Below, piece after piece: positions 1-64,000 of a stretch of 64,000 bases of DNA. The stretch spans positions 21,569-85,568 of the forward strand of contig CAWIFZ010000002.1 in the NCBI GenBank assembly GCA_963835415.1. Direction: 5' to 3'. Source of the stretch: an uncultured Actinomycetes bacterium. Its GTDB lineage: Bacteria > Actinomycetota > UBA4738 > HRBIN12. Positions within the stretch are counted from its first letter, which is position 1, and each line of letters begins with the position of its first letter. Made by a program: the position numbers and the translations under genes. Under the pieces are notes generated by a model that made no database searches, was not told the origin of the DNA, and worked only from the letters and a program-made list of their open reading frames with translations.

Positions 1-585
1 GGAACCTGCGACCCGGCGTGGTGAACCGGAAGATGACGATCAGGACGACCGTCAAGGCCACCCCCACCCAGAACGTCCGCGTCACCCCGAGGAACCGCGC
101 CGACGTCCATGCGGAGAGCTTCGCGGGGACCGGCGTCTGGATCGCTTCGCTCGTGTAGTAGCGGATCGCGATCCCGGTCACGATCTGACCGACCGCCAGC
201 GTGACGATGAGCGCGTTGAGCCCGAGTCCCCCGATGAGGATCCCGTTGATCAACCCCACCAGGGCTGCCAGGGCGAGCGCAACGCCGATCGCGGGCCAGA
301 GTCGATCGTCGGCACCCTGCGCGAGTCCCACGGTGACGACCGCCGCGAGCGTGAACGTGCCGGGAACGCTGAGGTCGATCCCCCCGGTCATGATCACCAG
401 CATCTGGCCGAGCGCCGTGATGGCCAGGAACGTGCCGAACGGCGCGATCGAGTTCAGGGCGGGGCCGCTGAGCGTCGCGGGCGCCCAGATCGAGGCCACG
501 ACGACGAGCAGCGCGATCGCGACGTACACCGGCAGGTAGCGAGACGCCACGACGAACGACGTCACCGCCGACGACGGGGTCCGGG
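1..585 (-). CDS. ABC transporter permease (sugar/ribose RbsC-like), 5' portion only; the gene runs off the window start
   Basis: Minus-strand translation gives the RbsC-type motif ...IAPFGTFLAITALGQMLVIMTGGIDLSVPGTFTLAAVV with multiple TM segments. A GTG start at 585 is preceded by GAGAGG. The annotated +strand ORF 201..539 is antisense to it. Confidence 0.5.
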
Positions 586-591
586 GCCGGC

Positions 592-1891
592 TCACCCATC
601 ACCTCTCGGCGCCACGCCGACCGCGAGACCGGAGGCGGCAACCATCCGTTCCCGAGCCGCCACCGCCAGATCCCGGGCCCGTGGCACGTCCGCTTGGAGC
701 ACGCCCGCGCGCATCAGTGCCCGTCCGGCGACGAACACCCAGTCGACGTTCGACGTATCCATGCCCCACACGACGGCTCCGATCGGGTCGTTGATCGGGA
801 ATACGTTGGGGCGGTCGGTCCGGAGCACGATCACATCGGCCTGCATGCCCGGTTCGATGGATCCGGTCAGCCGGCCCACGCCGGCCACGCGCGCGCCGTC
901 GACGGTGGCGTGGCGGATGACATCGCGCGTCCCCATCAGATGCGGGACGCCGGCCTTCCCTGCCAGCTTGAGGTCGAAGACCGTGGCGTGCTGCATCGAG
1001 ATGGTCGCCCGCATCTGGGCGAACATGTCACCCGGGGTGATCCGCTCCGTATCGATCCCCAGGCCCGGGCGGATATCGGCGTCGATCAGCTGCTGGATGG
1101 GTGGCGATCCCATCCCTCCGGCCATCTCGCTCGACGGCGCCAGCGACACCGACGCTCCCGACGACGCGATGGCATCGACATCGGCATCGTCGAGCCCGGA
1201 CGGATGCACGAGCGTGACGTCTTCGCCCAGGAGTCCCTGGCCCGCCGCGTCCGCGATCACGCGGTTCCCGGAGCTCTGCGGACCGGCGTGGGCATGGATC
1301 CGCAGGCCGAGCTGCCGGGCCGCCGCCCAGTCACCGGCGACCGAGCCGAGATCAGCGGGAAGGACGGAGCCGAAGGCGATACTCGTCAGCGGTCCGGCGA
1401 ACTCGGTGAGATGGGCGGCCTCGCGGTCCGGATGCAGCGTCGTGCGTGGCGTACACGGTGCGCACACCGGAATCCGTGTGCGCCTGGAGCGCGGCCGCCT
1501 CGGAACCGGCGTCCGATCGCTCGTGCGACCAATCGACGACCGTGGTGATGCCCGCTTCGACCGCCCCGAGCAGGCCGATCAAGGTGGCGGCGTACACGTC
1601 CTCCGGCTCGAAGTGATCGCTGATCGCCGCCGGCGCCGGCTCCCCCGCGACCGACGCGCCCTCCCCGAGGTTGCGGAACACCGACGTCCACGCATGTCGG
1701 TGGGTGTCCACGAAGCCGGGCATGACGATGGTGTCGCTCGCGTCCACCTGCACGGCGTCCCGCGCACGGAGTCCCCTGCCGACCTCGGCCACCACGCTCC
1801 CATCGATGAGGACGTCGGCGACGGTGAAGTTGGGGGTCTTCGCGCCCAGGGTGAGGACGCAGCCACCGCTGAGCAGGGTCTTCGACGTCAC
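592..1891 (-). CDS. Amidohydrolase-superfamily hydrolase (chlorohydrolase/aminohydrolase-like); reading frame broken once near 1400-1460
   Basis: N-terminal half in ORF 1352..2122 (GTG start at 1891 after GGAGGTG; motifs PGFVDTHRHAW and TVVDWSHE). C-terminal half in ORF 592..1467 (RIHAHAG...GIDTE...). The two overlapping frames are each half of one metal-dependent amidohydrolase. Confidence 0.65.
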
Positions 1892-2187
1892 GCGCCACCT
1901 CCGCGCTCTACCGATCTCACCGTCTCGTCGATGCGGTTGCCGGGGTCTCCACGCACCCCGATAACTCCCACTGTTGAACGAGCGCCCCTCACCGTTCAGG
2001 GACACTACATATCTTGTTGCGGCTTTGCCAGGGGCACTGACCTGGAACGCCGCACCCGCCGGCGCCGTGCGGAACGGGCTTCCCTTCGAGGGGCGGGAGC
2101 TGAGCGAACAGCGATGCTGCACACCGCGATCCGCCTCTAGTAGTCTCGCTGATCGATGGCTATCCTGCGGCCAACGAACACGTCGAG

Positions 2188-2805
2188 GTGCTGATGGCCG
2201 GCGAGCTTGAAGACATCGGGACCAGGCTCCGCGAGGAGCGTGATCGGGTCGGGATCAGTCAGCGCGAACTGGCCCGCCGGATCGGGCTCTCGGCCAGCAT
2301 GATCTCGCAGATCGAATCCGGCCAGTCCAAGCCGTCCGTGAGCACGCTCTACGCCATCGTGACCGAGCTCGGCGTCTCGGTCGACGACATCTTCCGCGGA
2401 CACGAGAACCACGAGGGATCCCTTGCCTCGCCGGATGCGGAGCCGACCGACGCCGCCGCTGAGCACGATCCGGTCGTCCATCCCGACGATCGTCACGTGA
2501 TCGATCTCGACTCAGGCGTCCGCTGGGAGCGCCTGACGACCCATCGTCACGAGGACGTCGATTTCCTCCACGTGGTCTACGACGTGGGAGGGTCGTCGGC
2601 CGGAGACAACGTCGTCATGCGACACCCGGGCCGCGAGTACGGCTACATCCTGTCCGGGCACCTCGGACTGCAGCTCGGCTTCGAACAGCACAAGCTCGGG
2701 CCGGGCGATTCGATCGGGTTCGACTCGACGACGCCGCATCGGCTGTGGAACCTCGGCGAGGAGCCGGTCCACGGGATCTGGTTCGTGGTCGGCCGCGAAG
2801 GCTAG
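2188..2805 (+). CDS. XRE-family HTH transcriptional regulator with C-terminal cupin domain
   Basis: N-terminus ISQRELARRIGLSASMISQIESGQSKPSVSTLYAIVTELG is a canonical XRE HTH. C-terminus HPGREYGYILSGHLGLQLG...GDSIGFDSTTPHRLWN is cupin-like. It is divergent from the amidohydrolase. Confidence 0.8.
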   Translation: MLMAGELEDIGTRLREERDRVGISQRELARRIGLSASMISQIESGQSKPSVSTLYAIVTELGVSVDDIFRGHENHEGSLASPDAEPTDAAAEHDPVVHPDDRHVIDLDSGVRWERLTTHRHEDVDFLHVVYDVGGSSAGDNVVMRHPGREYGYILSGHLGLQLGFEQHKLGPGDSIGFDSTTPHRLWNLGEEPVHGIWFVVGREG

Positions 2806-2876
2806 CGCCGAGCCGACGAACGCCCGGCTTCGTTCACGCTTGACCGCGAACGAACATCGCGACTAGCGTCCGCGGC

Positions 2877-3800
2877 GTGGACGAGCGGTTGGATCCTGCG
2901 CTCGCCGCGGTGATCGCGGCCATCCCCGAGTGGGAGGGCGAGGATCCCGACGTCACGCCGATCACGATCGGCATCACCAACCGCAACTTCAAGGTGGACA
3001 TCGGCGGCGCGTCGTTCGTGGTCCGGCTCTCGGGCAAAGATACGGATCTGTTGGGGATCGATCGCGCCGCGGAGAACGAGGCCGCTTCCGCCGCCGCGGC
3101 CGCCGGCGTCGCTCCCGAGGTCTTCGCGTTCCTCCCCGACCTCGGCGCGCTCATCACGCGGTTCGTGCAGGGCGCCCACATCCCGGAACAGGACCTGGAG
3201 CGCGAGGACGTGCTGCGCGCCGTCGTCCGATCGGTGCAGGCGATCCATTCCGGCCCGCCGATCCCGTCGTCGTTCCCCGTGTTCCGGATCGTTGAGGACT
3301 ATCGCGGGATCGCGGCCGAGCGCGGGGTCGCGGCGCCGCCTGCGTTCGAACAGGTCCATGCCAGAGCCGGCGACATCGAGGCCGCGTTCTCCAAGCATCC
3401 GCTCCCCGACCGTCCGTGCCACAACGACCTGTTGAACGCGAACTTCCTGCTGGACGGCGACCACGTGTGGATCGTCGACTACGAGTACGGCGGTATGGGC
3501 GATCTCTTCTTCGACCTGGGGAACCTCTCGATCAACAACGGCCTCTCCACGGGCGCGCAGGACCTGCTGCTGCGGCTCTATTTCGGCGACGTCACGGCCG
3601 CGCACCGCGCGCGCCTGCAGCTGATGCGGATCATGTCGGACTTCCGCGAAGCGATGTGGGGCGTGGTGCAACAGGCCATCTCCACGTTGGACTTCGACTA
3701 CGTGGAGTACGCCGATCGCCACTTCACCAGGTGTCTGGCGAACGCCTCGGACGAACGGTTCGACGACTGGCTGCGCGCGGCCGCGGCGGAGCCCGTCTAG
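2877..3800 (+). CDS. Choline/ethanolamine kinase-like phosphotransferase (APH fold)
   Basis: Motifs ITNRNFKV, CHNDLLNANFL, IVDYEYGGMGD and DLGN match the Brenner/catalytic-loop arrangement of the choline-kinase/APH family. Its stop abuts the ATG of the downstream oxidase. Confidence 0.7.
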   Translation: MDERLDPALAAVIAAIPEWEGEDPDVTPITIGITNRNFKVDIGGASFVVRLSGKDTDLLGIDRAAENEAASAAAAAGVAPEVFAFLPDLGALITRFVQGAHIPEQDLEREDVLRAVVRSVQAIHSGPPIPSSFPVFRIVEDYRGIAAERGVAAPPAFEQVHARAGDIEAAFSKHPLPDRPCHNDLLNANFLLDGDHVWIVDYEYGGMGDLFFDLGNLSINNGLSTGAQDLLLRLYFGDVTAAHRARLQLMRIMSDFREAMWGVVQQAISTLDFDYVEYADRHFTRCLANASDERFDDWLRAAAAEPV

Positions 3801-6239
3801 ATGGCCGACGCGTACCGCGCCGTCGTGATCGGCGGCGGGGTGGGCGGCGCGAGCATCGCCTACCACCTCACCGAGCTCGGTTGGCAGGACGTGCTCCTGG
3901 TCGACCGGAGCGAGCTGACGTCGGGCTCGACGTTCCACTCGGCCGGCCTGGTCGGGCAGCTGCGCTCGAGCGTCTCGCTCACGAGGATGATGATGTACGG
4001 CGCGGAGCTGTACCGGCGCCTGGGGGCGGAGACCGGCGTCGACCCCGGGTGGCACGAGGTCGGATCCCTGCGGCTGGCGTCCTCGGACGAGCGGATGCAA
4101 GAGCTCCGCCGGCAGGAGGGCTGGGCGCACACGTTCGGCCTGCCGCTCGAAGTCATCTCCACGGAGGCCGCGCGCGCGAGGTTCCCGCTGTTCGATCCGG
4201 CCGGCGTGCTGGGCGCGGCGTTCATCCCGACCGACGGGCACCTGGATCCGACGAACCTGACGCTCGCGCTGGCGGAGGGCGCCCGCCGTCGGGGTGCGGA
4301 GATCCGGACCAACACCAGGGTCACCGGCATCGATGTGCAGAACGGTCGCGTCCGCGGGATCCAGACGCAGGAGCACGGCTCGATCGCGGCGGACGTCGTG
4401 GTGAACGCCGGCGGGATCTACGCGAACCAGATCGGTCGCATGGCGGGCGTCGAGGTGCCGATCGTCCCGTTCGCGCATCAGTACCTGCTGACGAAACCCG
4501 TCGAGGGCGGCAGCGTGGACCTGCCGACGATGCGCGATCCGGACCGACTGGTCTACTTCCGCGGCGAGGCCGGTGGCGGTCTGGTGATGGGGGGATACGA
4601 ACGGAACCCGGCGCCGTGGGCGGTGGAGGACGGACCGCCCGCCGACTTCAACCATCAGCTCCTGCCCGACGATTGGGAGCGGTTCGAACAGCTCGCCGAG
4701 AACGCGTTCGGGCTGGTGCCGGTGCTGCAGACCGCCGAGGTCGTCACGATGATCAACGGCCCGGAGGCGTTCACGCCCGACGGCGAGTTCATCCTGGGCG
4801 AGTCCGACGTCCGCGGGTTCTTCGTGGCCGCCGGGTTCTGTGCGCACGGGATCGCGGGGGCCGGCGGGATCGGCAAGGTCATGGCGGATTGGATCGTGCA
4901 CGGCGAGCCGGAGTACGACCTGTGGAAGATGGACATCCGTCGCTTCGGCGCGCAGTACCGGTCGCGGCACTACGCCCGCGAGCGGGCGGTCGAGGTCTAC
5001 TCGACGTACTACGACATCCACTACCCCGGTGAGGAACGACAGGCGGGACGACCGCTCAAGACGGCGCCGACGTACGCTCGGCTCGCCGACCTCGGCGCGG
5101 AGTTCGGCGAGAAGTCGGGGTGGGAGCGTGCGAACTGGTTCGCGTCGAACGAGGACCCTTCGTTGGCGCGGCTCCGTCCTCGCGGATGGGCGGGCGAGCA
5201 CTGGTCGAGCGCCATCGCCGCCGAACACATCGCGACCCGCGAACGCGCCGGACTGTTCGACGAGTCGAGCTTCGCGAAGATCGAGGTGATCGGCCGAGGT
5301 GCGGCAGCGTTCCTCCAGCGGCTGTCGGCCAACGACGTCGACAGGCCGACCGGGTCGGTCACGTACACCCAGATGCTGAACACGCGCGGCGGCATCGAAT
5401 GCGATCTGACCGTGACCCGGCAGGCGGATGACCGGTTCATGTTGGTGACCGGGACCGCGTTCGGCAACCACGACATCGGGTGGATCCGCAAACAGCACGG
5501 CGACGGAGGGTTCGACGACGTGACGGTCCGCGACGTCACCGGATCGCTCGGCTGCTTCGGGCTGTGGGGTCCGCGCGCCCGCGACGTCTTGTCGAGCGTC
5601 ACGTCCGACGATCTGTCGAACGACGGCTTCCCGTACATGAGCGCGCGCGGGATCGTGGTGGGCGACGTGCCGTGCCTCGCGTTGCGGGTCACGTACGTCG
5701 GGGAGCTGGGCTGGGAGCTCTATCCGGGCGCGGAGTTCGCGGGCGCGTTGTGGGACACGCTGGTCGCGGCCGGCGAGCCGCACGGCATGCTCCCCGCCGG
5801 CTACCGCGCGATCGACTCGCTGCGTCTGGAGAAGGGGTATCGCGCTTGGGGATCGGACATCACGCCCGAGGAACACCCGTTCGAGGCGGGACTGGGGTTC
5901 GCGGTTCGTATGGACGTGCCGGGATTCATCGGCAACGAGGCGTTGGAGCGGGTGCTCGCCGCCGGGGTGGCGCGCCGGCTGTCGTGTCTGACGCTCACGG
6001 ACGCGCGAGCGATGACGCTCGGCAACGAGCCGGTCTTCCGCGGAGGCGACGTCGTCTCCCGAGTGACGAGCGGCGGCATCGGCTACGCGGTCGGTTCCTC
6101 CATCGCGTTCGCGTACCTGCCGGTCGACCTGGCGGTCCCTGGCACGGCGTTCGAGGTCGAGGTGTTCGGCGACCGGGTCCCCGCGGTGGTCGCCGACGAG
6201 CCGCTGTGGGATCCGAAGGGCGAACGGATCCGGTCCTGA
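3801..6239 (+). CDS. Dimethylglycine oxidase / sarcosine-dehydrogenase-family protein (FAD DAO domain + GcvT folate-binding domain)
   Basis: 812 aa. N-terminus VVIGGGVGGASIAYHL is a dinucleotide-binding fold. C-terminal aminomethyltransferase-like domain (...LRLEKGY...GGIGYAVGSSIAFAYLP...). Same architecture as the second copy at 53442..55908. Confidence 0.85.
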   Translation: MADAYRAVVIGGGVGGASIAYHLTELGWQDVLLVDRSELTSGSTFHSAGLVGQLRSSVSLTRMMMYGAELYRRLGAETGVDPGWHEVGSLRLASSDERMQELRRQEGWAHTFGLPLEVISTEAARARFPLFDPAGVLGAAFIPTDGHLDPTNLTLALAEGARRRGAEIRTNTRVTGIDVQNGRVRGIQTQEHGSIAADVVVNAGGIYANQIGRMAGVEVPIVPFAHQYLLTKPVEGGSVDLPTMRDPDRLVYFRGEAGGGLVMGGYERNPAPWAVEDGPPADFNHQLLPDDWERFEQLAENAFGLVPVLQTAEVVTMINGPEAFTPDGEFILGESDVRGFFVAAGFCAHGIAGAGGIGKVMADWIVHGEPEYDLWKMDIRRFGAQYRSRHYARERAVEVYSTYYDIHYPGEERQAGRPLKTAPTYARLADLGAEFGEKSGWERANWFASNEDPSLARLRPRGWAGEHWSSAIAAEHIATRERAGLFDESSFAKIEVIGRGAAAFLQRLSANDVDRPTGSVTYTQMLNTRGGIECDLTVTRQADDRFMLVTGTAFGNHDIGWIRKQHGDGGFDDVTVRDVTGSLGCFGLWGPRARDVLSSVTSDDLSNDGFPYMSARGIVVGDVPCLALRVTYVGELGWELYPGAEFAGALWDTLVAAGEPHGMLPAGYRAIDSLRLEKGYRAWGSDITPEEHPFEAGLGFAVRMDVPGFIGNEALERVLAAGVARRLSCLTLTDARAMTLGNEPVFRGGDVVSRVTSGGIGYAVGSSIAFAYLPVDLAVPGTAFEVEVFGDRVPAVVADEPLWDPKGERIRS

Positions 6240-6246
6240 CCGCCCG

Positions 6247-6615
6247 TTAGGACCGGCGGTCCTCCGCGGGAGACGGAACGTCCTGCCCTACGAACACGCA
6301 GCCGTTCCAGTACGCCTCGAGACGCCTGGTCTTGTTGCGAAGTCCCTTGACGTCGAAGTGGAGCTCGTCGGGTGCGTCGAGCTTGCCGAAGTCGTGGTGG
6401 ACCTCGATCCCCGCGCCCGACGTGACCGCGAACCCGTGTGGGCGTTTGGAGCTGCGGGTGAAACGACTTCGGCGGCTCGCCCCGGGCGGTTCACAGTGCG
6501 ATTCCAGCCAGACGTAGGACCCGATCAGGCCGCGACGCGGATCCAGCCAGACCCAGACCTTGCCGCCGCGTTCCTGGATGAACGCATCGGCCGCGGGTGT
6601 CGTCACGATCTTCAT
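6247..6615 (-). CDS. Small hypothetical protein (122 aa)
   Basis: Intact ORF with ATG at 6615 and an upstream GGAGGT. No family recognised with confidence. It sits between convergent genes. Confidence 0.4.
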   Translation of the reverse strand: MKIVTTPAADAFIQERGGKVWVWLDPRRGLIGSYVWLESHCEPPGASRRSRFTRSSKRPHGFAVTSGAGIEVHHDFGKLDAPDELHFDVKGLRNKTRRLEAYWNGCVFVGQDVPSPAEDRRS

Positions 6616-6685
6616 GGGGGAAGGCTACCTCCGGTTCCGGTGCCGGGGGCGGCCGCGAAGCGGCCGCCCCCGGAGACCGGTATGG

Positions 6686-8323
6686 CTAGGCGGACACCGC
6701 CGGCGCGATCCCGGCCAGGTCCTCGTCCTCGGGGATGACCGCCGGCTCGTACGGCTTGTTCCGCTGGACCGCGAAGTAGTAGATCAAGCCCAGGATGAAG
6801 ACCACGCCGAACACCAGCCAGATGATCGGGATGTCGTTCAAGAACTTGATCTTGAAGTCGACGAGTTGATCACCCTCGGTGTACCAGTCGGTCTGCGTCG
6901 CTTTCGGGTTGGCGAAGATCCGCAGGTAGTTCGCTCCCGACGCGTTCGGATCGAAGGCTCCGTTCGCCGACGAAGGGGTGAGGAAGTTCACGAGCATCAG
7001 GGCGCCCCAGAGGATCGCGACGAGGTTGACGACCTTGCCCCACGCTCCGAGCGTGAACGGCGCCTTCGTCTTCGGCCATCCACGCGTTCGCGCCCGCATC
7101 ACGGCGAGGTTCCCGAGCAGGTAGCTGAGGTAGATGGAGGCGGTCGCCCCGACGGCGATGACCGTCGGACCCGAGAACTGCAGGTACGGGATCGCCGCGA
7201 GCGCTCCGATGATGATGCACGCCCCGACCGGCGTGTGGAGCCGTGGGTTGACCTTCGCCATCGTCGCCGAGAACGGCAACTGATTGTCACGAGCCATGCC
7301 GAAGCCGAGCCTGATCGTCGAGGTCAGGATCGACATGCAGCAGACGAAGATCGCGGCCGAGACGACCAGCAGGTAGAGCGTCGAACCGGTCTTCGTCATG
7401 ACGCTCTCGATCACGGCCTGCGGTCCGAAGAATCCCGCCACGGCATCGCCCATACTGGGCACCGCGATCAGCACGCCCCACAGGAAGATCGCGCCGATGA
7501 TGAACGATCCGATCACGGACGCCAGCACGGCCTTGGGCGCCTCCTGACGCGGGTTGCGGGTTTCCTCAGCCAGCGTCGACGCGGTATCGAACCCGTAGAT
7601 CACGTAGAGGCTCATGAACATCCCGACGAGGAAGAACGCCATGCTGAACGGCGCGGGGAACTCGAAGATGTTCCCGGTCTTCTGGGAGTCGACGATCACG
7701 CCCAGCCCCTGGTTGTTGTGGGCGATGGCCAGGAAGATGGCGAACACGACCATGCCGAGGATCTCGAAGACGACCCCGGTGTTGTTCACGATCGCGACCA
7801 AGCGCACGCCGTAGATGTTCAGCACCGTGATCAGCACGAGCGTGACGACCGCCACCACCGCCTGGTCGGCACTTCCGAGGCTCGTGTTGAACTCCGAGCC
7901 GAAGATGTTGTTGATCATCGGGAGGAGGGCGATCGGCAAGGTCGCGCAGACCGACGCCACCGTGAGGATCCCGGCGATCAGGTAGAACCAGCCCGTGAAC
8001 CACGCGTAGCCCCGCCCGGACAGGTACTTCGTCCACTGGTAGACGGACCCGGCAACCGGGAAATGGCTCGAGAGCTCGGCGAAGTTGAGCGCCACGATGA
8101 ACTGGAACAGCGCCACGACGGGCCACGTCCAGAACAGGTACGCACCGAGTGCGGCCATGCCGACACCGAACAGCGCGAAGATGCCCGTGGACGGCGAGAT
8201 GTAGCTGAACGCCACCGCGAAGGAGCTGAACGTTCCGAGTTCGCGCTTCAGCTCCTGCTTGTATCCGAACCGTTCCAGATCGGCGGTGTCGATCGCCGCC
8301 TGATCGGTCTCATGGCTCGACAT
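6686..8323 (-). CDS. APC-superfamily amino acid/choline/ethanolamine permease
   Basis: About 12 predicted TM helices. Start ATG at 8323 follows AAGGGAGGGGA. The ORF tool's upstream extension to 8590 is an Arg-rich run-on. Typical APC permease motifs throughout. Confidence 0.8.
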   Translation of the reverse strand: MSSHETDQAAIDTADLERFGYKQELKRELGTFSSFAVAFSYISPSTGIFALFGVGMAALGAYLFWTWPVVALFQFIVALNFAELSSHFPVAGSVYQWTKYLSGRGYAWFTGWFYLIAGILTVASVCATLPIALLPMINNIFGSEFNTSLGSADQAVVAVVTLVLITVLNIYGVRLVAIVNNTGVVFEILGMVVFAIFLAIAHNNQGLGVIVDSQKTGNIFEFPAPFSMAFFLVGMFMSLYVIYGFDTASTLAEETRNPRQEAPKAVLASVIGSFIIGAIFLWGVLIAVPSMGDAVAGFFGPQAVIESVMTKTGSTLYLLVVSAAIFVCCMSILTSTIRLGFGMARDNQLPFSATMAKVNPRLHTPVGACIIIGALAAIPYLQFSGPTVIAVGATASIYLSYLLGNLAVMRARTRGWPKTKAPFTLGAWGKVVNLVAILWGALMLVNFLTPSSANGAFDPNASGANYLRIFANPKATQTDWYTEGDQLVDFKIKFLNDIPIIWLVFGVVFILGLIYYFAVQRNKPYEPAVIPEDEDLAGIAPAVSA

Positions 8324-8523
8324 GCATCCCCTCCCTTCACCGTCAGAAGGCGCGGGAACACCCGCCCGCGACCCCCCTCGCGGCTCGGTCAGATGACCGA
8401 ACGGGAGCGAGTGTGTCCCGTTCCGTTCAGGAATGCAATACGGCATCGGTCGGCCCTTCAGCAGGCGAGACGTGCGGCTGTCACACTCCGTGGCAGACCA
8501 TCTTCGACAGGAGGGAGATCGAC

Positions 8524-8988
8524 ATGCGGAAGACCTTCGTGATCGCGGCTGCCGCGATCGCCGCCGTGCTCGTGGCCGGATACGTGGCACAGGCCGGCAC
8601 CGCTCACCGCCGGGCGGCCACGGTGATCCACGTCGTCGAACGCGCCACCACCGACCTCGTGGTCGACACCGGCCCGACGGGTGATTCCAGCGGTGACCTG
8701 CTGACGTTCGCGAACGACCTCTACGACGAGACGAACGTCGACAAGGTCGGTCGCGACCAGGGCAGCTGCATCCGGATCAACACCACGGAGGGCTCGTGGG
8801 AGTGCACCTGGATCAACTTCCTGAAGGGCGGCGCGATCACCGTCGAGGGCCCCTTCTTCGACACGCACGACAGCGTCATGGCGATCACCGGCGGACGCGG
8901 CAAGTACAAGGACGCCCGCGGAAGCATGGAGCTGACGGTGCTGTCCGACGGTAGTGGCTACAACTTCATCTTCCACGTGCTCGCGTAG
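8524..8988 (+). CDS. Secreted dirigent/allene-oxide-cyclase-like beta-barrel protein
   Basis: ATG at 8524 after AGGAGGGA. N-terminal signal peptide MRKTFVIAAAAIAAVLVAGYVAQA. C-terminal motif AITGGRGKYKDARG resembles the dirigent/AOC GGTG-x-[FY]-xx-A-x-G signature. Confidence 0.55.
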   Translation: MRKTFVIAAAAIAAVLVAGYVAQAGTAHRRAATVIHVVERATTDLVVDTGPTGDSSGDLLTFANDLYDETNVDKVGRDQGSCIRINTTEGSWECTWINFLKGGAITVEGPFFDTHDSVMAITGGRGKYKDARGSMELTVLSDGSGYNFIFHVLA

Positions 8989-9035
8989 CGAGCTCAGGCC
9001 CAGGCACGTGCTCGCGTAGCGAGCTCAGGCCAGGT
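8974..9035. repeat. Tandem direct duplication (~31 bp x 2), each unit holding a short hairpin
   Basis: Unit cacgtgctcgcgtagcgagctcaggcc(cagg) occurs at 8974-9004 and 9005-9035. Each unit contains the inverted repeat CTCGCgtaGCGAG. It spans the stop codons of the two convergent genes. Confidence 0.8.
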
Positions 9036-10272
9036 GACGGTCGAGCGCCTCGAGGAAGCCGTCGAGGTCGGGCTCCACGTGGAACGTGGGCTCGATGCGC
9101 CCTTCGAGGGCGTCGATCGTCTTGTAGCCGTTGCCCGTCACGTACGCGACGGTCTCCTCGCCGTGTCCGATCACGCCGCGCTCCACCAATCGCTTCAGGA
9201 CGGCGATCGTCACTCCCCCCGCCGTTTCGGTGAACACGCCCTCGGTCTCGGCGAGGAGGCGGATGCCGTCGACGATCTCGTCCTCGGTACACGCCTCGAT
9301 CTCGCCGCCCGTGGCCCGGGACACCTGGAGCGCGTAGGGGCCGTCGGCGGGTGTCCCGATCGCCAGCGACCGCGCGATCGTATCGGGCTTCATGGGCTTG
9401 ACCTCGGTCTCGCCGGCGGCGAACGCGCGTGCGACCGGGGAACACCCCTGTGCCTGCGCCCCCGACACGCGGTACGGCTTCTCGTCGACGGCCCCGATCG
9501 CGATCAGCTCGCCGAATGCACGGTGGATCTTGGTCAGCAGCGCCCCCGACGCGATCGGCACGACGACGTGGTCGGGGAGGCGCCAGCCGAGCTGCTCGGC
9601 CGTCTCGAACCCGAGCGACTTCGAGCCTTCCGCGTAGTACGGCCGCATGTTCACGTTGACGAACGCCCACGGCAGCGCCTCCGCCACCTCCGAGCAGAGC
9701 CGGTTCACGTCGTCGTAGTTGCCGTTGACCAAGACCACCTTCGCCCCGTACGCCTCGGTCGACAGGATCTTCGCGCGTTCCAGGTCGTCGGGGACGAACA
9801 CGTAGCAGTCCATCCCGGCCTTCGCCGCATGCGCGGCGGTCGCGTTCGCCAGGTTGCCGGTGGATGCGCACGAGACCGCCTCGAAACCGAACGCGCGCGC
9901 CATGGTGATGGCGATCGAGACCACGCGATCCTTGAACGAGTTGGACGGGTTGACCGAGTCATCCTTGATCCAGAGCGTCTCCAGACCCAGGCGCTCGCCC
10001 AGGTTCGCCGCCCGACGGAGCGGGGTGAAGCCGGCGCCCAGGTCGATCCGGTCGATCCCGGGACCGCCGGGCAGGAGCGACTCGTACCGCCAGAGCGTCC
10101 GCGGGCCCGATTCCGCCTGCTTGCGGAACACCTCGCCGTCGATCGACTGCAGGTCGTACGTGGGCTCGAGTGGACCGAAACACTCCTCGCAGATCGTGAG
10201 CGGCTCGACCGCGTACTGCTGGCCGCACTCGCGACACTGCAAGGCCTGCGGGGAAGTGAACTTGAACGTCAT
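9025..10272 (-). CDS. thrC: Threonine synthase
   Basis: 415 aa. N-terminal zinc-ribbon (CRECGQQY...CEEC). PLP fold-type II motifs (FKDR lysine region, GNGYKT). Confidence 0.9.
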   Translation of the reverse strand: MTFKFTSPQALQCRECGQQYAVEPLTICEECFGPLEPTYDLQSIDGEVFRKQAESGPRTLWRYESLLPGGPGIDRIDLGAGFTPLRRAANLGERLGLETLWIKDDSVNPSNSFKDRVVSIAITMARAFGFEAVSCASTGNLANATAAHAAKAGMDCYVFVPDDLERAKILSTEAYGAKVVLVNGNYDDVNRLCSEVAEALPWAFVNVNMRPYYAEGSKSLGFETAEQLGWRLPDHVVVPIASGALLTKIHRAFGELIAIGAVDEKPYRVSGAQAQGCSPVARAFAAGETEVKPMKPDTIARSLAIGTPADGPYALQVSRATGGEIEACTEDEIVDGIRLLAETEGVFTETAGGVTIAVLKRLVERGVIGHGEETVAYVTGNGYKTIDALEGRIEPTFHVEPDLDGFLEALDRHLA

Positions 10273-10276
10273 CCAG

Positions 10277-11953
10277 TCATCCCGTCACCGCGCCGTGATC
10301 GGCGGATCCGACGAGCTTCGCGTACTTCGCCAGAGCGCCGCTCGTATACCGTGGCTCCGGTGCCTTCCACGCGGCACGGCGGGCGGCGAGCGTGGCGTCG
10401 TCCACCTGGACATCGAGCCTGCGCGCGTCCGCGTCGATCACGATCCGGTCACCGTCCTCGATCAACGCGATCGGCCCCCCGACGAACGCCTCCGGCGCGA
10501 TGTGGCCGACCGAGTACCCCTTGGTCGCTCCGCTGAAGCGCCCGTCCGTGATCAGCGCGACGTCCTTGCCCAGTCCGGCGCCCGCGACCGCCGCCGTGAC
10601 CGCGAGCATCTCCGGCATGCCGGGCGAGCCCTTCGGACCCTCGTAGCGGATCACGATGACGTCGCCGGCCGCGATGCTCCCCGCGGTCAACGCAGTGAAC
10701 GCGTCGTGCTCCGAGTCGAACGGCCGCGCCGTCCCCGTGAACACCATGCCCTCCGCACCGGCGATCTTCATGACCGCACCGTCGGGAGCGATCGAACCGC
10801 GGAGGATCGCGGTGCCGCCCGTCGGATGGATCGGCTCCGCGAACGGACGGATCACGGAGCCGTCCGGCGCGACCGGCGCCAGCTCCGCCAGGTTCTCGGC
10901 GATCGTCTTGCCGGTCACCGTGATCGCATCGCCGTGCAGGAGCCCCGCGTCGAGCAGCTCCTTCATCACGACGGGGACGCCGCCCACGCGATCCAGGTCC
11001 TGCATCACGAACTTCCCCGCGGGTCGGACGTCGACCAGATGCGGAACACGTCGCGAGATCGCGTCGAAGTCGTCGAGCTCGAGCGGCACGCGCGCCTCGC
11101 GCGCGATCGCGAGCAGATGCAGCACGGCGTTCGTCGAACCGGCGACCGCCATCACGACCGCGATCGCGTTCTCGAGCGCCTCCTTCGTGATGATGTCGCG
11201 AGGGCGCGGGCCGTCGTTCGCGAGCAACCATGCGGCCTGGCGCCCCGATTCTCGCGCGAACACCTCCCGGCGGTAGTCGACGGCTGGGGGCGAGGCCGCA
11301 CCCGGGAGCGACATGCCCATCGCCTCGGCCGCCGCGGCCATGGTGTTCGCCGTGTACATGCCGGCGCACGACCCGGTGGTGGGGCATGCGGCGCGCTCGA
11401 CCTGCAGCAACTCGTCGTCGCTCATGGTGCCGTTCCCGTGGGCGCCGACGGCCTCGAAGACGTCTTGGATCGTGATGTCGCGGTCTTGATACGTGCCCGC
11501 CAGGATCGTGCCGCCGTACAGGTAGACCGATGTCAGGTTCAGCCGCGCCATCGCCATCAACATCGCCGGCTCGCTCTTGTCGCAGCCGGCGATCCCCACC
11601 AGGCCGTCGAACCGCTCGGCATGCATCACGAGCTCCACCGAGTCGGCGATGACCTCGCGGCTGATCAGGGAAGCCTTCATGCCCTCGTGGCCCATCGCGA
11701 TACCGTCGGAGACCGCGATCGTGGTGAACTCGATCGGGACGGCGCCGCCCTGCCGAACGCCCTCTTTCGCGAGCGCCGCAAGCTTGTCCAGGTGGTAGTT
11801 GCACGGCGTCACCTCGTTCCAGGACGACGCCACGGCGATCTGCGACTTGCCGAAGTCCTCCTCCGAGAACCCCACGGCACGCAACATGGCACGGGCCGGC
11901 GCTCGTTGGGGACCTTCGGTGACCTCCCAGCTGCGAGGGCGGTCGTCTGCCAT
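10277..11953 (-). CDS. ilvD: Dihydroxy-acid dehydratase
   Basis: ATG at 11953 after CCAGGAGG ([11 protein letters not shown]...). ILVD/EDD motifs [23 protein letters not shown] and GRFSGATKG. Confidence 0.9.
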
Positions 11954-12204
11954 GTCGGGGGCCTCCTGGAGGAGCGGGTGAGGGGCACACACCGTACCAA
12001 CCGAGGCGAACAGTGGTCTGCGCGGACCGTCCGATATCCTCCGCCCTGGCCCCGTTCACAGCCGGAGCCGTCACCGGCCTCCTGAGGGAAGAGCAGAGAG
12101 GAAGAGAACCTGCACGCGTCCACCGCAACCCGCGTCGCGCTGGTGTTGCTCCTCGGCATGGTCGCCTCGATCGATCCCGCGACCGTCGCTCGAGCGTGGA
12201 AGCC

Positions 12205-13623
12205 ATGAGCGCTCCCGCGATCCCGGCGGACGCCGGTCGCAGCTGGTGGTTGCACGACGCGCTCGCCCTGGACGCAGGCGAGCCCGCCCCGTCGCTCGAC
12301 CGCGACACCGCCGCCGACGTCGTGATCCTGGGTGGCGGCTACACCGGGATGTGGACGGCGTGGTTCCTGAAGGAGGCGGAGCCGGACCTGGACATCGTCC
12401 TGCTCGAGCAGGACATCTGTGGGGGCGGCCCGAGCGGGCGCAACGGCGGATTCGTCAACAGCTGGTGGAGCGCGCTCGGCGAGCTGAGCCGACGATTCGG
12501 GGACGCGCAGGCGCTCGCGCTCTGCCGCGCGGGTGAGGAGAGCGTGGCCGGGATCGGGCGGTTCTGCCAGGAGCAGGAACTCGATGCCTGGTTCCGTCCG
12601 GACGGGGACCTCGGCGCCGCCAGCTCCGAGGTCCAGATCGGGTACTGGGCCGACAACGTGATGACGGCGGACCGGTTGGGCGTACCCGATCTCTTCCGAG
12701 TGGTTGATCGCGACGGCGTCCGCGAACTGATCGACACTCCCCGCCTGCACGGCGGCATCTACACCTCCATGGGCGCGACGGTGCAACCCGCCCGTCTCGC
12801 ACGCGGGATCCGTCGCGCGTTGCTCCAGCGCGGGGTGCGGATCTACGAGCAGTCGCCCGTCACGAGGTTCGGCGCGGGGACGCCGGCGGTGGCCGAGACG
12901 CCGGGTGGCACGGTCCGAGCCGGCGTGGCGATCGTCGCGCTGAACGCGTGGGCGGCTCACTGGAAGCGGTTCCGGCGGCTGCTCACCGTCCGTGGCAGCT
13001 ACATCGCGCTCACGGCGCCGGCCCCGGAGAAGCTCGAGGAGATCCGGTGGACCAACGGCATGGGCCTGTGGGACCACCGGGCGGCGCTCCACTACGTCCG
13101 CACCACGCCCGACGGCCGGATCGCGTTCGGCGTCGGAGGCATGCAGCCGGGGCTGGCACGCTCGATCGGGCCGCGATTCTCGTGGGACGAACGCGCGGTG
13201 CGCATCGCAGCCGAGGATCTGTACCGGATGTTCCCGTCGTTCGCCGACGTGCCCATCGAGGCGGCGTGGGGCGGACCGATCGACGTGGCCGGCCACCACC
13301 TGCCGTTCTTCGGCTCCCTCGAACGAGGGAACGTGCACTACGGACACGGCTACACAGGGAACGGGGTCGGGCCCTCCCACCTGGGGGGACAGATCCTCGC
13401 GACGATGGCACTCGGGAAGGACAGCGAGATCCTCCGTCTGCCGCTCGTGACCGAGCGACCGATGCGCTTCCCGCCGGAACCGATCCGTTCACCCGGCGCG
13501 TACGTCGCGAACCAGGCGATCTGGCGAAAGGATCAGCTCGAGGACCAGGGGGAGGAGCCGAGTCCCATCGTGGACTTCGTCGCGCACCTCCCGCGCCGGA
13601 TGGGATACAACCTGGGTCCATGA
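12205..13623 (+). CDS. FAD-dependent oxidoreductase (DadA/glycine-oxidase/PuuB-like)
   Basis: ATG at 12205. VVILGGGYTGMWTAWFL Rossmann motif. About 470 aa of DAO-family fold. Stop overlaps the next start (ATGA). Confidence 0.75.
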   Translation: MSAPAIPADAGRSWWLHDALALDAGEPAPSLDRDTAADVVILGGGYTGMWTAWFLKEAEPDLDIVLLEQDICGGGPSGRNGGFVNSWWSALGELSRRFGDAQALALCRAGEESVAGIGRFCQEQELDAWFRPDGDLGAASSEVQIGYWADNVMTADRLGVPDLFRVVDRDGVRELIDTPRLHGGIYTSMGATVQPARLARGIRRALLQRGVRIYEQSPVTRFGAGTPAVAETPGGTVRAGVAIVALNAWAAHWKRFRRLLTVRGSYIALTAPAPEKLEEIRWTNGMGLWDHRAALHYVRTTPDGRIAFGVGGMQPGLARSIGPRFSWDERAVRIAAEDLYRMFPSFADVPIEAAWGGPIDVAGHHLPFFGSLERGNVHYGHGYTGNGVGPSHLGGQILATMALGKDSEILRLPLVTERPMRFPPEPIRSPGAYVANQAIWRKDQLEDQGEEPSPIVDFVAHLPRRMGYNLGP

Positions 13624-14528
13624 CCCCCGACAGCGTCGTCGTGACGGAACATCTCACGAAGTCGTACGGGGCCACGCGCGGCATCGTCGACGTCTCCCTC
13701 ACGGTCGAGGCCGGCGAGGTGTTCGGGTTCCTCGGCCCCAACGGCGCCGGCAAGACGACGACGATCCGCACGCTCCTGGACTTCATCCGACCGACGTCGG
13801 GTCGCGCCACCGTCTTCGGCATGGAGTCGTCGACGTCGAGCGTCGAGATCCACCGCCGGGTGGGCTACCTCCCGGGCGAGTTCGTTCCGTACGAGCACCT
13901 GACGGGGCGGGAATACCTGGACTTCTTCGGAGCGCTCCGCGGGGGCGTCGACCGGGAGCTCGTGGACGCGCTGGCCGATCGGTTGCAGAGCGATCTGTCC
14001 GCGAAGGTCGCCTCGCTGTCGCACGGGAACAAGCAGAAGCTCGGCGTGATCCAGGCGTTCATGCACCGTCCGGCGTTGCTGATCCTCGACGAGCCGACGC
14101 AAGGACTGGATCCCATCATGCAGCAACGGTTCCACGAGCTCGTGTTGGAGGCACGCGCGGCGGGCCAGAGCGTCTTCCTCTCGTCGCACGACCTGCCCGA
14201 GGTGGAACGCGTCTGCGATCGCGTGGGGATCATCCGCGACGGCCGCCTGATCACGGTGGAAGACATCGGTTCGCTCAAGACACGCGCAGCGCGCGAGCTC
14301 GAGATCCGCTTCGCCTCACCGGTCCCGGCCGACGCGTTCACCGGCCTGCCCGGTGTTCGCGCCGTGGAGGTCCACGGCGACGTGATGCGCTGCACCGTCG
14401 TCGGAACGATGGATGGTGTCGTGAAGGCCGCGGCGCGTTTCGACGTCGTCGACCTCACGAGCCACGAGCCCACGTTGGAAGACATCTTCCTGACGTTCTA
14501 CGGGCCGGACGCGGAGGCGGCGACGTGA
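13620..14528 (+). CDS. ABC transporter ATP-binding protein
   Basis: Walker A GPNGAGKTT, signature LSHGNKQKL, Walker B LILDEPT. ATG overlaps the upstream stop by 1 nt. Confidence 0.85.
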   Translation: MTPDSVVVTEHLTKSYGATRGIVDVSLTVEAGEVFGFLGPNGAGKTTTIRTLLDFIRPTSGRATVFGMESSTSSVEIHRRVGYLPGEFVPYEHLTGREYLDFFGALRGGVDRELVDALADRLQSDLSAKVASLSHGNKQKLGVIQAFMHRPALLILDEPTQGLDPIMQQRFHELVLEARAAGQSVFLSSHDLPEVERVCDRVGIIRDGRLITVEDIGSLKTRAARELEIRFASPVPADAFTGLPGVRAVEVHGDVMRCTVVGTMDGVVKAAARFDVVDLTSHEPTLEDIFLTFYGPDAEAAT

Positions 14529-15316
14529 TCATCACGGCGAAGACCCTCCGAGACCAGCGCCGGGCCCTGATCGGGTGGTCGATCGGCGTGGCGGCACTCG
14601 TCCTGCTCTACGCGTCGTTCTATCCGAGCATCAAGGCCAACGCGGCGCAGCTGGACAAGTACTTCGAGTCCCTTCCCGAGGCGCTGCGGAACGCGATCGG
14701 CACCGGCACCATCTCCTCGCCGGTGGGCTACCTCCGCAGCGAGATCTTCAGCACCATGGGACCCCTGTTGCTCCTGATCCTCGCGATCGGGGCCGGCGCG
14801 CGGGCGATCGCCGGGGAGGAGGAGCGCAAGACGCTCGATCTGCTGCTCGCGAACCCCGTGACCCGCCGCACCGCCGTCCTGCAGAAGTTCTGGGCCATGG
14901 TGGGTGCGACGGCGGGTGTCGGTCTGGTGCTGGTGGCGGCGATCGCGGTCTTCGGTCCCGCGTTCGGGCTGCATGTCGCCCTGATCGACATCCTGGCCGC
15001 GTCCGTCTCGGCCGTCGCCCTCGCGGTGAGCTTCGGTGCGGTCGCGCTCGCGGTCGGCTGCTGGCGCGGGCGTCGTGGCGTCGCCATCGCGGTGGCCACG
15101 ACCCTGGCGGTCGCGAGCTACTTGCTGAACGTCCTGGCGCCCAGCGTCACGTCCATCGAGCGGCTCCAGGTCCTCTCGCCCTTCTACCACTACATCGACC
15201 ACGATCCGCTCCGAACGGGCTTCAGCCTGCCGCACCTCCTCGTGTTGATCGCGATCTCGGCCGTGGCACTGATCCTGGCGATCGTCGCGTTCGATCGACG
15301 CGACCTCGCGTCCTGA
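14525..15316 (+). CDS. ABC-2 family transporter permease
   Basis: Six hydrophobic segments. GTG start overlaps the ATPase stop. Convergent with the amidase. Confidence 0.7.
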   Translation: MIITAKTLRDQRRALIGWSIGVAALVLLYASFYPSIKANAAQLDKYFESLPEALRNAIGTGTISSPVGYLRSEIFSTMGPLLLLILAIGAGARAIAGEEERKTLDLLLANPVTRRTAVLQKFWAMVGATAGVGLVLVAAIAVFGPAFGLHVALIDILAASVSAVALAVSFGAVALAVGCWRGRRGVAIAVATTLAVASYLLNVLAPSVTSIERLQVLSPFYHYIDHDPLRTGFSLPHLLVLIAISAVALILAIVAFDRRDLAS

Positions 15317-15325
15317 ACGGCCGCG

Positions 15326-16708
15326 TCAGACCGCGAACGGCTCGTACCCCGGAGCGGCGAGCGGCCACGGGTTGGCGGCCTCCCACACCCCTCCCAGGTT
15401 CAGGACGAGGTCGTCGCGGAACCGTGGCCCGGTGATCTGGAGACCGAACGGGATGCCGTTCGGACAGATGCCCGCCGGCACGGTCAGGGACGGATGCCCG
15501 GTGATGTTCGTCTCGGCGGTGTTGTAGGCGTCGGCCTCCTCGCGTTGGTCGGGGCCGGAACCCGCCGGACCGAACCCCTCGACGGACATCGTGGGCGTGA
15601 GGAGCACCGTGTCGTCGCCGAGGAGGAGATCCAGGTCGCGGACGTGATCGAACCGCCGGCGCCTGGCGGCCATGTAGGTCTCCGGCGATGTCCCCAGCGC
15701 CATGCGCATCGGCGCCGCGAACGCAGGTGTGAAGCGGTCCATGTTCGCCTCGATGAATGGACGTCCGAGCCGGTGGAAGTGCTCGAACGCGGTGAGGGTG
15801 TACCAATCGTCACCCGTGGAGCCGTGCGTGAACACCGAGCCGGCCCCGAGCATCTCCACCGGGAGACCGAGGTCATGCTCCACCGACGCGATCGCCGCGT
15901 CGAACCGCTCCGAGACCCCGTCGGGGAGCGGATGGGCTCCCTCGAACCGGGGAACGGCGAGGACGCGCGTGGGGAGCCCGGTTCCCAAGAGGAGCGGGAA
16001 CGGCAGCGCCGAGGGGTCGCCCGGGACGGGTCCGGCCTCCAGCGACAGCAACAGGCGCACGTCGGCGATCGACGTCGCGAGCGGTCCGAACGTCGAGAGG
16101 TCGATCCAATCGGGGATGGGGTCGCGGCCGATCACGCCGTTCGTCGGCTTGAGCCCCGCCAATCCGCAGAACGCCGCGGGGATCCGGATCGAACCCCCAC
16201 CATCGGTGGCGGTCGCGATCGCCGCCATCCCCGATGCGAGCGCAGCCCCGGACCCCCCGCTCGACCCACCCGGCGACCAGTCCGTCCCCCATGGGTTCGT
16301 GGTGGTGCCGTACAACGCATTGGTCGTGAATCCCGCGAACGCGAACTCCGGCTGGTTCGTCTTGCCCACCACGATGGCGCCGGCCGCGCGCAGCCTGCGC
16401 GGCACCAGCCCGTCGGACGAGGCGGGTGCCGCGTCCGCGAACGTCAACGACCCGAACGTGGAGGGCATGCCCGTCACGGCCTCCATGTCCTTCACCAGCA
16501 GGGGAAGTCCGGCGAGCGGACCCGGGTCCTCGCCCGCGGCGATCCGTGCATCCATCGCTCGGGCGTCGTCCAACGCCTGTTCGCGCACGCGGATCACGGC
16601 GTTGAGCGGAGGGTTCAGGCGATCGATCCGGTCCAGGGACAGCTCGACCAGGCTGGACGACGACGTCCGGCCCGACCGGACCGCCGCAGCCAGGTCCGAC
16701 AGGTTCAT
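15326..16708 (-). CDS. Amidase (amidase-signature family)
   Basis: AS-family motif GGSSGGSGAALASGMAAIATATDGGGSIRIPAAFCG. ATG overlaps the stop of the upstream oxidoreductase (ATGA). Confidence 0.85.
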   Translation of the reverse strand: MNLSDLAAAVRSGRTSSSSLVELSLDRIDRLNPPLNAVIRVREQALDDARAMDARIAAGEDPGPLAGLPLLVKDMEAVTGMPSTFGSLTFADAAPASSDGLVPRRLRAAGAIVVGKTNQPEFAFAGFTTNALYGTTTNPWGTDWSPGGSSGGSGAALASGMAAIATATDGGGSIRIPAAFCGLAGLKPTNGVIGRDPIPDWIDLSTFGPLATSIADVRLLLSLEAGPVPGDPSALPFPLLLGTGLPTRVLAVPRFEGAHPLPDGVSERFDAAIASVEHDLGLPVEMLGAGSVFTHGSTGDDWYTLTAFEHFHRLGRPFIEANMDRFTPAFAAPMRMALGTSPETYMAARRRRFDHVRDLDLLLGDDTVLLTPTMSVEGFGPAGSGPDQREEADAYNTAETNITGHPSLTVPAGICPNGIPFGLQITGPRFRDDLVLNLGGVWEAANPWPLAAPGYEPFAV

Positions 16709-18330
16709 CGGCTCGTCACGATGTCGCGGATGCGGACGACGCCGCGGCCGCGCTTCAGGTCCTTCAGCACGACGGTCGAGGCGTTCCGACCGGGAACGCC
16801 CATCACGCCGCCGCCCGGATGCGTCCCGCCACCGCAGAGGTAGAGCCCCCCGACGGGCGTGCGATGGTCGCCGTAGAACGGGATGGGACGGAACGAGAAC
16901 ATCTGATCGGGTGTGAGCTCGCCCTGCATGATGTTGCCGCCGAGCAACCCGAACCGATCCTCAAGGTCCCGCGGCGTCAGCACCTCGATGTGCTCGATCG
17001 CACCGGGGAGGTTGGGCGCGTAGCGCGCGATGTCCGCGATGACGCGTTCCGCGTACGCCTCGCGCTCGGTCTCCCACGATCCCTCGCGGAGCTCGATGGG
17101 GCCGTACTGCGTGAACGCCATCATGATGTGTTTGCCCCCGGGGGCCAGCCCCGGCTCGTGCGCCGTCGGGAACATCACCTCGGCGTACGGATGCTCCGAG
17201 GCGCGACCGTACTTCGCGTCGTCGAACGCACGCTCCAGGTACTCCATGGACGGCGAGAGCGCCGTGAGCCCGCGATGCATGTCGCCGTCCTGGTCCCATG
17301 CCGGATACACGGGGAGCTCCGCCAGGCCGATGTTGATCTTCACCGAGCCCGAGCGAGAGCGATACCGACGGATATCGCGGACCACGTCGTCGGGGAGGTG
17401 TTCCTCGCCGACCAGGTCGAGGTACGTGGTCTTCGGATGGGCATTGGACACGACCGCCTTCGCCCGGATCAACGATCCGTCCTGCAGCTCGACGCCCACG
17501 GCACGGCCTTGGCTGTTGACCGCCACGCGCGCGACCGGCGCATCCGTCCGGATCGTCGCCCCGGCGGCCTCGGCCGCGCGGGCCATGGCCTGCGACACGC
17601 CGCCCATGCCGCCCTTCACCCAGCCCCACGCGCCGAAGTGGCCGTCGACCTCGCCGATCCAATGGTGCATCAAGACGTACGCCGAGCCCGGGGTCATCGG
17701 CCCGCACCACGCGCCGATGATCGCCTGCGTGGCAAGCGCTCCCTTGACCCGGTCGTCGTCGAACCATTCGTCGAGGAAGTCGGCGGCGCTCATCGTGAAC
17801 AGCCGGACGAGCTCGTGGATGTCGCGACCGGTCCAACCGCGGAACCGGCCGGCCGTCTTCGCCCACCGGGGAACCTCGGCCATCCGCATGTTCGGCGGCA
17901 CGACGAACAGCAGATCCTTCAGGAGCTTGGCGACCCGTTCGAAGTAGGCGTCGAACGCCACCCACGCCTCGGCGTCATGCGTGGACAACCGTCCGATGTT
18001 CTCCGTATCGCGCGCCATGTCGCCCCAGAGCGTGAGCGACGTCCCATCGGGGAACGGCACGAAGTAGTCCGGTGTGATGATCGAGACCTCGTAGCCGTGA
18101 CGCTTCAGCTCGAGCTCGTCCACGACGCGCTGCGGCATCAACGAGACGACGTACGACGCGCTGGAGATCTGGTAGCCGGGCCACGGCTGCTCCGTGACGG
18201 CCGCGCCGCCCAGGACGTCACGCCGTTCCAGCACCATGACGTCGAGCCCGGCACGCGCCAGGTACGCGGCACACGCGAGACCGTTGTGGCCCCCGCCGAC
18301 GATCACGACGTCGTGCTCGGCGAAACTCAT
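16705..18330 (-). CDS. Phytoene-desaturase-family (CrtI-like) NAD(P)/FAD-dependent oxidoreductase
   Basis: MSFAEHDVVIVGGGHNGLACAAYLARAG... and C-terminal GGGTHPGGGVMGVPG. ATG at 18330. The ORF-track extension to 19395 is run-on. Paralog of 24283..25899. Confidence 0.8.
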   Translation of the reverse strand: MSFAEHDVVIVGGGHNGLACAAYLARAGLDVMVLERRDVLGGAAVTEQPWPGYQISSASYVVSLMPQRVVDELELKRHGYEVSIITPDYFVPFPDGTSLTLWGDMARDTENIGRLSTHDAEAWVAFDAYFERVAKLLKDLLFVVPPNMRMAEVPRWAKTAGRFRGWTGRDIHELVRLFTMSAADFLDEWFDDDRVKGALATQAIIGAWCGPMTPGSAYVLMHHWIGEVDGHFGAWGWVKGGMGGVSQAMARAAEAAGATIRTDAPVARVAVNSQGRAVGVELQDGSLIRAKAVVSNAHPKTTYLDLVGEEHLPDDVVRDIRRYRSRSGSVKINIGLAELPVYPAWDQDGDMHRGLTALSPSMEYLERAFDDAKYGRASEHPYAEVMFPTAHEPGLAPGGKHIMMAFTQYGPIELREGSWETEREAYAERVIADIARYAPNLPGAIEHIEVLTPRDLEDRFGLLGGNIMQGELTPDQMFSFRPIPFYGDHRTPVGGLYLCGGGTHPGGGVMGVPGRNASTVVLKDLKRGRGVVRIRDIVTSR

Positions 18331-18366
18331 GGCGGGCGAGCTTACCGAGCGACGAACCGTTCGTGC

Positions 18367-19560
18367 ATGATGCCATCCATGGATCTCCGCCTGGACGCCG
18401 ACGACGCCGCGCTCCAACGCCGAGCCCGGACGTTCACCGACGACGTGCTGATCCCGCTCGAGGACGCGTGTGAGGAGCACGACGGCCTCACGCCGGAGGA
18501 AGCCGCCACCGCGAAACGGGCCGTGCTCGATGCCGGCTTCAACGCGATCAACCACGCCCCCGAGGACGGGGGTCAGGGTCTCGACACGTTCCAGCAGATG
18601 CTGGTCGAGGAGCAGTGGGGCCGTGCCACGGGTGCGCTCTGGGACATCCCGTGGCGACCGTCGATCCCGCTCGCTCGTGGCACGGAGACGCAGAAGGAGC
18701 GGTACCTCCGGCCGGCGGCGAGAGGCGAGCGACGGGATGCCTACGCGATCACCGAGGAGCACGCCGGCTCGGACCCGTCCATGGTCCGCACGGTGGCACG
18801 CCGCGACGGCGATGGCTGGGTGCTCGACGGCGAGAAGTGGCACGTGACGTCCGGCGACGTGGCGGACTTCTTCCTGGTGCACGCACACGCGGACGGCGAT
18901 CCGGCGAAGCCCACGGTCTTCCTGGTCGACAAGGACCTCCCCGGGGTCCGCCTCGTCAGAACCCCGAAGTACACCCACACGTTCGTGTTCGAGCACCCGA
19001 TCTTCGCGTTCGAAAGCGTGCGGCTGCCGGCGGACGCGGTGCTCGGCGAGGTGGGACAGGGGTACGAGCTCACGAAGGATTGGTTCGTCGAGGAGCGGCT
19101 GATGATCGGCGCTCGGACGATGGGCGCCTCGGCGCGGGCGCTCGAGCTGTCGCTCGCGTTCGCGGAAGGACGTGAGCAGTTCGGACGTCCGATCGTCGAG
19201 TTCCAAGCGGTCGAGTTCATGCTCGCGGACATGGCCGCCGAGATCATGGCCGCCACGTCGATGCTGTACCGGGTGTGCTGGATGGCGGCGCGCGGCGGCA
19301 TGACGCGCAAGGAGCTGCACGCGCAGGCGTCGGCGGTCAAGCTCGTTTGCAGCGAGACGGCCGGGCGCGTGATCGACAAGGCCGTCCAGATCCACGGCGG
19401 GCGCGGGTACATGCGCGAACAGCCGGTCGAACGGATGTGGCGTGAGCTCCGGGTCGACCGGATCTGGGAGGGCACATCGGAGATCCAGCGGGTCGTGATC
19501 GGCAACGAGCTGCGCAAGCGCGGCGCCGGCACCTACACGACGTGGCCGTCAGAGGGGTAG
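18367..19560 (+). CDS. Acyl-CoA dehydrogenase
   Basis: ACAD signatures (...YAITEEHAGSDP..., ...QIHGGRGYMRE..., WEGTSEIQR). Three closely spaced ATGs at 18367-18381. Divergent from the CrtI-like gene. Confidence 0.85.
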   Translation: MMPSMDLRLDADDAALQRRARTFTDDVLIPLEDACEEHDGLTPEEAATAKRAVLDAGFNAINHAPEDGGQGLDTFQQMLVEEQWGRATGALWDIPWRPSIPLARGTETQKERYLRPAARGERRDAYAITEEHAGSDPSMVRTVARRDGDGWVLDGEKWHVTSGDVADFFLVHAHADGDPAKPTVFLVDKDLPGVRLVRTPKYTHTFVFEHPIFAFESVRLPADAVLGEVGQGYELTKDWFVEERLMIGARTMGASARALELSLAFAEGREQFGRPIVEFQAVEFMLADMAAEIMAATSMLYRVCWMAARGGMTRKELHAQASAVKLVCSETAGRVIDKAVQIHGGRGYMREQPVERMWRELRVDRIWEGTSEIQRVVIGNELRKRGAGTYTTWPSEG

Positions 19561-19568
19561 GACGGTCC

Positions 19569-19934
19569 TCACGTCAACCCGTTCCGTAGGAACGGTCGCG
19601 TGAACACCTTGAACCACTGGAGCACGGGGTAGCTGAGGGCGATCACGCCCAGGACGATCGCGACGACCGAGCTCGCGCGGGGGCTCCCACCCACAGACAG
19701 CGCGATGGCCGACAGGACCGCGAAGGCACCGAAGATGGCGGCGAACAACACCAGGGCGTCGCCCAGGACGAGGCCCGGTCCGAGCTTGGACGCGACCGAT
19801 CGAACGAGCGCACCGGTGGGGTCGTACTGGTACGCCCACAAGATGATCGAGGCGCCGGCGCCCAACATCCCCACAGCGACCGCGAGGGCGCCGAGCGGAT
19901 TCCGCGTTCGGCCCGAGCTCTGATAGATACCCAT
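19569..19934 (-). CDS. Small integral membrane protein (3 TM helices), unknown function
   Basis: 121 aa with three hydrophobic helices. Begins 10 nt downstream of the lipoprotein ORF. The overlapping alternative frame 19643..19963 is less membrane-like. Confidence 0.45.
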   Translation of the reverse strand: MGIYQSSGRTRNPLGALAVAVGMLGAGASIILWAYQYDPTGALVRSVASKLGPGLVLGDALVLFAAIFGAFAVLSAIALSVGGSPRASSVVAIVLGVIALSYPVLQWFKVFTRPFLRNGLT

Positions 19935-19944
19935 CCTGCCGTCC

Positions 19945-20610
19945 CTAGGTGCCGGCTAGACACCCAAGGACTTCGTCAGGTAGCCCCGGAATCTTGAGCC
20001 CCGCTCCGCCGCGGACGAAATCGTACGGGGTGCCCGACCACCGTCCGGGAAGCCCCGGGTAGCTCTTCATCGCGGTGTGCGCACTGTCGAACTGGAACCC
20101 GACCCAGTCGGGCGACGCGAACCCTTCGGTGTCGTAGGGCGCGACAGCCGACAATCCACGGCCGAACGTCCTCGACTCGACCAGGAACCGACCTTGGAAG
20201 GTGATGTCGTCCTGTGCGTACAGCTTGATGTACCAGCGCTCGATCTCGAGCAGGTACCCCTTGTCCGACGGTGGGGACTCGGGGCCGATGAAGTGGCGCA
20301 TGTCGACGACGACGAGCGGCCCCTTCACGCCCGTCGTCCGCCGGATGATCCCGAGCGGCTCCGTGAACGGGGGTGTGCCGGCCTTCGGCGTATCCCATCC
20401 TTGATCGCACGTCCCGGTCGGAGGGCCGCTGGTCGGCGGCGGCACGATCGGGAGCGCGGGTGGGGTCGGTGACGCCGTGGGCGACCCGGGCGTCAACGGT
20501 GCGATCGGCGATGACGTGGACGGCGTGGAGACCGGCGGATCCCCACCGTCGCACGCCGCGAACAGCAGCACCGAGATGCCGACGCATATCGAGATGAGGG
20601 TCGTGCGCAA
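19945..20610 (-). CDS. Lipoprotein with Pro/Ser/Thr-rich linker and C-terminal globular domain, unknown function
   Basis: TTG start at 20610 gives MRTTLISICVGISVLLFAAC with lipobox LFAAC. A Pro-rich low-complexity stretch follows, then a conserved-looking domain (WYIKLYAQDDITFQGRFLVESRTFGRG...). Confidence 0.5.
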   Translation of the reverse strand: MRTTLISICVGISVLLFAACDGGDPPVSTPSTSSPIAPLTPGSPTASPTPPALPIVPPPTSGPPTGTCDQGWDTPKAGTPPFTEPLGIIRRTTGVKGPLVVVDMRHFIGPESPPSDKGYLLEIERWYIKLYAQDDITFQGRFLVESRTFGRGLSAVAPYDTEGFASPDWVGFQFDSAHTAMKSYPGLPGRWSGTPYDFVRGGAGLKIPGLPDEVLGCLAGT

Positions 20611-20664
20611 ACGGAACGCTCCGCCGGTCGGGGATGACCACGAGGATACCCATAGCCTGGATCC

Positions 20665-22100
20665 TTGGTAGAACTGATGCGCATGCCCGACCGCGTCCAC
20701 CCCACCGACGAGGAACGTGGCGACGCGCACCCGCTTCCCGTCAGTCGCCGCCGATTCCTCCAGCGCTCAGCTATGGCCGTGGCCGGCGGGGTGCTGTTCT
20801 CGTGCACCGGCGGACGCGTGATCCGTTCCGTCGCCCCGAGCACCACCACGTCGATCGACACCCAGTGGCCGATCAAGCAGGTCATCTACGTGATGATGGA
20901 GAACCGGAGCTTCGACAACCTCTTCGGCCGGTTCCCCGGTGTGAACGGGACGACCGTCGGCGTGAAGTCGGGTGAGGAGGTGGCGCTGATCAAGTGTCCC
21001 GACTGGCTGCCCGGGGATCTCCCGCACGATCGCGCGGCCGCGCTCAGCTGCTTGAACGGCGGGAAGCTCGACGGCTTCGCGCGGCGGAGCGTACGGCGAC
21101 CCGTGGTCGTACTCGCAGTTCCAGGAACAACAACTTCCCAACTACTGGCACTGGGCGCGGGAGTACGCGCTATCGGACAACTTCTACGCGTCGGCGCTCG
21201 GTCCGTCGTACCCGAACCACTTCTTCTTCATCGCCGGTCAGTCGGGCGGCGTGATCGACAATCCGGAGAACATCCTCACGCGTCCGGGCAAGGATGGCGA
21301 GAAACCGTTCAAGAGCTGGGGCTGCGACGCGCTCGGCGACGACGTCTTCGTGTTGGTGAAGGACGACAAAGGGAACCTGTCGAAGCACGATTCCTGCTTC
21401 AACTTCAAGACGGTCGGCCAGCAACTCACCGAGATCGGCGTCGATTGGCGCTTCTATTCGGCTGTCCCCGGGCAGGTGGGCTACTTCTGGAACGCGTACA
21501 ACGGGATCCACGACGTCTTCCACACCGATCTGTGGCACGAGCACGCGCAGAACCCGATCGATCGCCTGATCGACGACATCCAGGCGAACGCGCTCCCGGC
21601 CGTCACGTGGGTCACGCCGCAGTTCGAGCTGTCCGATCACCCGCCGGCGAGCTCGTCGTTCGCGCACAACTGGCTGACCGACGTCGTGAACGCCGTGATG
21701 AAGAGCGACATGTGGGATCAGACGGCGATCTTCATCACATGGGACGAGTGGGGCGGGTTCTACGACAGCGTGATGCCCCCCGTGGTGGACGAGGTGGGGC
21801 TCGGGCTTCCGTGTCCCGCTCTTGACGATCTCGCCGTACACGCGGCGCGGACTGATCGACGACGAGATGGGTGAGTTCTCCAGCCCGCTCCGATTCATCT
21901 CCGACAACTGGGGGCTCGACCCGCTCACGCCCCGGATCGCCAACACGCACAACTTCGAGCACGTCTTCGACTTCAGCGCTCCGCCGCGGCCGCCCGCGAT
22001 CGCGACCGCTCAGGCCAAGACGTACGGCGATCCGTTCGACTATCCGGATGACTACCCCGGCTGGCCGGAAGGTACCAACCCGGTCGAGGAACCCTTCTAG
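20665..22100 (+). CDS. Phospholipase C / phosphoesterase family protein (TAT-secreted); frame broken at ~21075 and ~21803
   Basis: TAT signal SRRRFLQRSAMAVAGG. Phosphoesterase motifs (VIYVMMENRSFDNLFG, NYWHWAREYALSDNFYAS, FITWDEWGGFYD, FRVPLLTISPYTRRG) run through three frames (ORFs 20665.., 21251.., 21822..). Confidence 0.7.
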
Positions 22101-22140
22101 TCTGGCTCAGCCCGGTTCGAGGTGTGCGCTCCGAAGCAGC

Positions 22141-24264
22141 CTACGGCCGGCGAGGGATCACGAGAGCATCGACCGCCACGCACCCGTCGGACGTGGCGAT
22201 CAGTGGATTGACGTCCACCGCGTCGAGCTGGTCGCCGAGATCCACTGCCATGACGGAGAGCCGCGAGACGGCACGCGCGATCGCGTCGACGTCCACGGCA
22301 GGCGCGCCGCGCACACCATCGAGCAGCGGCCGGATCCGGAGACGATCGATCAGCGCCCGCGCCCCGCGTGCGTCCACGGGCGGCAGTGCGAGCCGACGGT
22401 CGTGGAGGACCTCGACGAGGACGCCTCCGGCCGCCACCAGGACGAGCGCTCCGAACTGCGGGTCGCGCACGATGCCGAGCGCGACCTCCACGCCGGGAGG
22501 GGCCATCGGTGTCACCACCACGTGCGGACCGAGTCGGGACGCGATGTCCTCGTAGGCCGATCGGAGCGCGTCGGCGTCGGCGAGATCGAGCACCACCCCA
22601 CCGACGTCGGACTTGTGCTGCACGCCGGGCGCCATCGTCTTCATCGCGACCGGCCAGCCGACCTCGTCGGCCGCCGCCACGGCGCCGTCGACGCTCGCCG
22701 CCGCGCGCGCATCCGCGGCCGGAACGCCGTAGTCGGCCAGCAGCGCCAGCGCCTCGAGCTCGCTGAACTCGGCACCGGTCGCCAACCGTGCCCGCCACCG
22801 GTCGCGGACGTCGTCCGCGACCGGCTCCGGGGCGATCGCCGGTGACCGCTCGCGTCCCGTCCGGTACGCGAGCAGATGTCGCAGCGCGGTCAAGCCGGAC
22901 GCGGTTCCCTCGAGCACCGGGATACCGTCGTCGCGCACGAGCGCCGCCTCGTCGTTCGCGACGGCGCTCGCCAGGTTCGACACGATGCAGAACGGCTTCG
23001 TGGTCGAGTTGAACACCTCGCGCGCCACGTGGAGGTACCCGGCGTCGAACGGCTCGCCCTGCCGCGTCATGTCCACCACGAACGCGAGCGCGGCCACGTC
23101 GGGGTCGTCGTGCAGCGCGTGGAAGCATTCGATGAAGATGCGGTCGGCGTCGATGCCCGTCCCCCACGCGTCGAGGGGGTTCGCCGCCTCCAGCCCGGGA
23201 TCCAGCGCCTCCTGGATGCGCGCGGTCGTCGCCTCCGAGATCTGTCCGAACGGCACGCCGAGGTCGGCGGCGACGTCGACGAACAACACGCGCTCGCCTC
23301 CCGAGTCGTGGATCGACGCGATGCCGCCGCCGGTCGTGACGCGCCGAGGACTGGAGAACAGCTCCATCGCGTCGGCCATCTCGTCGAGCGTGGCCACGCG
23401 CACGACGCCATACGCCTCGAACAACGCCTCGTAGGCGCCGTCCTCGCCGGCGAGGGCGCCGGAATGCGCGGTCACCATCGACTTCGAGCGCTCGGTGCGC
23501 CCCACCTTCAACGCGATCACCGGCACGTCCGCATCGGCCGCGGAGGCCAGCGCGGCACGGAACGCGTCCGGACGCCGGATCGTCTCGATCAACAGCGCGA
23601 TCACGTGCGTGGACGATCTGGCGAGCGCGTACGACATGTAGTCGGCGACATCGGTGACCAGCTCCTGCCCGGACGAGACGATCACGTTGAAGCCGATGCC
23701 GCGGTCGTTGAACGCCAGGGCCGCGAACGCCGACCCGGAATGGCTGACGAGCGCCACGGGCCCGCGCCTGATGTGGTCGGGCGTGGCGAACCCGGTCGCA
23801 CGCAGGTCGGCGTCGAGGCTGAGGAACCCCATGCCGTTGCCGCCGCACATCGCGATGCCGGCGTCGCGCGCGATGGTCGCGACGCGCTCGGTGAGCGGCG
23901 GCATCCCGGGTCGCGGCGGCTCGGCCTCGTAGAGCGACGAGAACGTGACGGCAGATCGCGCCCCGGCCGCGACCGCGTCGCCCAGCGCCTGCTCGATCCG
24001 ATGGTTCGCGACGCCGAGGATCGCCAGGTCGACGGACCCGGGGACGTCGGCGATCGACGGATAGCACCGATGTCCCAGGACGTCGTCGTAGCCGGGGTTC
24101 ACCGGATAGATCGCGCCGTCGAAGCCTCCGCGGAGGAGCTCGAGCATCATCTGCTGCCCGAGCGAGCCCTCCTTGACGCTGGCACCGACGACGGCGACCG
24201 AACGCGCCTCGAGCATGCGCTCGAGCGCGGTCCGTTCGTCGGGGTCGCCGCTGGCTGCCGTCAC
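22141..24264 (-). CDS. ADP-forming acyl-CoA synthetase (CoA-binding + ATP-grasp, NDP-forming)
   Basis: 707 aa. N-terminal CoA-binding domain (VAVVGASVKEGSLGQ...YPVNP), succinyl-CoA-synthetase-like flavodoxin domain and ATP-grasp domain. Confidence 0.8.
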   Translation of the reverse strand: MTAASGDPDERTALERMLEARSVAVVGASVKEGSLGQQMMLELLRGGFDGAIYPVNPGYDDVLGHRCYPSIADVPGSVDLAILGVANHRIEQALGDAVAAGARSAVTFSSLYEAEPPRPGMPPLTERVATIARDAGIAMCGGNGMGFLSLDADLRATGFATPDHIRRGPVALVSHSGSAFAALAFNDRGIGFNVIVSSGQELVTDVADYMSYALARSSTHVIALLIETIRRPDAFRAALASAADADVPVIALKVGRTERSKSMVTAHSGALAGEDGAYEALFEAYGVVRVATLDEMADAMELFSSPRRVTTGGGIASIHDSGGERVLFVDVAADLGVPFGQISEATTARIQEALDPGLEAANPLDAWGTGIDADRIFIECFHALHDDPDVAALAFVVDMTRQGEPFDAGYLHVAREVFNSTTKPFCIVSNLASAVANDEAALVRDDGIPVLEGTASGLTALRHLLAYRTGRERSPAIAPEPVADDVRDRWRARLATGAEFSELEALALLADYGVPAADARAAASVDGAVAAADEVGWPVAMKTMAPGVQHKSDVGGVVLDLADADALRSAYEDIASRLGPHVVVTPMAPPGVEVALGIVRDPQFGALVLVAAGGVLVEVLHDRRLALPPVDARGARALIDRLRIRPLLDGVRGAPAVDVDAIARAVSRLSVMAVDLGDQLDAVDVNPLIATSDGCVAVDALVIPRRP

Positions 24265-24282
24265 CCGTTACTCGTTACCTGA

Positions 24283-25899
24283 TCACTTGTGGCCGACGGC
24301 CTTGTCCTTCTTCGCCATGTTGAAGGCCTGCCACCCGGGGATGCCGTTGACGCCGCCGCCGCCGTGCGTCGCGCAGGAGCCGTGGTACAGGCCCTTGATC
24401 GGGGTGCGGTAGTCGGCGTAGCCCGGCGCCGGGCGCATGTGGAACAGCTGATCCACGCTGAGCTCGCCGTGGAAGATGTTGCCTCCCAACAGACCCAGGT
24501 CCTGTTCCATGTCGTACGGCCCGATCACCTGGCGGTCGATCACCGCAGCCTTGAAGTTCGGCGCGAGCTCCGTGTACTTGTCGATGATCCGATCGGCGTA
24601 CTGCTCGAGCTCGTCGCGGTGGGGCTCCTTGTTCCAGTCGTCCGGCACCCACTGGCTGAACATGGAGAACACGTGCACCCCTTCGGGCGCGAGCTGCTTG
24701 TCGAGCGTGGTCGGGATCGTGCCGTCGACGAACGGCGCCACCGCGGCCTTGCGCTCGATGTGCGCGTCCTGGAACGCGCGCTCCGCGTACTGCGGGCTGA
24801 AGCAGAGCTCGACCGAACCGGTGTGGTGGTCCTGCTGGTTCTTCCCGGGGTTCGCGATGAAGTCCGGCAGCTCGGACAACGCCACGTTCACCTTGACGAC
24901 GCCGCTCCGGGTCTTCCACCGCTCGATGTCCCAGACGAAGTCGGCCGGCAGCTCGTGCCGCTCGATCAGATCGAGGAACGCGATCTGCGGGTGGATACAG
25001 CTCACGACGACCGGCGCGCGGAGCTCCTCACCGTTCTCGAGGGCCACACCGACCGCACGGCCGCCGCGCACCAGGATCTGCTTCACGCGCGCGTCGGTGC
25101 GGATCTCGGCGCCGAAGGACTCCGCCGAGCGACGGATCGCATCGGAGACGCCGCCCATCCCACCCTGCTGGAAGCCCCACGAGCCGAGGTGTCCGTCGCC
25201 CACGTCGCCGATCGAGTGGTGGAGCATCACGTACGCGGTGCCGGGTTCGTCCGGACCCGCCCACGTGCCGATCACCCCGTTCACGGTCAGCATCGCCTTG
25301 ATCGCGTCCGACTCGAACCAGTCGTCCAACAGGTCGCTCACGCTCATCGTGAACAGACGGGTCACGTCCGCGACGCCACGCGTGCCGAGCTTGCGCATCT
25401 TCCACGCGGACTGCGCGCTCGCCACCAGGTCGCCGATCGCGAGCGAGCCGAGCTTCGGCGGCACCTGGAGCAGCAGCGGACCGAGCACGTCGGCCACACC
25501 CTTCAGCCACGCCTCCCACTTCGGCAGGATCTCGGCGTCGTGCTTCGAGAACTGCGCGATGGAGTCGTAGCTCTTCTTCGCGTCGTCGGCGTAGACCGTG
25601 ATCGCGCGGCCGTCGGGGAACGCCTGGTAATACGGGCCGAACGGCGTGACGTCGTAGCCGTGCTGCTTGAGGTTCAGCTCGCGGATGATCGTGGGTGGCA
25701 TCAGGGACATGACGTACGAGTACGTCGTGACCTTGATCTCCGGGTGATCGGGGAACGGCGCGCTGGTATCCGCGGCGCCGCCGGTCTTGCCTCGTGCCTC
25801 GAGCACCACGGTCCGCGCCCCGGCGCGGGCGAAGTACGCCCCGCTCGTCAGCCCGTTGTGCCCCCCGCCGATGATGATCGCGTCGTAGACGTTCGCCAT
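24283..25899 (-). CDS. Phytoene-desaturase-family (CrtI-like) NAD(P)/FAD-dependent oxidoreductase, paralog 2
   Basis: ATG at 25899 after GAGGGGA. MANVYDAIIIGGGHNGLTSGAYFARAG. Collinear with 16705..18330 (~45% identity by eye). Confidence 0.8.
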   Translation of the reverse strand: MANVYDAIIIGGGHNGLTSGAYFARAGARTVVLEARGKTGGAADTSAPFPDHPEIKVTTYSYVMSLMPPTIIRELNLKQHGYDVTPFGPYYQAFPDGRAITVYADDAKKSYDSIAQFSKHDAEILPKWEAWLKGVADVLGPLLLQVPPKLGSLAIGDLVASAQSAWKMRKLGTRGVADVTRLFTMSVSDLLDDWFESDAIKAMLTVNGVIGTWAGPDEPGTAYVMLHHSIGDVGDGHLGSWGFQQGGMGGVSDAIRRSAESFGAEIRTDARVKQILVRGGRAVGVALENGEELRAPVVVSCIHPQIAFLDLIERHELPADFVWDIERWKTRSGVVKVNVALSELPDFIANPGKNQQDHHTGSVELCFSPQYAERAFQDAHIERKAAVAPFVDGTIPTTLDKQLAPEGVHVFSMFSQWVPDDWNKEPHRDELEQYADRIIDKYTELAPNFKAAVIDRQVIGPYDMEQDLGLLGGNIFHGELSVDQLFHMRPAPGYADYRTPIKGLYHGSCATHGGGGVNGIPGWQAFNMAKKDKAVGHK

Positions 25900-26119
25900 G
25901 CCGATCCGTTCCCCTCTGGCTCGTTGAACCCCGACTGGCACGCGCCGGTGTGGCGCGGATGGCAGATTATCCCCTGACTTTGAATCACCAGTCAACTCGA
26001 ACGCCGCTGCCTGCAGCTTTGACATCGCTGCTCAGGGGCGTACAGTCTCCTGAATCGTCATACAGATTCCAGGCGTGCACGGCCGCGTGGGCTGTACGCC
26101 GTTCAACACGGGAGCACGG

Positions 26120-26764
26120 ATGGGTCGCACACGACAGAAGCAGTCGAAGGACCGCCATCAGGAGATCTTGGAGGCGGCCGCCCGCGTCATCACCGATCGC
26201 GGGCTGGCCGAGACACGGATCTCCGACATCGCCGAACGGTGCGGGGTCTCGCCGGGTCTGATCCTGTACTACTTCGAGTCGAAGGACCGGCTGCTGGTCG
26301 AGGCGCTGACGTACGCGAACGACCAGTTCTATCTGCGCCTCTCGCGCGAGCTCCGCCGGATCACGTCCGCGCGGGAACAGCTGGACCGCCTGATCGAGCT
26401 CTCCGTCCCCGGCCTCCTGCCCGAGTACGAGCGCCTGGATGAATGGGCGCTCTGGATCGAGATCTGGGTGCGCGCGCTCCGTGACCCGGCGCTCGCGAAG
26501 GAGCGCGAGGCGCTCGACCGCCGGTGGCGCCAGTCGATCGCCGACATCATCCGCGAGGGACGCGAGGCCGGGGAGTTCCCGCCCGGCGTCGACGCCGACG
26601 ACCTGGGCCAGCAGATCGGAGCCATGATCGACGGGTTGGCGATCCAGGTCTTGATGAACGACACGGCGTTCACCCCCGTGCGGATGCGCGACGTCTGTCG
26701 CGACGTCGCGGCCAAGCTGATCGGCTTCGCGCTCGAGCCCGCACCGGCCGGCGCCACGGCGTAG
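26120..26764 (+). CDS. TetR-family transcriptional regulator
   Basis: HTH ...RISDIAERCGVSPGLILYYFESKDRLL. ATG at 26120. Divergent from the CrtI-like gene with a 220-bp spacer. Confidence 0.85.
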   Translation: MGRTRQKQSKDRHQEILEAAARVITDRGLAETRISDIAERCGVSPGLILYYFESKDRLLVEALTYANDQFYLRLSRELRRITSAREQLDRLIELSVPGLLPEYERLDEWALWIEIWVRALRDPALAKEREALDRRWRQSIADIIREGREAGEFPPGVDADDLGQQIGAMIDGLAIQVLMNDTAFTPVRMRDVCRDVAAKLIGFALEPAPAGATA

Positions 26765-26811
26765 CACCACCCCTGGGCGCATCGGGTCCCGACCCCCTAG
26801 CCTGTGCAGCC

Positions 26812-27811
26812 ATGGAACCGATCCCACTGATCCTGGACGTGGACACCGGCGTCGACGATGCGCTCGCGATCCTGTACGCCCTCGCGTCGCCCGAGGTGAC
26901 GTTGATCGGCGGCGACGACCGTGATGGGCAACGTCGACGTCGACCACACCACCGAGAACACGCTGGCCGTGCTCGAGCTCTGCGGCTACGCCGACGTGGA
27001 GGTCGCGAGAGGTGCCGGACGGCCGCTCGTCCGCGACCACATGGCGTTCCCGGTCGTGCACGGAGCGCGCGGTCTGGGCGAGGCCGAGCTGCCGCCCGCG
27101 TCGCGTGCGCCATCGGACCGCGACGCCGCGCGACTGTTGGTCGAGACGGCGCGCGAACGTCCCGGCGAGGTGCTGCTGGTCGCGACCGGCCCGCTCACGA
27201 ACGTCGCGCTGGCGCTCTCGGAGGAGCCGGCACTCCCCGACCTGCTCAAGGGGTTCGCCATCATGGGCGGCGCGTTCGACCACCAGGGCAACGTCACGCC
27301 GGCCGCCGAGGCGAACATCTGGGTCGATCCCGAGGCCGCACAGGCCGTGTTCCGCGGGTTCGCCGGCGCGCCGGAAGCGAAGCTCCCCGTGGGCGTGGGG
27401 CTCGACGTCACCGAGCGGGTGAAGCTCGACCGCGACGGCGTGAACGAGATGTGCGCCCCCGCGCCGGATTCGCCGCTCGCCGCGTTCCTGCAAGGATCCG
27501 TCCCGTTCTACATCGAGTTCTACGAGCGGTACGGATCGAGCGAAGGCGCGTCGATGCACGACCCGCTCGCGCTGGCGATCGCGATCGACCCGTCGCTCGC
27601 GACGTTGCAGACGACGCGCGTCGAGGTGGAGACCGACGGGACGTGGACGCGCGGCGCGACCGTGACCGACCTGCGCGGGATCCGTCGCAGCCCGTGGCCG
27701 ACGGGATGGATGCCCGAGGACAACGCGCGCGTGGCGATCGACGTGGACGCGCCCGCGTTCATGACGCGCTTCGTGGGCCGTCTCGCCGCGCTCGTCGAGG
27801 CATGCGCGTGA
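26812..27811 (+). CDS. Inosine-uridine preferring nucleoside hydrolase; frame broken at ~26906
   Basis: MEPIPLILDVDTGVDDALAI (DxDxxxDD motif) in one frame. It continues as ...TTVMGNVDVDHTTENTLAVLELCG in ORF 26921..27811. One extra G in atcggcggcgacgacc restores a continuous IUNH. Confidence 0.7.
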
Positions 27812-27821
27812 GGCGGGTCGG

Positions 27822-28757
27822 ATGAGGGTCGAGGGGGCGCCGATCGTCGCCGTCCTCGGCGCGATCAACGTCGACGTCGTCGTCTCCGGTGCCCCGCTGC
27901 CCGGTCCCGGGACAGACCGTCACCGGCGGGGACTTCGCGCAACATCACGGCGGCAAGGGTGGGAATCAGGCGGTCGCGACCGCACGGGCCCTCTCGATCG
28001 CGCAACATGCGCATGTTCCACCGAGAAGGCGAGCCCCGGACGGGCGTGTGGATGCTCGGCGCGGTCGGCGATGACGATTGGGCTGCGCGGCGCTGGAGGC
28101 ACTCAGCGCGAACGACGTCCAGATCGCACACGTCGTGAGCACACCGAGACGCTCCGACCGGGGTCGCACTCATCGCGGTCGGCGTAGACGGCGAGAACCA
28201 GATCTCGGTCGCACCGGGCGCGAACGCGGTCGCTCGAGCCCAGCGACGTCGTCGGCGCGCTCGAGACGCTGGAGCCGCACGTCGCTGCTCGTGAGCCTCG
28301 AGGTGTCCGAGCGGACGGTGCGAGCCGCGCTGCAGTGGGCACGCGACCACGACGTGACGACGATCCTCAACCCCGCGCCGCCGCAGCCGTGGGCGAACGA
28401 TCTGCTCGGGCTCGCGACGTACGTCACCCCCAACGAGCACGAGCGTTCGACGCTCGGCGCAATCCCAGAGGGTGTCGTCGTCGTCGAGACACGCGGTCCC
28501 GAGGGTGCGGTGATCCACCGGCCCGACGGGTCACGGAGGAGCGTCCGCGCTCCAAGCGTCCCGGTTGTCGACACGACCGGCGCGGGCGACTGCTTCAACG
28601 GCGTGCTCGCCGCCGGTCTCGCGTGGGCACCGAACTCTCTGCAGCCGTCCGCGACGCGGTCATGGCCGCCTCCCTCTCCGTCGGCACCGCCGGCGCCCGC
28701 GAGGGCATGCCCGACATCCAAACGATCTCGGAGGCGCGGGAGCGGTTCGGAAGCTAA
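27822..28757 (+). pseudogene. Ribokinase / PfkB-family sugar kinase, fragmented across at least 4 frame changes
   Basis: Ribokinase pieces lie in different frames: IVAVLGAINVDVVVSGAPLPGPG, TVTGGDFAQHHGGKGGNQAVA, AVGDDDW, ALEALSANDVQIAHVVSTP, GVALIAVGVDGENQISVAPGANA, DVTTILNPAP, VVDTTGAGDCFNGVLAAGLA and the C-terminus ...AVMAASLSVGTAGAREGMPDIQTISEARERFGS. One junction (gattgggctg) is a G3/G4 homopolymer. Confidence 0.6.
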
Positions 28758-29632
28758 GACGCGAGCGTCGCGCTGAACGCGTCGACCAGCGCACGCCCGT
28801 AGACGTCCCCGGGATCCTTCTCCGGGTTGTAGCAACCGATCGACACGCCGATGAGCGCCGGGGACCCGACCAAGGGCCGCATCAACGCGACGAGCTCATC
28901 CATATCGAGCCCGTCGGGCATCAGGTAGTCGGTGGCCGGGAACTCGTCCTCGCCCAGGATGTCCACGTCCAGGTGCATCCAGAACCGGCCGGCCCCCGAT
29001 GCGAGATCCGCCGCGACACGCTCGCCGACGGCCGCCGGCCCCTCCGTCTGGACCTCGTCCTTCGAGATGGGACGGAACGCCGGCCCGAGCTCGGGTGCGA
29101 TCTGTTCAAGCGTCGGCACCTCGTCCGGATCGCGGAAGCCGATCGGCACCACATCCTCGACCCGCGACGTCGCGCCGCCGCATACCTCCACCCACGCCGC
29201 AGGGCCGCGGCCGAGCGCCACCGACAGCGGCATGTCCGCCGCCTCACCGGTCGGCGACGTGACGCCGTCCGACAGATCGAGGTGCCCGTCGAGGTACGCG
29301 ACCGCGGTGCGCCCGAGGACGTCGCGAGCCGCCGCCAGTGCGCCCGGCAGCACGGTGCAGCAGCCGCCGACCAGGAACGGACGTTCGCCCGACGTGAGCG
29401 CCGCAGCCGTCGCCTGCCGGATCGCGGTGGTCGTCGTCAACACGTCGGCGCTGCCGAGGATGCCGGTCACCGGATCCCGAACCTCGCCGCGGATCCGGAC
29501 GTCCAGATCGCCGGCGTCCGCCTCGCAGAGGTCGGCCAACCCGAGCGCGCGCAACTTCGCCGGACCGTGCTCGGTGCCGCCGGCGCGCCCGACGGAGTCG
29601 ATCGGCACGCCGAGGAACGTGAGGTCGGTCAT
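28754..29632 (-). CDS. Arginase/agmatinase/formiminoglutamase-family ureohydrolase
   Basis: Binuclear-Mn motifs (...YLDGHLDL..., ...MHLDVDIL..., SIGCYNPEKD). Begins 10 nt after the Rieske oxygenase stop. Confidence 0.75.
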   Translation of the reverse strand: MTDLTFLGVPIDSVGRAGGTEHGPAKLRALGLADLCEADAGDLDVRIRGEVRDPVTGILGSADVLTTTTAIRQATAAALTSGERPFLVGGCCTVLPGALAAARDVLGRTAVAYLDGHLDLSDGVTSPTGEAADMPLSVALGRGPAAWVEVCGGATSRVEDVVPIGFRDPDEVPTLEQIAPELGPAFRPISKDEVQTEGPAAVGERVAADLASGAGRFWMHLDVDILGEDEFPATDYLMPDGLDMDELVALMRPLVGSPALIGVSIGCYNPEKDPGDVYGRALVDAFSATLAS

Positions 29633-29642
29633 CGCGGTCCGG

Positions 29643-30803
29643 CTAGCCTTCGAGCGCGCGACCCATGGCCAGCCGGTACTCCTCGTTGAACCAGTAGAGG
29701 AACCGGTCCTGGCGCGGGTAGATGCCGGTGGTGAACGCCCGCGAACCGACGCCCGTCTGCGCGCGCTGGCAGACCTCCCAGTCCTGGCGCGAGATCAGGT
29801 CCCAGAGCTCGATCACCGGCTCCGGCTTGAAGTTCGGACCGTCGATCGTCTCCGGGCGGAACAGGAACTCGCTTACCACGGTGGTGTGGTTCGGACCTTT
29901 CGGGTACGCGATGTAGTACATGCCGCAGTCGGGATGCAGGTTCAACATGAGGTTCGGGAACTCGTACGAGCCGTAGTACATCTCGTAGTCCTCGGGCTGC
30001 AGGCCCGGCAGCTTGGGGAGCTCCGACGTCCCACTGATCGTGAAGCTCGTGGCGCCATCCACCATGCGGTTGCCGTCGTCGCGGATCTCCTCGTCCCACA
30101 CCTCGCCGAAGCGGAAGAGCGGCACGACCTGCACGAGCTCCGGATGGATCTGCGGGCAGTGAAGGCACTCGTTGTAGTTCTCGACCACGATCTTCCAGTT
30201 GGCATCGACCTCGTAGACGATCCGCGCGCCGATCCGCAGCTCGTCCATCTTGAACCGCTCGAACACCGTGATGGATTCGGCGCCGTCGGTGAGCGCCTCC
30301 AGCAACGGACGGGGCTCGCCGGAGAGGTTCACGAACAGGAACCCCGCGTAGCTGTCGATCGTGACGCTGTGCAACGGATACGCGGAACGGTCGAAGAGCT
30401 CGTCCTCTTTGACGTTCGGCGTGCCGATCAGCCGGCCCGCAAGGTCGTACGTCCATGCGTGGTACGGACAGACGAACGCCTTCCGAACGTTCCCCGTCCC
30501 TTCGATGTCGTCGACGAACTTCGTGCCGCGATGGCTGCACACGTTGTAGAACCCGTGCAGCTCGCCCGCCTGATCCCTGGTGATGAGGACGGATTCGCCG
30601 GCGATGTCGCGAACGATGTAGTCACCGGCGCCGGCGACCTCCTCGGCGCGGCCGGCACATACCCAGTCGCCCCACCAGATCTTCTCGCGCTCCTGTTGGT
30701 AGACCTCCATGCTCGTGTAATCGTCGCCGCCGAGCGTGGGCCTCGGCCTCCAGGGCTCGCGGTCGTTCCGCAGGTGCTCGAGTCGACTGCGATCGGTCTG
30801 CAT
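29643..30803 (-). CDS. Rieske [2Fe-2S] non-haem-iron oxygenase alpha subunit (GbcA/CntA/stachydrine-demethylase-like)
   Basis: ATG at 30803 after ACGAGGAG. Rieske motif CSHRG...CPYHAW. Mononuclear-iron domain with ENYNECLHCPQIHPE. No reductase gene adjacent. Confidence 0.8.
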   Translation of the reverse strand: MQTDRSRLEHLRNDREPWRPRPTLGGDDYTSMEVYQQEREKIWWGDWVCAGRAEEVAGAGDYIVRDIAGESVLITRDQAGELHGFYNVCSHRGTKFVDDIEGTGNVRKAFVCPYHAWTYDLAGRLIGTPNVKEDELFDRSAYPLHSVTIDSYAGFLFVNLSGEPRPLLEALTDGAESITVFERFKMDELRIGARIVYEVDANWKIVVENYNECLHCPQIHPELVQVVPLFRFGEVWDEEIRDDGNRMVDGATSFTISGTSELPKLPGLQPEDYEMYYGSYEFPNLMLNLHPDCGMYYIAYPKGPNHTTVVSEFLFRPETIDGPNFKPEPVIELWDLISRQDWEVCQRAQTGVGSRAFTTGIYPRQDRFLYWFNEEYRLAMGRALEG

Positions 30804-30924
30804 GACTGACAACTCCTCGTGCGGGTGGTGCAAGGATACGGCCGGCGCGACCCGGGCCGGTAGCCGGAGGCTCCGCTTCCCTGGCGACGACCCTCGATAT
30901 CCGCGCCGGCGACGCGGAGGCGTG

Positions 30925-31379
30925 TCAGGCGGGGAGGCTGTCCGCGAACGCCGTGATGTGTTCCGCGTGCTCGTCGTAGTGCACGTACGTCTCCTCCGCG
31001 AACCACGTTCCGGCAACGTCGTCGATCTCACCGAGCTCGGCCAGCGCCGTCCTGACGCGCTCGCGGCCGGCGGCCGCACCGGTCGTGACGTCGTCCCACG
31101 CCATGGCCTTCGACGCATCGGCGATGTCCTGGTTCATCCGGTCCCAGTACGCATCGGACTCGGCCTCGAACGGATCCGACCAGTTCCCGCCGCGCATGAT
31201 CTCGAGATGCTCGCCGCAGAAGTCCGCCCATCGGGCGCAGTGCCACACCATGTCCTGGACCGACCAGTCGCCCACCACGCCTTCACGCGTGCGGTCACCG
31301 GCGGGCACGCGCTCGACGGCCGCCCACATCCGGCCCCACGCTTCCTCCTCGCGTGCGAGGAGGTCCTTCGTCTCGGCCA

Positions 31380-31380
<1 letters not shown>
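30925..31380 (-). CDS. DinB/YfiT-like four-helix-bundle protein
   Basis: 151 aa. ATG shares one base with the mmsA stop (TGATG). Conserved His positions (WSVQDMVWHCARWADF...HYDEHAEHI). Confidence 0.5.
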
Positions 31381-32870
<1,490 letters not shown>

Positions 32871-32945
32871 GTCTCACTCCCGTGATCGCTCGGGGAACCC
32901 CTGTCGAGGCGTCGAGCAGCCATGGTAGCCGAGGCCGGACGAGCG

Positions 32946-33935
32946 CTACTCGTGGGCGAAGTCCAGCCGCGGCACCTCCGAGCCCTGCACGACCGGATGG
33001 TTCGACAGGTGCTCGAGCAGCTCCCGGACGCTGGCCGTCGCGACGCACACCGTGGAGTCCGCCGCGCCGTAGTACATCCTGATCGTGTCGCCGTCGTCGC
33101 CCAGGATCCATCCGCACGGGAACACGACGTCGGGAACGTCGCCCGAGCGCTCGTAGATCGTCTGCGGGCCGAACACCCACTCGTTGCCCCGCGCGATCAC
33201 CTTCGTCGGGTCGTCGCGGTCCAGCAGGGCCAGGCCGAGCCGGTAGATCGACCCGGACACGGTCACCCGGACCCCGTGGTAGCAGAGCAACCATCCCTGG
33301 TCGGTCAGCAGCGGCGGAGGCCCCAGCCCGATCTTGTCGGCGTCCCACCATGCGCCCTTGCGCGCGGGCAGCAGGATCTGCGAGTCGCCCCAGTGACGCA
33401 GATCCGGGCTCCACGACAGCCACACGTGGGCACCGTGCTCGGAGCCTCTGGCCGCCGGGCGATGGATCAGCCCCCATCGACCGCCGAACTTCTGCGGGAA
33501 CAACGCTGCATCCTTGTCCTCGGGCGACTGGATCACGCCGCGGCGCTCGAACGTCCGGAAGTCGGTGGTCGTGGCGAGACAGACGAGCGGGCCCCCCGGT
33601 GAGTAGCCGGTGTAGACGATCAGGTAGCCGTCGTCCGTGCCGGTGATCCTGGGGTCCTCGACCCCCCACTGCTCCTCGAAACGGCCCAGATCCGGGGCGA
33701 TCCCGCGATCGATGTCGATCTGCCAATCCGTGAACCCGTCGTCGCTCGTAGCAACGACCAGCCGGGAGAGCCCGGTCCGGTCCTCGACCCGGATGAGGAG
33801 CAACGTTTGACCCTCGAACGACACCGCCGCCGGATTGAACGCCGCGTTGACCATCCGCGAGAAGTCGGCCGGTTTGATGATGGGGTTGCCGTCGAAACGG
33901 CTGAACAGCTCTCGGGGGTCGACCTCGTGCGACAT
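32946..33935 (-). CDS. GH130-family glycoside phosphorylase/hydrolase (beta-mannoside type)
   Basis: ATG at 33935 after GGAGGAAG. 5-bladed propeller motifs (FNPAAV, VEDPRIT, YLIVYTGY). Paralogous to the divergent gene at 34032. Confidence 0.7.
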   Translation of the reverse strand: MSHEVDPRELFSRFDGNPIIKPADFSRMVNAAFNPAAVSFEGQTLLLIRVEDRTGLSRLVVATSDDGFTDWQIDIDRGIAPDLGRFEEQWGVEDPRITGTDDGYLIVYTGYSPGGPLVCLATTTDFRTFERRGVIQSPEDKDAALFPQKFGGRWGLIHRPAARGSEHGAHVWLSWSPDLRHWGDSQILLPARKGAWWDADKIGLGPPPLLTDQGWLLCYHGVRVTVSGSIYRLGLALLDRDDPTKVIARGNEWVFGPQTIYERSGDVPDVVFPCGWILGDDGDTIRMYYGAADSTVCVATASVRELLEHLSNHPVVQGSEVPRLDFAHE

Positions 33936-34031
33936 GGGAGCTTCCTCCGATCCCTCAATCTGCGCCTCTTCCACTCCGATGGAAGAGTTACGGGTGATAC
34001 TCGCGCTCGCGGGTTATCCTCCCGCGCTGGT

Positions 34032-35033
34032 ATGCAGCAGCCAGAGACCTTCTCGCCGCTCGTCACCCGACTTTCCCACAGGCCGGTGGTCGAGGCACGG
34101 GCGGTCCCGGGCTACGACCCGATCTTCAACGCCGGGCTCCTGGTCCACGAGGGGACGTACCACTTGTTCGCCCGCGGCGTTCGCGACGGCTACCACCCGA
34201 ACCCCGGCGAGGGACCGCGCTTCCTGGACTACGTGTCGGACATCTTGGTCTTCACATCGACCGACGGCGTGAACTACTCGTTCGGATACGTGCTGGCCAC
34301 CTCCGGTGAGGACGGCGACCACGTGTTCGAGGACCCGCGGGTCCAGGTGGTCCGCAGCAACGGCGACTCCAAGGTCGTGATGACCTACACGAACCTTCCC
34401 CCCGCATGGACGGGACTGCCGTGGAGGATCGGGGTCCATCGCTTGGTCTTCGATGACGGCCGCTTCCATCTGGACGGATCGAGCGCCCGTGTCATCGGAC
34501 CGGAACACATCGGGAACAAGGACGCCGTCGTCTTCAACCTCGCGGACGGACGTGTCGCGCTGATGCACCGCATCCACCCCAACATCCAGATGGCCGTCTT
34601 CGACTCGCTCGACGCGATGTGGCATGGCGACGCTGCGTATTGGAACGATCACTTGGAGCATCTCGACACGCACACGATCCTCTCCCCGACACCGGGCGCG
34701 TTGAGCGTGGGCGCGGGCGCTCCCCCCATCCCGACGTCGGACGGACTGCTGCTCTTCTTCCACGAGCGTCGGGGAGACGGTTCCTACACCGTGAACGTCG
34801 CGCTGCTCGACGCGGCGACGGGGCGCATGATCTCGAAGCTCCCCGACCCGTTGCTCGAACCCGAGCTTCCGTGGGAGCGTGCCGGCGACGTCGACAACGT
34901 GGTGTTCGTCCAGGGCGCGCATCGGCGGGAGGACGGCGTGATCTACTTCACGTACGGAGCGGCGGACCGATGCGTCGGCGCCGCGATGGTCCAGGAGGAT
35001 CAGCTGCTGGCCGCGCTCCACGCCGCTCGCTGA
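34032..35033 (+). CDS. GH130-family glycoside phosphorylase/hydrolase, second copy
   Basis: FNAGLLVHEGTYHLFAR...VFEDPRV...MTYTN. Divergent from 32946..33935 with a ~96-bp shared promoter region. The ORF-track upstream extension (33807) has no homology. Confidence 0.7.
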   Translation: MQQPETFSPLVTRLSHRPVVEARAVPGYDPIFNAGLLVHEGTYHLFARGVRDGYHPNPGEGPRFLDYVSDILVFTSTDGVNYSFGYVLATSGEDGDHVFEDPRVQVVRSNGDSKVVMTYTNLPPAWTGLPWRIGVHRLVFDDGRFHLDGSSARVIGPEHIGNKDAVVFNLADGRVALMHRIHPNIQMAVFDSLDAMWHGDAAYWNDHLEHLDTHTILSPTPGALSVGAGAPPIPTSDGLLLFFHERRGDGSYTVNVALLDAATGRMISKLPDPLLEPELPWERAGDVDNVVFVQGAHRREDGVIYFTYGAADRCVGAAMVQEDQLLAALHAAR

Positions 35034-36043
35034 ACCGCCGAGCCACGCTCCAACATCCGCGCGTGCTGCATCGTGGAGACGAACGCGATCGTCGATTCGG
35101 CGCCCTGGTTCTGGTTGACCCCGTCCACCTCCAGCCCGTCGAAGCCCCCGCCCGTCTCCGGATCGAACATCGCGACCTCCACGTCGTTCTCCCCGTCGAA
35201 CCATCCGGCGCACGAGCGGAGCGCCGCCAGCCACGAGTCGTCGTGCGTGACGGCGAACGCGCGAGCGCAGGCATCGGCGAGCGCACCCGCCTCGATCGGT
35301 TGCTGATCGAACGCCGGACGCGCGTCGTCGGGGCCGCGGCCGGCGGCCGGCGCGAAGCTGAAGTGATCGCCGAGCGTCTCTTCGGCGACCAGCCATCGCA
35401 GCAGCCGGAGGCCCTCGTCCACCACGTCGTCGTCGCCGATCGCGTGGCCGCCGGCGATCAGCGCCTCGGGCAGCAGCGCGTTCCCGTACGCGAGCCGGGG
35501 CTCCGGCCACGGCCAGCGGGCGTCGTCGGTTCCGCGGGGCAGCGAGGCGAGCCCGTCCTCCACGAGTGACCGCGCGGATACGCAAGCCGCGTCGGCGACG
35601 GTGAGCTCGGCCGCGCCCACCACGGCGTGTGCCGTCGCGCGCGGGTAGACGGAACGGAACGGGGCCACGAGCTCGAAGAGACGGCGAGCCTCGCGACCGA
35701 TGTGGGTCCAAGGCGCGATCGCGGCGGCGACGCCGATGCCGAAGATCGCTCGGCCACAGGCATCGTCAGAGGACGGGTCGTCCGTCCATCGCCGATCGAA
35801 CCCCATCCGCAGGCGGAACCTGCCGTCGCCGTCGTGCGCCTGCACCAGGAACGCGAGCCATCGTTCGGCGAGCTCCTCGGCGACCGCGTCCTCCGACCGA
35901 ACGGCGACCGCCAGACCTCGGCCGGCGTCGTCGGTGCAGTAACCGAGCGCTCGATGGGGCAGCGAACCGATCGCATGTTCGAACAGGCTGGTGTCGTCCG
36001 TCATGCGCTGCAGATGTCGGAGCGTTGGCTCCGGCAGGGTCAT
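35000..36043 (-). CDS. Hypothetical protein, possibly (alpha/alpha)6 glycosidase-like, translationally coupled to GT4
   Basis: ATG at 36043 overlaps the GT4 stop (ATGA). Conserved-looking residues across 347 aa (GYCTDD, RWPWPEPRLAYGNALLPEAL, NQNQGAEST). No confident family call. Confidence 0.5.
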   Translation of the reverse strand: MTLPEPTLRHLQRMTDDTSLFEHAIGSLPHRALGYCTDDAGRGLAVAVRSEDAVAEELAERWLAFLVQAHDGDGRFRLRMGFDRRWTDDPSSDDACGRAIFGIGVAAAIAPWTHIGREARRLFELVAPFRSVYPRATAHAVVGAAELTVADAACVSARSLVEDGLASLPRGTDDARWPWPEPRLAYGNALLPEALIAGGHAIGDDDVVDEGLRLLRWLVAEETLGDHFSFAPAAGRGPDDARPAFDQQPIEAGALADACARAFAVTHDDSWLAALRSCAGWFDGENDVEVAMFDPETGGGFDGLEVDGVNQNQGAESTIAFVSTMQHARMLERGSAVQRAAWSAASS

Positions 36044-37161
36044 GCGGCCGCTTCCCGCTCCGCCAACACTCGGTGTGCCAGTCGGAGGTATTCCTGACCG
36101 ATCGCCGGCCACGCGAGCCGTTCGGCCTCACGCTCGGCCTGGCCGCGCATGGATCCGGCCAACGCGTCGTCCGTGAGCAGACGCCTGAGCGCCTTCGAGA
36201 TGGATTCGGGATCCTCGTGCGGAACCACGATGCCGCAGGCGATCGCGAGCTGTTCGATCGCATGCGGGAAGGCGGTCGCGACCACGGGCTTGCCCGCCGC
36301 GATCGCCTCGACCAGGACGCCCGAGCTGATCTGCTCGCGTGAGTCGTACGGCAACAGCACCACGTCGGCACTCCGGATCAGGGAGCGCAGGGACGGCGTG
36401 TCGAGGTAGCGGTCCTCGAACACGACGCGGTCGCTCACGCCCTGCTCGGCCGCCAGACGGCGGAGCCCGTCGCGGTAGCGCTCACCTTGGCGGAGCAACA
36501 CCTTGGGGTGCGTCTGTCCCGCGACCACGTACACCGGCGCGGGATCCAGGTCGCTCAGGTACGCCATGGACCCGATCCCGTACTCCAATCCCTTGCCGGG
36601 ACCGATCAGCCCCCACGTCAGGACGACCGGCTCGGCACGATGGATGATGCGCGGCCCTTCGATGTTCGGCGGCGCCCCGTGGGCGACGACGACGACGCTG
36701 TCGGGTGGGACATCGTGGACGGCGATCAATCGGCGTCGCGCGGCGTCGGTCATGGTGACCAGCACGTCGGCGGCCTCCATCAATTCCTCCAACACCAAGC
36801 GCTGATGCGGTGAAGGTTCGGAAAGCACCGTGTGCAGCACGACGATGACGGGGATCGGAGACGCGCGAACGAATCCGACGACGTCTTCGCCGTCCTCGCC
36901 GCCGTAGATGCCGTACTCGTGCTGCAGGATGGCGACGTCGTAGTCCTTCATCTCGGCGAGCGCGGCGTTCCGCGAGACGCGATCGCCCCAGTACCACTCG
37001 GCCACGACCTCGGGCTGGTTCGGGGGCTCCGGCTCCTCGAGCACCCGGATCACCGCGCTGTTCGGAGGCGCCATGGCGTTGCGCAGCGACTGCCCGAACG
37101 TGGCCAGGCCGCAGTGAGTAGGCGGGTAGGTGCCCACGAAACAGATGCTGAGCGGATCCAT
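36040..37161 (-). CDS. GT4-family glycosyltransferase
   Basis: ATG at 37161 after GGAGGAGCGAGAC. GT-B fold with the E-x7-E region ...GVLVEAIAAGKPVVATAF. Confidence 0.8.
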   Translation of the reverse strand: MDPLSICFVGTYPPTHCGLATFGQSLRNAMAPPNSAVIRVLEEPEPPNQPEVVAEWYWGDRVSRNAALAEMKDYDVAILQHEYGIYGGEDGEDVVGFVRASPIPVIVVLHTVLSEPSPHQRLVLEELMEAADVLVTMTDAARRRLIAVHDVPPDSVVVVAHGAPPNIEGPRIIHRAEPVVLTWGLIGPGKGLEYGIGSMAYLSDLDPAPVYVVAGQTHPKVLLRQGERYRDGLRRLAAEQGVSDRVVFEDRYLDTPSLRSLIRSADVVLLPYDSREQISSGVLVEAIAAGKPVVATAFPHAIEQLAIACGIVVPHEDPESISKALRRLLTDDALAGSMRGQAEREAERLAWPAIGQEYLRLAHRVLAEREAAA

Positions 37162-37445
37162 GTCTCGCTCCTCCGTCGTTCCCTCGTCCACGGTCTCATC
37201 CATCTATGAACGGCCGGTGTCCGGCCCGTTCCGATCATGTGTCCGTCGTCCTGGTCCCGCGAGGTACCCACGCTCGACGTGTCCCACACGCCGCGGGCGG
37301 TCCCCGCTTCCCTCAGGAGCCCCGGTAACACCGATCCGATGGACCCGTTTGCATCGGAGGCGGTCGGGCGGCCTTCTCCGTGGTGAACGACCATGGTACC
37401 GCGTCCGCAGAACGGCGTGAACGGGGTCCGGATACGGCCGGCAGG

Positions 37446-38624
37446 TCAGCCGAGCAGGCCGAGGACGCCGCGCTTCGCCAGCTGGTCGGCCACGATGTTC
37501 CGCTGGATCTCGGACGTGCCCTCCCAGATCCGGTCGACGCGCAGCTCGCGCCAGAAGCGCTCGGCGACGTTCTCGCGCATGTACCCACGACCGCCGAAGA
37601 TCTGCACGGCGCGATCCGCCACGCGCCCCGCCATCTCGCTCGCGTAGAGCTTGGCCATGGAGCACTGCGTGTGCTGCAGCTTCACGTCGAGCCCGGCGTC
37701 GATGTTCTCGGCGAGGCGATACGTCATGAGCCGCGCGGCCCAAAGCTCGGTCAGCGAGTCCGCGAGCATGTGCGCGATCGCCTGGTTCTCGATGATCGCC
37801 CTGCCGAACTGCACGCGCTCCTTGGCGAACGCGGTCGCCTCTTCGACGAGCCGCTCCGCCGCGCCGCAGCACCGGGCGGCGATCATCAACCGCTCGTAGC
37901 GGAACCACTCGTACGTGAACGCGAGCCCGTCCCCCTCGCTGCCGATCAGGTTCGACGCGGGGACACGCACGTCCTCGAACGCCACGATCGCGTGCTGGTC
38001 GGCGTACGTATGGGAGTAGCGCGGCACCCGCACGACCCGGATGCCCGGCGTGTCGTGATCGACGAACAGCATGGCGTGCTCGCCGGCGTGCTCGCCCTCG
38101 GCGATCTTCCCCTGGAAGAGGATGTAGTTGGCGGTGTTGAACGACGTCACGTGCATCTTCACGCCGTTCAAGACGTAGTCGTCGCCATCGCGACGGACGG
38201 TGGAGGCGATCGCATCGACGTCGGAGCCTGCGCCCTCCTCCGTGATCGCGTAGCACTCGTGTCGCTCTCCACGCACGGAAGGCTCGATCCATCGCGTCAT
38301 CTGCTCCGGCGTGACGACCGCGGGCGCCCACGCGGGCGGCGTGTGCACGCACCAGCCGAGCGCGTTCGTGACGCGGCCGAGTTGCTCCGACACCAGGGTC
38401 TGCTGCAGCATCGTCATCCCGCCGCCGCCGATGTCTTCCGGCATGTTCATGCCGGAGAACCCGAGCTCGATCGCCATGCGGCGGTGTCGCTCCCGCGTGT
38501 CCTCCGGGAGCAGGCCCTCGTGCTCCTCCGCGTGGACCTCCCATGGGATCAACTCGTCGTCGACGAACCGCCGAGCACGATCGGCGATCGCGCGGTCGTC
38601 TTCGGACAGGGGGTAGCTGCTCAC
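37446..38624 (-). CDS. Acyl-CoA dehydrogenase (second copy)
   Basis: 392 aa. YAITEEGAGSD, QIFGGRGYMRE, WEGTSEIQR. Paralog of 18367..19560. Confidence 0.85.
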   Translation of the reverse strand: MSSYPLSEDDRAIADRARRFVDDELIPWEVHAEEHEGLLPEDTRERHRRMAIELGFSGMNMPEDIGGGGMTMLQQTLVSEQLGRVTNALGWCVHTPPAWAPAVVTPEQMTRWIEPSVRGERHECYAITEEGAGSDVDAIASTVRRDGDDYVLNGVKMHVTSFNTANYILFQGKIAEGEHAGEHAMLFVDHDTPGIRVVRVPRYSHTYADQHAIVAFEDVRVPASNLIGSEGDGLAFTYEWFRYERLMIAARCCGAAERLVEEATAFAKERVQFGRAIIENQAIAHMLADSLTELWAARLMTYRLAENIDAGLDVKLQHTQCSMAKLYASEMAGRVADRAVQIFGGRGYMRENVAERFWRELRVDRIWEGTSEIQRNIVADQLAKRGVLGLLG

Positions 38625-38702
38625 GGCCGCAGCATAGCGTGCGGACTGAACGACCGTTCAGGATGCGCTCGGCTGCGCTTCGCCGAGCGGACGGTCAACG
38701 GC

Positions 38703-39743
38703 TCAGCTGATGAACTCCAACCGATCGCGGTGAGCCGCGAGGCGTTCCCGCGTCTCGGCGTCGACCTGGTGATCGCGCTCGGGCTCGTCCACGTCGGGAC
38801 GTTCGCCGTACAGCTCGCCGGAGAGGTAGCGCTGCCCCGTGTCGGCGATGACGGTCACGATCCGATGGAACTCCGGGTGCTTGGCCGCCACCTTCAACGC
38901 CGAGACCACGTTCATGCCCGACGACGGGCCGCAGAGCAATCCTTCCTCACGCGCGAGACGCCCGGCCATGTCCAACGCCTCCGACGTGGAGGTCGTCACG
39001 ATGCCGTCCATCAACGACAGGTCGAGGTTGCGCGGGATGATCCCGTCGCCGATACCGGGGACGCCGTGCGTGCCCCACCGCTCCTCGGAGATGAGCGGGC
39101 ACTCGGCCGGCTCGGCCGCGTAGACACGGACCGCAGGGTCGTGGGCCTTCAGCGCCTGCGCCACGCCGCTGATCCATCCGCCCGTCCCCTGGGCCGCGAC
39201 GACGGCATGCACCGCACCGCCGGTTTGCTCCCAGATCTCCTCGCCGGACACGCGTTGCGCCGCGGGGTTGTCGGCGTTCTCGAACTCCGCCGGCACGAAG
39301 TAACGGCCGGGCTGGGCCGCCACCATCTCGCGCATCCTCGCCATCGCGAGATCGATGTCGGTCCCGGCCCCGGGGGTCAGCACGAGCGTCGCTCCGTAGC
39401 TGTGGATCATCTTCCTGCGCTCCTCGCTCATGCCCTCGGGCATGACGATCACGCACGCGTAGCCCTTGATCGCCGCGACGGCGGCGCATGCGATGCCGGC
39501 GTTGCCCGTCGTGCACTCGATGATCGTCATCCCCGGCTGGAGATCCCCGCGCTCCTCTGCCTTCGCCAGCATGTGCTCGTAGATCCGGTCCTTCACCGAG
39601 CCGGTCGGTCCGTACCACTCGACCTTCGCCAACAGCTCGACGTCGTCGGGTGCGACGCGGCGGAGCCGCACGAGCGGGGTGCGGCCGATCGCCTCCAGCA
39701 ACGTGTCGGCGGGCCGCCGGTTCGTGTCCCACCCGATCGACAT
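38703..39743 (-). CDS. PLP-dependent cysteine-synthase/CBS-family (fold-type II) enzyme
   Basis: ATG at 39743 after GGGAGAGGGAG. PLP-lysine region GPTGSVKDRI. Gly-rich loop TTGNAGIA. About 40-aa C-terminal extension. The ORF-track upstream extension is an Arg-rich run-on. Confidence 0.75.
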   Translation of the reverse strand: MSIGWDTNRRPADTLLEAIGRTPLVRLRRVAPDDVELLAKVEWYGPTGSVKDRIYEHMLAKAEERGDLQPGMTIIECTTGNAGIACAAVAAIKGYACVIVMPEGMSEERRKMIHSYGATLVLTPGAGTDIDLAMARMREMVAAQPGRYFVPAEFENADNPAAQRVSGEEIWEQTGGAVHAVVAAQGTGGWISGVAQALKAHDPAVRVYAAEPAECPLISEERWGTHGVPGIGDGIIPRNLDLSLMDGIVTTSTSEALDMAGRLAREEGLLCGPSSGMNVVSALKVAAKHPEFHRIVTVIADTGQRYLSGELYGERPDVDEPERDHQVDAETRERLAAHRDRLEFIS

Positions 39744-39769
39744 CTGCGCTCCCTCTCCCGCGTCCGGCC

Positions 39770-40558
39770 TCAGCCGGCCGCCGTCCGACCGCGTTCCACG
39801 TATCCGAGACGGCGCGAGACCGCACCCGCCGCCTCCATGGTGAGCCGCGCGATCCGCGGCAGGTCCACCGGGCGCATCCGGAACGCGGGTCCGGACACGG
39901 ACAGGGCGGCGACCACCTGACCATCGGCGCCGCGGACCGGCGCGGCGACCGCGTTCAATCCCTCTTCCAGCTCCTCGAGCGTCTGCGCGTACCCGCGGAC
40001 GCGGATGTCGCGGAGCTGCGCGACCAGGGCCGCGACGTCGACGATCGTGGACGCCGTCGGACGTTCGAGCGGGCGCGCGAGCAAGCGGTCGCGTTCGTCG
40101 TCGGGCATGTTGGCCAGCAGCACCTTGCCGTTGGACGAGCAGTGCAGCGGCGTACTGCGACCGACCCAGCTGACGCTGACGATCGCGCGTGTCCCCGAGA
40201 TCTGATCGACGTACACGACCGCGTCGCCCGAGAGGACGCCGAGGTTCACGGTCTCGCGCGTGCGCTCGGCGAGGTCCTCCAGGATGGGGTGCGCCGTGCG
40301 GACCAGGTCGAGTCCCGCCATGGCCGCGCCGGCCAGGCGGATCAGGCCGAAGCCGAGCCGGTACTTCTCGGTCACGGGATCGCGCTCCAGCAGGCCTCGT
40401 TCCGCGAGCGTGGCGATCAATCGGGAGGCGGTCGCCTTGTGGACGTCGAGCGCGCGACCGAGCTCGGTGACCCCGAGTGAACCCGCTTCCGCGATCAGCT
40501 CCAGCGCCCGGATCGCCCTGGAGACCGACTGCAGATTGGCCGTACCGTCGTCTCGCAT
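39770..40558 (-). CDS. IclR-family transcriptional regulator
   Basis: ATG at 40558. N-terminal wHTH ([39 protein letters not shown]). C-terminal IclR effector domain. Divergent from soxB. Confidence 0.8.
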
Positions 40559-40585
40559 GACGCAACACCTTCCGCTCAGTGCAAC

Positions 40586-41842
40586 GTGGAGGGACCGTAT
40601 GCTTACGCCTCGACGGCTGTCAAGGCGGACTGGATGAGCGGAGAACCGGCGAGGTACTGGCGGGCGGCCGAGCCCAAGTCCAGCTACGACGTGGTCGTGG
40701 TCGGGGCCGGCGGACACGGTCTGGCCACCGCCTACTACTTGGCGCAGAACCACGGCATCACCGACGTCGCCGTCATCGAGAAGGGCTGGCTGGGCGGCGG
40801 CAACATGGCCAGGAACACCACGGTGATCCGCTCGAACTACCTCTGGGATGAGAGCGCGGCGATCTACGAGCACTCGCTCAAGCTGTGGGAGGGGCTCGAG
40901 GAGGCACTGGACTTCGACATCCAGTTCAGCCAGCGCGGCGTGCTGAACCTGGCGCACGATCTGGGCGACGTCCGGACGTCGATGCGGCGCGTGCACGCGA
41001 ACCGGCTGAACGGCGTCGACGCGGAGTGGCTCGATCCATCACAGGTCAAGGAGTTCTGTCCGATCGTGAACGTCTCGCCGGACGCGCGCTATCCGGTGCT
41101 GGGGGCGACGCTGCAGCGGCGGGGCGGCGTGGCCCGCCACGACAAGGTGGCGTGGGCGTTCGCTCGCGGAGCGGATCGCCACGGCGTTGACATCGTGGAG
41201 CACTGCGAGGTCACGGGATTCGTGCGCGGCGACGGCGGTCGCGTGGCGGGCGTCGAGACGACGCGCGGCACGATCCACGCGAACACGGTCGCGCTGGCCG
41301 CGGCCGGCCACACGTCGGTGCTGGCCTCGATGGCAGGGCTGCGGTTGCCGTTGCAGAGCCACCCACTGCAGGCCTTGGTCTCGGTCCTGCTGGAACCGGT
41401 GCTCGGATGCGTCGTGATGTCCAACGCCGTTCACGTGTACGTCTCGCAGGCCGACAAGGGCGAGCTCGTGATGGGGGCGGGCATCGATGCGCACAACTCC
41501 TACACACAGCGCGGCGCGTTCCACATCATCGAACACCAGATGGCAGCGGCGATCGAGCTGTTCCCGATCTTCGCGCACGCCCGGTTGCTACGGACGTGGG
41601 GGGGCATCGTCGACGTGTGCCCAGACGCGTCGCCGATCATCGGGCTCACGCCCGTCGACGGCCTGCTCATCAACTGCGGATGGGGCACGGGCGGCTTCAA
41701 GGCGACGCCGGGCTCCGGATGGGTCTACGCCGACACGATCGCGAACGGCCGACCGCATCCTCTCGCCGAACCCTATGCGCTGGAACGGTTCACGACCGGG
41801 GCGCTGATCGACGAGCACGGCGCCGCCGCGGTGGCGCACTGA
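40586..41842 (+). CDS. soxB: Sarcosine oxidase subunit beta
   Basis: [18 protein letters not shown]. Heterotetrameric SoxB family. An alternative start at 40634 is possible. Confidence 0.85.
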
Positions 41843-41852
41843 GGATGCCGAG

Positions 41853-42104
41853 ATGTTGCTGATCCCCTGCCCCTGGTGCGGTCCGCGCGACGAGGCCGAG
41901 TTCCGGTACGGCGGCCAGGCCGGTCTGTCGTATCCGAGCGACCCCGAGGCGCTCTCCGACGAGCAGTGGGGCGACTACCTGTTCATGCGGGACAACCCGA
42001 AGGGCGACTTCGCGGAGCGGTGGATGCATGCAGCCGGGTGCCGGCGGTGGTTCGACGTCGTCCGCGACACATCGACGGACGAGATCCGCGGCGGGTCGGG
42101 ATGA
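41853..42104 (+). CDS. soxD: Sarcosine oxidase subunit delta
   Basis: 83 aa. CPWCGPRDEAEFRYGG zinc-ribbon-like motif typical of SoxD. Stop overlaps the soxA ATG (ATGA). Confidence 0.85.
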   Translation: MLLIPCPWCGPRDEAEFRYGGQAGLSYPSDPEALSDEQWGDYLFMRDNPKGDFAERWMHAAGCRRWFDVVRDTSTDEIRGGSG

Positions 42105-44714
42105 GGCGACCGGGAACCGGCGGCGACGCGATCGACCGTTCGAGGGCACTGTCGTTCACCTTCGACGACCGGGAACTGTCCGGGTTCGAAGGCGACACGT
42201 TGGCGTCCGCGTTGCTCGCGAACGGCGTGGACGTGGTGTGTCGCTCGCCGATCCAGGGTCGACCGCGTGGGGTGTACTCGGCGGGCGCGGAGGAGCCGTG
42301 CGCGTTCGTCGGTCTGGACGCGCCGTTCGTCGATCCGGTGGTCGCCGCGACGACCGTCGATCTGGTCGACGGGTTGATCGCACACGGCGTGCCCGGCGTG
42401 GGGCGGCTCCCGGCCGAGGGCGTGCCTCCCGTTCGCAGCGAACACCGCCATGCCCACGTCGAGACGCTGGTGATCGGCGCGAGCGTCGAAGGCGTCTCGG
42501 AGGCGAACGCCGCCGCCGCTCGAGGTGATCGTTCGATGTTGGTCGAGTCACGAGGGTGGTTGCCCGGAGAGGTCTCGCCGGACGTCGACGTGCTCGCACG
42601 CGCGACCGCGCTCGGCGTCTACGACGACGGCTACGTGCTGATCCATCAACGGTCTCGTCCCGTCGAGCGCGTGTGGCACGTGCGCGCCCGCAACGTGGTC
42701 CTCGCGACCGGGGCGCACGAGCGTCCGATCGCGTTCGCCGACAACGATCGCCCCGGAGTGATGCTGGCCACGTCCGCCCGGACGTTCCTCGATCGCTTCG
42801 GTGTGGTGCCGGGCACACGGGCCGTGGTGTTCACGACGAACCACCGAGGTCACGATGCCGCGTTCGCGCTGGCGGACGCCGGCGTCGAGATCGCGGCGAT
42901 CGTGGACGTCGGGACGGCAGGCGGCCGGGCGACCGACGCCGCGCGAGCGCGGGGGATCGACGTCCGCGGCGGGTGGGCGGTCGCCGGGACCGACGGCGAG
43001 TCACGCGTCACCGCCGTGCACCTCGAGGGTCCGGCGGGCGAGCGGGACACGATCGACGCCGACCTGCTGCTCGTCTCCGGCGGATGGAGCCCGGTCGTGC
43101 AGCTCTGGCGTGCGATCGGCGGCGGCCTCCGTTACGACGAGCCACGCGCGTGCTTCGTCCCGGATGGGACCGGTCCAGGTTGGCTGTCGGTCGTGGGAGC
43201 CGCCGCCGGCGACGTCCCGACTTCAGAGCCGTACTGGTTCGTTCCGGCCGACGACTACGCGCACCACTACGTGGACATGCAGCGCGACCAGACCGTGGGC
43301 GACGTGTTGGACGCGGTGGAACATGACCTCCGCTCGGTCGAGCACATCAAGCGCGCGACGTACATCGGGACGGCGCTCGACCAGGGACGGACGTCGGGCG
43401 TGCTCACGGCCGCGATCGTGAACCAGGCGCTCGGCGCCGGACCGGATGCGCAGGGCCCGACGAACGCCCGTCCGCCGTACACGCCGGTCTCGTTCGCGGC
43501 GCTCGCGGGCGCCGACCGCGGTCACCTGTTCGATCCGGCGCGCGTGACGCCGATCCACGCGTGGCACGTCGAGCGCGGCGCGGCGTTCGAGAACGTCGGG
43601 CAGTGGAAGCGTCCGTGGTACTTCCCGTCGGACGCGTCGGAGTCGATGGATACAGCGGTCCTCCGCGAAGGGCTGGCGGTACGGACCGGCGTCGGCGTGA
43701 TGGACGCGTCGACGCTCGGCAAGATCGATGTGATCGGCCCCGACGCGGCGACGTTCCTCGATCGCATGTACACGAATCGCATGTCGACGCTCCGCGCCGG
43801 GTCGATCCGCTACGGGTTGATGTGCGGCGTGGACGGCATGGCGTTCGACGACGGGGTCGTGATGCGGCTCGCCGACGACCGGTTCTTCGTCACGACCACG
43901 ACCGGCGGCGCGGCCAAGGTGCTCGAGCACTTCGAGGAGTGGCTGCAGACGGAGTGGCCGGACCTCCGCGTGTATTGCACGAGCGTCACCGAACAGTGGT
44001 CGACGATCGCGATGAACGGGCCGCGCGCCCGCGACGTGCTGGACGCGCTCGGCACCGACGTCGACCTGTCCGCCGGCGCGTTCCCGTTCATGACGTTCCG
44101 CGAGGGGACGGTGGCGGGTATGCCGACGCGGATCGCGCGCGTGAGCTTCAGCGGCGAGCTCGCGTACGAGCTGAACGTGGCCGGTTGGCACGGCCACGCG
44201 ATGTGGGAGGCCGTGATGACGGCCGGCGAGGCCGTTCGACATCACGCCGTACGGCACCGAGGCGATGCACGTGCTGCGGGCGGAGAAGGGGTTCCCGATC
44301 ATCGGGCAGGACACCGACGGGACCGTCACGCCGCATGACCTGGGGATGTCGTGGATCGTGCGGAACGACGACTCGGACTTCCTGGGGAAGCGCTCGTTCC
44401 GACGGCACGACACGATGCGGTCCGATCGCAAGCAGCTCGTCGGTCTGCTCTCAACGGACCCGCAGGTCCTGATCCCCGAGGGCGCGCAGCTGGTCGCGGA
44501 GGACACCGGCCGGATCCCGATGCCGATGGTGGGGCACGTGACGTCGAGCTACCGCAGCGCGATCCTCGACCGCACCTTCGCGCTCGCGATGGTCGAGGGC
44601 GGCCACGCGATGCACGGCCGGACGATCCACGCGCCGCTGCCCGAGGGAACGATCGCCGCGGTGGTCACGTCACCCGTCTTCTACGACCCGGAGGGAGCGC
44701 GGCGTGACGGCTGA
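42101..44714 (+). CDS. soxA: Sarcosine oxidase subunit alpha; frame broken at ~44232
   Basis: NAD/FAD domain. C-terminal GcvT-like folate domain. C-terminal ~150 aa (FDITPYGTEAMHVLRAEKGFPIIGQDTDG...) lie in ORF 44265..44714. The junction gaggccgttcgac is one base too long. Confidence 0.75.
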
Positions 44715-45387
44715 CGAACGCGCGCGGAGCCCGCTGGCGCACCGGTTGGACGACCTGACGGCGATCGGCGTGCGCACCGGCGGCGGCGTGATCGTCGAGC
44801 ACGTCCCGTTCCTCGCGCAGGTGGACGTCCGGGTGGATGCCGCGCTGGGGGGACGAGCGCCGTACCCGCTGCCCACGACGCCGAACACGGCGTGGGAGGA
44901 AGGCCCGCGCGCCGCGCTGTGGCTCGGCCCCGACGAGTGGCTCGTCCTCGGGCCACCCGGCGCCGGGGCGGACATCGTCGGCGAGCTCGGCGCAGCGCTC
45001 GAAGGTTCGCACCGGTCGATCGTCGACGTCTCCGCGAACCGCGTCGCGCTCGAGCTGTCCGGCCCGCGCGCGAAGGAGGTCCTGTCGAAGGGCTGCGCGA
45101 TCGACCTGCACCCTCGCGCGTGGCGGCCGGGGATGTGCGCGCAGACGATGCTCGCGCGCGCACAGGTGATCCTGCATGAGCGATCGGACTCGACGGGGAT
45201 CCTGGTCCGGCCGTCGTTCGCCGACTACCTGGTCGACTGGCTGATTCGACGCCTCGGGAGCCTGACGCCGCGACGAGCTAGCGATCGAGCCGATAGAAGC
45301 GGAGGAAGTCGTGCTCGATCGGCAGCACGGACGCCCCATCGAACCCCGCATCCTTCGCGTAGCGCTCGAACGTCGACCTCCGCATGA
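44704..45387 (+). CDS. soxG: Sarcosine oxidase subunit gamma
   Basis: GTG start overlapping the soxA end. SoxG-like core to ...ILVRPSFADYLVDWL. The last ~35 aa are Arg/Ser-rich and overlap the convergent methyltransferase, so the true stop may be earlier. Confidence 0.6.
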   Translation: MTADERARSPLAHRLDDLTAIGVRTGGGVIVEHVPFLAQVDVRVDAALGGRAPYPLPTTPNTAWEEGPRAALWLGPDEWLVLGPPGAGADIVGELGAALEGSHRSIVDVSANRVALELSGPRAKEVLSKGCAIDLHPRAWRPGMCAQTMLARAQVILHERSDSTGILVRPSFADYLVDWLIRRLGSLTPRRASDRADRSGGSRARSAARTPHRTPHPSRSARTSTSA

Positions 45388-46384
45388 CGGTGCCGGTCGC
45401 CGCCGACGTCTCGTCATCCAGCGCGGACGGCAAGCAGCACAGGACGCTGTATGCGTAGAAGAACCGCTCCGTCTCGCTCGCGGGAGCCGTGAACGCGTCC
45501 TCGGTTCGCTCGTCGGCGACGATCAACGTCCCGCCGGGTTTGAGCATGTTCCTGATCGCGCCCAAGACCGCGACCGGCTGGGACATGTCGTGGATCGACT
45601 CCACCACCATCGCGAGGTCGTATCGGTTCTCCAGCGCGGTGTCTGCCGCGTCCTTCGCCTCGAACCGCACTCGATCCGCCACCCCGGCCTCTTCCGCGTT
45701 CTTGGAGGCGATCTCGATCGAGAGCTCATCGAGGTCGAACCCGTCGACGGCGATGTTCGGATACGCTCGGGCGAGCGAGATGGCGGCCCAACCGACCCCG
45801 CACGCGACGTCGGCCACCCTCGCCCCCGGTTCCTGGAGCCGGTCATGGATGTCCGGGATCGAGGGGATGTACTCGGTGCCGAGGGACGCGACGAGCCACG
45901 GCCGGTTGAAGTCGCCCTGCGCCTCGATCATGTCGCGGCCATAGGAGCTCCACGGGACCTCGCCCCCCGAACGGAAGGCGGCGACGAGCTCGGGCGTGAC
46001 GCTCGATATGGCCACGAACGACTTGCACACCGGCGACATCGAGTACGGGCTGTCGAGATCGAGCAGCGGTTCGGCGTGACCCGCCGGCAGCCGATACCGG
46101 CGTGCGTCGGCGTCGGCCGATAGGTCGTCGACGTCGAGGATCCCGGCTGCGGCTTGCTGCTCGAGCCACTCCCGCGTGAGCCGCTCGGACGTCCCCGCCT
46201 CCTTCGCCAGCTCCGTGGACGACATCGCGCCGACCCGGTCGAGGGTCCGATAGAAGCCGAGCGTGTCGCCGAGATAGACGGTCAGCAACTCCCCCATGCC
46301 CAGACTCGCCGCGAACAGCCGTTCCACGAGCTCATCCCGCTGACGTTCCGTATCGACCACGATCGCCTCCTCACTCTCCGTCAT
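45278..46384 (-). CDS. Class I SAM-dependent methyltransferase with N-terminal winged-helix dimerisation-like domain
   Basis: ATG at 46384 overlaps the MetF-like stop (ATGA). SAM motif I VADVACGVGWAAISLA. Post-I acidic DGFDLDE. Motif LKPGGTLIV. The ORF-track 1234-aa ORF is a fusion artefact of three genes. Confidence 0.75.
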   Translation of the reverse strand: MTESEEAIVVDTERQRDELVERLFAASLGMGELLTVYLGDTLGFYRTLDRVGAMSSTELAKEAGTSERLTREWLEQQAAAGILDVDDLSADADARRYRLPAGHAEPLLDLDSPYSMSPVCKSFVAISSVTPELVAAFRSGGEVPWSSYGRDMIEAQGDFNRPWLVASLGTEYIPSIPDIHDRLQEPGARVADVACGVGWAAISLARAYPNIAVDGFDLDELSIEIASKNAEEAGVADRVRFEAKDAADTALENRYDLAMVVESIHDMSQPVAVLGAIRNMLKPGGTLIVADERTEDAFTAPASETERFFYAYSVLCCLPSALDDETSAATGTVMRRSTFERYAKDAGFDGASVLPIEHDFLRFYRLDR

Positions 46385-47263
46385 GCCACTTCGCCCAGCT
46401 CGGCAAGCATGCGTTGCTGCCAGGCGACCGTGGCCCCGACCTCGTTGAACGTGAACACGTGCAGGCGCTGGATCGCCGCGGTGGGATCGGCAACCGTCGC
46501 GCCCAGCCCTTCGAGCAACGCGTCGGGACCGAAGCTCCCGGGTGAGAGCAGGTGACCGACGATCTTGCGGTTCTTCTTCAGGTAGCGGGCGGAATCGGCG
46601 ACCCCGATCCGCGCGGCGACCCGCATCAGCTTCGTGATCTCGGCGACACCCGGCACGCCCAGGTGGATCGGCATCGTCACGCCCTGCGAACGCAGCCGCG
46701 CGACCCAGCCCGTGATCGCGTCCGGGTTGAAACACATCTGCGTCGCCATGTACGAGGCGTACCGCTGCTTCTCGATCAGCGCCGCGAGCAACACGTCGTC
46801 GGCGATGTCGGGATGACCCTCCGGATACGCGGGCACGCCGAGCTGCAGGAACGGGTGACCGAGCTCGTCCATCGCCCGCAGGAGCGAGAGCCCCGTCGTG
46901 GAACTCACCGCGGTCCTTGGCGTCGCCGCCCACGACGAACGCGCTCCGGATCCCCGTGTCGCTCGCCCGCTGAAGCAGCTCGCGTAGATGCTCACGGCCT
47001 CGGATCATGTGCGCCGACAGGTGGGGGATCGCCTCGTGGCCGAGCGCGGCGACGTCTTCGGACAGGTCGAACGTCGCCTCGATCCCGTGGCTGGGCGACG
47101 CGGTCACGGTGACGGTCGCCCCTGGCGGCAGCGACCCTGCGCGTTCCAAGGCGTTCGACAGCGGGATCAGCTCGAACTTCGGCGTGGAGACGAGCGCGCG
47201 CAGCGCATCGGCCACCTCGGCCGTGATCGCTTCCACGTCGCGTCGCTTGCCCGCCACCGCCAT
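46381..47263 (-). CDS. Methylenetetrahydrofolate-reductase-like (MetF family) protein; frame broken at ~46905
   Basis: ATG at 47263 after GAGGAG. N-terminal part (...AFVVGGDAKDRGEFHDG) and C-terminal part (LSLLRAMDELGHPFLQLGVPAYPEGHP...LHVFTFNE) are joined by removing one G from gacggggctc. Confidence 0.65.
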
Positions 47264-47268
47264 GCTCC

Positions 47269-48822
47269 TCACACGTTCGAGTCGGGGAAGGAGGCCTTCT
47301 TCCGCTCGATCCACTCGCGCAGCTCTTGGTCCACCGCCTCGTCGATCGCCGGCGGCTCGTACTCGGCGAGCATCTTCTTCCAGATCACGCTCGCCCTGTG
47401 AGTCGCGTCCAGCGACCCCTCGGATTCCCACTGCTCGTAGCTGTTGTTGTCGGCGATCGACGACCGATAGAACGCCGTCTCGAAGTTCGCCAGCGTGTGC
47501 GCCGTCCCCAGGAAGTGCTGGCCGGGGCCGTTCTCGATGATCGGCTCCAGCGCCTGACCGTTCGGCGACAGATCCACGCCGCTCGCGAACGCGTGCATCA
47601 TGCCGCACTGATCGAGGTCGAGCACGAACTTCTCGTAACCCATGGTCAGTCCCCCCTCGAGCCAGCCGGCTGCATGCAGGACGAAGTTGACCCCGCCGAG
47701 CATGGTGGGCTGCAGCGTGTTCGCCGACTCGTAGGCCGCCTGGGCGTCGGGGATCTTGGACCCGCAGAGCGACCCCCCGCTGCGGAACGGCACGCGGAGC
47801 CGGCGCGCGCACGCGGCAAGCGTGTAGAGGACGAGCGCGGGCTCGGGGGTACCGAACGTCGGCGCGCCCGACTGCATCGACATCGACGACGCGAACGAGC
47901 CGAACACGACCGGAGCGCCGGGGCGCACCAGCTGCACGTACGTCATGCCGGCCATCGATTCGGCGAGCGTCTGCGCCGCGGCGCCGGCGACGGTCGCCGG
48001 GCTCATGGCGCCCGCCAGGATGAACGGCGTCATGATCACGGCCTGGTTCGCCTCGGCGTAGGCGCGCGCGGCGCCGAGCATCGTGGAGTCCCACACGAGC
48101 GGGGAGTTCGCGTTGATCAAGCTGAGGACGACCGCGTGATCCTCGAGGTAGTCGGCGCCGAACAGGATCCGCGCCATGTCCACCGTGTCCTGCGCGCGCT
48201 GAGGGTGCGTGACGGAGCCCATGAACGGCTTGTCCGAGTACCGCATGTGCGCGTAGACCATGTCGTAGTGCCGCTTGTTCACCGGGAGGTCGACCGGCTC
48301 GCACACGGTCCCGCCCGAGTGGTGCAGGTACGGAGCCATGTACGCGAGCCGCACGAAGTTCTGGAAGTCGTCGAGCGTGCCGTAGCGGCGCCCGCCCTCC
48401 AGGTCGCGGACGAACGGGGAGCCGTACGCCGGGGCGAGGACCGTGTGCATGCCGCCGATCTCGACGTTGTTCGCCGGGTTGCGCGCGAATTGCGTGAAGC
48501 GCTCCGGCGCCGTGGCCTGGATCAGCTCGCGACACATCCCTCGCGGGAACCGCACGCGGTCGCCTTGCACGTCCGCACCCGCCGCCTTGAACAGCTCGTG
48601 GGCGTCGGGCGCATCGCGGAAGTCGATCCCGACCTGCTCCAGGATCGTGTCCGCGTTCTGCTCGATGATCTCGAGCCCCTCCTCGGTCAGGACCTCGAAC
48701 GGCGGGAGCGTGCGCGTGATGTACGGAACGCGGTCGGGCGCGGATGCCGCGCGCGCCGCCTGGCGGCCGGCGCGGCCCCCGGTCCGCCGTCGGGGCGCAT
48801 CGGTCGCTTCGGGTTCGCTCAT
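47269..48822 (-). CDS. MttB-superfamily non-pyrrolysine methyltransferase (glycine-betaine/quaternary-amine:corrinoid methyltransferase, MtgB-like)
   Basis: 517 aa. ATG at 48822 overlaps the upstream stop (ATGA) after GAGAGGAG. Arg-rich N-terminus then TIM-barrel MttB fold (VLAPAYGSPFVRD..., GAMSPATVAGAAAQ, GGVNFVLHAAGWLEGG). Confidence 0.8.
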   Translation of the reverse strand: MSEPEATDAPRRRTGGRAGRQAARAASAPDRVPYITRTLPPFEVLTEEGLEIIEQNADTILEQVGIDFRDAPDAHELFKAAGADVQGDRVRFPRGMCRELIQATAPERFTQFARNPANNVEIGGMHTVLAPAYGSPFVRDLEGGRRYGTLDDFQNFVRLAYMAPYLHHSGGTVCEPVDLPVNKRHYDMVYAHMRYSDKPFMGSVTHPQRAQDTVDMARILFGADYLEDHAVVLSLINANSPLVWDSTMLGAARAYAEANQAVIMTPFILAGAMSPATVAGAAAQTLAESMAGMTYVQLVRPGAPVVFGSFASSMSMQSGAPTFGTPEPALVLYTLAACARRLRVPFRSGGSLCGSKIPDAQAAYESANTLQPTMLGGVNFVLHAAGWLEGGLTMGYEKFVLDLDQCGMMHAFASGVDLSPNGQALEPIIENGPGQHFLGTAHTLANFETAFYRSSIADNNSYEQWESEGSLDATHRASVIWKKMLAEYEPPAIDEAVDQELREWIERKKASFPDSNV

Positions 48823-50856
48823 CAGGTGCTCCTCTCGTTCGTGGGGGTGGCGGGCGCGGGCTCCCGACGGCGTCGGCGGCGCTCGTCCCCGGTCGCGCCG
48901 CCCGAGCTCCGCGGCGGGGGGAGCGGCACGACCGTCGACAGCCGCGGGGACGGCTCCGTGGTGTGCGGGATGCCCATCGCACCGACGAAATGCTCCTGGA
49001 ACCTCGGCTCGATGGCGGTCTCGATCTTCTCGACCCGGCGGACGACGTCCTCGATCTCCGCGCGCGCGGCGCGGTTCAACAGCGCGATCCGCGCGCCCGT
49101 GCCCGCCGCGTTGCCCGCGGACGTCACGTGGTCGGGATCGCAGTCCGGCACCAGACCGAGGACCAGCGCGTGGACGGGATCGATGTGGGCGCCGAACGCG
49201 CCGGCCAGGCGGATGCGGTCGACCGTGGCGATCCCCAGGGTGTCCATCAGCAGCCGGCATCCTGCGTAGAGCGCCGCCTTCGCGAGCTGCACCTGCCTGA
49301 CGTCGTTCTGCGTGATGACCAGACGTGGCGCGCCGTCGTGCACCACGTACGAGAACGTCCGGCCGTCCGGAACGATCCGGGGCGTGCGGGCCGCGAGCGC
49401 GCCGTCGATCACCCCGTCGGTCGTCAGGATGCCGGCCAGGAACATCTCCGCGATCACCTCGATGATCCCGGAGCCGCACACGCCCGTGACCGTCGACGCG
49501 TCGAAGCCGGTCTCGTCGGACCAGCGGTCGTCCCCGATCACCGTGAAGCGCGGCTCCAGCGTTCGCTCGTCGATGCGCACGCGCTCGATCGCCCCCGGCG
49601 CCGCACGCTGGCCACAGCTGATCTGCGCCCCCTCGAACGCCGGGCCGGTGGGGCTGGAGGCAGCGAGCATCCTGTCCCTGTTGCCCAGCACGATCTCCGC
49701 GTTCGTCCCGACGTCGACGATCAGGTTCACGATCTCCTGTTGGTACGGCGCCTCGGACAAGATGACCCCGGCCGTGTCCGCGCCGACGTGCCCTGCGATG
49801 CACGGCAGCAGGTAGACCCGGGCGCCGGGGTGGACAATGCAGATCGACGTCGGTCGCCCGGCGATGGACGGCGCCGTCCGTCGCCAGCGCGAACGGCGCG
49901 CCCCCCAACTCCGTCGGGTCGAGACCCAGGAACAGGTGGTGCATGATCGGGTTGCCGACGATCGTGAGCGCCAGGACGTCGGCCGGGTCGGCGTCCACCT
50001 GCACGCACAGGTCGGCGATCAGCTCGTCGACGCACGCGCGGACCACCTCCGTCAGCTGCGCCTCCGCGCCCGGGTTCATCATCACGTACGAGACGCGGCT
50101 CATGAGGTCCTCACCGAACCGGATCTGCGGGTTCATCGCGCCGCTCACCGCGAGGACGTCGCCGCTCGCCAGGTCGCACAGCTGCCCGGCCACCGTCGTC
50201 GAACCGATGTCGAACGCCACGCCCAGCACGCGGTCACGGAACCCGGGCCAGACGCCGACGATCGTCGCACCGTCGTGCACCGCGACGGTGGCGGTCCAGT
50301 TCTCCGTCCGGAGCGCGCGCTGCAGCCCGGCCAACACGTGGTCGTCGCACGAGAGACCGGTGAGCTCCCAGTCGCGGTCCAGCGCCTCGAGCAGCCGCTC
50401 CAGGTCGCCGGATGGATCGGCCATATCGGGCTCCCGGACCTCGACGTAGTGCAGGCGGACGATCGGATCGACCTCGATCGCGTGCGCGTCGGCGTCTTTC
50501 CGCACGACCTGCCGGTGCAGCTGGCTCTCCGGCGGCACGTCCACCACCAGGTCGCCGATCACCTGCGCGTGACAGCCGAGCCGACGCTCCGGCGCCAGCC
50601 CGGACCGGTCGCGATACGTCTGCTCGGGAAGCGAGAACGCCGTGAGATGGTCTGCCCCCGAGCGGATACCGTGCTTCGCGAAGTCACCCTCGCTCACGAC
50701 CACCTGGCACCGCCCGCAGATCCCCCGGCCGCCGCACACCGAGTCGAGGTCCACGCCGAGCGAGCGGGCAGCCGTCAACAGGTTCGTCCCGTGCGCGAAC
50801 CGCCCGCGCCTGCCGGACGGGGTGAAGACGACGAGCGCCTCGGGCTCGGCGCTCAC
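48822..50856 (-). CDS. Corrinoid reductive-activation enzyme (RamA/RACE type: 2Fe-2S ferredoxin + ASKHA/DUF4445 ATPase); frame broken at ~49820
   Basis: GTG at 50856 overlaps the MtrH-like stop (GTGA). Plant-type ferredoxin motif CGGRGICGRCQV. ASKHA motifs FDIGSTTVAG and LIVDVGTNAE. The halves join if the run ccacccc is shortened by one. Confidence 0.7.
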
Positions 50857-51785
50857 GGTGCCGGCGGCGCCTCGAGGGCGTCGGCGCTCGCGCCGCGCCT
50901 CCCCGCCCGGCCCCCTCGCCGGCCGCCGCCCGCTCCCGCCGGTTGCTCGCGGAACCGCGCGATCCACTCCTGGCAGTCCGGATCGTTGCCCATCATCACG
51001 TCCGCAGCCATCACCGCGGCCCGCACTTCCGTATGCAGCGGGCTCGTGATCGCCGAGGTCATCCCCGACGCGATCGCCATGGTGAGGAACGCGCCGTTCA
51101 GCGTGTTCCGGTTCGGCAGACCGAAGCTGACGTTCGACGCGCCGCACGTGGAGTTCACGCCGAGCTCATCGTGCAGACGCCGCACCAGCGCGAACACTTG
51201 CCGACCCGCCGTACCCATCGCGCCGATCGGCATCACGAGCGGATCGACGACGATGTCTTCCTTGGCGATGCCGTGGTCGGCCGCGCGATGCACGATCTTC
51301 TCGGCGACCGCGAACCGCACGTTCGGGTCCTCGGAGATGCCCGTCTCGTCGTTCGTGATGGCGACGACCGCGGCGCCGTACTTCGCTACCAGCGGCAGCA
51401 CCTGCTCCAGCCGCTCGTCCTCACCGGTCACCGAGTTCACGAGCGGCTTGCCCTGATACACGGCGAGTCCGGACTCCAAGGCGGCGACGATCGACGAGTC
51501 GATCGACAGCGGCACGTCGGTGAGGGACTGGACGAGCTGCACGGTCTCCGCCAGGATCGCGGGTTCGTCGGCGAGCGGGATGCCGGCGTTCACGTCGAGC
51601 ATCTGCGCGCCCGCCTCGACCTGCGCCAAGGCGTCGACGATCACGGTCGAGTAGTCGCCGGCCTTCATCTCCTCGGCGAGCTTCTTGCGGCCGGTCGGGT
51701 TGATGCGCTCGCCGATGATGACGAACGGACGACCGCTGCCGATCACGACCTCGCGCGTGGCGGAGCTGACGACGGTGTCGGTCAT
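50853..51785 (-). CDS. Methyl-corrinoid:tetrahydrofolate methyltransferase (MtrH/AcsE/pterin-binding family)
   Basis: ATG at 51785 after GAGGATGGAG. Pterin-binding barrel (VIIGERINPTG..., MLDVNAG, IDSS). The ORF-track N-terminal extension is a run-on. Confidence 0.75.
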   Translation of the reverse strand: MTDTVVSSATREVVIGSGRPFVIIGERINPTGRKKLAEEMKAGDYSTVIVDALAQVEAGAQMLDVNAGIPLADEPAILAETVQLVQSLTDVPLSIDSSIVAALESGLAVYQGKPLVNSVTGEDERLEQVLPLVAKYGAAVVAITNDETGISEDPNVRFAVAEKIVHRAADHGIAKEDIVVDPLVMPIGAMGTAGRQVFALVRRLHDELGVNSTCGASNVSFGLPNRNTLNGAFLTMAIASGMTSAITSPLHTEVRAAVMAADVMMGNDPDCQEWIARFREQPAGAGGGRRGGRAGRRGASADALEAPPAP

Positions 51786-52093
51786 GAGGTCGCTCCATCC
51801 TCTGTCAGTCCGCCTGAGCGCACGAGCGCGTCGAGCGTCGCGTCCGGATACGCCCGCTCCAGACGTTCCGCCTCGGCGGCCGCTTCCTCGTCCAGGTCGT
51901 CGCCGCACGGCCGCGTCTCGCGATGCCACTCGTTGAGGTAGTCGTCGGTGCCGATCAGCCCCACCCGCGTCGCGGCCATGTCGATCGCCTCCTGGAACCG
52001 GCTCGTGAGCTGCACACGGGCCGTGGTCCGGCCTTCGCGCACGACGACCTGCGCGGGGATCGCCCGCCACCAGATCACGGTCAGCTCAGCCAT
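51782..52093 (-). CDS. Small conserved hypothetical protein (103 aa) embedded in the corrinoid operon
   Basis: ATG at 52093 after GGGAGCGG. Stop overlaps the MtrH-like ATG (ATGA). MAELTVIWWRAIPAQVVV... No family assigned. Confidence 0.5.
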   Translation of the reverse strand: MAELTVIWWRAIPAQVVVREGRTTARVQLTSRFQEAIDMAATRVGLIGTDDYLNEWHRETRPCGDDLDEEAAAEAERLERAYPDATLDALVRSGGLTEDGATS

Positions 52094-52748
52094 GCGCCGC
52101 TCCCACGAACGTCTCCAGCGACGGCTGCAGGTCGCCGTACCCGCTCGGCCGATGCTCGAAGTCCACACCCAGGAACACCGCCGCGGCGCGTGCCTGCTCC
52201 ACCAACGCGGGGTCGTCGGTCTGCGACAGGTACACGAGCCGCCGATAGTTCCCGAAGTACATGGGCAGCAGCTCCGGATGCGTGTCGAGCTTCAGCCCCT
52301 GCACGACCAGCCGGTCGAAGTGCTTGCACAGGAAATCGGTCAGGTAGAACGTGAACGGGTTGTCCTCGTGCATCGCGGCGAACGCATCGACGCCCGCGAA
52401 GAACCCGTAGCAGTGGTCCCCCGGCAGCCGTTCGACGCCATGGGCCGCGCACACCTCATCGAGCGCGCCGGCCGTCCCGCAGTCCCCGTAGGCCACGAAC
52501 ATCGCGTCGTACGCACCGGACGCCTCCGCCTCGGCGAGCTTCGCGTCGACCTTGGCGGCGATCTCACGTGGCGTGTTGTGGAGCTTGCCCGGCAGGCACT
52601 GGAGCGTGACGTGGGTCCAGCCGTTCAGGTCGATCACGGCAAGCACCTCGCGGGCGATCGCGCCGCACGCGACGACGAGCACGCGACCGGAGGGCCCGCC
52701 CGCCTCGGCCTCGAACGTGACCTCGTCGTCAAGCAGTCGCGGCGGCAC
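52086..52748 (-). CDS. DUF1638-domain protein
   Basis: Family hallmarks VVACGAI, FVAYGDCGTAG, LPGDHCYGFF, FYLTDFL, YFGNYRRLVYLSQTD, GYGDL. The exact start is uncertain because it overlaps the upstream stop by ~20 nt. Confidence 0.7.
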   Translation of the reverse strand: MPPRLLDDEVTFEAEAGGPSGRVLVVACGAIAREVLAVIDLNGWTHVTLQCLPGKLHNTPREIAAKVDAKLAEAEASGAYDAMFVAYGDCGTAGALDEVCAAHGVERLPGDHCYGFFAGVDAFAAMHEDNPFTFYLTDFLCKHFDRLVVQGLKLDTHPELLPMYFGNYRRLVYLSQTDDPALVEQARAAAVFLGVDFEHRPSGYGDLQPSLETFVGAAHG

Positions 52749-53424
52749 GGCGGGCCATCACCAGGGCTTGGGCGGTCTCGGAGGCGACGGCGGCATCGCG
52801 GCAATACGCGTCGGCTCCCACCGCCTTGCCGAACTCCTCGTTCAAGGGCGCGCCGCCGACCAACACGATGTAGTCGTCGCGGATGCCCTGCTCGACCATC
52901 GTGTCGATCACGACCTTCATGTACGGCATCGTCGTGGTGAGCAGCGCGGACATGCCCAGGATGTCGGGCTTGTGCTCCTCGAGCGCGGCCAGGTACTTCT
53001 CGACCGGGTTGTTGATGCCCAGGTCGATCACGTCGAAGCCGGCGCCCTCCAGCATCATCGCCACCAGGTTCTTGCCGATGTCGTGGATGTCGCCCTTCAC
53101 GGTGCCGATCACGACCGTGCCCATCCGTTCGGCGCCGGTCTCGGCCAGCAACGGGCGCAGGATCTCCATCCCGGCCTTCATCGCGTTCGCGGCCAGGAGC
53201 ACCTCGGGCACGAACAGGATGCCGTCGCGGAAGTCGATGCCCGACGATGCGCATGCCCTCCACGAGCGCCTCGTTCAGCACGCGATCGGCGGACCATCCC
53301 CGCCCGAGCAGGATGTTCGTCCCCTCGACGATCTCGGGAGCCAATCCGTCGTAGAGGTCGTCGTGCATCTGCTTCGTCAGTTCGTCGTCGGGCAGCGCCG
53401 ACAGATCCAGCTCTTCGTCGTCAT
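52729..53424 (-). CDS. Cobalamin-binding corrinoid protein (MtgC/MtmC-like: B12-binding_2 helical cap + Rossmann B12 domain); frame broken at ~53230 and probably right after the start
   Basis: B12 domain GTVKGDIHDIGKNLV (DxHxxG). Cap domain LDLSALPDDELTKQMHDDLYDGLAPEIVEG...VGHR|FRDGILFVPEVLLAANAMKAG. ATG at 53424 has a perfect GAGGAG but runs into a stop unless one base is restored within ~10 nt. Confidence 0.65.
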
Positions 53425-53441
53425 GGTCTCCTCATCTGTCC

Positions 53442-55908
53442 TCAGACCTTCTGGCGTTCGCCCTTGGGGTCCCAGAGTGGGTCGGCGGCCACGGTGGCCG
53501 CATGTCGTTCGCCGAAGTACTCGACCTCGACCGACGTGCCCTCGCCCGCGAGGTCCACCGGGAGGTAGCCGTAGACGATCCCGCGACCCACCGAGTATCC
53601 GTAGGCCGCGGACGTCACGTAGCTCACGACCCGGTCGCCGGACCAGATCGGCTCCTTGCCCATCACGACCGTCGCCGGGTCGTCGAACGTCATGCACGCG
53701 AGCTTGTGCGAGTGCCCTCGGTCCAGGATCGCCTCGAGCGCAGCCCGTCCCTGGAACTCGCCCTTGTCCATGCGCACAGCGAACCCGAGCCCCGCCTCGA
53801 ACGGATCGTGCTCGGGGTTGATGTCCTGCCCCCAGAGCCGGTAGCCCTTCTCCAGCCGGAGCGAGTCGAACGCCCCGGACCCGGCCGCGACGATGCCGTG
53901 CTCGCGACCCGCCTCCCACAGCAGGTCCCACGCGCGATCGCCCATCGCGAACTGCCCGTACAGCTCCCAACCCAGCTCGCCGGCGTACGAGATGCGTTGC
54001 GCCCAGACCGGTCCGACCTCGCCGACGTTGAGGTACCGCGCGGTCAGGTACGGGAACGCGTCGTTCGACACGTCGGCATCGGTGACGGCCTGCAGCACGT
54101 CGCGCGCCCTCGGGCCCCACAGCCCGAGCGCGAACAGCGAGCCGGTCCGCTCGGTGATCGTCACGCGCTCGCCGTCGCGGATCTGTCGCGCGCATCCACG
54201 CCAGGTCGTGCTGGCCCGAGCCGCCGCCGGTCACCACGCGGAACAGCTCGTCACCCTTGCGCGTCACCGTCAGGTCGCACCGGATCCCGCCCGACGGCGT
54301 GAGCATCGCCGTGTAGACGACCGAGCCGACCGGCCGGTCGATCCGGTTCGCGCAGATCCGCTCCAGGTAGCCGAGCGCATCCGGTCCGGTCACGTCGAGC
54401 TTGGCGAACGGCGTGATGTCGAACAGCGCCACGCGTTCGCGGGTGGCCACGTGCTCGGCGCCCACGGCGGGCGACCAGTTCATGGCGGCCCATGCGTCTC
54501 GGCGTTCCCAGTCGGCGCCCGTGAGCAGCGCGCGGTTCGCCTCGAACCATTGCGGGCGTTCCCATCCCGCGCCGGTGAAGCACTCCGCGCCGAGCGCCGC
54601 GTGGCGGTCGAAGAACGGCGTCAGCCGGAGCTTCCGTGGCGCGGCCATCTGCTGCAGCGGATGCAGGATGTCGTAGACCTCGCGGTACTGCTGCGCGCCT
54701 CTGACCTGCACGTACGGCGGCGTGGTCTGGAACGGGTAGAAGCGGTTCGCGTCCGCCTCGGCCAGGTCGTAGCCGGGCTCACCGTTCACCATCCACTCGG
54801 CGACCTGCTGTCCCATCCCACCACCGTGCGTGACCCACACCGCCTCGCAGAGCCAGAGGCCGCGGACGTTCGCCGACTCGCCGACGATCGAGCCGGCATC
54901 CGGCGTGAACGAGAACATCCCGTTGATCGACCGGGCGGGATCGGCGGGACGCATGTGACCGGCGAGCGCCGGAAGCACGCGCTCGGCTTCGCGTTCGGCC
55001 GAAGCGAAGTCCGCGGGGGTGAACGGCATCAGCGACGGCATCGGCCCGTCGCCGTGCCGACGGATGTCGCGCTGCGGCGTGACGATCGGCTCGTGTCGGT
55101 AGTTGCCGACGCCGTAGTGGTCCTCACGGTGGCGGAAGTACATCGCGTGATCCTGGTGACGAAGGATCGGGTGCACGACCTCGCGTGTCTCGCCGGCGAG
55201 CTCGGGGATCGGATCCGTCCACACGAGCTGGTGCTGCACCGCCACGAGCGGCACCGGCACACCGGCCAACGCGCCCACGGTCGGCCCCCAGATGCCCGCG
55301 CAGATCAACACCCGCTCGCAGTCGATGTGCCCCCGGTCGGTCTCCACGCCGTGCACGCGACCGTCGCGGATGTCGAAGCCGGTGACGGTGACGCCACCTT
55401 CGAACGAGACGCCCCGCTCGGACGCCTTCGCGGCGAGGGCCGTCACGATCCGCACCGCCTTCGCGATGCCGTCGCTCGGCACGAGGTACGCCCCCAGGAT
55501 CGCGGCCGCGTCGACGAGCGGAACCTTCTCCGCGGTCTCGGCCGGGGTCAGCAATGCCGTGTCCTCGATGCCGTACGAGCGGGCGAACCCCTGCCGCCGC
55601 CGCAGCTCAGCCATCCGTTCCGGGGTGGTCGCGATCTCGATGCCGCCGACCCCGAACCAACCCGGCTCGCCGTCCACGGCGAGCGAGCCGTACAGGCGGA
55701 CGGTGTCCTGCGCGATCCGGCACATCGTGCGGGAGCCGTTCGTCTGGAAGACCAGGCCGGGAGCGTGCGACGTCGACCCGCCCGTCTCGAACAGCGGGCC
55801 CTGGTCGATCACCAGGACATCGGTCGATCCGAGCTCCGCCAGGTGATAGGCGGCGCTCGCGCCCACGATGCCCGCGCCGACGATGACCGTCTGCGCCCGG
55901 TCGCGCAT
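53442..55908 (-). CDS. Dimethylglycine oxidase / sarcosine-dehydrogenase-family protein, second copy; frame broken at ~54196
   Basis: ATG at 55908 after GGAGAAGGGAAGCGG. VIVGAGIVGASAAYHL. C-terminal GcvT domain in ORF 53442..54164 ending ...PLWDPKGERQKV (compare ...PLWDPKGERIRS in copy 1). Junction tggatgcgcgcg-a-cagatc. Confidence 0.75.
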
Positions 55909-55990
55909 CCCGCTTCCCTTCTCCAACTCACGGTGTATCAGGCGTGTTGTGGTCATGGTGGACGTCAGGTGTTGCGGTGACAAGCTATGC

Positions 55991-56007
55991 GTTGCGTTCT
56001 CAGCAAC
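55991..56007. promoter_or_regulatory. Palindrome GTTGC-N7-GCAAC upstream of the corrinoid/DMGO operon (candidate operator)
   Basis: gttgcgttctcagcaac. Lies 84-100 nt upstream of the 55908 start codon. Same half-sites as the site at 62560-62578. Confidence 0.35.
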
Positions 56008-56022
56008 ATACTCAGACTGCTG

Positions 56023-56790
56023 TCAGCCGCCCGTTCGGAGCGCCTCGAGACCGGCGCGGAGCGCGCCGCCGTAGAGGTCGATATCGGAGCCGAGCGCGAC
56101 CATGCGGAACCCGCGGGCGAGCATCGATCGCGCGACGTCAACGGAACCGACCAGGACGCCCGCCGCGATGCCCGCATCGGCGCAGGCGGCCAGCACGCGG
56201 TCTTCCGCCTGGGTCATGCGCGCATCGTCGAACGCCCCGGGGATGCCCATGGCGATCGACAGGTCGAACTGCCCCACCCAGAGGACGTCGACGCCCGGGG
56301 TGACAGCGATCTCCTCGACGTGATGGAGGCCGGCCTCGGTCTCGATCTGCAGGATCACGAGCGTCCCCTCCTCGGCGGCGCGCATCGCCTCGCCGACGCC
56401 CGCCGAGAGCTGATCGCCGTACAGCAGACCGAAGCCGCGGCTGCCGTGAGGAGCGAAGCGAGCCGCCTGCACGACGCGCTCGGCCTCGATCGCGTCGCCG
56501 ATCATCGGCACCATGACGCCACGCGCTCCCACGTCGAGCGCCGGCGAGATCAGCTGACGCGCCGACCCCTGCACGCGCACGAGTGGCTCGACGTCGTGCG
56601 CGCCCGCTGCGGCGAGCAGCGGACGGATCCCCTCGATCCCCCAACCCGTGTGCTCCAGGTCGAGCATCACGAAGTCCGCGCCGGCGTTGGCCACGATGCG
56701 CGGCAGGCCGAGCGTGTGGAACTCGAACACCATGGTGCCGAGCGCGGTTCCACCCTCTGCCAGGCGCGCGCGCAGCGTCGGTCGCGTCAC
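56023..56790 (-). CDS. HpcH/HpaI-family aldolase / citrate-lyase-beta-like protein
   Basis: GTG at 56790 lies 2 nt after the ALDH stop. TIM-barrel PEP-utilising-family motifs (MLDLEHTGWG, VRVQG, LQIETEAG). Confidence 0.65.
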   Translation of the reverse strand: MTRPTLRARLAEGGTALGTMVFEFHTLGLPRIVANAGADFVMLDLEHTGWGIEGIRPLLAAAGAHDVEPLVRVQGSARQLISPALDVGARGVMVPMIGDAIEAERVVQAARFAPHGSRGFGLLYGDQLSAGVGEAMRAAEEGTLVILQIETEAGLHHVEEIAVTPGVDVLWVGQFDLSIAMGIPGAFDDARMTQAEDRVLAACADAGIAAGVLVGSVDVARSMLARGFRMVALGSDIDLYGGALRAGLEALRTGG

Positions 56791-56792
56791 GG

Positions 56793-58241
56793 TCAGCCGA
56801 GGTCGATGACGACGGTCTTCAGCTCGGTCAGGCGATCCATGGAGAACCGGCCGCCCACGCGTCCGACACCGCTCTGCGAGCCTGCACGCCCACCGAACGG
56901 CAGGTGCGACTCCCAGTAGTTCGTTCCCTCGTTGACGTTGACCCATCCCGCGCGCACGGCCTCGGCGAACCGCAACCCGGCCCCCAGGTCGCGGGTGAAG
57001 ATCGCGGTGAGGAGGCCGTACGGCGAGTCGTTCACTGCGCGGATCGCTTCGTCGACGGATCGGATCGTCGAGACCGGCGCCACCGGGCCGAACGTCTCCT
57101 CTCGGGCGATCTCCATATCAGGCGTGACGCCATCCAGGACCGTCGCCTCGAAGAACAGCTCGCTCCCGTTGCTCGGCGCGCGGCTGCCGCCCGCCAGCAC
57201 CACGGCACCGTGCTCGACCGCGTCGCGCACGTGCCGCTCGGTCTTGGCGGCGGTCGGCTCGTTGTTCACCGGACCGAGCGTGGTGGCGTCGTCGAACGGA
57301 TCGCCGATCCGGATCTGCTTGTCGATCGCGGCCGTCAGCAGGCCGAGGTACTCGTCGCGCACGTCCTCGTGGACCAGGATCCGCTCGCCGGCCGTGCAGC
57401 TCTGCCCCGCGTTCAGGAAACAGGCCGTGAGCGTCGCGGCCACCGCCGCATCCAGATCGGCGTCGTCCATGACCACGAGCGGCCCGTTCCCGCCCATCTC
57501 CAGCAGCAATCCCTTGCCGGCGCCGCGGGCGGCCACGGTCAACCCGGTGGCGATCGAGCCGATGAACCCGACGGTCTGGGTGCCCGGGTTGGCGGCGATC
57601 TCGTCGCCCACCACGGGTCCCGGTCCGGTCACCATGTTCACGACGCCCGGTGGGATCTCGGCCGCCTCGATGCACTCCGCCAGCTTCGCCGCGCAGATCG
57701 ACGTGGTCGGAGCCGGCGCCCACACGACGGTGTTCCCGTACGCGATCGCCGGCGCCAGGATCTCGGCGGGCATCGTGTACGGCCAGTTCCACGGGCTGAT
57801 GATCGAGACCACCCCACGGGGCACGCGGTACACGAGCACGCGCTTGTTCGCGTCGACGGACGGCGGCATCAGACCCTCCATCCGCCGGGCGTCCGCGGCA
57901 GCCATCTCGAAGTACGTGATCAGCTCGGCGACTTCGTCGTACGACTCGGCGCGGAGCGGCTTGCCTTGATCGAGGGTGAGCGTGTGCGCGAGGTCGTCCC
58001 GTCGTCCGTCGATCACCTCGGCGATGCGTTCCATGGCAGCCGCCCGGTCGAACACCGAGAGCGCCGCCCACTCGGGCCAGGCCCGGTTCGCCGCGTCGAT
58101 CGCTCGTTGCGCGTCGCCACGCGTCCCCTCGGCCACGCTGCCCACGACCGCGCCGGTCGACGGGCCGATCGCGTCGAACACCGCGCCGTCCTGACCGTCG
58201 ACCCAGTCGCCGTCGACGAACATGCGCACGTGCTCGGTCAT
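56793..58241 (-). CDS. NAD(P)-dependent aldehyde dehydrogenase (betaine-aldehyde-dehydrogenase-like)
   Basis: ATG at 58241 after GGAGG. ALDH Glu and Cys motifs (LEMGGNGP, GQSCTAGER). Sits between the OpuA transporter and the HpcH gene. Confidence 0.8.
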   Translation of the reverse strand: MTEHVRMFVDGDWVDGQDGAVFDAIGPSTGAVVGSVAEGTRGDAQRAIDAANRAWPEWAALSVFDRAAAMERIAEVIDGRRDDLAHTLTLDQGKPLRAESYDEVAELITYFEMAAADARRMEGLMPPSVDANKRVLVYRVPRGVVSIISPWNWPYTMPAEILAPAIAYGNTVVWAPAPTTSICAAKLAECIEAAEIPPGVVNMVTGPGPVVGDEIAANPGTQTVGFIGSIATGLTVAARGAGKGLLLEMGGNGPLVVMDDADLDAAVAATLTACFLNAGQSCTAGERILVHEDVRDEYLGLLTAAIDKQIRIGDPFDDATTLGPVNNEPTAAKTERHVRDAVEHGAVVLAGGSRAPSNGSELFFEATVLDGVTPDMEIAREETFGPVAPVSTIRSVDEAIRAVNDSPYGLLTAIFTRDLGAGLRFAEAVRAGWVNVNEGTNYWESHLPFGGRAGSQSGVGRVGGRFSMDRLTELKTVVIDLG

Positions 58242-58266
58242 GGGCTCACGCCTCCACGAGACGTAC

Positions 58267-58291
58267 GGGGGCGGCCCGAAGGGCCGCCCCC
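58267..58291 (-). terminator. Perfect GC hairpin (11-bp stem, GAA loop) between opuAC and the aldehyde dehydrogenase
   Basis: gggggcggccc-gaa-gggccgccccc. Lies 30 nt downstream of the opuAC stop and 26 nt upstream of the ALDH start. No U-tract, so it is an I-shaped actinobacterial-style terminator or attenuator. Confidence 0.45.
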
Positions 58292-58320
58292 GAGGACGTC
58301 TCGCTCGTCTCTGTCCGTGC

Positions 58321-59351
58321 TCAGCCCTGCGCGGCGAGGCCGGCGTCGACCCACGGCTGCCAGATGTCCGGGTTCGCGTCGATCCACTTCTGCGCCGCCT
58401 CTTCCGGCGACATCCCGTTGTTGATGTCGAGCGCGATCGAGTTCTGATCGTCGTTCGTGTACGACATCGCGGACAGCATCGCGAATGCCGCCGGGGCGTC
58501 GGTCTGCAGATCGGCGTTGAACGCCTTGTAGAGCGGATCCGGCGGGTAGCCGCACGCGTACTTCGACACGTCGTCGGCGGCCGCCGCCTCACAGGCCGGA
58601 CGTCATCTCGGGCAACTGCGACCATGGTGAGGTCGTACTTCGACTGCGCCCAGTGAGGCGTCCAGAAGTACATGAGGATGGGGCCTTCCTTCTGGTACGC
58701 CGCATCGAGCGCTGCCAGCTCGGCGGCCTCAGAGCCGCCGTAGACCACCTTCAGGTTCAGCCCCAGGTTGTCCGCGATCGGTTGGTCGAACGTCACGAAG
58801 CTCGGGTCACCGTCGAGGATCTGGCCCGCGTCACCGCTCTCCGCGGTCTTGAACATGTCGGCGTCGGTCTTCAGACCCTCCCACGTGGCGAGCTCCGGGT
58901 GATCCGTGAGCATGTAGGTGGGGATCCACCACCCGATCTGGCCGGTGACACCAAGATCGCCGCCGTCCACCACGCCGTTGTTTCCATCGATGAACTTCTT
59001 GTAGTCCTTCGCGTGACCGGAGGGCCAGACCTCGAGCGTGGCGCTCAACTGACCGTTCGCGAGCGCCGGGAACTGCGCGTACTCGTCGATCTTGGTCGTC
59101 TTGACCGTGTACCCGAGCTTGTCCTGCAGCAGGACTTGGGCCAGCGCCACGTTCGCATCGGATCCGGTCCACGGGCTGATGGCGAGGTTGATCGTCGTGC
59201 CGGAGTTATCGGGGACCTCGGCGGCGCCACCGGTCGCGCCCGATGCCCCCGTCGACCCTCCCGAGTTGTCGTCGCTCACGTCGCTACACGCGGCCGCGAG
59301 CGTGGCCACCACAGCGAGCACCGCGAGGAACCCCCACCGTCGCTTCTTCAT
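58321..59351 (-). CDS. Glycine betaine/choline ABC transporter substrate-binding lipoprotein (OpuAC/ProX); frame broken near 58590
   Basis: ATG at 59351 after AAGGAGAGGAG. Lipoprotein signal MKKRRWGFLAVLAVVATLAAAC. OpuAC fold. C-terminal 80 aa (ORF 58321..58569: SKYACGYPPDPLYKAF...) lie in a different frame from the body. Confidence 0.7.
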
Positions 59352-61448
59352 GTCGACTCCTCTCCTTGTTGGGATGTCGTCTCGGAGACACCAATAGCTA
59401 CGGCAACAGCGCCGTTCGCGGATGGGCCGGACCTCCATCGGAACGAACGGCTGGATGGTGCGGAGACGCGGTTGGCTTCACCCATCGCTTGGGTGATCCG
59501 GTCGATGACGATCGCCAGGAGCATGATGCAGATCCCCGCCACCATGCCGGCGCCGGGGTCGTGCGAGAGTCCCCTGACCACTTCGAGTCCGAGGCCGGCA
59601 CCGCCGATGAGGCCGGCGATGATGACCACGGAGAACACCATGATGATCGTCTGGTTCACGCCGAGCAGGATCGAAGGACGCGCGAGCGGCACCTGCACCT
59701 TCCAGAGCGTCTGCGATCCGTTCGCTCCATACGCCTCCGCCGCTTCGACGATCTCCGTCGGGACCTGGCGGATCCCCAGATTGGTCAGCCTGATGCCCGG
59801 CGGCAGCGCGTAGACGAGGGCGGCGATCACGCCGGGGACGCGTCCCGGCCCGAAGAGCGCCACCACCGGCACGAGGTACACGAACTGCGGCATCGTCTGC
59901 ATCATGTCGAGGATCGGACGGAGCCCCCGCTCCACCCCATCGCTGCGAGCGCACCAGATCCCGAGCGGGATGGCGAGGGCGACCGACACGACGACCGCCA
60001 CCATGACCTGGCTGAGCGTGTCCATCGACTCGTTCCACATCCCGAGCACGCCGACCGCCGCGATGCATACGAACGCGAGCACCGCGAGCCCCCACCGTCG
60101 GGACACGCGCCATCCGATCAGCGCGGCGAAGCCGGCGACCATCCACCACGGCACGTCGGTCAGCAAGCTCCTCAGCGGATCCAGCGCGTACTTCACGGTC
60201 ACGTTCGTGATCGCCGTGGTCACCCCGCCGAACGTGCGCAGGATCCACGACACCGCCTCGTTCACGGGAGCCTCGATCGATACCGTCCACGACGACGGGA
60301 AATCCTGTTGGCGAAGCACCTGCCGACCGATGAACACCGCGATCGCCACGAGCGCGAACGTCAGGATGACCGCCACGAGCCGGGAGACCTCGCGCCCGTA
60401 CACGCGGACCGTGGTCGATCCGCGCCGCTTGCGGTCGCGGACACCCCACGCCGACGTCGTCCGGTCGAGCACGATCGCCAGGGCGACGATGGCGAGGCCG
60501 CCCGCGAGCGCCAACCCCGACGTTCAGGTTGTTGAGCCCGTCCAGCACCACCTGACCCAGGCCGCCGACGCCCACGGAGGCCGCGATCACCACGATGCCG
60601 AGCGCCATCATGATCGTCTGGTTGACGCCGAGAAGGATCGCCGGCTTGGCGAGCGGTAGCTGCACCCGGCGCAGGAGCTGCCGCGACGTGGATCCGAACG
60701 AACGTCCGACCTCGAGCGACGTCTCGGGCACCTGACGCACACCGAGACCGGTGAGCCGGATCGCGGGCGGGATCGCGAAGATCACCGTGGCGATGAGGGC
60801 CGTCGGCACGCCGATGCCGAACAGCAGCACGACCGGAACCAGGTATGAGAACGCCGGGATCGTCTGCATCGCATCCAGCACCGGACGGATCACCCGTTCG
60901 ACCGAGGGACGCCTTCCCGCCCAGATCCCGACCGGTATGCCGATCAGCAGCGCGATGATGACGGCGAACAGGATCAGCGCCAGGGTCTCGATGCTGGGAA
61001 CCCACAGTCCGAGCACTCCCATGAACACGAAGCCGCACGCCGCCAGCACCGCGAGACGCCAGCCGGCCACCAGGCCGGCGATCGCCGCGGCCAGCGCGAC
61101 CAACCCGAGCCAGGTCATGCGCGCGAGGACCAGGATCAGTTGGTCGTACGCCGACTGGATCCCGTTCCGCAGCGGATCCAGGATGTTGACGAAGAGCGGA
61201 CTCGTGCGCTGGTTCGCGATCACCCAGTCGTTGAACGCGTTGAACTTCGCGGCGACGTCGACCGTGAACGACTCCGGGAACCCGCCGGAGAGCTGCAGTC
61301 CGATCGCGATCACGATGATCACCGCGATCGCCCAGATCCCATATCTGAGTGGGCCGGACAGCCGGCGTCGTGCCGCCGGAACGACCACGGTCCGTTCGGG
61401 CGCTCCGAGCTCTTCGAGATCCGTGGTCGGCGGCGTGCGAACCGCCAT
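59348..61448 (-). CDS. Glycine betaine ABC transporter permease with two tandem ProW-type transmembrane domains; frame broken at ~60520
   Basis: Two complete ProW/OpuAB-like domains (each with a ...PAFSYLVPVV.../...MPQFVYLVPVV... EAA-loop region). They join in one frame if the run gtcggggttgg loses one G. ATG shares bases with the proV stop. Confidence 0.7.
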
Positions 61449-62486
61449 CAGCCCGCGCTCTCCATCATCGCCGTCAGGACCGCCGCGCGGTCCAGGATGC
61501 CCACCTGCTCGGCGCCCTCCACCACGCGGTAGGGACGGTCGCTCGTCACCATGAGCGGGAGCACCTCCTGCACGATCGTGGCGGCCGCGATGTCGCCGGC
61601 GTAGTCGGTCTCACCGTTCGTCGCGCGCATGATCGTGCGGACGGTGAGGACGTGCGCACGCGGGACGTCGCGGGTGAAGTCCGCGACGTAGTCGTCGGCC
61701 GGATGCGCCACGACCTCTTCGGGGGTGCCGATCTGGACGAATCGCCCGTCCTTCATGATCGCGATCCGGTCGCCGAGCTTCAGCGCCTCCATCAGATCGT
61801 GCGTGATGAAGATCATCGTCTTGCGGAGCTCGCGCTGCAGACGGACGACCTCGTCCTGCATGTCACGGCGGATCAACGGATCGAGCGCGCTGAACGGCTC
61901 GTCGAACAGCATGATCTCGGGGTCCGTGCAGAGCGCGCGCGCCAAGCCGACGCGCTGCTGCATCCCGCCGGACAGTTCATCGGGATACGCGTTGCCCATC
62001 CCACCCAGGCCCACGACCTCGAGGACTTCGTCGGCACGCGCCATGCGCGTCTCCTTGTCGATCCCTTGCACCTCCATGCCGAACGCGACGTTGTCCACGA
62101 TCCGACGGTGCGGGAACAGGCCGAAGTGCTGGAACACCATCGAGATCTTCCGTCGCCGGACCTCGCGCAGGCGGTCGTCGTCGAACCCGAGGATGTCCTC
62201 GCCGTCCAGCAGGATCTGACCGGCCGTCGGCTCATGCAGCCGGTTCATCATCCGCACGAGCGTGGACTTCCCGGAGCCGGAGAGCCCCATCACGACGAAG
62301 ACCTCGCCCGGCGTGGACGTCGAACGAGACGTCGCGCACGGCGGCCACGCAGCCCGTCTTCTCGAGGAGCTCGCTGCGGGGCAGGTCCGCGTCGGGGGTT
62401 CCGACGATCCGATCGGCGTTCGGCCCGTAGATCTTCCACGCGTTGCGGCAGGACACAGCGACCTGACTCGGCTCGTCCACCGGCAT
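61448..62486 (-). CDS. proV: Glycine betaine ABC transporter ATP-binding protein (ProV/OpuAA, with C-terminal CBS-like region); frame broken at ~62300
   Basis: N-terminus [11 protein letters not shown]...FDVHAG in ORF 62232..62513. Walker [11 protein letters not shown], signature LSGGMQQRV and Walker [11 protein letters not shown] in ORF 61448..62293. The junction gccgggcgag has one extra G. Confidence 0.75.
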
Positions 62487-62559
62487 CCCCCGTCCCCGGG
62501 TGGCGGCGCGCACCCGACCGCTGGATAGTGGGACTCAGTCGTCGCGCGCGCAAGGTAAC

Positions 62560-62578
62560 GGTTGCGTCAGGTGCAACC
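62560..62578. promoter_or_regulatory. Palindrome GGTTGC-N7-GCAACC in the proV-betA divergent promoter region (candidate operator)
   Basis: ggttgcgtcaggtgcaacc. Perfect 6-bp arms. Lies 74 nt upstream of proV and 42 nt upstream of betA. Confidence 0.4.
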
Positions 62579-62619
62579 ACGCCGTGCAGCGGCGGCTCGG
62601 CTCGGGCAGAATCCCGGCC

Positions 62620-64000
62620 ATGGCGCGCGACCGGTACGACTTCCTGATCGTCGGGGGCGGCTCCGCTGGAAGCGCGTTGGGCAACCGCCTCTCCGCCGAC
62701 CCCGCGAACCGAGTGTTGGTGCTGGAAGCGGGCCGCCCCGACTACCTCTGGGACGTCTTCATCCACATGCCGGCGGCGCTGCCGTTCCCGATCGGGAGCC
62801 GCTTCTACGACTGGAAGTACGAGTCGGAGCCCGAGCCACACATGAACGGGCGCCGGATCTACCACGCGCGCGGGAAGGTCCTGGGCGGCTCCAGCAGCAT
62901 CAACGGCATGATCTTCCAGCGCGGCAACCCCCTGGACTACGAGCGCTGGGGCGCCGACGCCGGCATGGACGCCTGGGACTACGCGCACTGCCTGCCGTAC
63001 TTCAAGCGGATGGAACGCTGCATGGCGGCCGGCCTCGAGGACGAGTTCCGCGGCCACGCCGGCCCCCTCGTCCTGGAGCGCGGTCCTGCCCGCAGCCCGC
63101 TGTTCGGGGCGTTCTTCGAGGCCGTCCAGCAGGCCGGCTACCCCCTCACCGAGGACGTGAACGGGTTCCGTCAGGAGGGGTTCGCGCCGTTCGATCGCAA
63201 CATCCGCAACGGACGCCGGCTGTCCGCGGCGCGCGCGTACCTCCATCCGGTCATGAGCCGCCCGAACCTCGACGTCGAGACCCGGGCGTTCGTGACGAAG
63301 ATCCTGTTCGAGGGCGATCGAGCGGTGGGCGTGGAGTACACGCACCATCGCGGCGCCGTGAAGCGCGTGATGGCCGGCGAGGTCGTCCTGTGCGGCGGCG
63401 CGATCAACTCGCCCCAGCTGCTGCAGCTGTCGGGGGTGGGCAACGCGGGCGAGCTCGGCGCGCTCGGCATCGACGTCGTGCACGACCTGCCCGGGGTCGG
63501 CGAGCACCTGCAGGACCACCTGGAGGTCTACATCCAGTACGCGTGCAAGCAGCCCGTCTCCGTCGCGCCGTACATGAAGTGGCGATGGCGCCCGTGGGTC
63601 GGCCTGCAGTGGCTCGTGCTGCGGAGCGGGCCCGGCGCCACGAACCACTTCGAGGCCGGCGGGTTCGTGCGCGGCAACGACGACGTCGCGTACCCGAACC
63701 TGATGTTCCATTTCCTGCCGATCGCCGTGCGCTACGACGGCTCGGCACCGGCGAGCGATCACGGCTACCAGGTGCACATCGGCCCGATGTACTCGGACTC
63801 GCGCGGCTCGGTGAAGATCACGAGTCGCGACCCCGCGGTGCATCCGGCATTGCGCTTCAACTACCTGTCGACCGAACAGGACCGGCGCGAGTGGGTCGAG
63901 GCGATCCGCGTGGCGCGGAGCATCCTGAACCAGCCGGCGTTCGACCCGTTCAACGCGGGCGAGCTGTCGCCCGGTCCGAGCGTGGAGACCGACGACGAGA
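62620..64000 (+). CDS. betA: Choline dehydrogenase (GMC oxidoreductase), 3'-truncated by the window end
   Basis: [38 protein letters not shown]... GMC N-terminal FAD motif. Open frame to the window end, matching BetA throughout. It is absent from the ORF track because it has no stop in the window. Confidence 0.85.

Follow-up and report, generated by a model that had tools for sequence, protein, structure and literature searches.

The 64-kb stretch of actinomycete DNA analysed here (the window) raises the question of what a corrinoid methyl-transfer module is doing among genes for oxidative choline and betaine catabolism, and which methyl donor feeds it. A first-pass annotation had equated the genes with the anaerobic glycine betaine demethylation set and implied that their oxic setting was new. 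Our results instead support a model, which we consider probable, in which the module encodes an aerobic-type cobalamin-dependent glycine betaine demethylase composed of MtgB, MtgC and MtgD with a RACo/RamA-like activase, a DUF1638 protein and a MetF2-like protein. The THF methyltransferase is MtgD-type, and DUF1638 and RACo-type activase genes are present; the match is therefore to the aerobic MtgBCD systems of Ruegeria, Phaeobacter and Sinorhizobium. The combination of corrinoid chemistry with oxic catabolism was published in 2025 (PMC12478193), and the module adds a further instance of an already known system rather than a new kind of metabolism.

Gene content and layout of the module

The module runs on the minus strand from the corrinoid-protein ATG (53424) to the MetF stop (46381), and the five gene types that the first-pass annotation had named for this interval were all found there. 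Genes for DUF1638 and PF13769 proteins, which it had not mentioned, also lie inside. Together with a SAM methyltransferase gene coupled to the MetF stop (ATGA), these make up eight closely coupled genes. The module and its neighbours are as follows.

40586-45278, plus: heterotetrameric sarcosine oxidase genes soxB, soxD, soxA and soxG (Pfam; 3' end of soxG approximate)
45278-46384, minus: SAM-dependent methyltransferase with Rv2258c-like winged-helix N-terminus (Methyltransf_31/25/11, HTH_65)
46381-47263, minus: divergent MetF-like methylene-THF reductase homologue (Pfam MTHFR, 35 bits, C-terminal part)
47269-48822, minus: non-pyrrolysine MttB-superfamily methyltransferase, predicted MtgB (glycine betaine:corrinoid; PF06253, 755 bits)
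48822-50856, minus: RACo-type ATP-dependent reductive activase (Fer2, RACo_linker, RACo_middle, RACo_C_ter)
50853-51785, minus: pterin-binding methyl-corrinoid:tetrahydrofolate methyltransferase, MtgD-type (Pterin_bind, PF00809)
51782-52093, minus: small PF13769 ("Virulence_fact") protein, 104 aa (79 bits)
52086-52748, minus: DUF1638 protein (PF07796, 100 bits)
52729-53424, minus: corrinoid (B12-binding) protein, MtgC-like (Pfam B12-binding_2 and B12-binding)
53442-55908, minus: DMGDH/DMGO-type flavoenzyme, predicted dimethylglycine demethylation (DAO, FAO_M, GCV_T, GCV_T_C)
56793-58322, minus: aldehyde dehydrogenase, candidate betaine aldehyde dehydrogenase (Aldedh, 482 bits)
58321-62483, minus: OpuA-type glycine betaine ABC transporter (ABC_tran, two BPD_transp_1, OpuAC)
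62488-64000, plus: BetA-type choline dehydrogenase, cut by the window end (GMC_oxred_N, GMC_oxred_C)

From the DMGDH-like gene to the SAM methyltransferase gene, every junction is a start/stop overlap or a gap of a few bases, and the module forms a single operon with translational coupling in this high-GC soil actinomycete. The DUF1638 gene starts with a GTG overlapping the 3' end of the corrinoid gene, the ATG of the pterin-binding methyltransferase (MT2) overlaps the PF13769 stop (ATGA), the activase gene overlaps the MT2 gene (GTGA), and the MttB ATG overlaps the activase stop (TGATG). A cassette of corrinoid, PF13769, MT2, activase, MttB and MetF genes stands together in 46 of the 52 related loci with enough flank to be counted; these loci come from several phyla, including Actinomycetota, Chloroflexota and Gammaproteobacteria, and the PF13769 gene adjoins the module in 44 of the 52. 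By contrast, no homologue of the SAM methyltransferase was found in 80 related loci; because it is seen in this genome only, it probably lies outside the core.

Every module part carries its expected domains in Pfam, NCBIfam and PDB comparisons, and the corrinoid protein, activase, MttB and MetF score below their NCBIfam equivalog cut-offs. The corrinoid protein has the DxHxxG motif as DIHDIG, with MtgC_2 as its top NCBIfam match (207 bits against a cut-off of 370) and 1Y80 as its nearest structure (189 bits). The second methyltransferase had been labelled MtrH-like; a PF00809 match and a PRK07535 score above cut-off (359 against 259) led us to reject that family and place it in the MetH/AcsE pterin-binding family, and its PDB matches are MT2-DH (4O0Q), MetH and MeTr. 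The activase combines an N-terminal [2Fe-2S] ferredoxin with an ASKHA domain and aligns at full length with RACo 3ZYY (335 bits, residues 8-632), while scoring below cut-off for AcsV (383 against 800) and RamA (117 against 500). DUF1638 is genetically implicated as an accessory of B12 reactivation by fitness data from P. inhibens (PMC5764234) and is induced in R. pomeroyi (PMC12478193), and by analogy it may act likewise here. A literature search on the PF13769 protein gave no match.

The MetF-like protein is divergent, at 50 bits for TIGR00676 against a cut-off of 294. Its nearest structure is S6MTHFR (7XG9, 114 bits), with the other listed MTHFR structures at 44 bits or below. S6MTHFR is an MTHFR that oxidises methyl-THF and is coupled to THF-dependent demethylases (Yu et al. 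2025, PMC11868366). Pairwise alignment shows that only F269 of its five named residues is kept, the replacements being L48 to S, R78 to M, C219 to I and P268 to T; because four of the five are replaced, membership of type 4 is not established. With the CH3-THF-oxidising enzyme of the LigM pathway as its nearest solved relative, the protein most plausibly runs oxidatively, from CH3-THF to methylene-THF, as had been proposed.

Catabolic setting and proposed route

The genes around the module point to choline and betaine as its context. The DMGDH-like gene lies directly upstream of the corrinoid gene, and the OpuA-type transporter comprises an ATPase, permease domains and an OpuAC binding protein, the last spread across two frames. 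The aldehyde dehydrogenase falls below two BADH model cut-offs (365 against 669 and 332 against 593). The BetA gene, divergent from the operon, scores 734 bits for PRK02106 against a cut-off of 605; the GMC enzyme is thus a choline dehydrogenase, as annotated, but not an oxidase to be counted among oxygen-dependent enzymes. The sox genes are convergent with the operon and match DAO, SoxD, Fer2_4 with SO_alpha_A3 and GCV_T (GCV_T_C in the next frame) and SoxG, with SoxB passing TIGR01373 (644 against 529). An association of DMGDH and Sox genes with the module recurs in about a third of related loci.

The oxygen-dependent surroundings described earlier hold for the DMGDH-like and SoxBDAG genes that flank the module, but not for the Rieske oxygenase, 16 kb away, or the second DMGDH-like gene (3801-6209), some 40 kb off. 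As a candidate GbcA, the Rieske oxygenase was rejected, its score of 188 being far under the cut-off of 670. Neither bona fide GbcAB nor BHMT was found in the window with Pfam and NCBIfam, so the module fills the sole gap in a choline-to-glycine route. The idea of redundant demethylation finds no counterpart here, the window having no other enzyme for betaine to dimethylglycine, whereas the idea of a hybrid strategy agrees with our results: a corrinoid-dependent first demethylation, after which flavin-dependent enzymes demethylate dimethylglycine and sarcosine oxidatively.

In the route that we propose, betaine would enter the cell through the OpuA-type transporter or arise from choline through the action of BetA and the aldehyde dehydrogenase. 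The MttB-family TIM-barrel enzyme would transfer an N-methyl group of betaine to Co(I) of the corrinoid protein, giving dimethylglycine and methyl-Co(III), and the pterin-binding methyltransferase would pass the methyl group from the corrinoid to tetrahydrofolate. The MetF-like enzyme would then convert methyl-THF to methylene-THF, feeding C1 oxidation or assimilation. Lapse of Co(I) to inactive Co(II), expected often in an oxic cell, would be reversed by the [2Fe-2S]/ASKHA activase at the cost of ATP, assisted by DUF1638 and perhaps also by the PF13769 protein. The adjacent DMGDH-type enzyme and SoxBDAG would complete the oxidative demethylation of dimethylglycine and sarcosine.

Methyl donor, rival readings and frameshifts

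The MttB gene is intact, and its product matches the S. meliloti structure 4YYC at 728 bits (63% identity), DhMtgB (2QNE/9YCE) at 408 bits and pyrrolysine MttB (7XCL) at 103 bits. An MtgB score four times that of pyrrolysine MttB and the absence of an in-frame stop mark the enzyme as not of the pyrrolysine type. Identity to the MttB genes of S. meliloti and Paracoccus methylovorus is 64-66%, whereas the 43% identity to DhMtgB leaves specificity unfixed, because MttB paralogues that are 53% identical may differ in preferred substrate. Equivalents of three of the four betaine-binding residues of DhMtgB (Y97, R312 and H348) are invariant. The F356 equivalent, however, is Gly across the whole clade, and an invariant Trp stands four residues before it at the I352 position (HxxGWLEGG here, HTAGILQYF in DhMtgB), and an F356L substitution in DhMtgB raises Km several hundred-fold (PMC13080624). 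With one of the four residues replaced, specificity has to be read from context, from which we infer that glycine betaine is the substrate of this clade.

The same machinery could instead act on another donor, such as proline betaine, carnitine, gamma-butyrobetaine, choline or phosphocholine, with betaine handled elsewhere in the genome. The Gly at F356 and the clade-specific Trp one helical turn earlier make the aromatic cage unlike the one in the sole betaine enzyme defined by structure, specificity in the superfamily shifts near 50% identity, and genomes with the system often have several PF06253 paralogues, suggested to serve other methylated compounds (PMC12478193). We nevertheless think another donor unlikely: the operon context is betaine-specific (OpuAC, BetA, the aldehyde dehydrogenase and the enzymes of the next two demethylations), its DMGDH/Sox part recurs in other loci, an alternative betaine demethylase is absent within the window, the Arg and His that bind the carboxylate do not vary, nor does the first aromatic Tyr, and the gene is the sole PF06253 member among those genes of the window that were compared with Pfam. 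It is hardly credible that the main task of the corrinoid protein, pterin-binding methyltransferase, activase and DUF1638 is that of a split cobalamin-dependent methionine synthase like the one in Phaeobacter inhibens, with MttB as an accessory input; a homocysteine S-methyltransferase (PF02574, MtgE) was not found across the 64-kb window, and the coupled partners of these genes are MttB, MetF and the genes for betaine catabolism rather than methionine genes. A dual role that includes methionine synthesis is possible, as an addition to betaine demethylation rather than an alternative.

Single-base indels affect three of the module's eight genes. Insertions of one base at 53239 (corrinoid), 49837 (activase) and 46892 (MetF) break the frames as sequenced, and the corrinoid gene, judged against four related loci (L001, L002, L004 and L011), also has a one-base deletion just past its ATG (~53421). 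Dropping one base per insertion restores full-length frames for RACo and MetF; the corrinoid frame opens as well, but still lacks its ATG owing to the deletion. Further insertions split the DMGDH-like gene (54186) and soxA (44235), and the OpuA transporter has indels at 62306, at ~60514 and two near 58590. At least ten such indels between 44 and 62 kb could mean that the frameshifts are real and the island a decaying, non-functional one, but we consider this very improbable. Splits of this sort also affect unrelated genes at a distance from the island (an amidohydrolase at 1439; a phosphoesterase at 21092 and 21807) and the interrupted genes contain no nonsense codons, so the indels are most likely sequence errors. 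Both halves of the interrupted genes keep a third-position GC of about 0.9 and 82-99% amino-acid identity to their L002 orthologues, and in L002, which is Illumina-assembled, all genes are intact, the DMGDH-like one within an 835-aa open frame (stop to stop). The closest relatives were recovered in metagenome assemblies, and many are long-contig MAGs.

Comparison with known corrinoid systems

Of the single components, the MetF-like gene resembles that of the "type 4" S6MTHFR of Sphingobium lignivorans SYK-6 in directly following a methyl-THF-producing demethylase gene, although its product keeps so few of the named residues. The activase has the full-length order of Carboxydothermus hydrogenoformans RACo (3ZYY, 4C1N), namely [2Fe-2S] ferredoxin, linker, middle and ASKHA ATPase, but it is paired with a small corrinoid protein of the MtgC type rather than CoFeSP, and the methanogen RamA model matches it weakly. 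Phaeobacter inhibens has a split methionine synthase that works under aerobic growth and shares the corrinoid protein, pterin-binding protein, ferredoxin plus DUF4445/ASKHA activase and DUF1638, the RamA-like protein and DUF1638 being required aerobically (Price et al. 2018, PMC5764234); here the homocysteine module is replaced by coupling to an MttB-family donor enzyme and betaine catabolism. With the anaerobic MtgABC of Desulfitobacterium hafniense (Picking et al. 2026, PMC13080624) the module shares the three-component corrinoid-carrier logic and a related MT1, with Y97, R312 and H348 kept and F356 replaced. The THF methyltransferase is of a different family (PF00809), DhMtgA structures being absent from its PDB sequence matches, and the context is oxic catabolism rather than anaerobic respiration.

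The closest likeness is to the MtgBCD systems of aerobes. In Ruegeria pomeroyi DSS-3, an MtgBCD/RamA/DUF1638/MetF2 betaine pathway was demonstrated genetically; growth on betaine needs mtgC and mtgD, the other parts are induced, and the MtgB proteins are implicated by induction rather than by knockout. According to Mausz et al. (2025, PMC12478193), this set is how aerobic bacteria demethylate betaine, and it is often co-located with dimethylglycine and sarcosine genes, as it is here. Sinorhizobium and Paracoccus have orthologous clusters; in S. meliloti and P. methylovorus the neighbours of MttB are a cobalamin-binding protein, DUF1638, a methyl-THF:cobalamin methyltransferase, an ASKHA protein and MTHFR, with bmt and a betaine transporter nearby; S. 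meliloti also has the PF13769 gene, annotated there as "virulence factor". Our locus differs in having no MtgE/Bmt gene nearby, an extra SAM methyltransferase at its 3' end and a single divergent MTHFR-like protein in place of their pair of MTHFR and "MTHFR C-terminal domain" proteins. The same six protein families and the same predicted flow, from betaine through cobalt and THF to methylene-THF, are nonetheless found in a soil actinomycete lineage rather than a marine or rhizobial proteobacterium, and in one coupled operon where the R. pomeroyi parts are scattered.

Organization and integrity of the corrinoid operon

Between about 62.5 and 45.3 kb of the window, whose G+C content is about 70%, all genes are on the minus strand. 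Genes were called from third-position GC together with a frame model, and eight of them make up the module region.

Genes of the module region, in order of transcription
53424 to 52729, minus strand: corrinoid protein (B12 cap and B12-binding domains)
52748 to 52086, minus strand: DUF1638 protein (PF07796)
52093 to 51782, minus strand: 104-aa PF13769 ("Virulence_fact") protein, between DUF1638 and the pterin-binding methyltransferase
51785 to 50853, minus strand: pterin-binding methyltransferase, MT2 (PF00809)
50856 to 48822, minus strand: RACo-type activase (Fer2 and RACo domains)
48822 to 47269, minus strand: MttB-family methyltransferase (PF06253)
47263 to 46381, minus strand: MetF-like protein (MTHFR homologue)
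46384 to 45278, minus strand: SAM-dependent methyltransferase with an Rv2258c-like winged helix

The boundaries proposed for the module in the first-pass annotation (46381-53424) coincide exactly with the MetF stop codon and the corrinoid ATG. Upstream, in the same direction, lie an OpuA-type ABC transporter with OpuAC, an aldehyde dehydrogenase, an HpcH/HpaI-family aldolase and an enzyme of the dimethylglycine/sarcosine dehydrogenase-oxidase type (DMGDH-like; DAO + FAO_M + GCV_T + GCV_T_C). The aldolase gene (56035-56796, minus strand), between the aldehyde dehydrogenase and DMGDH-like genes, is common only to the two closest relatives, L001 and L002. Divergent from the operon is a BetA-subfamily choline dehydrogenase (734 bits; cut-off 605), and downstream, in convergent orientation, are soxBDAG and then an IclR regulator. 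A PALP gene beside the IclR gene was considered as a serine dehydratase and rejected, as it scores as cysteine-synthase-like.

Adjacent genes of the operon meet in ATGA, GTGA or TGATG overlaps, or are separated by gaps of 5-20 nt that carry a GGAG-type ribosome-binding site, an arrangement suggesting that translation is coupled all the way from the DMGDH-like gene. The MTHFR homologue begins 5 nt past the MttB stop, and the start of the SAM methyltransferase gene overlaps the MetF stop (ATGA). No cobalamin riboswitch or other Rfam family was found in the window at the gathering threshold, and neither sigma-70 promoters nor intrinsic terminators around the operon exceeded shuffled expectation.

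As the sequence stands, none of the corrinoid, activase and MetF proteins is intact. We located the responsible indels by comparison with related loci L001-L011. Of the relatives with short-read assemblies, L002 is the closest; it is 87% identical in nucleotide sequence, is colinear with the window from 58767 to 46381 and carries each gene in one single frame.

Interruptions of reading frames in the window
46892: extra base, MetF
49837: extra base, activase
53239: extra base, corrinoid protein
54186: extra base, DMGDH-like gene
44235: extra base, SoxA
near 58590: two extra bases, OpuAC
about 60514: extra base, permease
about 53421, directly after the corrinoid ATG: missing base, corrinoid protein
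62306: Pfam domain split across frames, ABC ATPase
1439: Pfam domain split across frames, amidohydrolase, unrelated to betaine metabolism
21092 and 21807: Pfam domain split across frames, phosphoesterase, unrelated to betaine metabolism

Genes broken in this way might be real pseudogenes, or might be read by programmed frameshifting. The single-base indels are nearly all insertions relative to the orthologues and are spread through the window, beyond the module. Removing one base per insertion yields full-length ORFs for the DMGDH-like protein, the activase and MetF, and gives the corrinoid gene a continuous frame, the start of which still needs the -1 deletion to be repaired. No nonsense codon was found in any interrupted gene, and both halves of these genes keep a third-position GC of about 0.9 and 82-99% amino-acid identity to the L002 proteins. 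The occurrence of indels window-wide without substitution-type damage suggests that they are errors of an unpolished or error-prone assembly rather than signs of gene decay, and real pseudogenisation of the split genes has a low probability. Programmed frameshifting is ruled out, because the orthologues are all single-frame and the indels also hit unrelated genes. The soxG frame (44704-45387, plus strand) stays open for about 110 nt beyond the end of homology, and thereby overlaps the convergent methyltransferase gene (45278-46384, minus strand); another indel near its 3' end may account for this overrun.

Cassette proteins and the substrate of the MttB homologue

The gene set described in the first-pass annotation holds, with corrections. 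The corrinoid protein joins a B12 cap to a B12-binding domain (PF02607 + PF02310) and carries the DxHxxG motif as DIHDIG, in a frame that needs repair at two single-base indels. The THF methyltransferase had been labelled MtrH-like; its actual family is Pterin_bind (PF00809, 104 bits), and it exceeds the NCBIfam PRK07535 cut-off (359 versus 259) and has a partial MetH match. Its PDB matches include MT2-DH, MetH and MeTr structures; the Desulfitobacterium hafniense MtgA structures (6SJ8 and others) are absent from them. NCBIfam equivalog cut-offs were passed only by this methyltransferase, BetA, SoxB and a methylmalonate-semialdehyde dehydrogenase (MMSDH).

The activase has its domains in RACo order (Fer2, RACo_linker, RACo_middle, RACo_C_ter), aligns end to end with the RACo structure 3ZYY (335 bits) and contains the Cys motif CGGRGICGRC...C. 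It thus joins an iron-sulfur ferredoxin to an ASKHA ATPase, as expected of the RACo/RamA family, and scores under the NCBIfam AcsV and RamA cut-offs. With this ferredoxin-DUF4445/ASKHA RamA-like protein and DUF1638 (PF07796), the reactivation pair is complete in the module. A literature search on the function of PF13769 found nothing. The SAM methyltransferase has its best NCBIfam match, well under the cut-off, in the corrinoid-protein-associated methyltransferase CpaM, and homologues of it are absent from all 80 related loci.

The MetF-like protein matches MTHFR weakly (TIGR00676, 50 versus a cut-off of 294). Its nearest solved relative is S6MTHFR (7XG9, 114 bits; other MTHFR structures score at most 44 bits), for which oxidation of methyl-THF, as a step following THF-dependent demethylases, has been demonstrated (Yu et al. 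2025, PMC11868366). The key residues of type 4 MTHFRs lie in loop beta2-alpha3, helix alpha8 and loop beta8-alpha11 (L48/P49, R78, C219, P268/F269; PMC11868366). In one pairwise alignment at about 30% identity, which is a weak test, four of them are replaced (L48 by S, R78 by M, C219 by I, P268 by T). Because only P49 and F269 are conserved, we treat the resemblance to S6MTHFR as a likely functional analogy, not as membership in type 4.

The MttB homologue matches PF06253 with 755 bits. Its 517-codon ORF (48822 to 47269) runs without an in-frame stop, and a pyrrolysine-dependent trimethylamine methyltransferase is excluded by the lack of an in-frame stop or UAG, by a TIGR02369 score of 248 against a cut-off of 525 and by the 103 bits to the pyrrolysine MttB structure 7XCL, compared with 408 bits to the MtgB structure. 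We placed the protein by such scores against solved structures, by binding-site residues and by cluster orthology. It is 63% identical to the Sinorhizobium meliloti MttB-family structure 4YYC and 43% identical to D. hafniense MtgB. The match to 4YYC, taken with the similar make-up of the S. meliloti cluster, serves as the closest stand-in for orthology to the Ruegeria pomeroyi MtgB proteins SPO2108 and SPO2134. Identity alone cannot settle specificity, since MtcB and MtyB are 53% identical and yet prefer different substrates.

In D. hafniense MtgB, betaine binding has been assigned to Y97, R312, H348 and F356 through mutagenesis and a liganded structure (Picking et al. 2026, PMC13080624). Three of these four residues have equivalents in the MttB homologue (Y97, R312 and H348), and F356 is replaced by Gly; the same three residues and the same Gly are found in 4YYC and in all 80 related loci. 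The surrounding motif, HxxGWLEGG (residues 376-385 of the 510-aa query), is invariant in the window, the 80 loci and 4YYC, whereas its equivalent in D. hafniense MtgB reads HTAGILQYF. An invariant Trp thereby replaces I352, four residues ahead of the lost F356. This Trp may act as a second cation-pi partner; if the segment is helical, it would sit on the same face as the lost Phe, one turn before it. The assignment of betaine as the probable substrate rests mainly on operon context.

The betaine route and the distribution of the cassette

Judged from its gene content, the locus encodes the steps from choline through betaine aldehyde to betaine, and from dimethylglycine through sarcosine to glycine. 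For the intervening step from betaine to dimethylglycine, the corrinoid module is the only candidate. The Rieske oxygenase (29664-30926) scores 188 against a cut-off of 670 for GbcA (NF058607) and has no GbcB-type reductase partner beside it. Its neighbours are an arginase-family protein, DinB_2 and MMSDH, and with them it probably forms a separate catabolic cluster (28760-32873, minus strand). We rejected this enzyme as a second betaine demethylase on score and neighbourhood. A Pfam search of the window found no BHMT or homocysteine methyltransferase domain. As the sole candidate for its step, the module would be complementary to the other enzymes, and the suggestion in the first-pass annotation that it might be redundant is not borne out. 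The description of its surroundings as strictly O2-dependent is apt for SoxBDAG and for the Rieske enzyme farther away, but wrong for BetA; for the DMGDH-type enzymes it is at most presumptive.

Elsewhere in the window, a second full-length DMGDH/SARDH-type gene (3801-6209, plus strand; DAO + FAO_M + GCV_T + GCV_T_C) forms another small methylated-amine cluster (2170-6209, plus strand) with an HTH-cupin regulator and a choline/ethanolamine-kinase-like protein. A DAO-family oxidoreductase (12217-13614, plus strand), whose best match is a "putative aminophosphonate oxidoreductase" (411 bits versus a cut-off of 633), is followed by ABC-2 transporter genes.

At 80% identity or higher, the MttB homologue has relatives in over 120 database clusters, and uncultured Actinomycetota account for nearly all of these. 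Scanning representative genomes gave 80 related loci, which span Actinomycetes, Thermoleophilia/Gaiellales, Acidimicrobiia, Chloroflexota (Limnocylindrales), Steroidobacteraceae, other Gammaproteobacteria, Comamonadaceae and one Acidobacteriota MAG. Co-occurrence was counted in the 52 loci that had enough flanking sequence. MT2 and the activase lie beside MttB in 46 and the corrinoid protein in 45; the cassette includes the PF13769 gene in 44, MetF in 41 and DUF1638 in 31, and roughly one-quarter to one-third have DMGDH-like and Sox genes as well. At 13 actinomycete loci (L004-L007, L009-L011, L014, L015, L017 and L019-L021) DUF1638 was undetectable by tblastn at E <= 1e-3, and the corrinoid and PF13769 genes are immediate neighbours. 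DUF1638 is thus not an obligatory member of the cassette.

Relation to the aerobic betaine-demethylating system

The first-pass annotation had equated the corrinoid set with the one described for anaerobic betaine demethylation and had offered a hybrid with the oxygen-dependent enzymes as one of several readings. In the aerobe Ruegeria pomeroyi, the B12-binding MtgC and pterin-binding MtgD are needed to grow on and consume betaine. Betaine, choline and carnitine induce a further set there, namely two PF06253 proteins, a RamA-like protein, DUF1638 and MetF2; S. meliloti and many other bacteria have the genes of this system clustered with those for later demethylations (Mausz et al. 2025, PMC12478193). 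Aerobic growth of Phaeobacter inhibens requires a ferredoxin-DUF4445 protein and DUF1638 (Price et al. 2018, PMC5764234). The interpretation in the first-pass annotation is thus supported in part: the hybrid arrangement holds, and it is the published model for aerobes without GbcAB. From its genomic context, we predict that the module is a betaine-demethylating member of the aerobic MtgBCD system. The locus shows no new kind of metabolism; its novelty lies in the lineage of the host and in how compactly the operon is built.

A pathway established by experiment in marine and rhizobial bacteria is thereby extended to high-GC actinomycetes from soil, and the related loci widen it further to Chloroflexota, Acidimicrobiia and Gammaproteobacteria. 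In these lineages the parts all lie in one operon with the rest of the choline-to-glycine route. The finding is chiefly useful for annotation: genes called "trimethylamine methyltransferase" or "mttB" in soil metagenomes are commonly held to mark anaerobic methylotrophy, and contrary to this usual reading, the cassette signals that betaine is catabolised under oxic conditions and that cobalamin is required. Its other use is to single out two conserved proteins, DUF1638 and PF13769, as candidates for corrinoid maintenance, which would keep a Co(I) enzyme active under oxygen. It is conceivable, although we think it rather doubtful, that the aromatic cage has been remodelled in the HxxGWLEGG clade, Trp standing in for the Phe essential to the anaerobic enzyme, and that together with PF13769 and DUF1638, as accessory factors without an anaerobic counterpart, it constitutes an oxygen-tolerant corrinoid variant. 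In that case, osmolyte turnover in oxic soils would have a major, B12-demanding route in cobalamin-dependent betaine demethylation, the carriers of this route would be abundant uncultured Actinomycetota and Chloroflexota, and many "mttB" calls from soil metagenomes would have been misread as anaerobic methylotrophy.

Among cultured bacteria, MttB orthologues 64-66% identical to that of the window occur in Paracoccus methylovorus and S. meliloti, next to genes for a cobalamin-binding protein, DUF1638, a methyl-THF:cobalamin methyltransferase, an ASKHA protein and MTHFR. The S. meliloti cluster adds a "virulence factor" gene, the counterpart of the PF13769 gene, with bmt and a betaine transporter within 10 kb. 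S. meliloti and Paracoccus carry an MTHFR pair, by comparison with which the MetF-like protein of the window is of a divergent type. In composition, the window contains the following elements of the aerobic MtgBCD system described by Mausz et al. (2025): the MttB-family methyltransferase (MT1), the corrinoid protein, MtgD, the reactivation pair and a MetF2-like protein.
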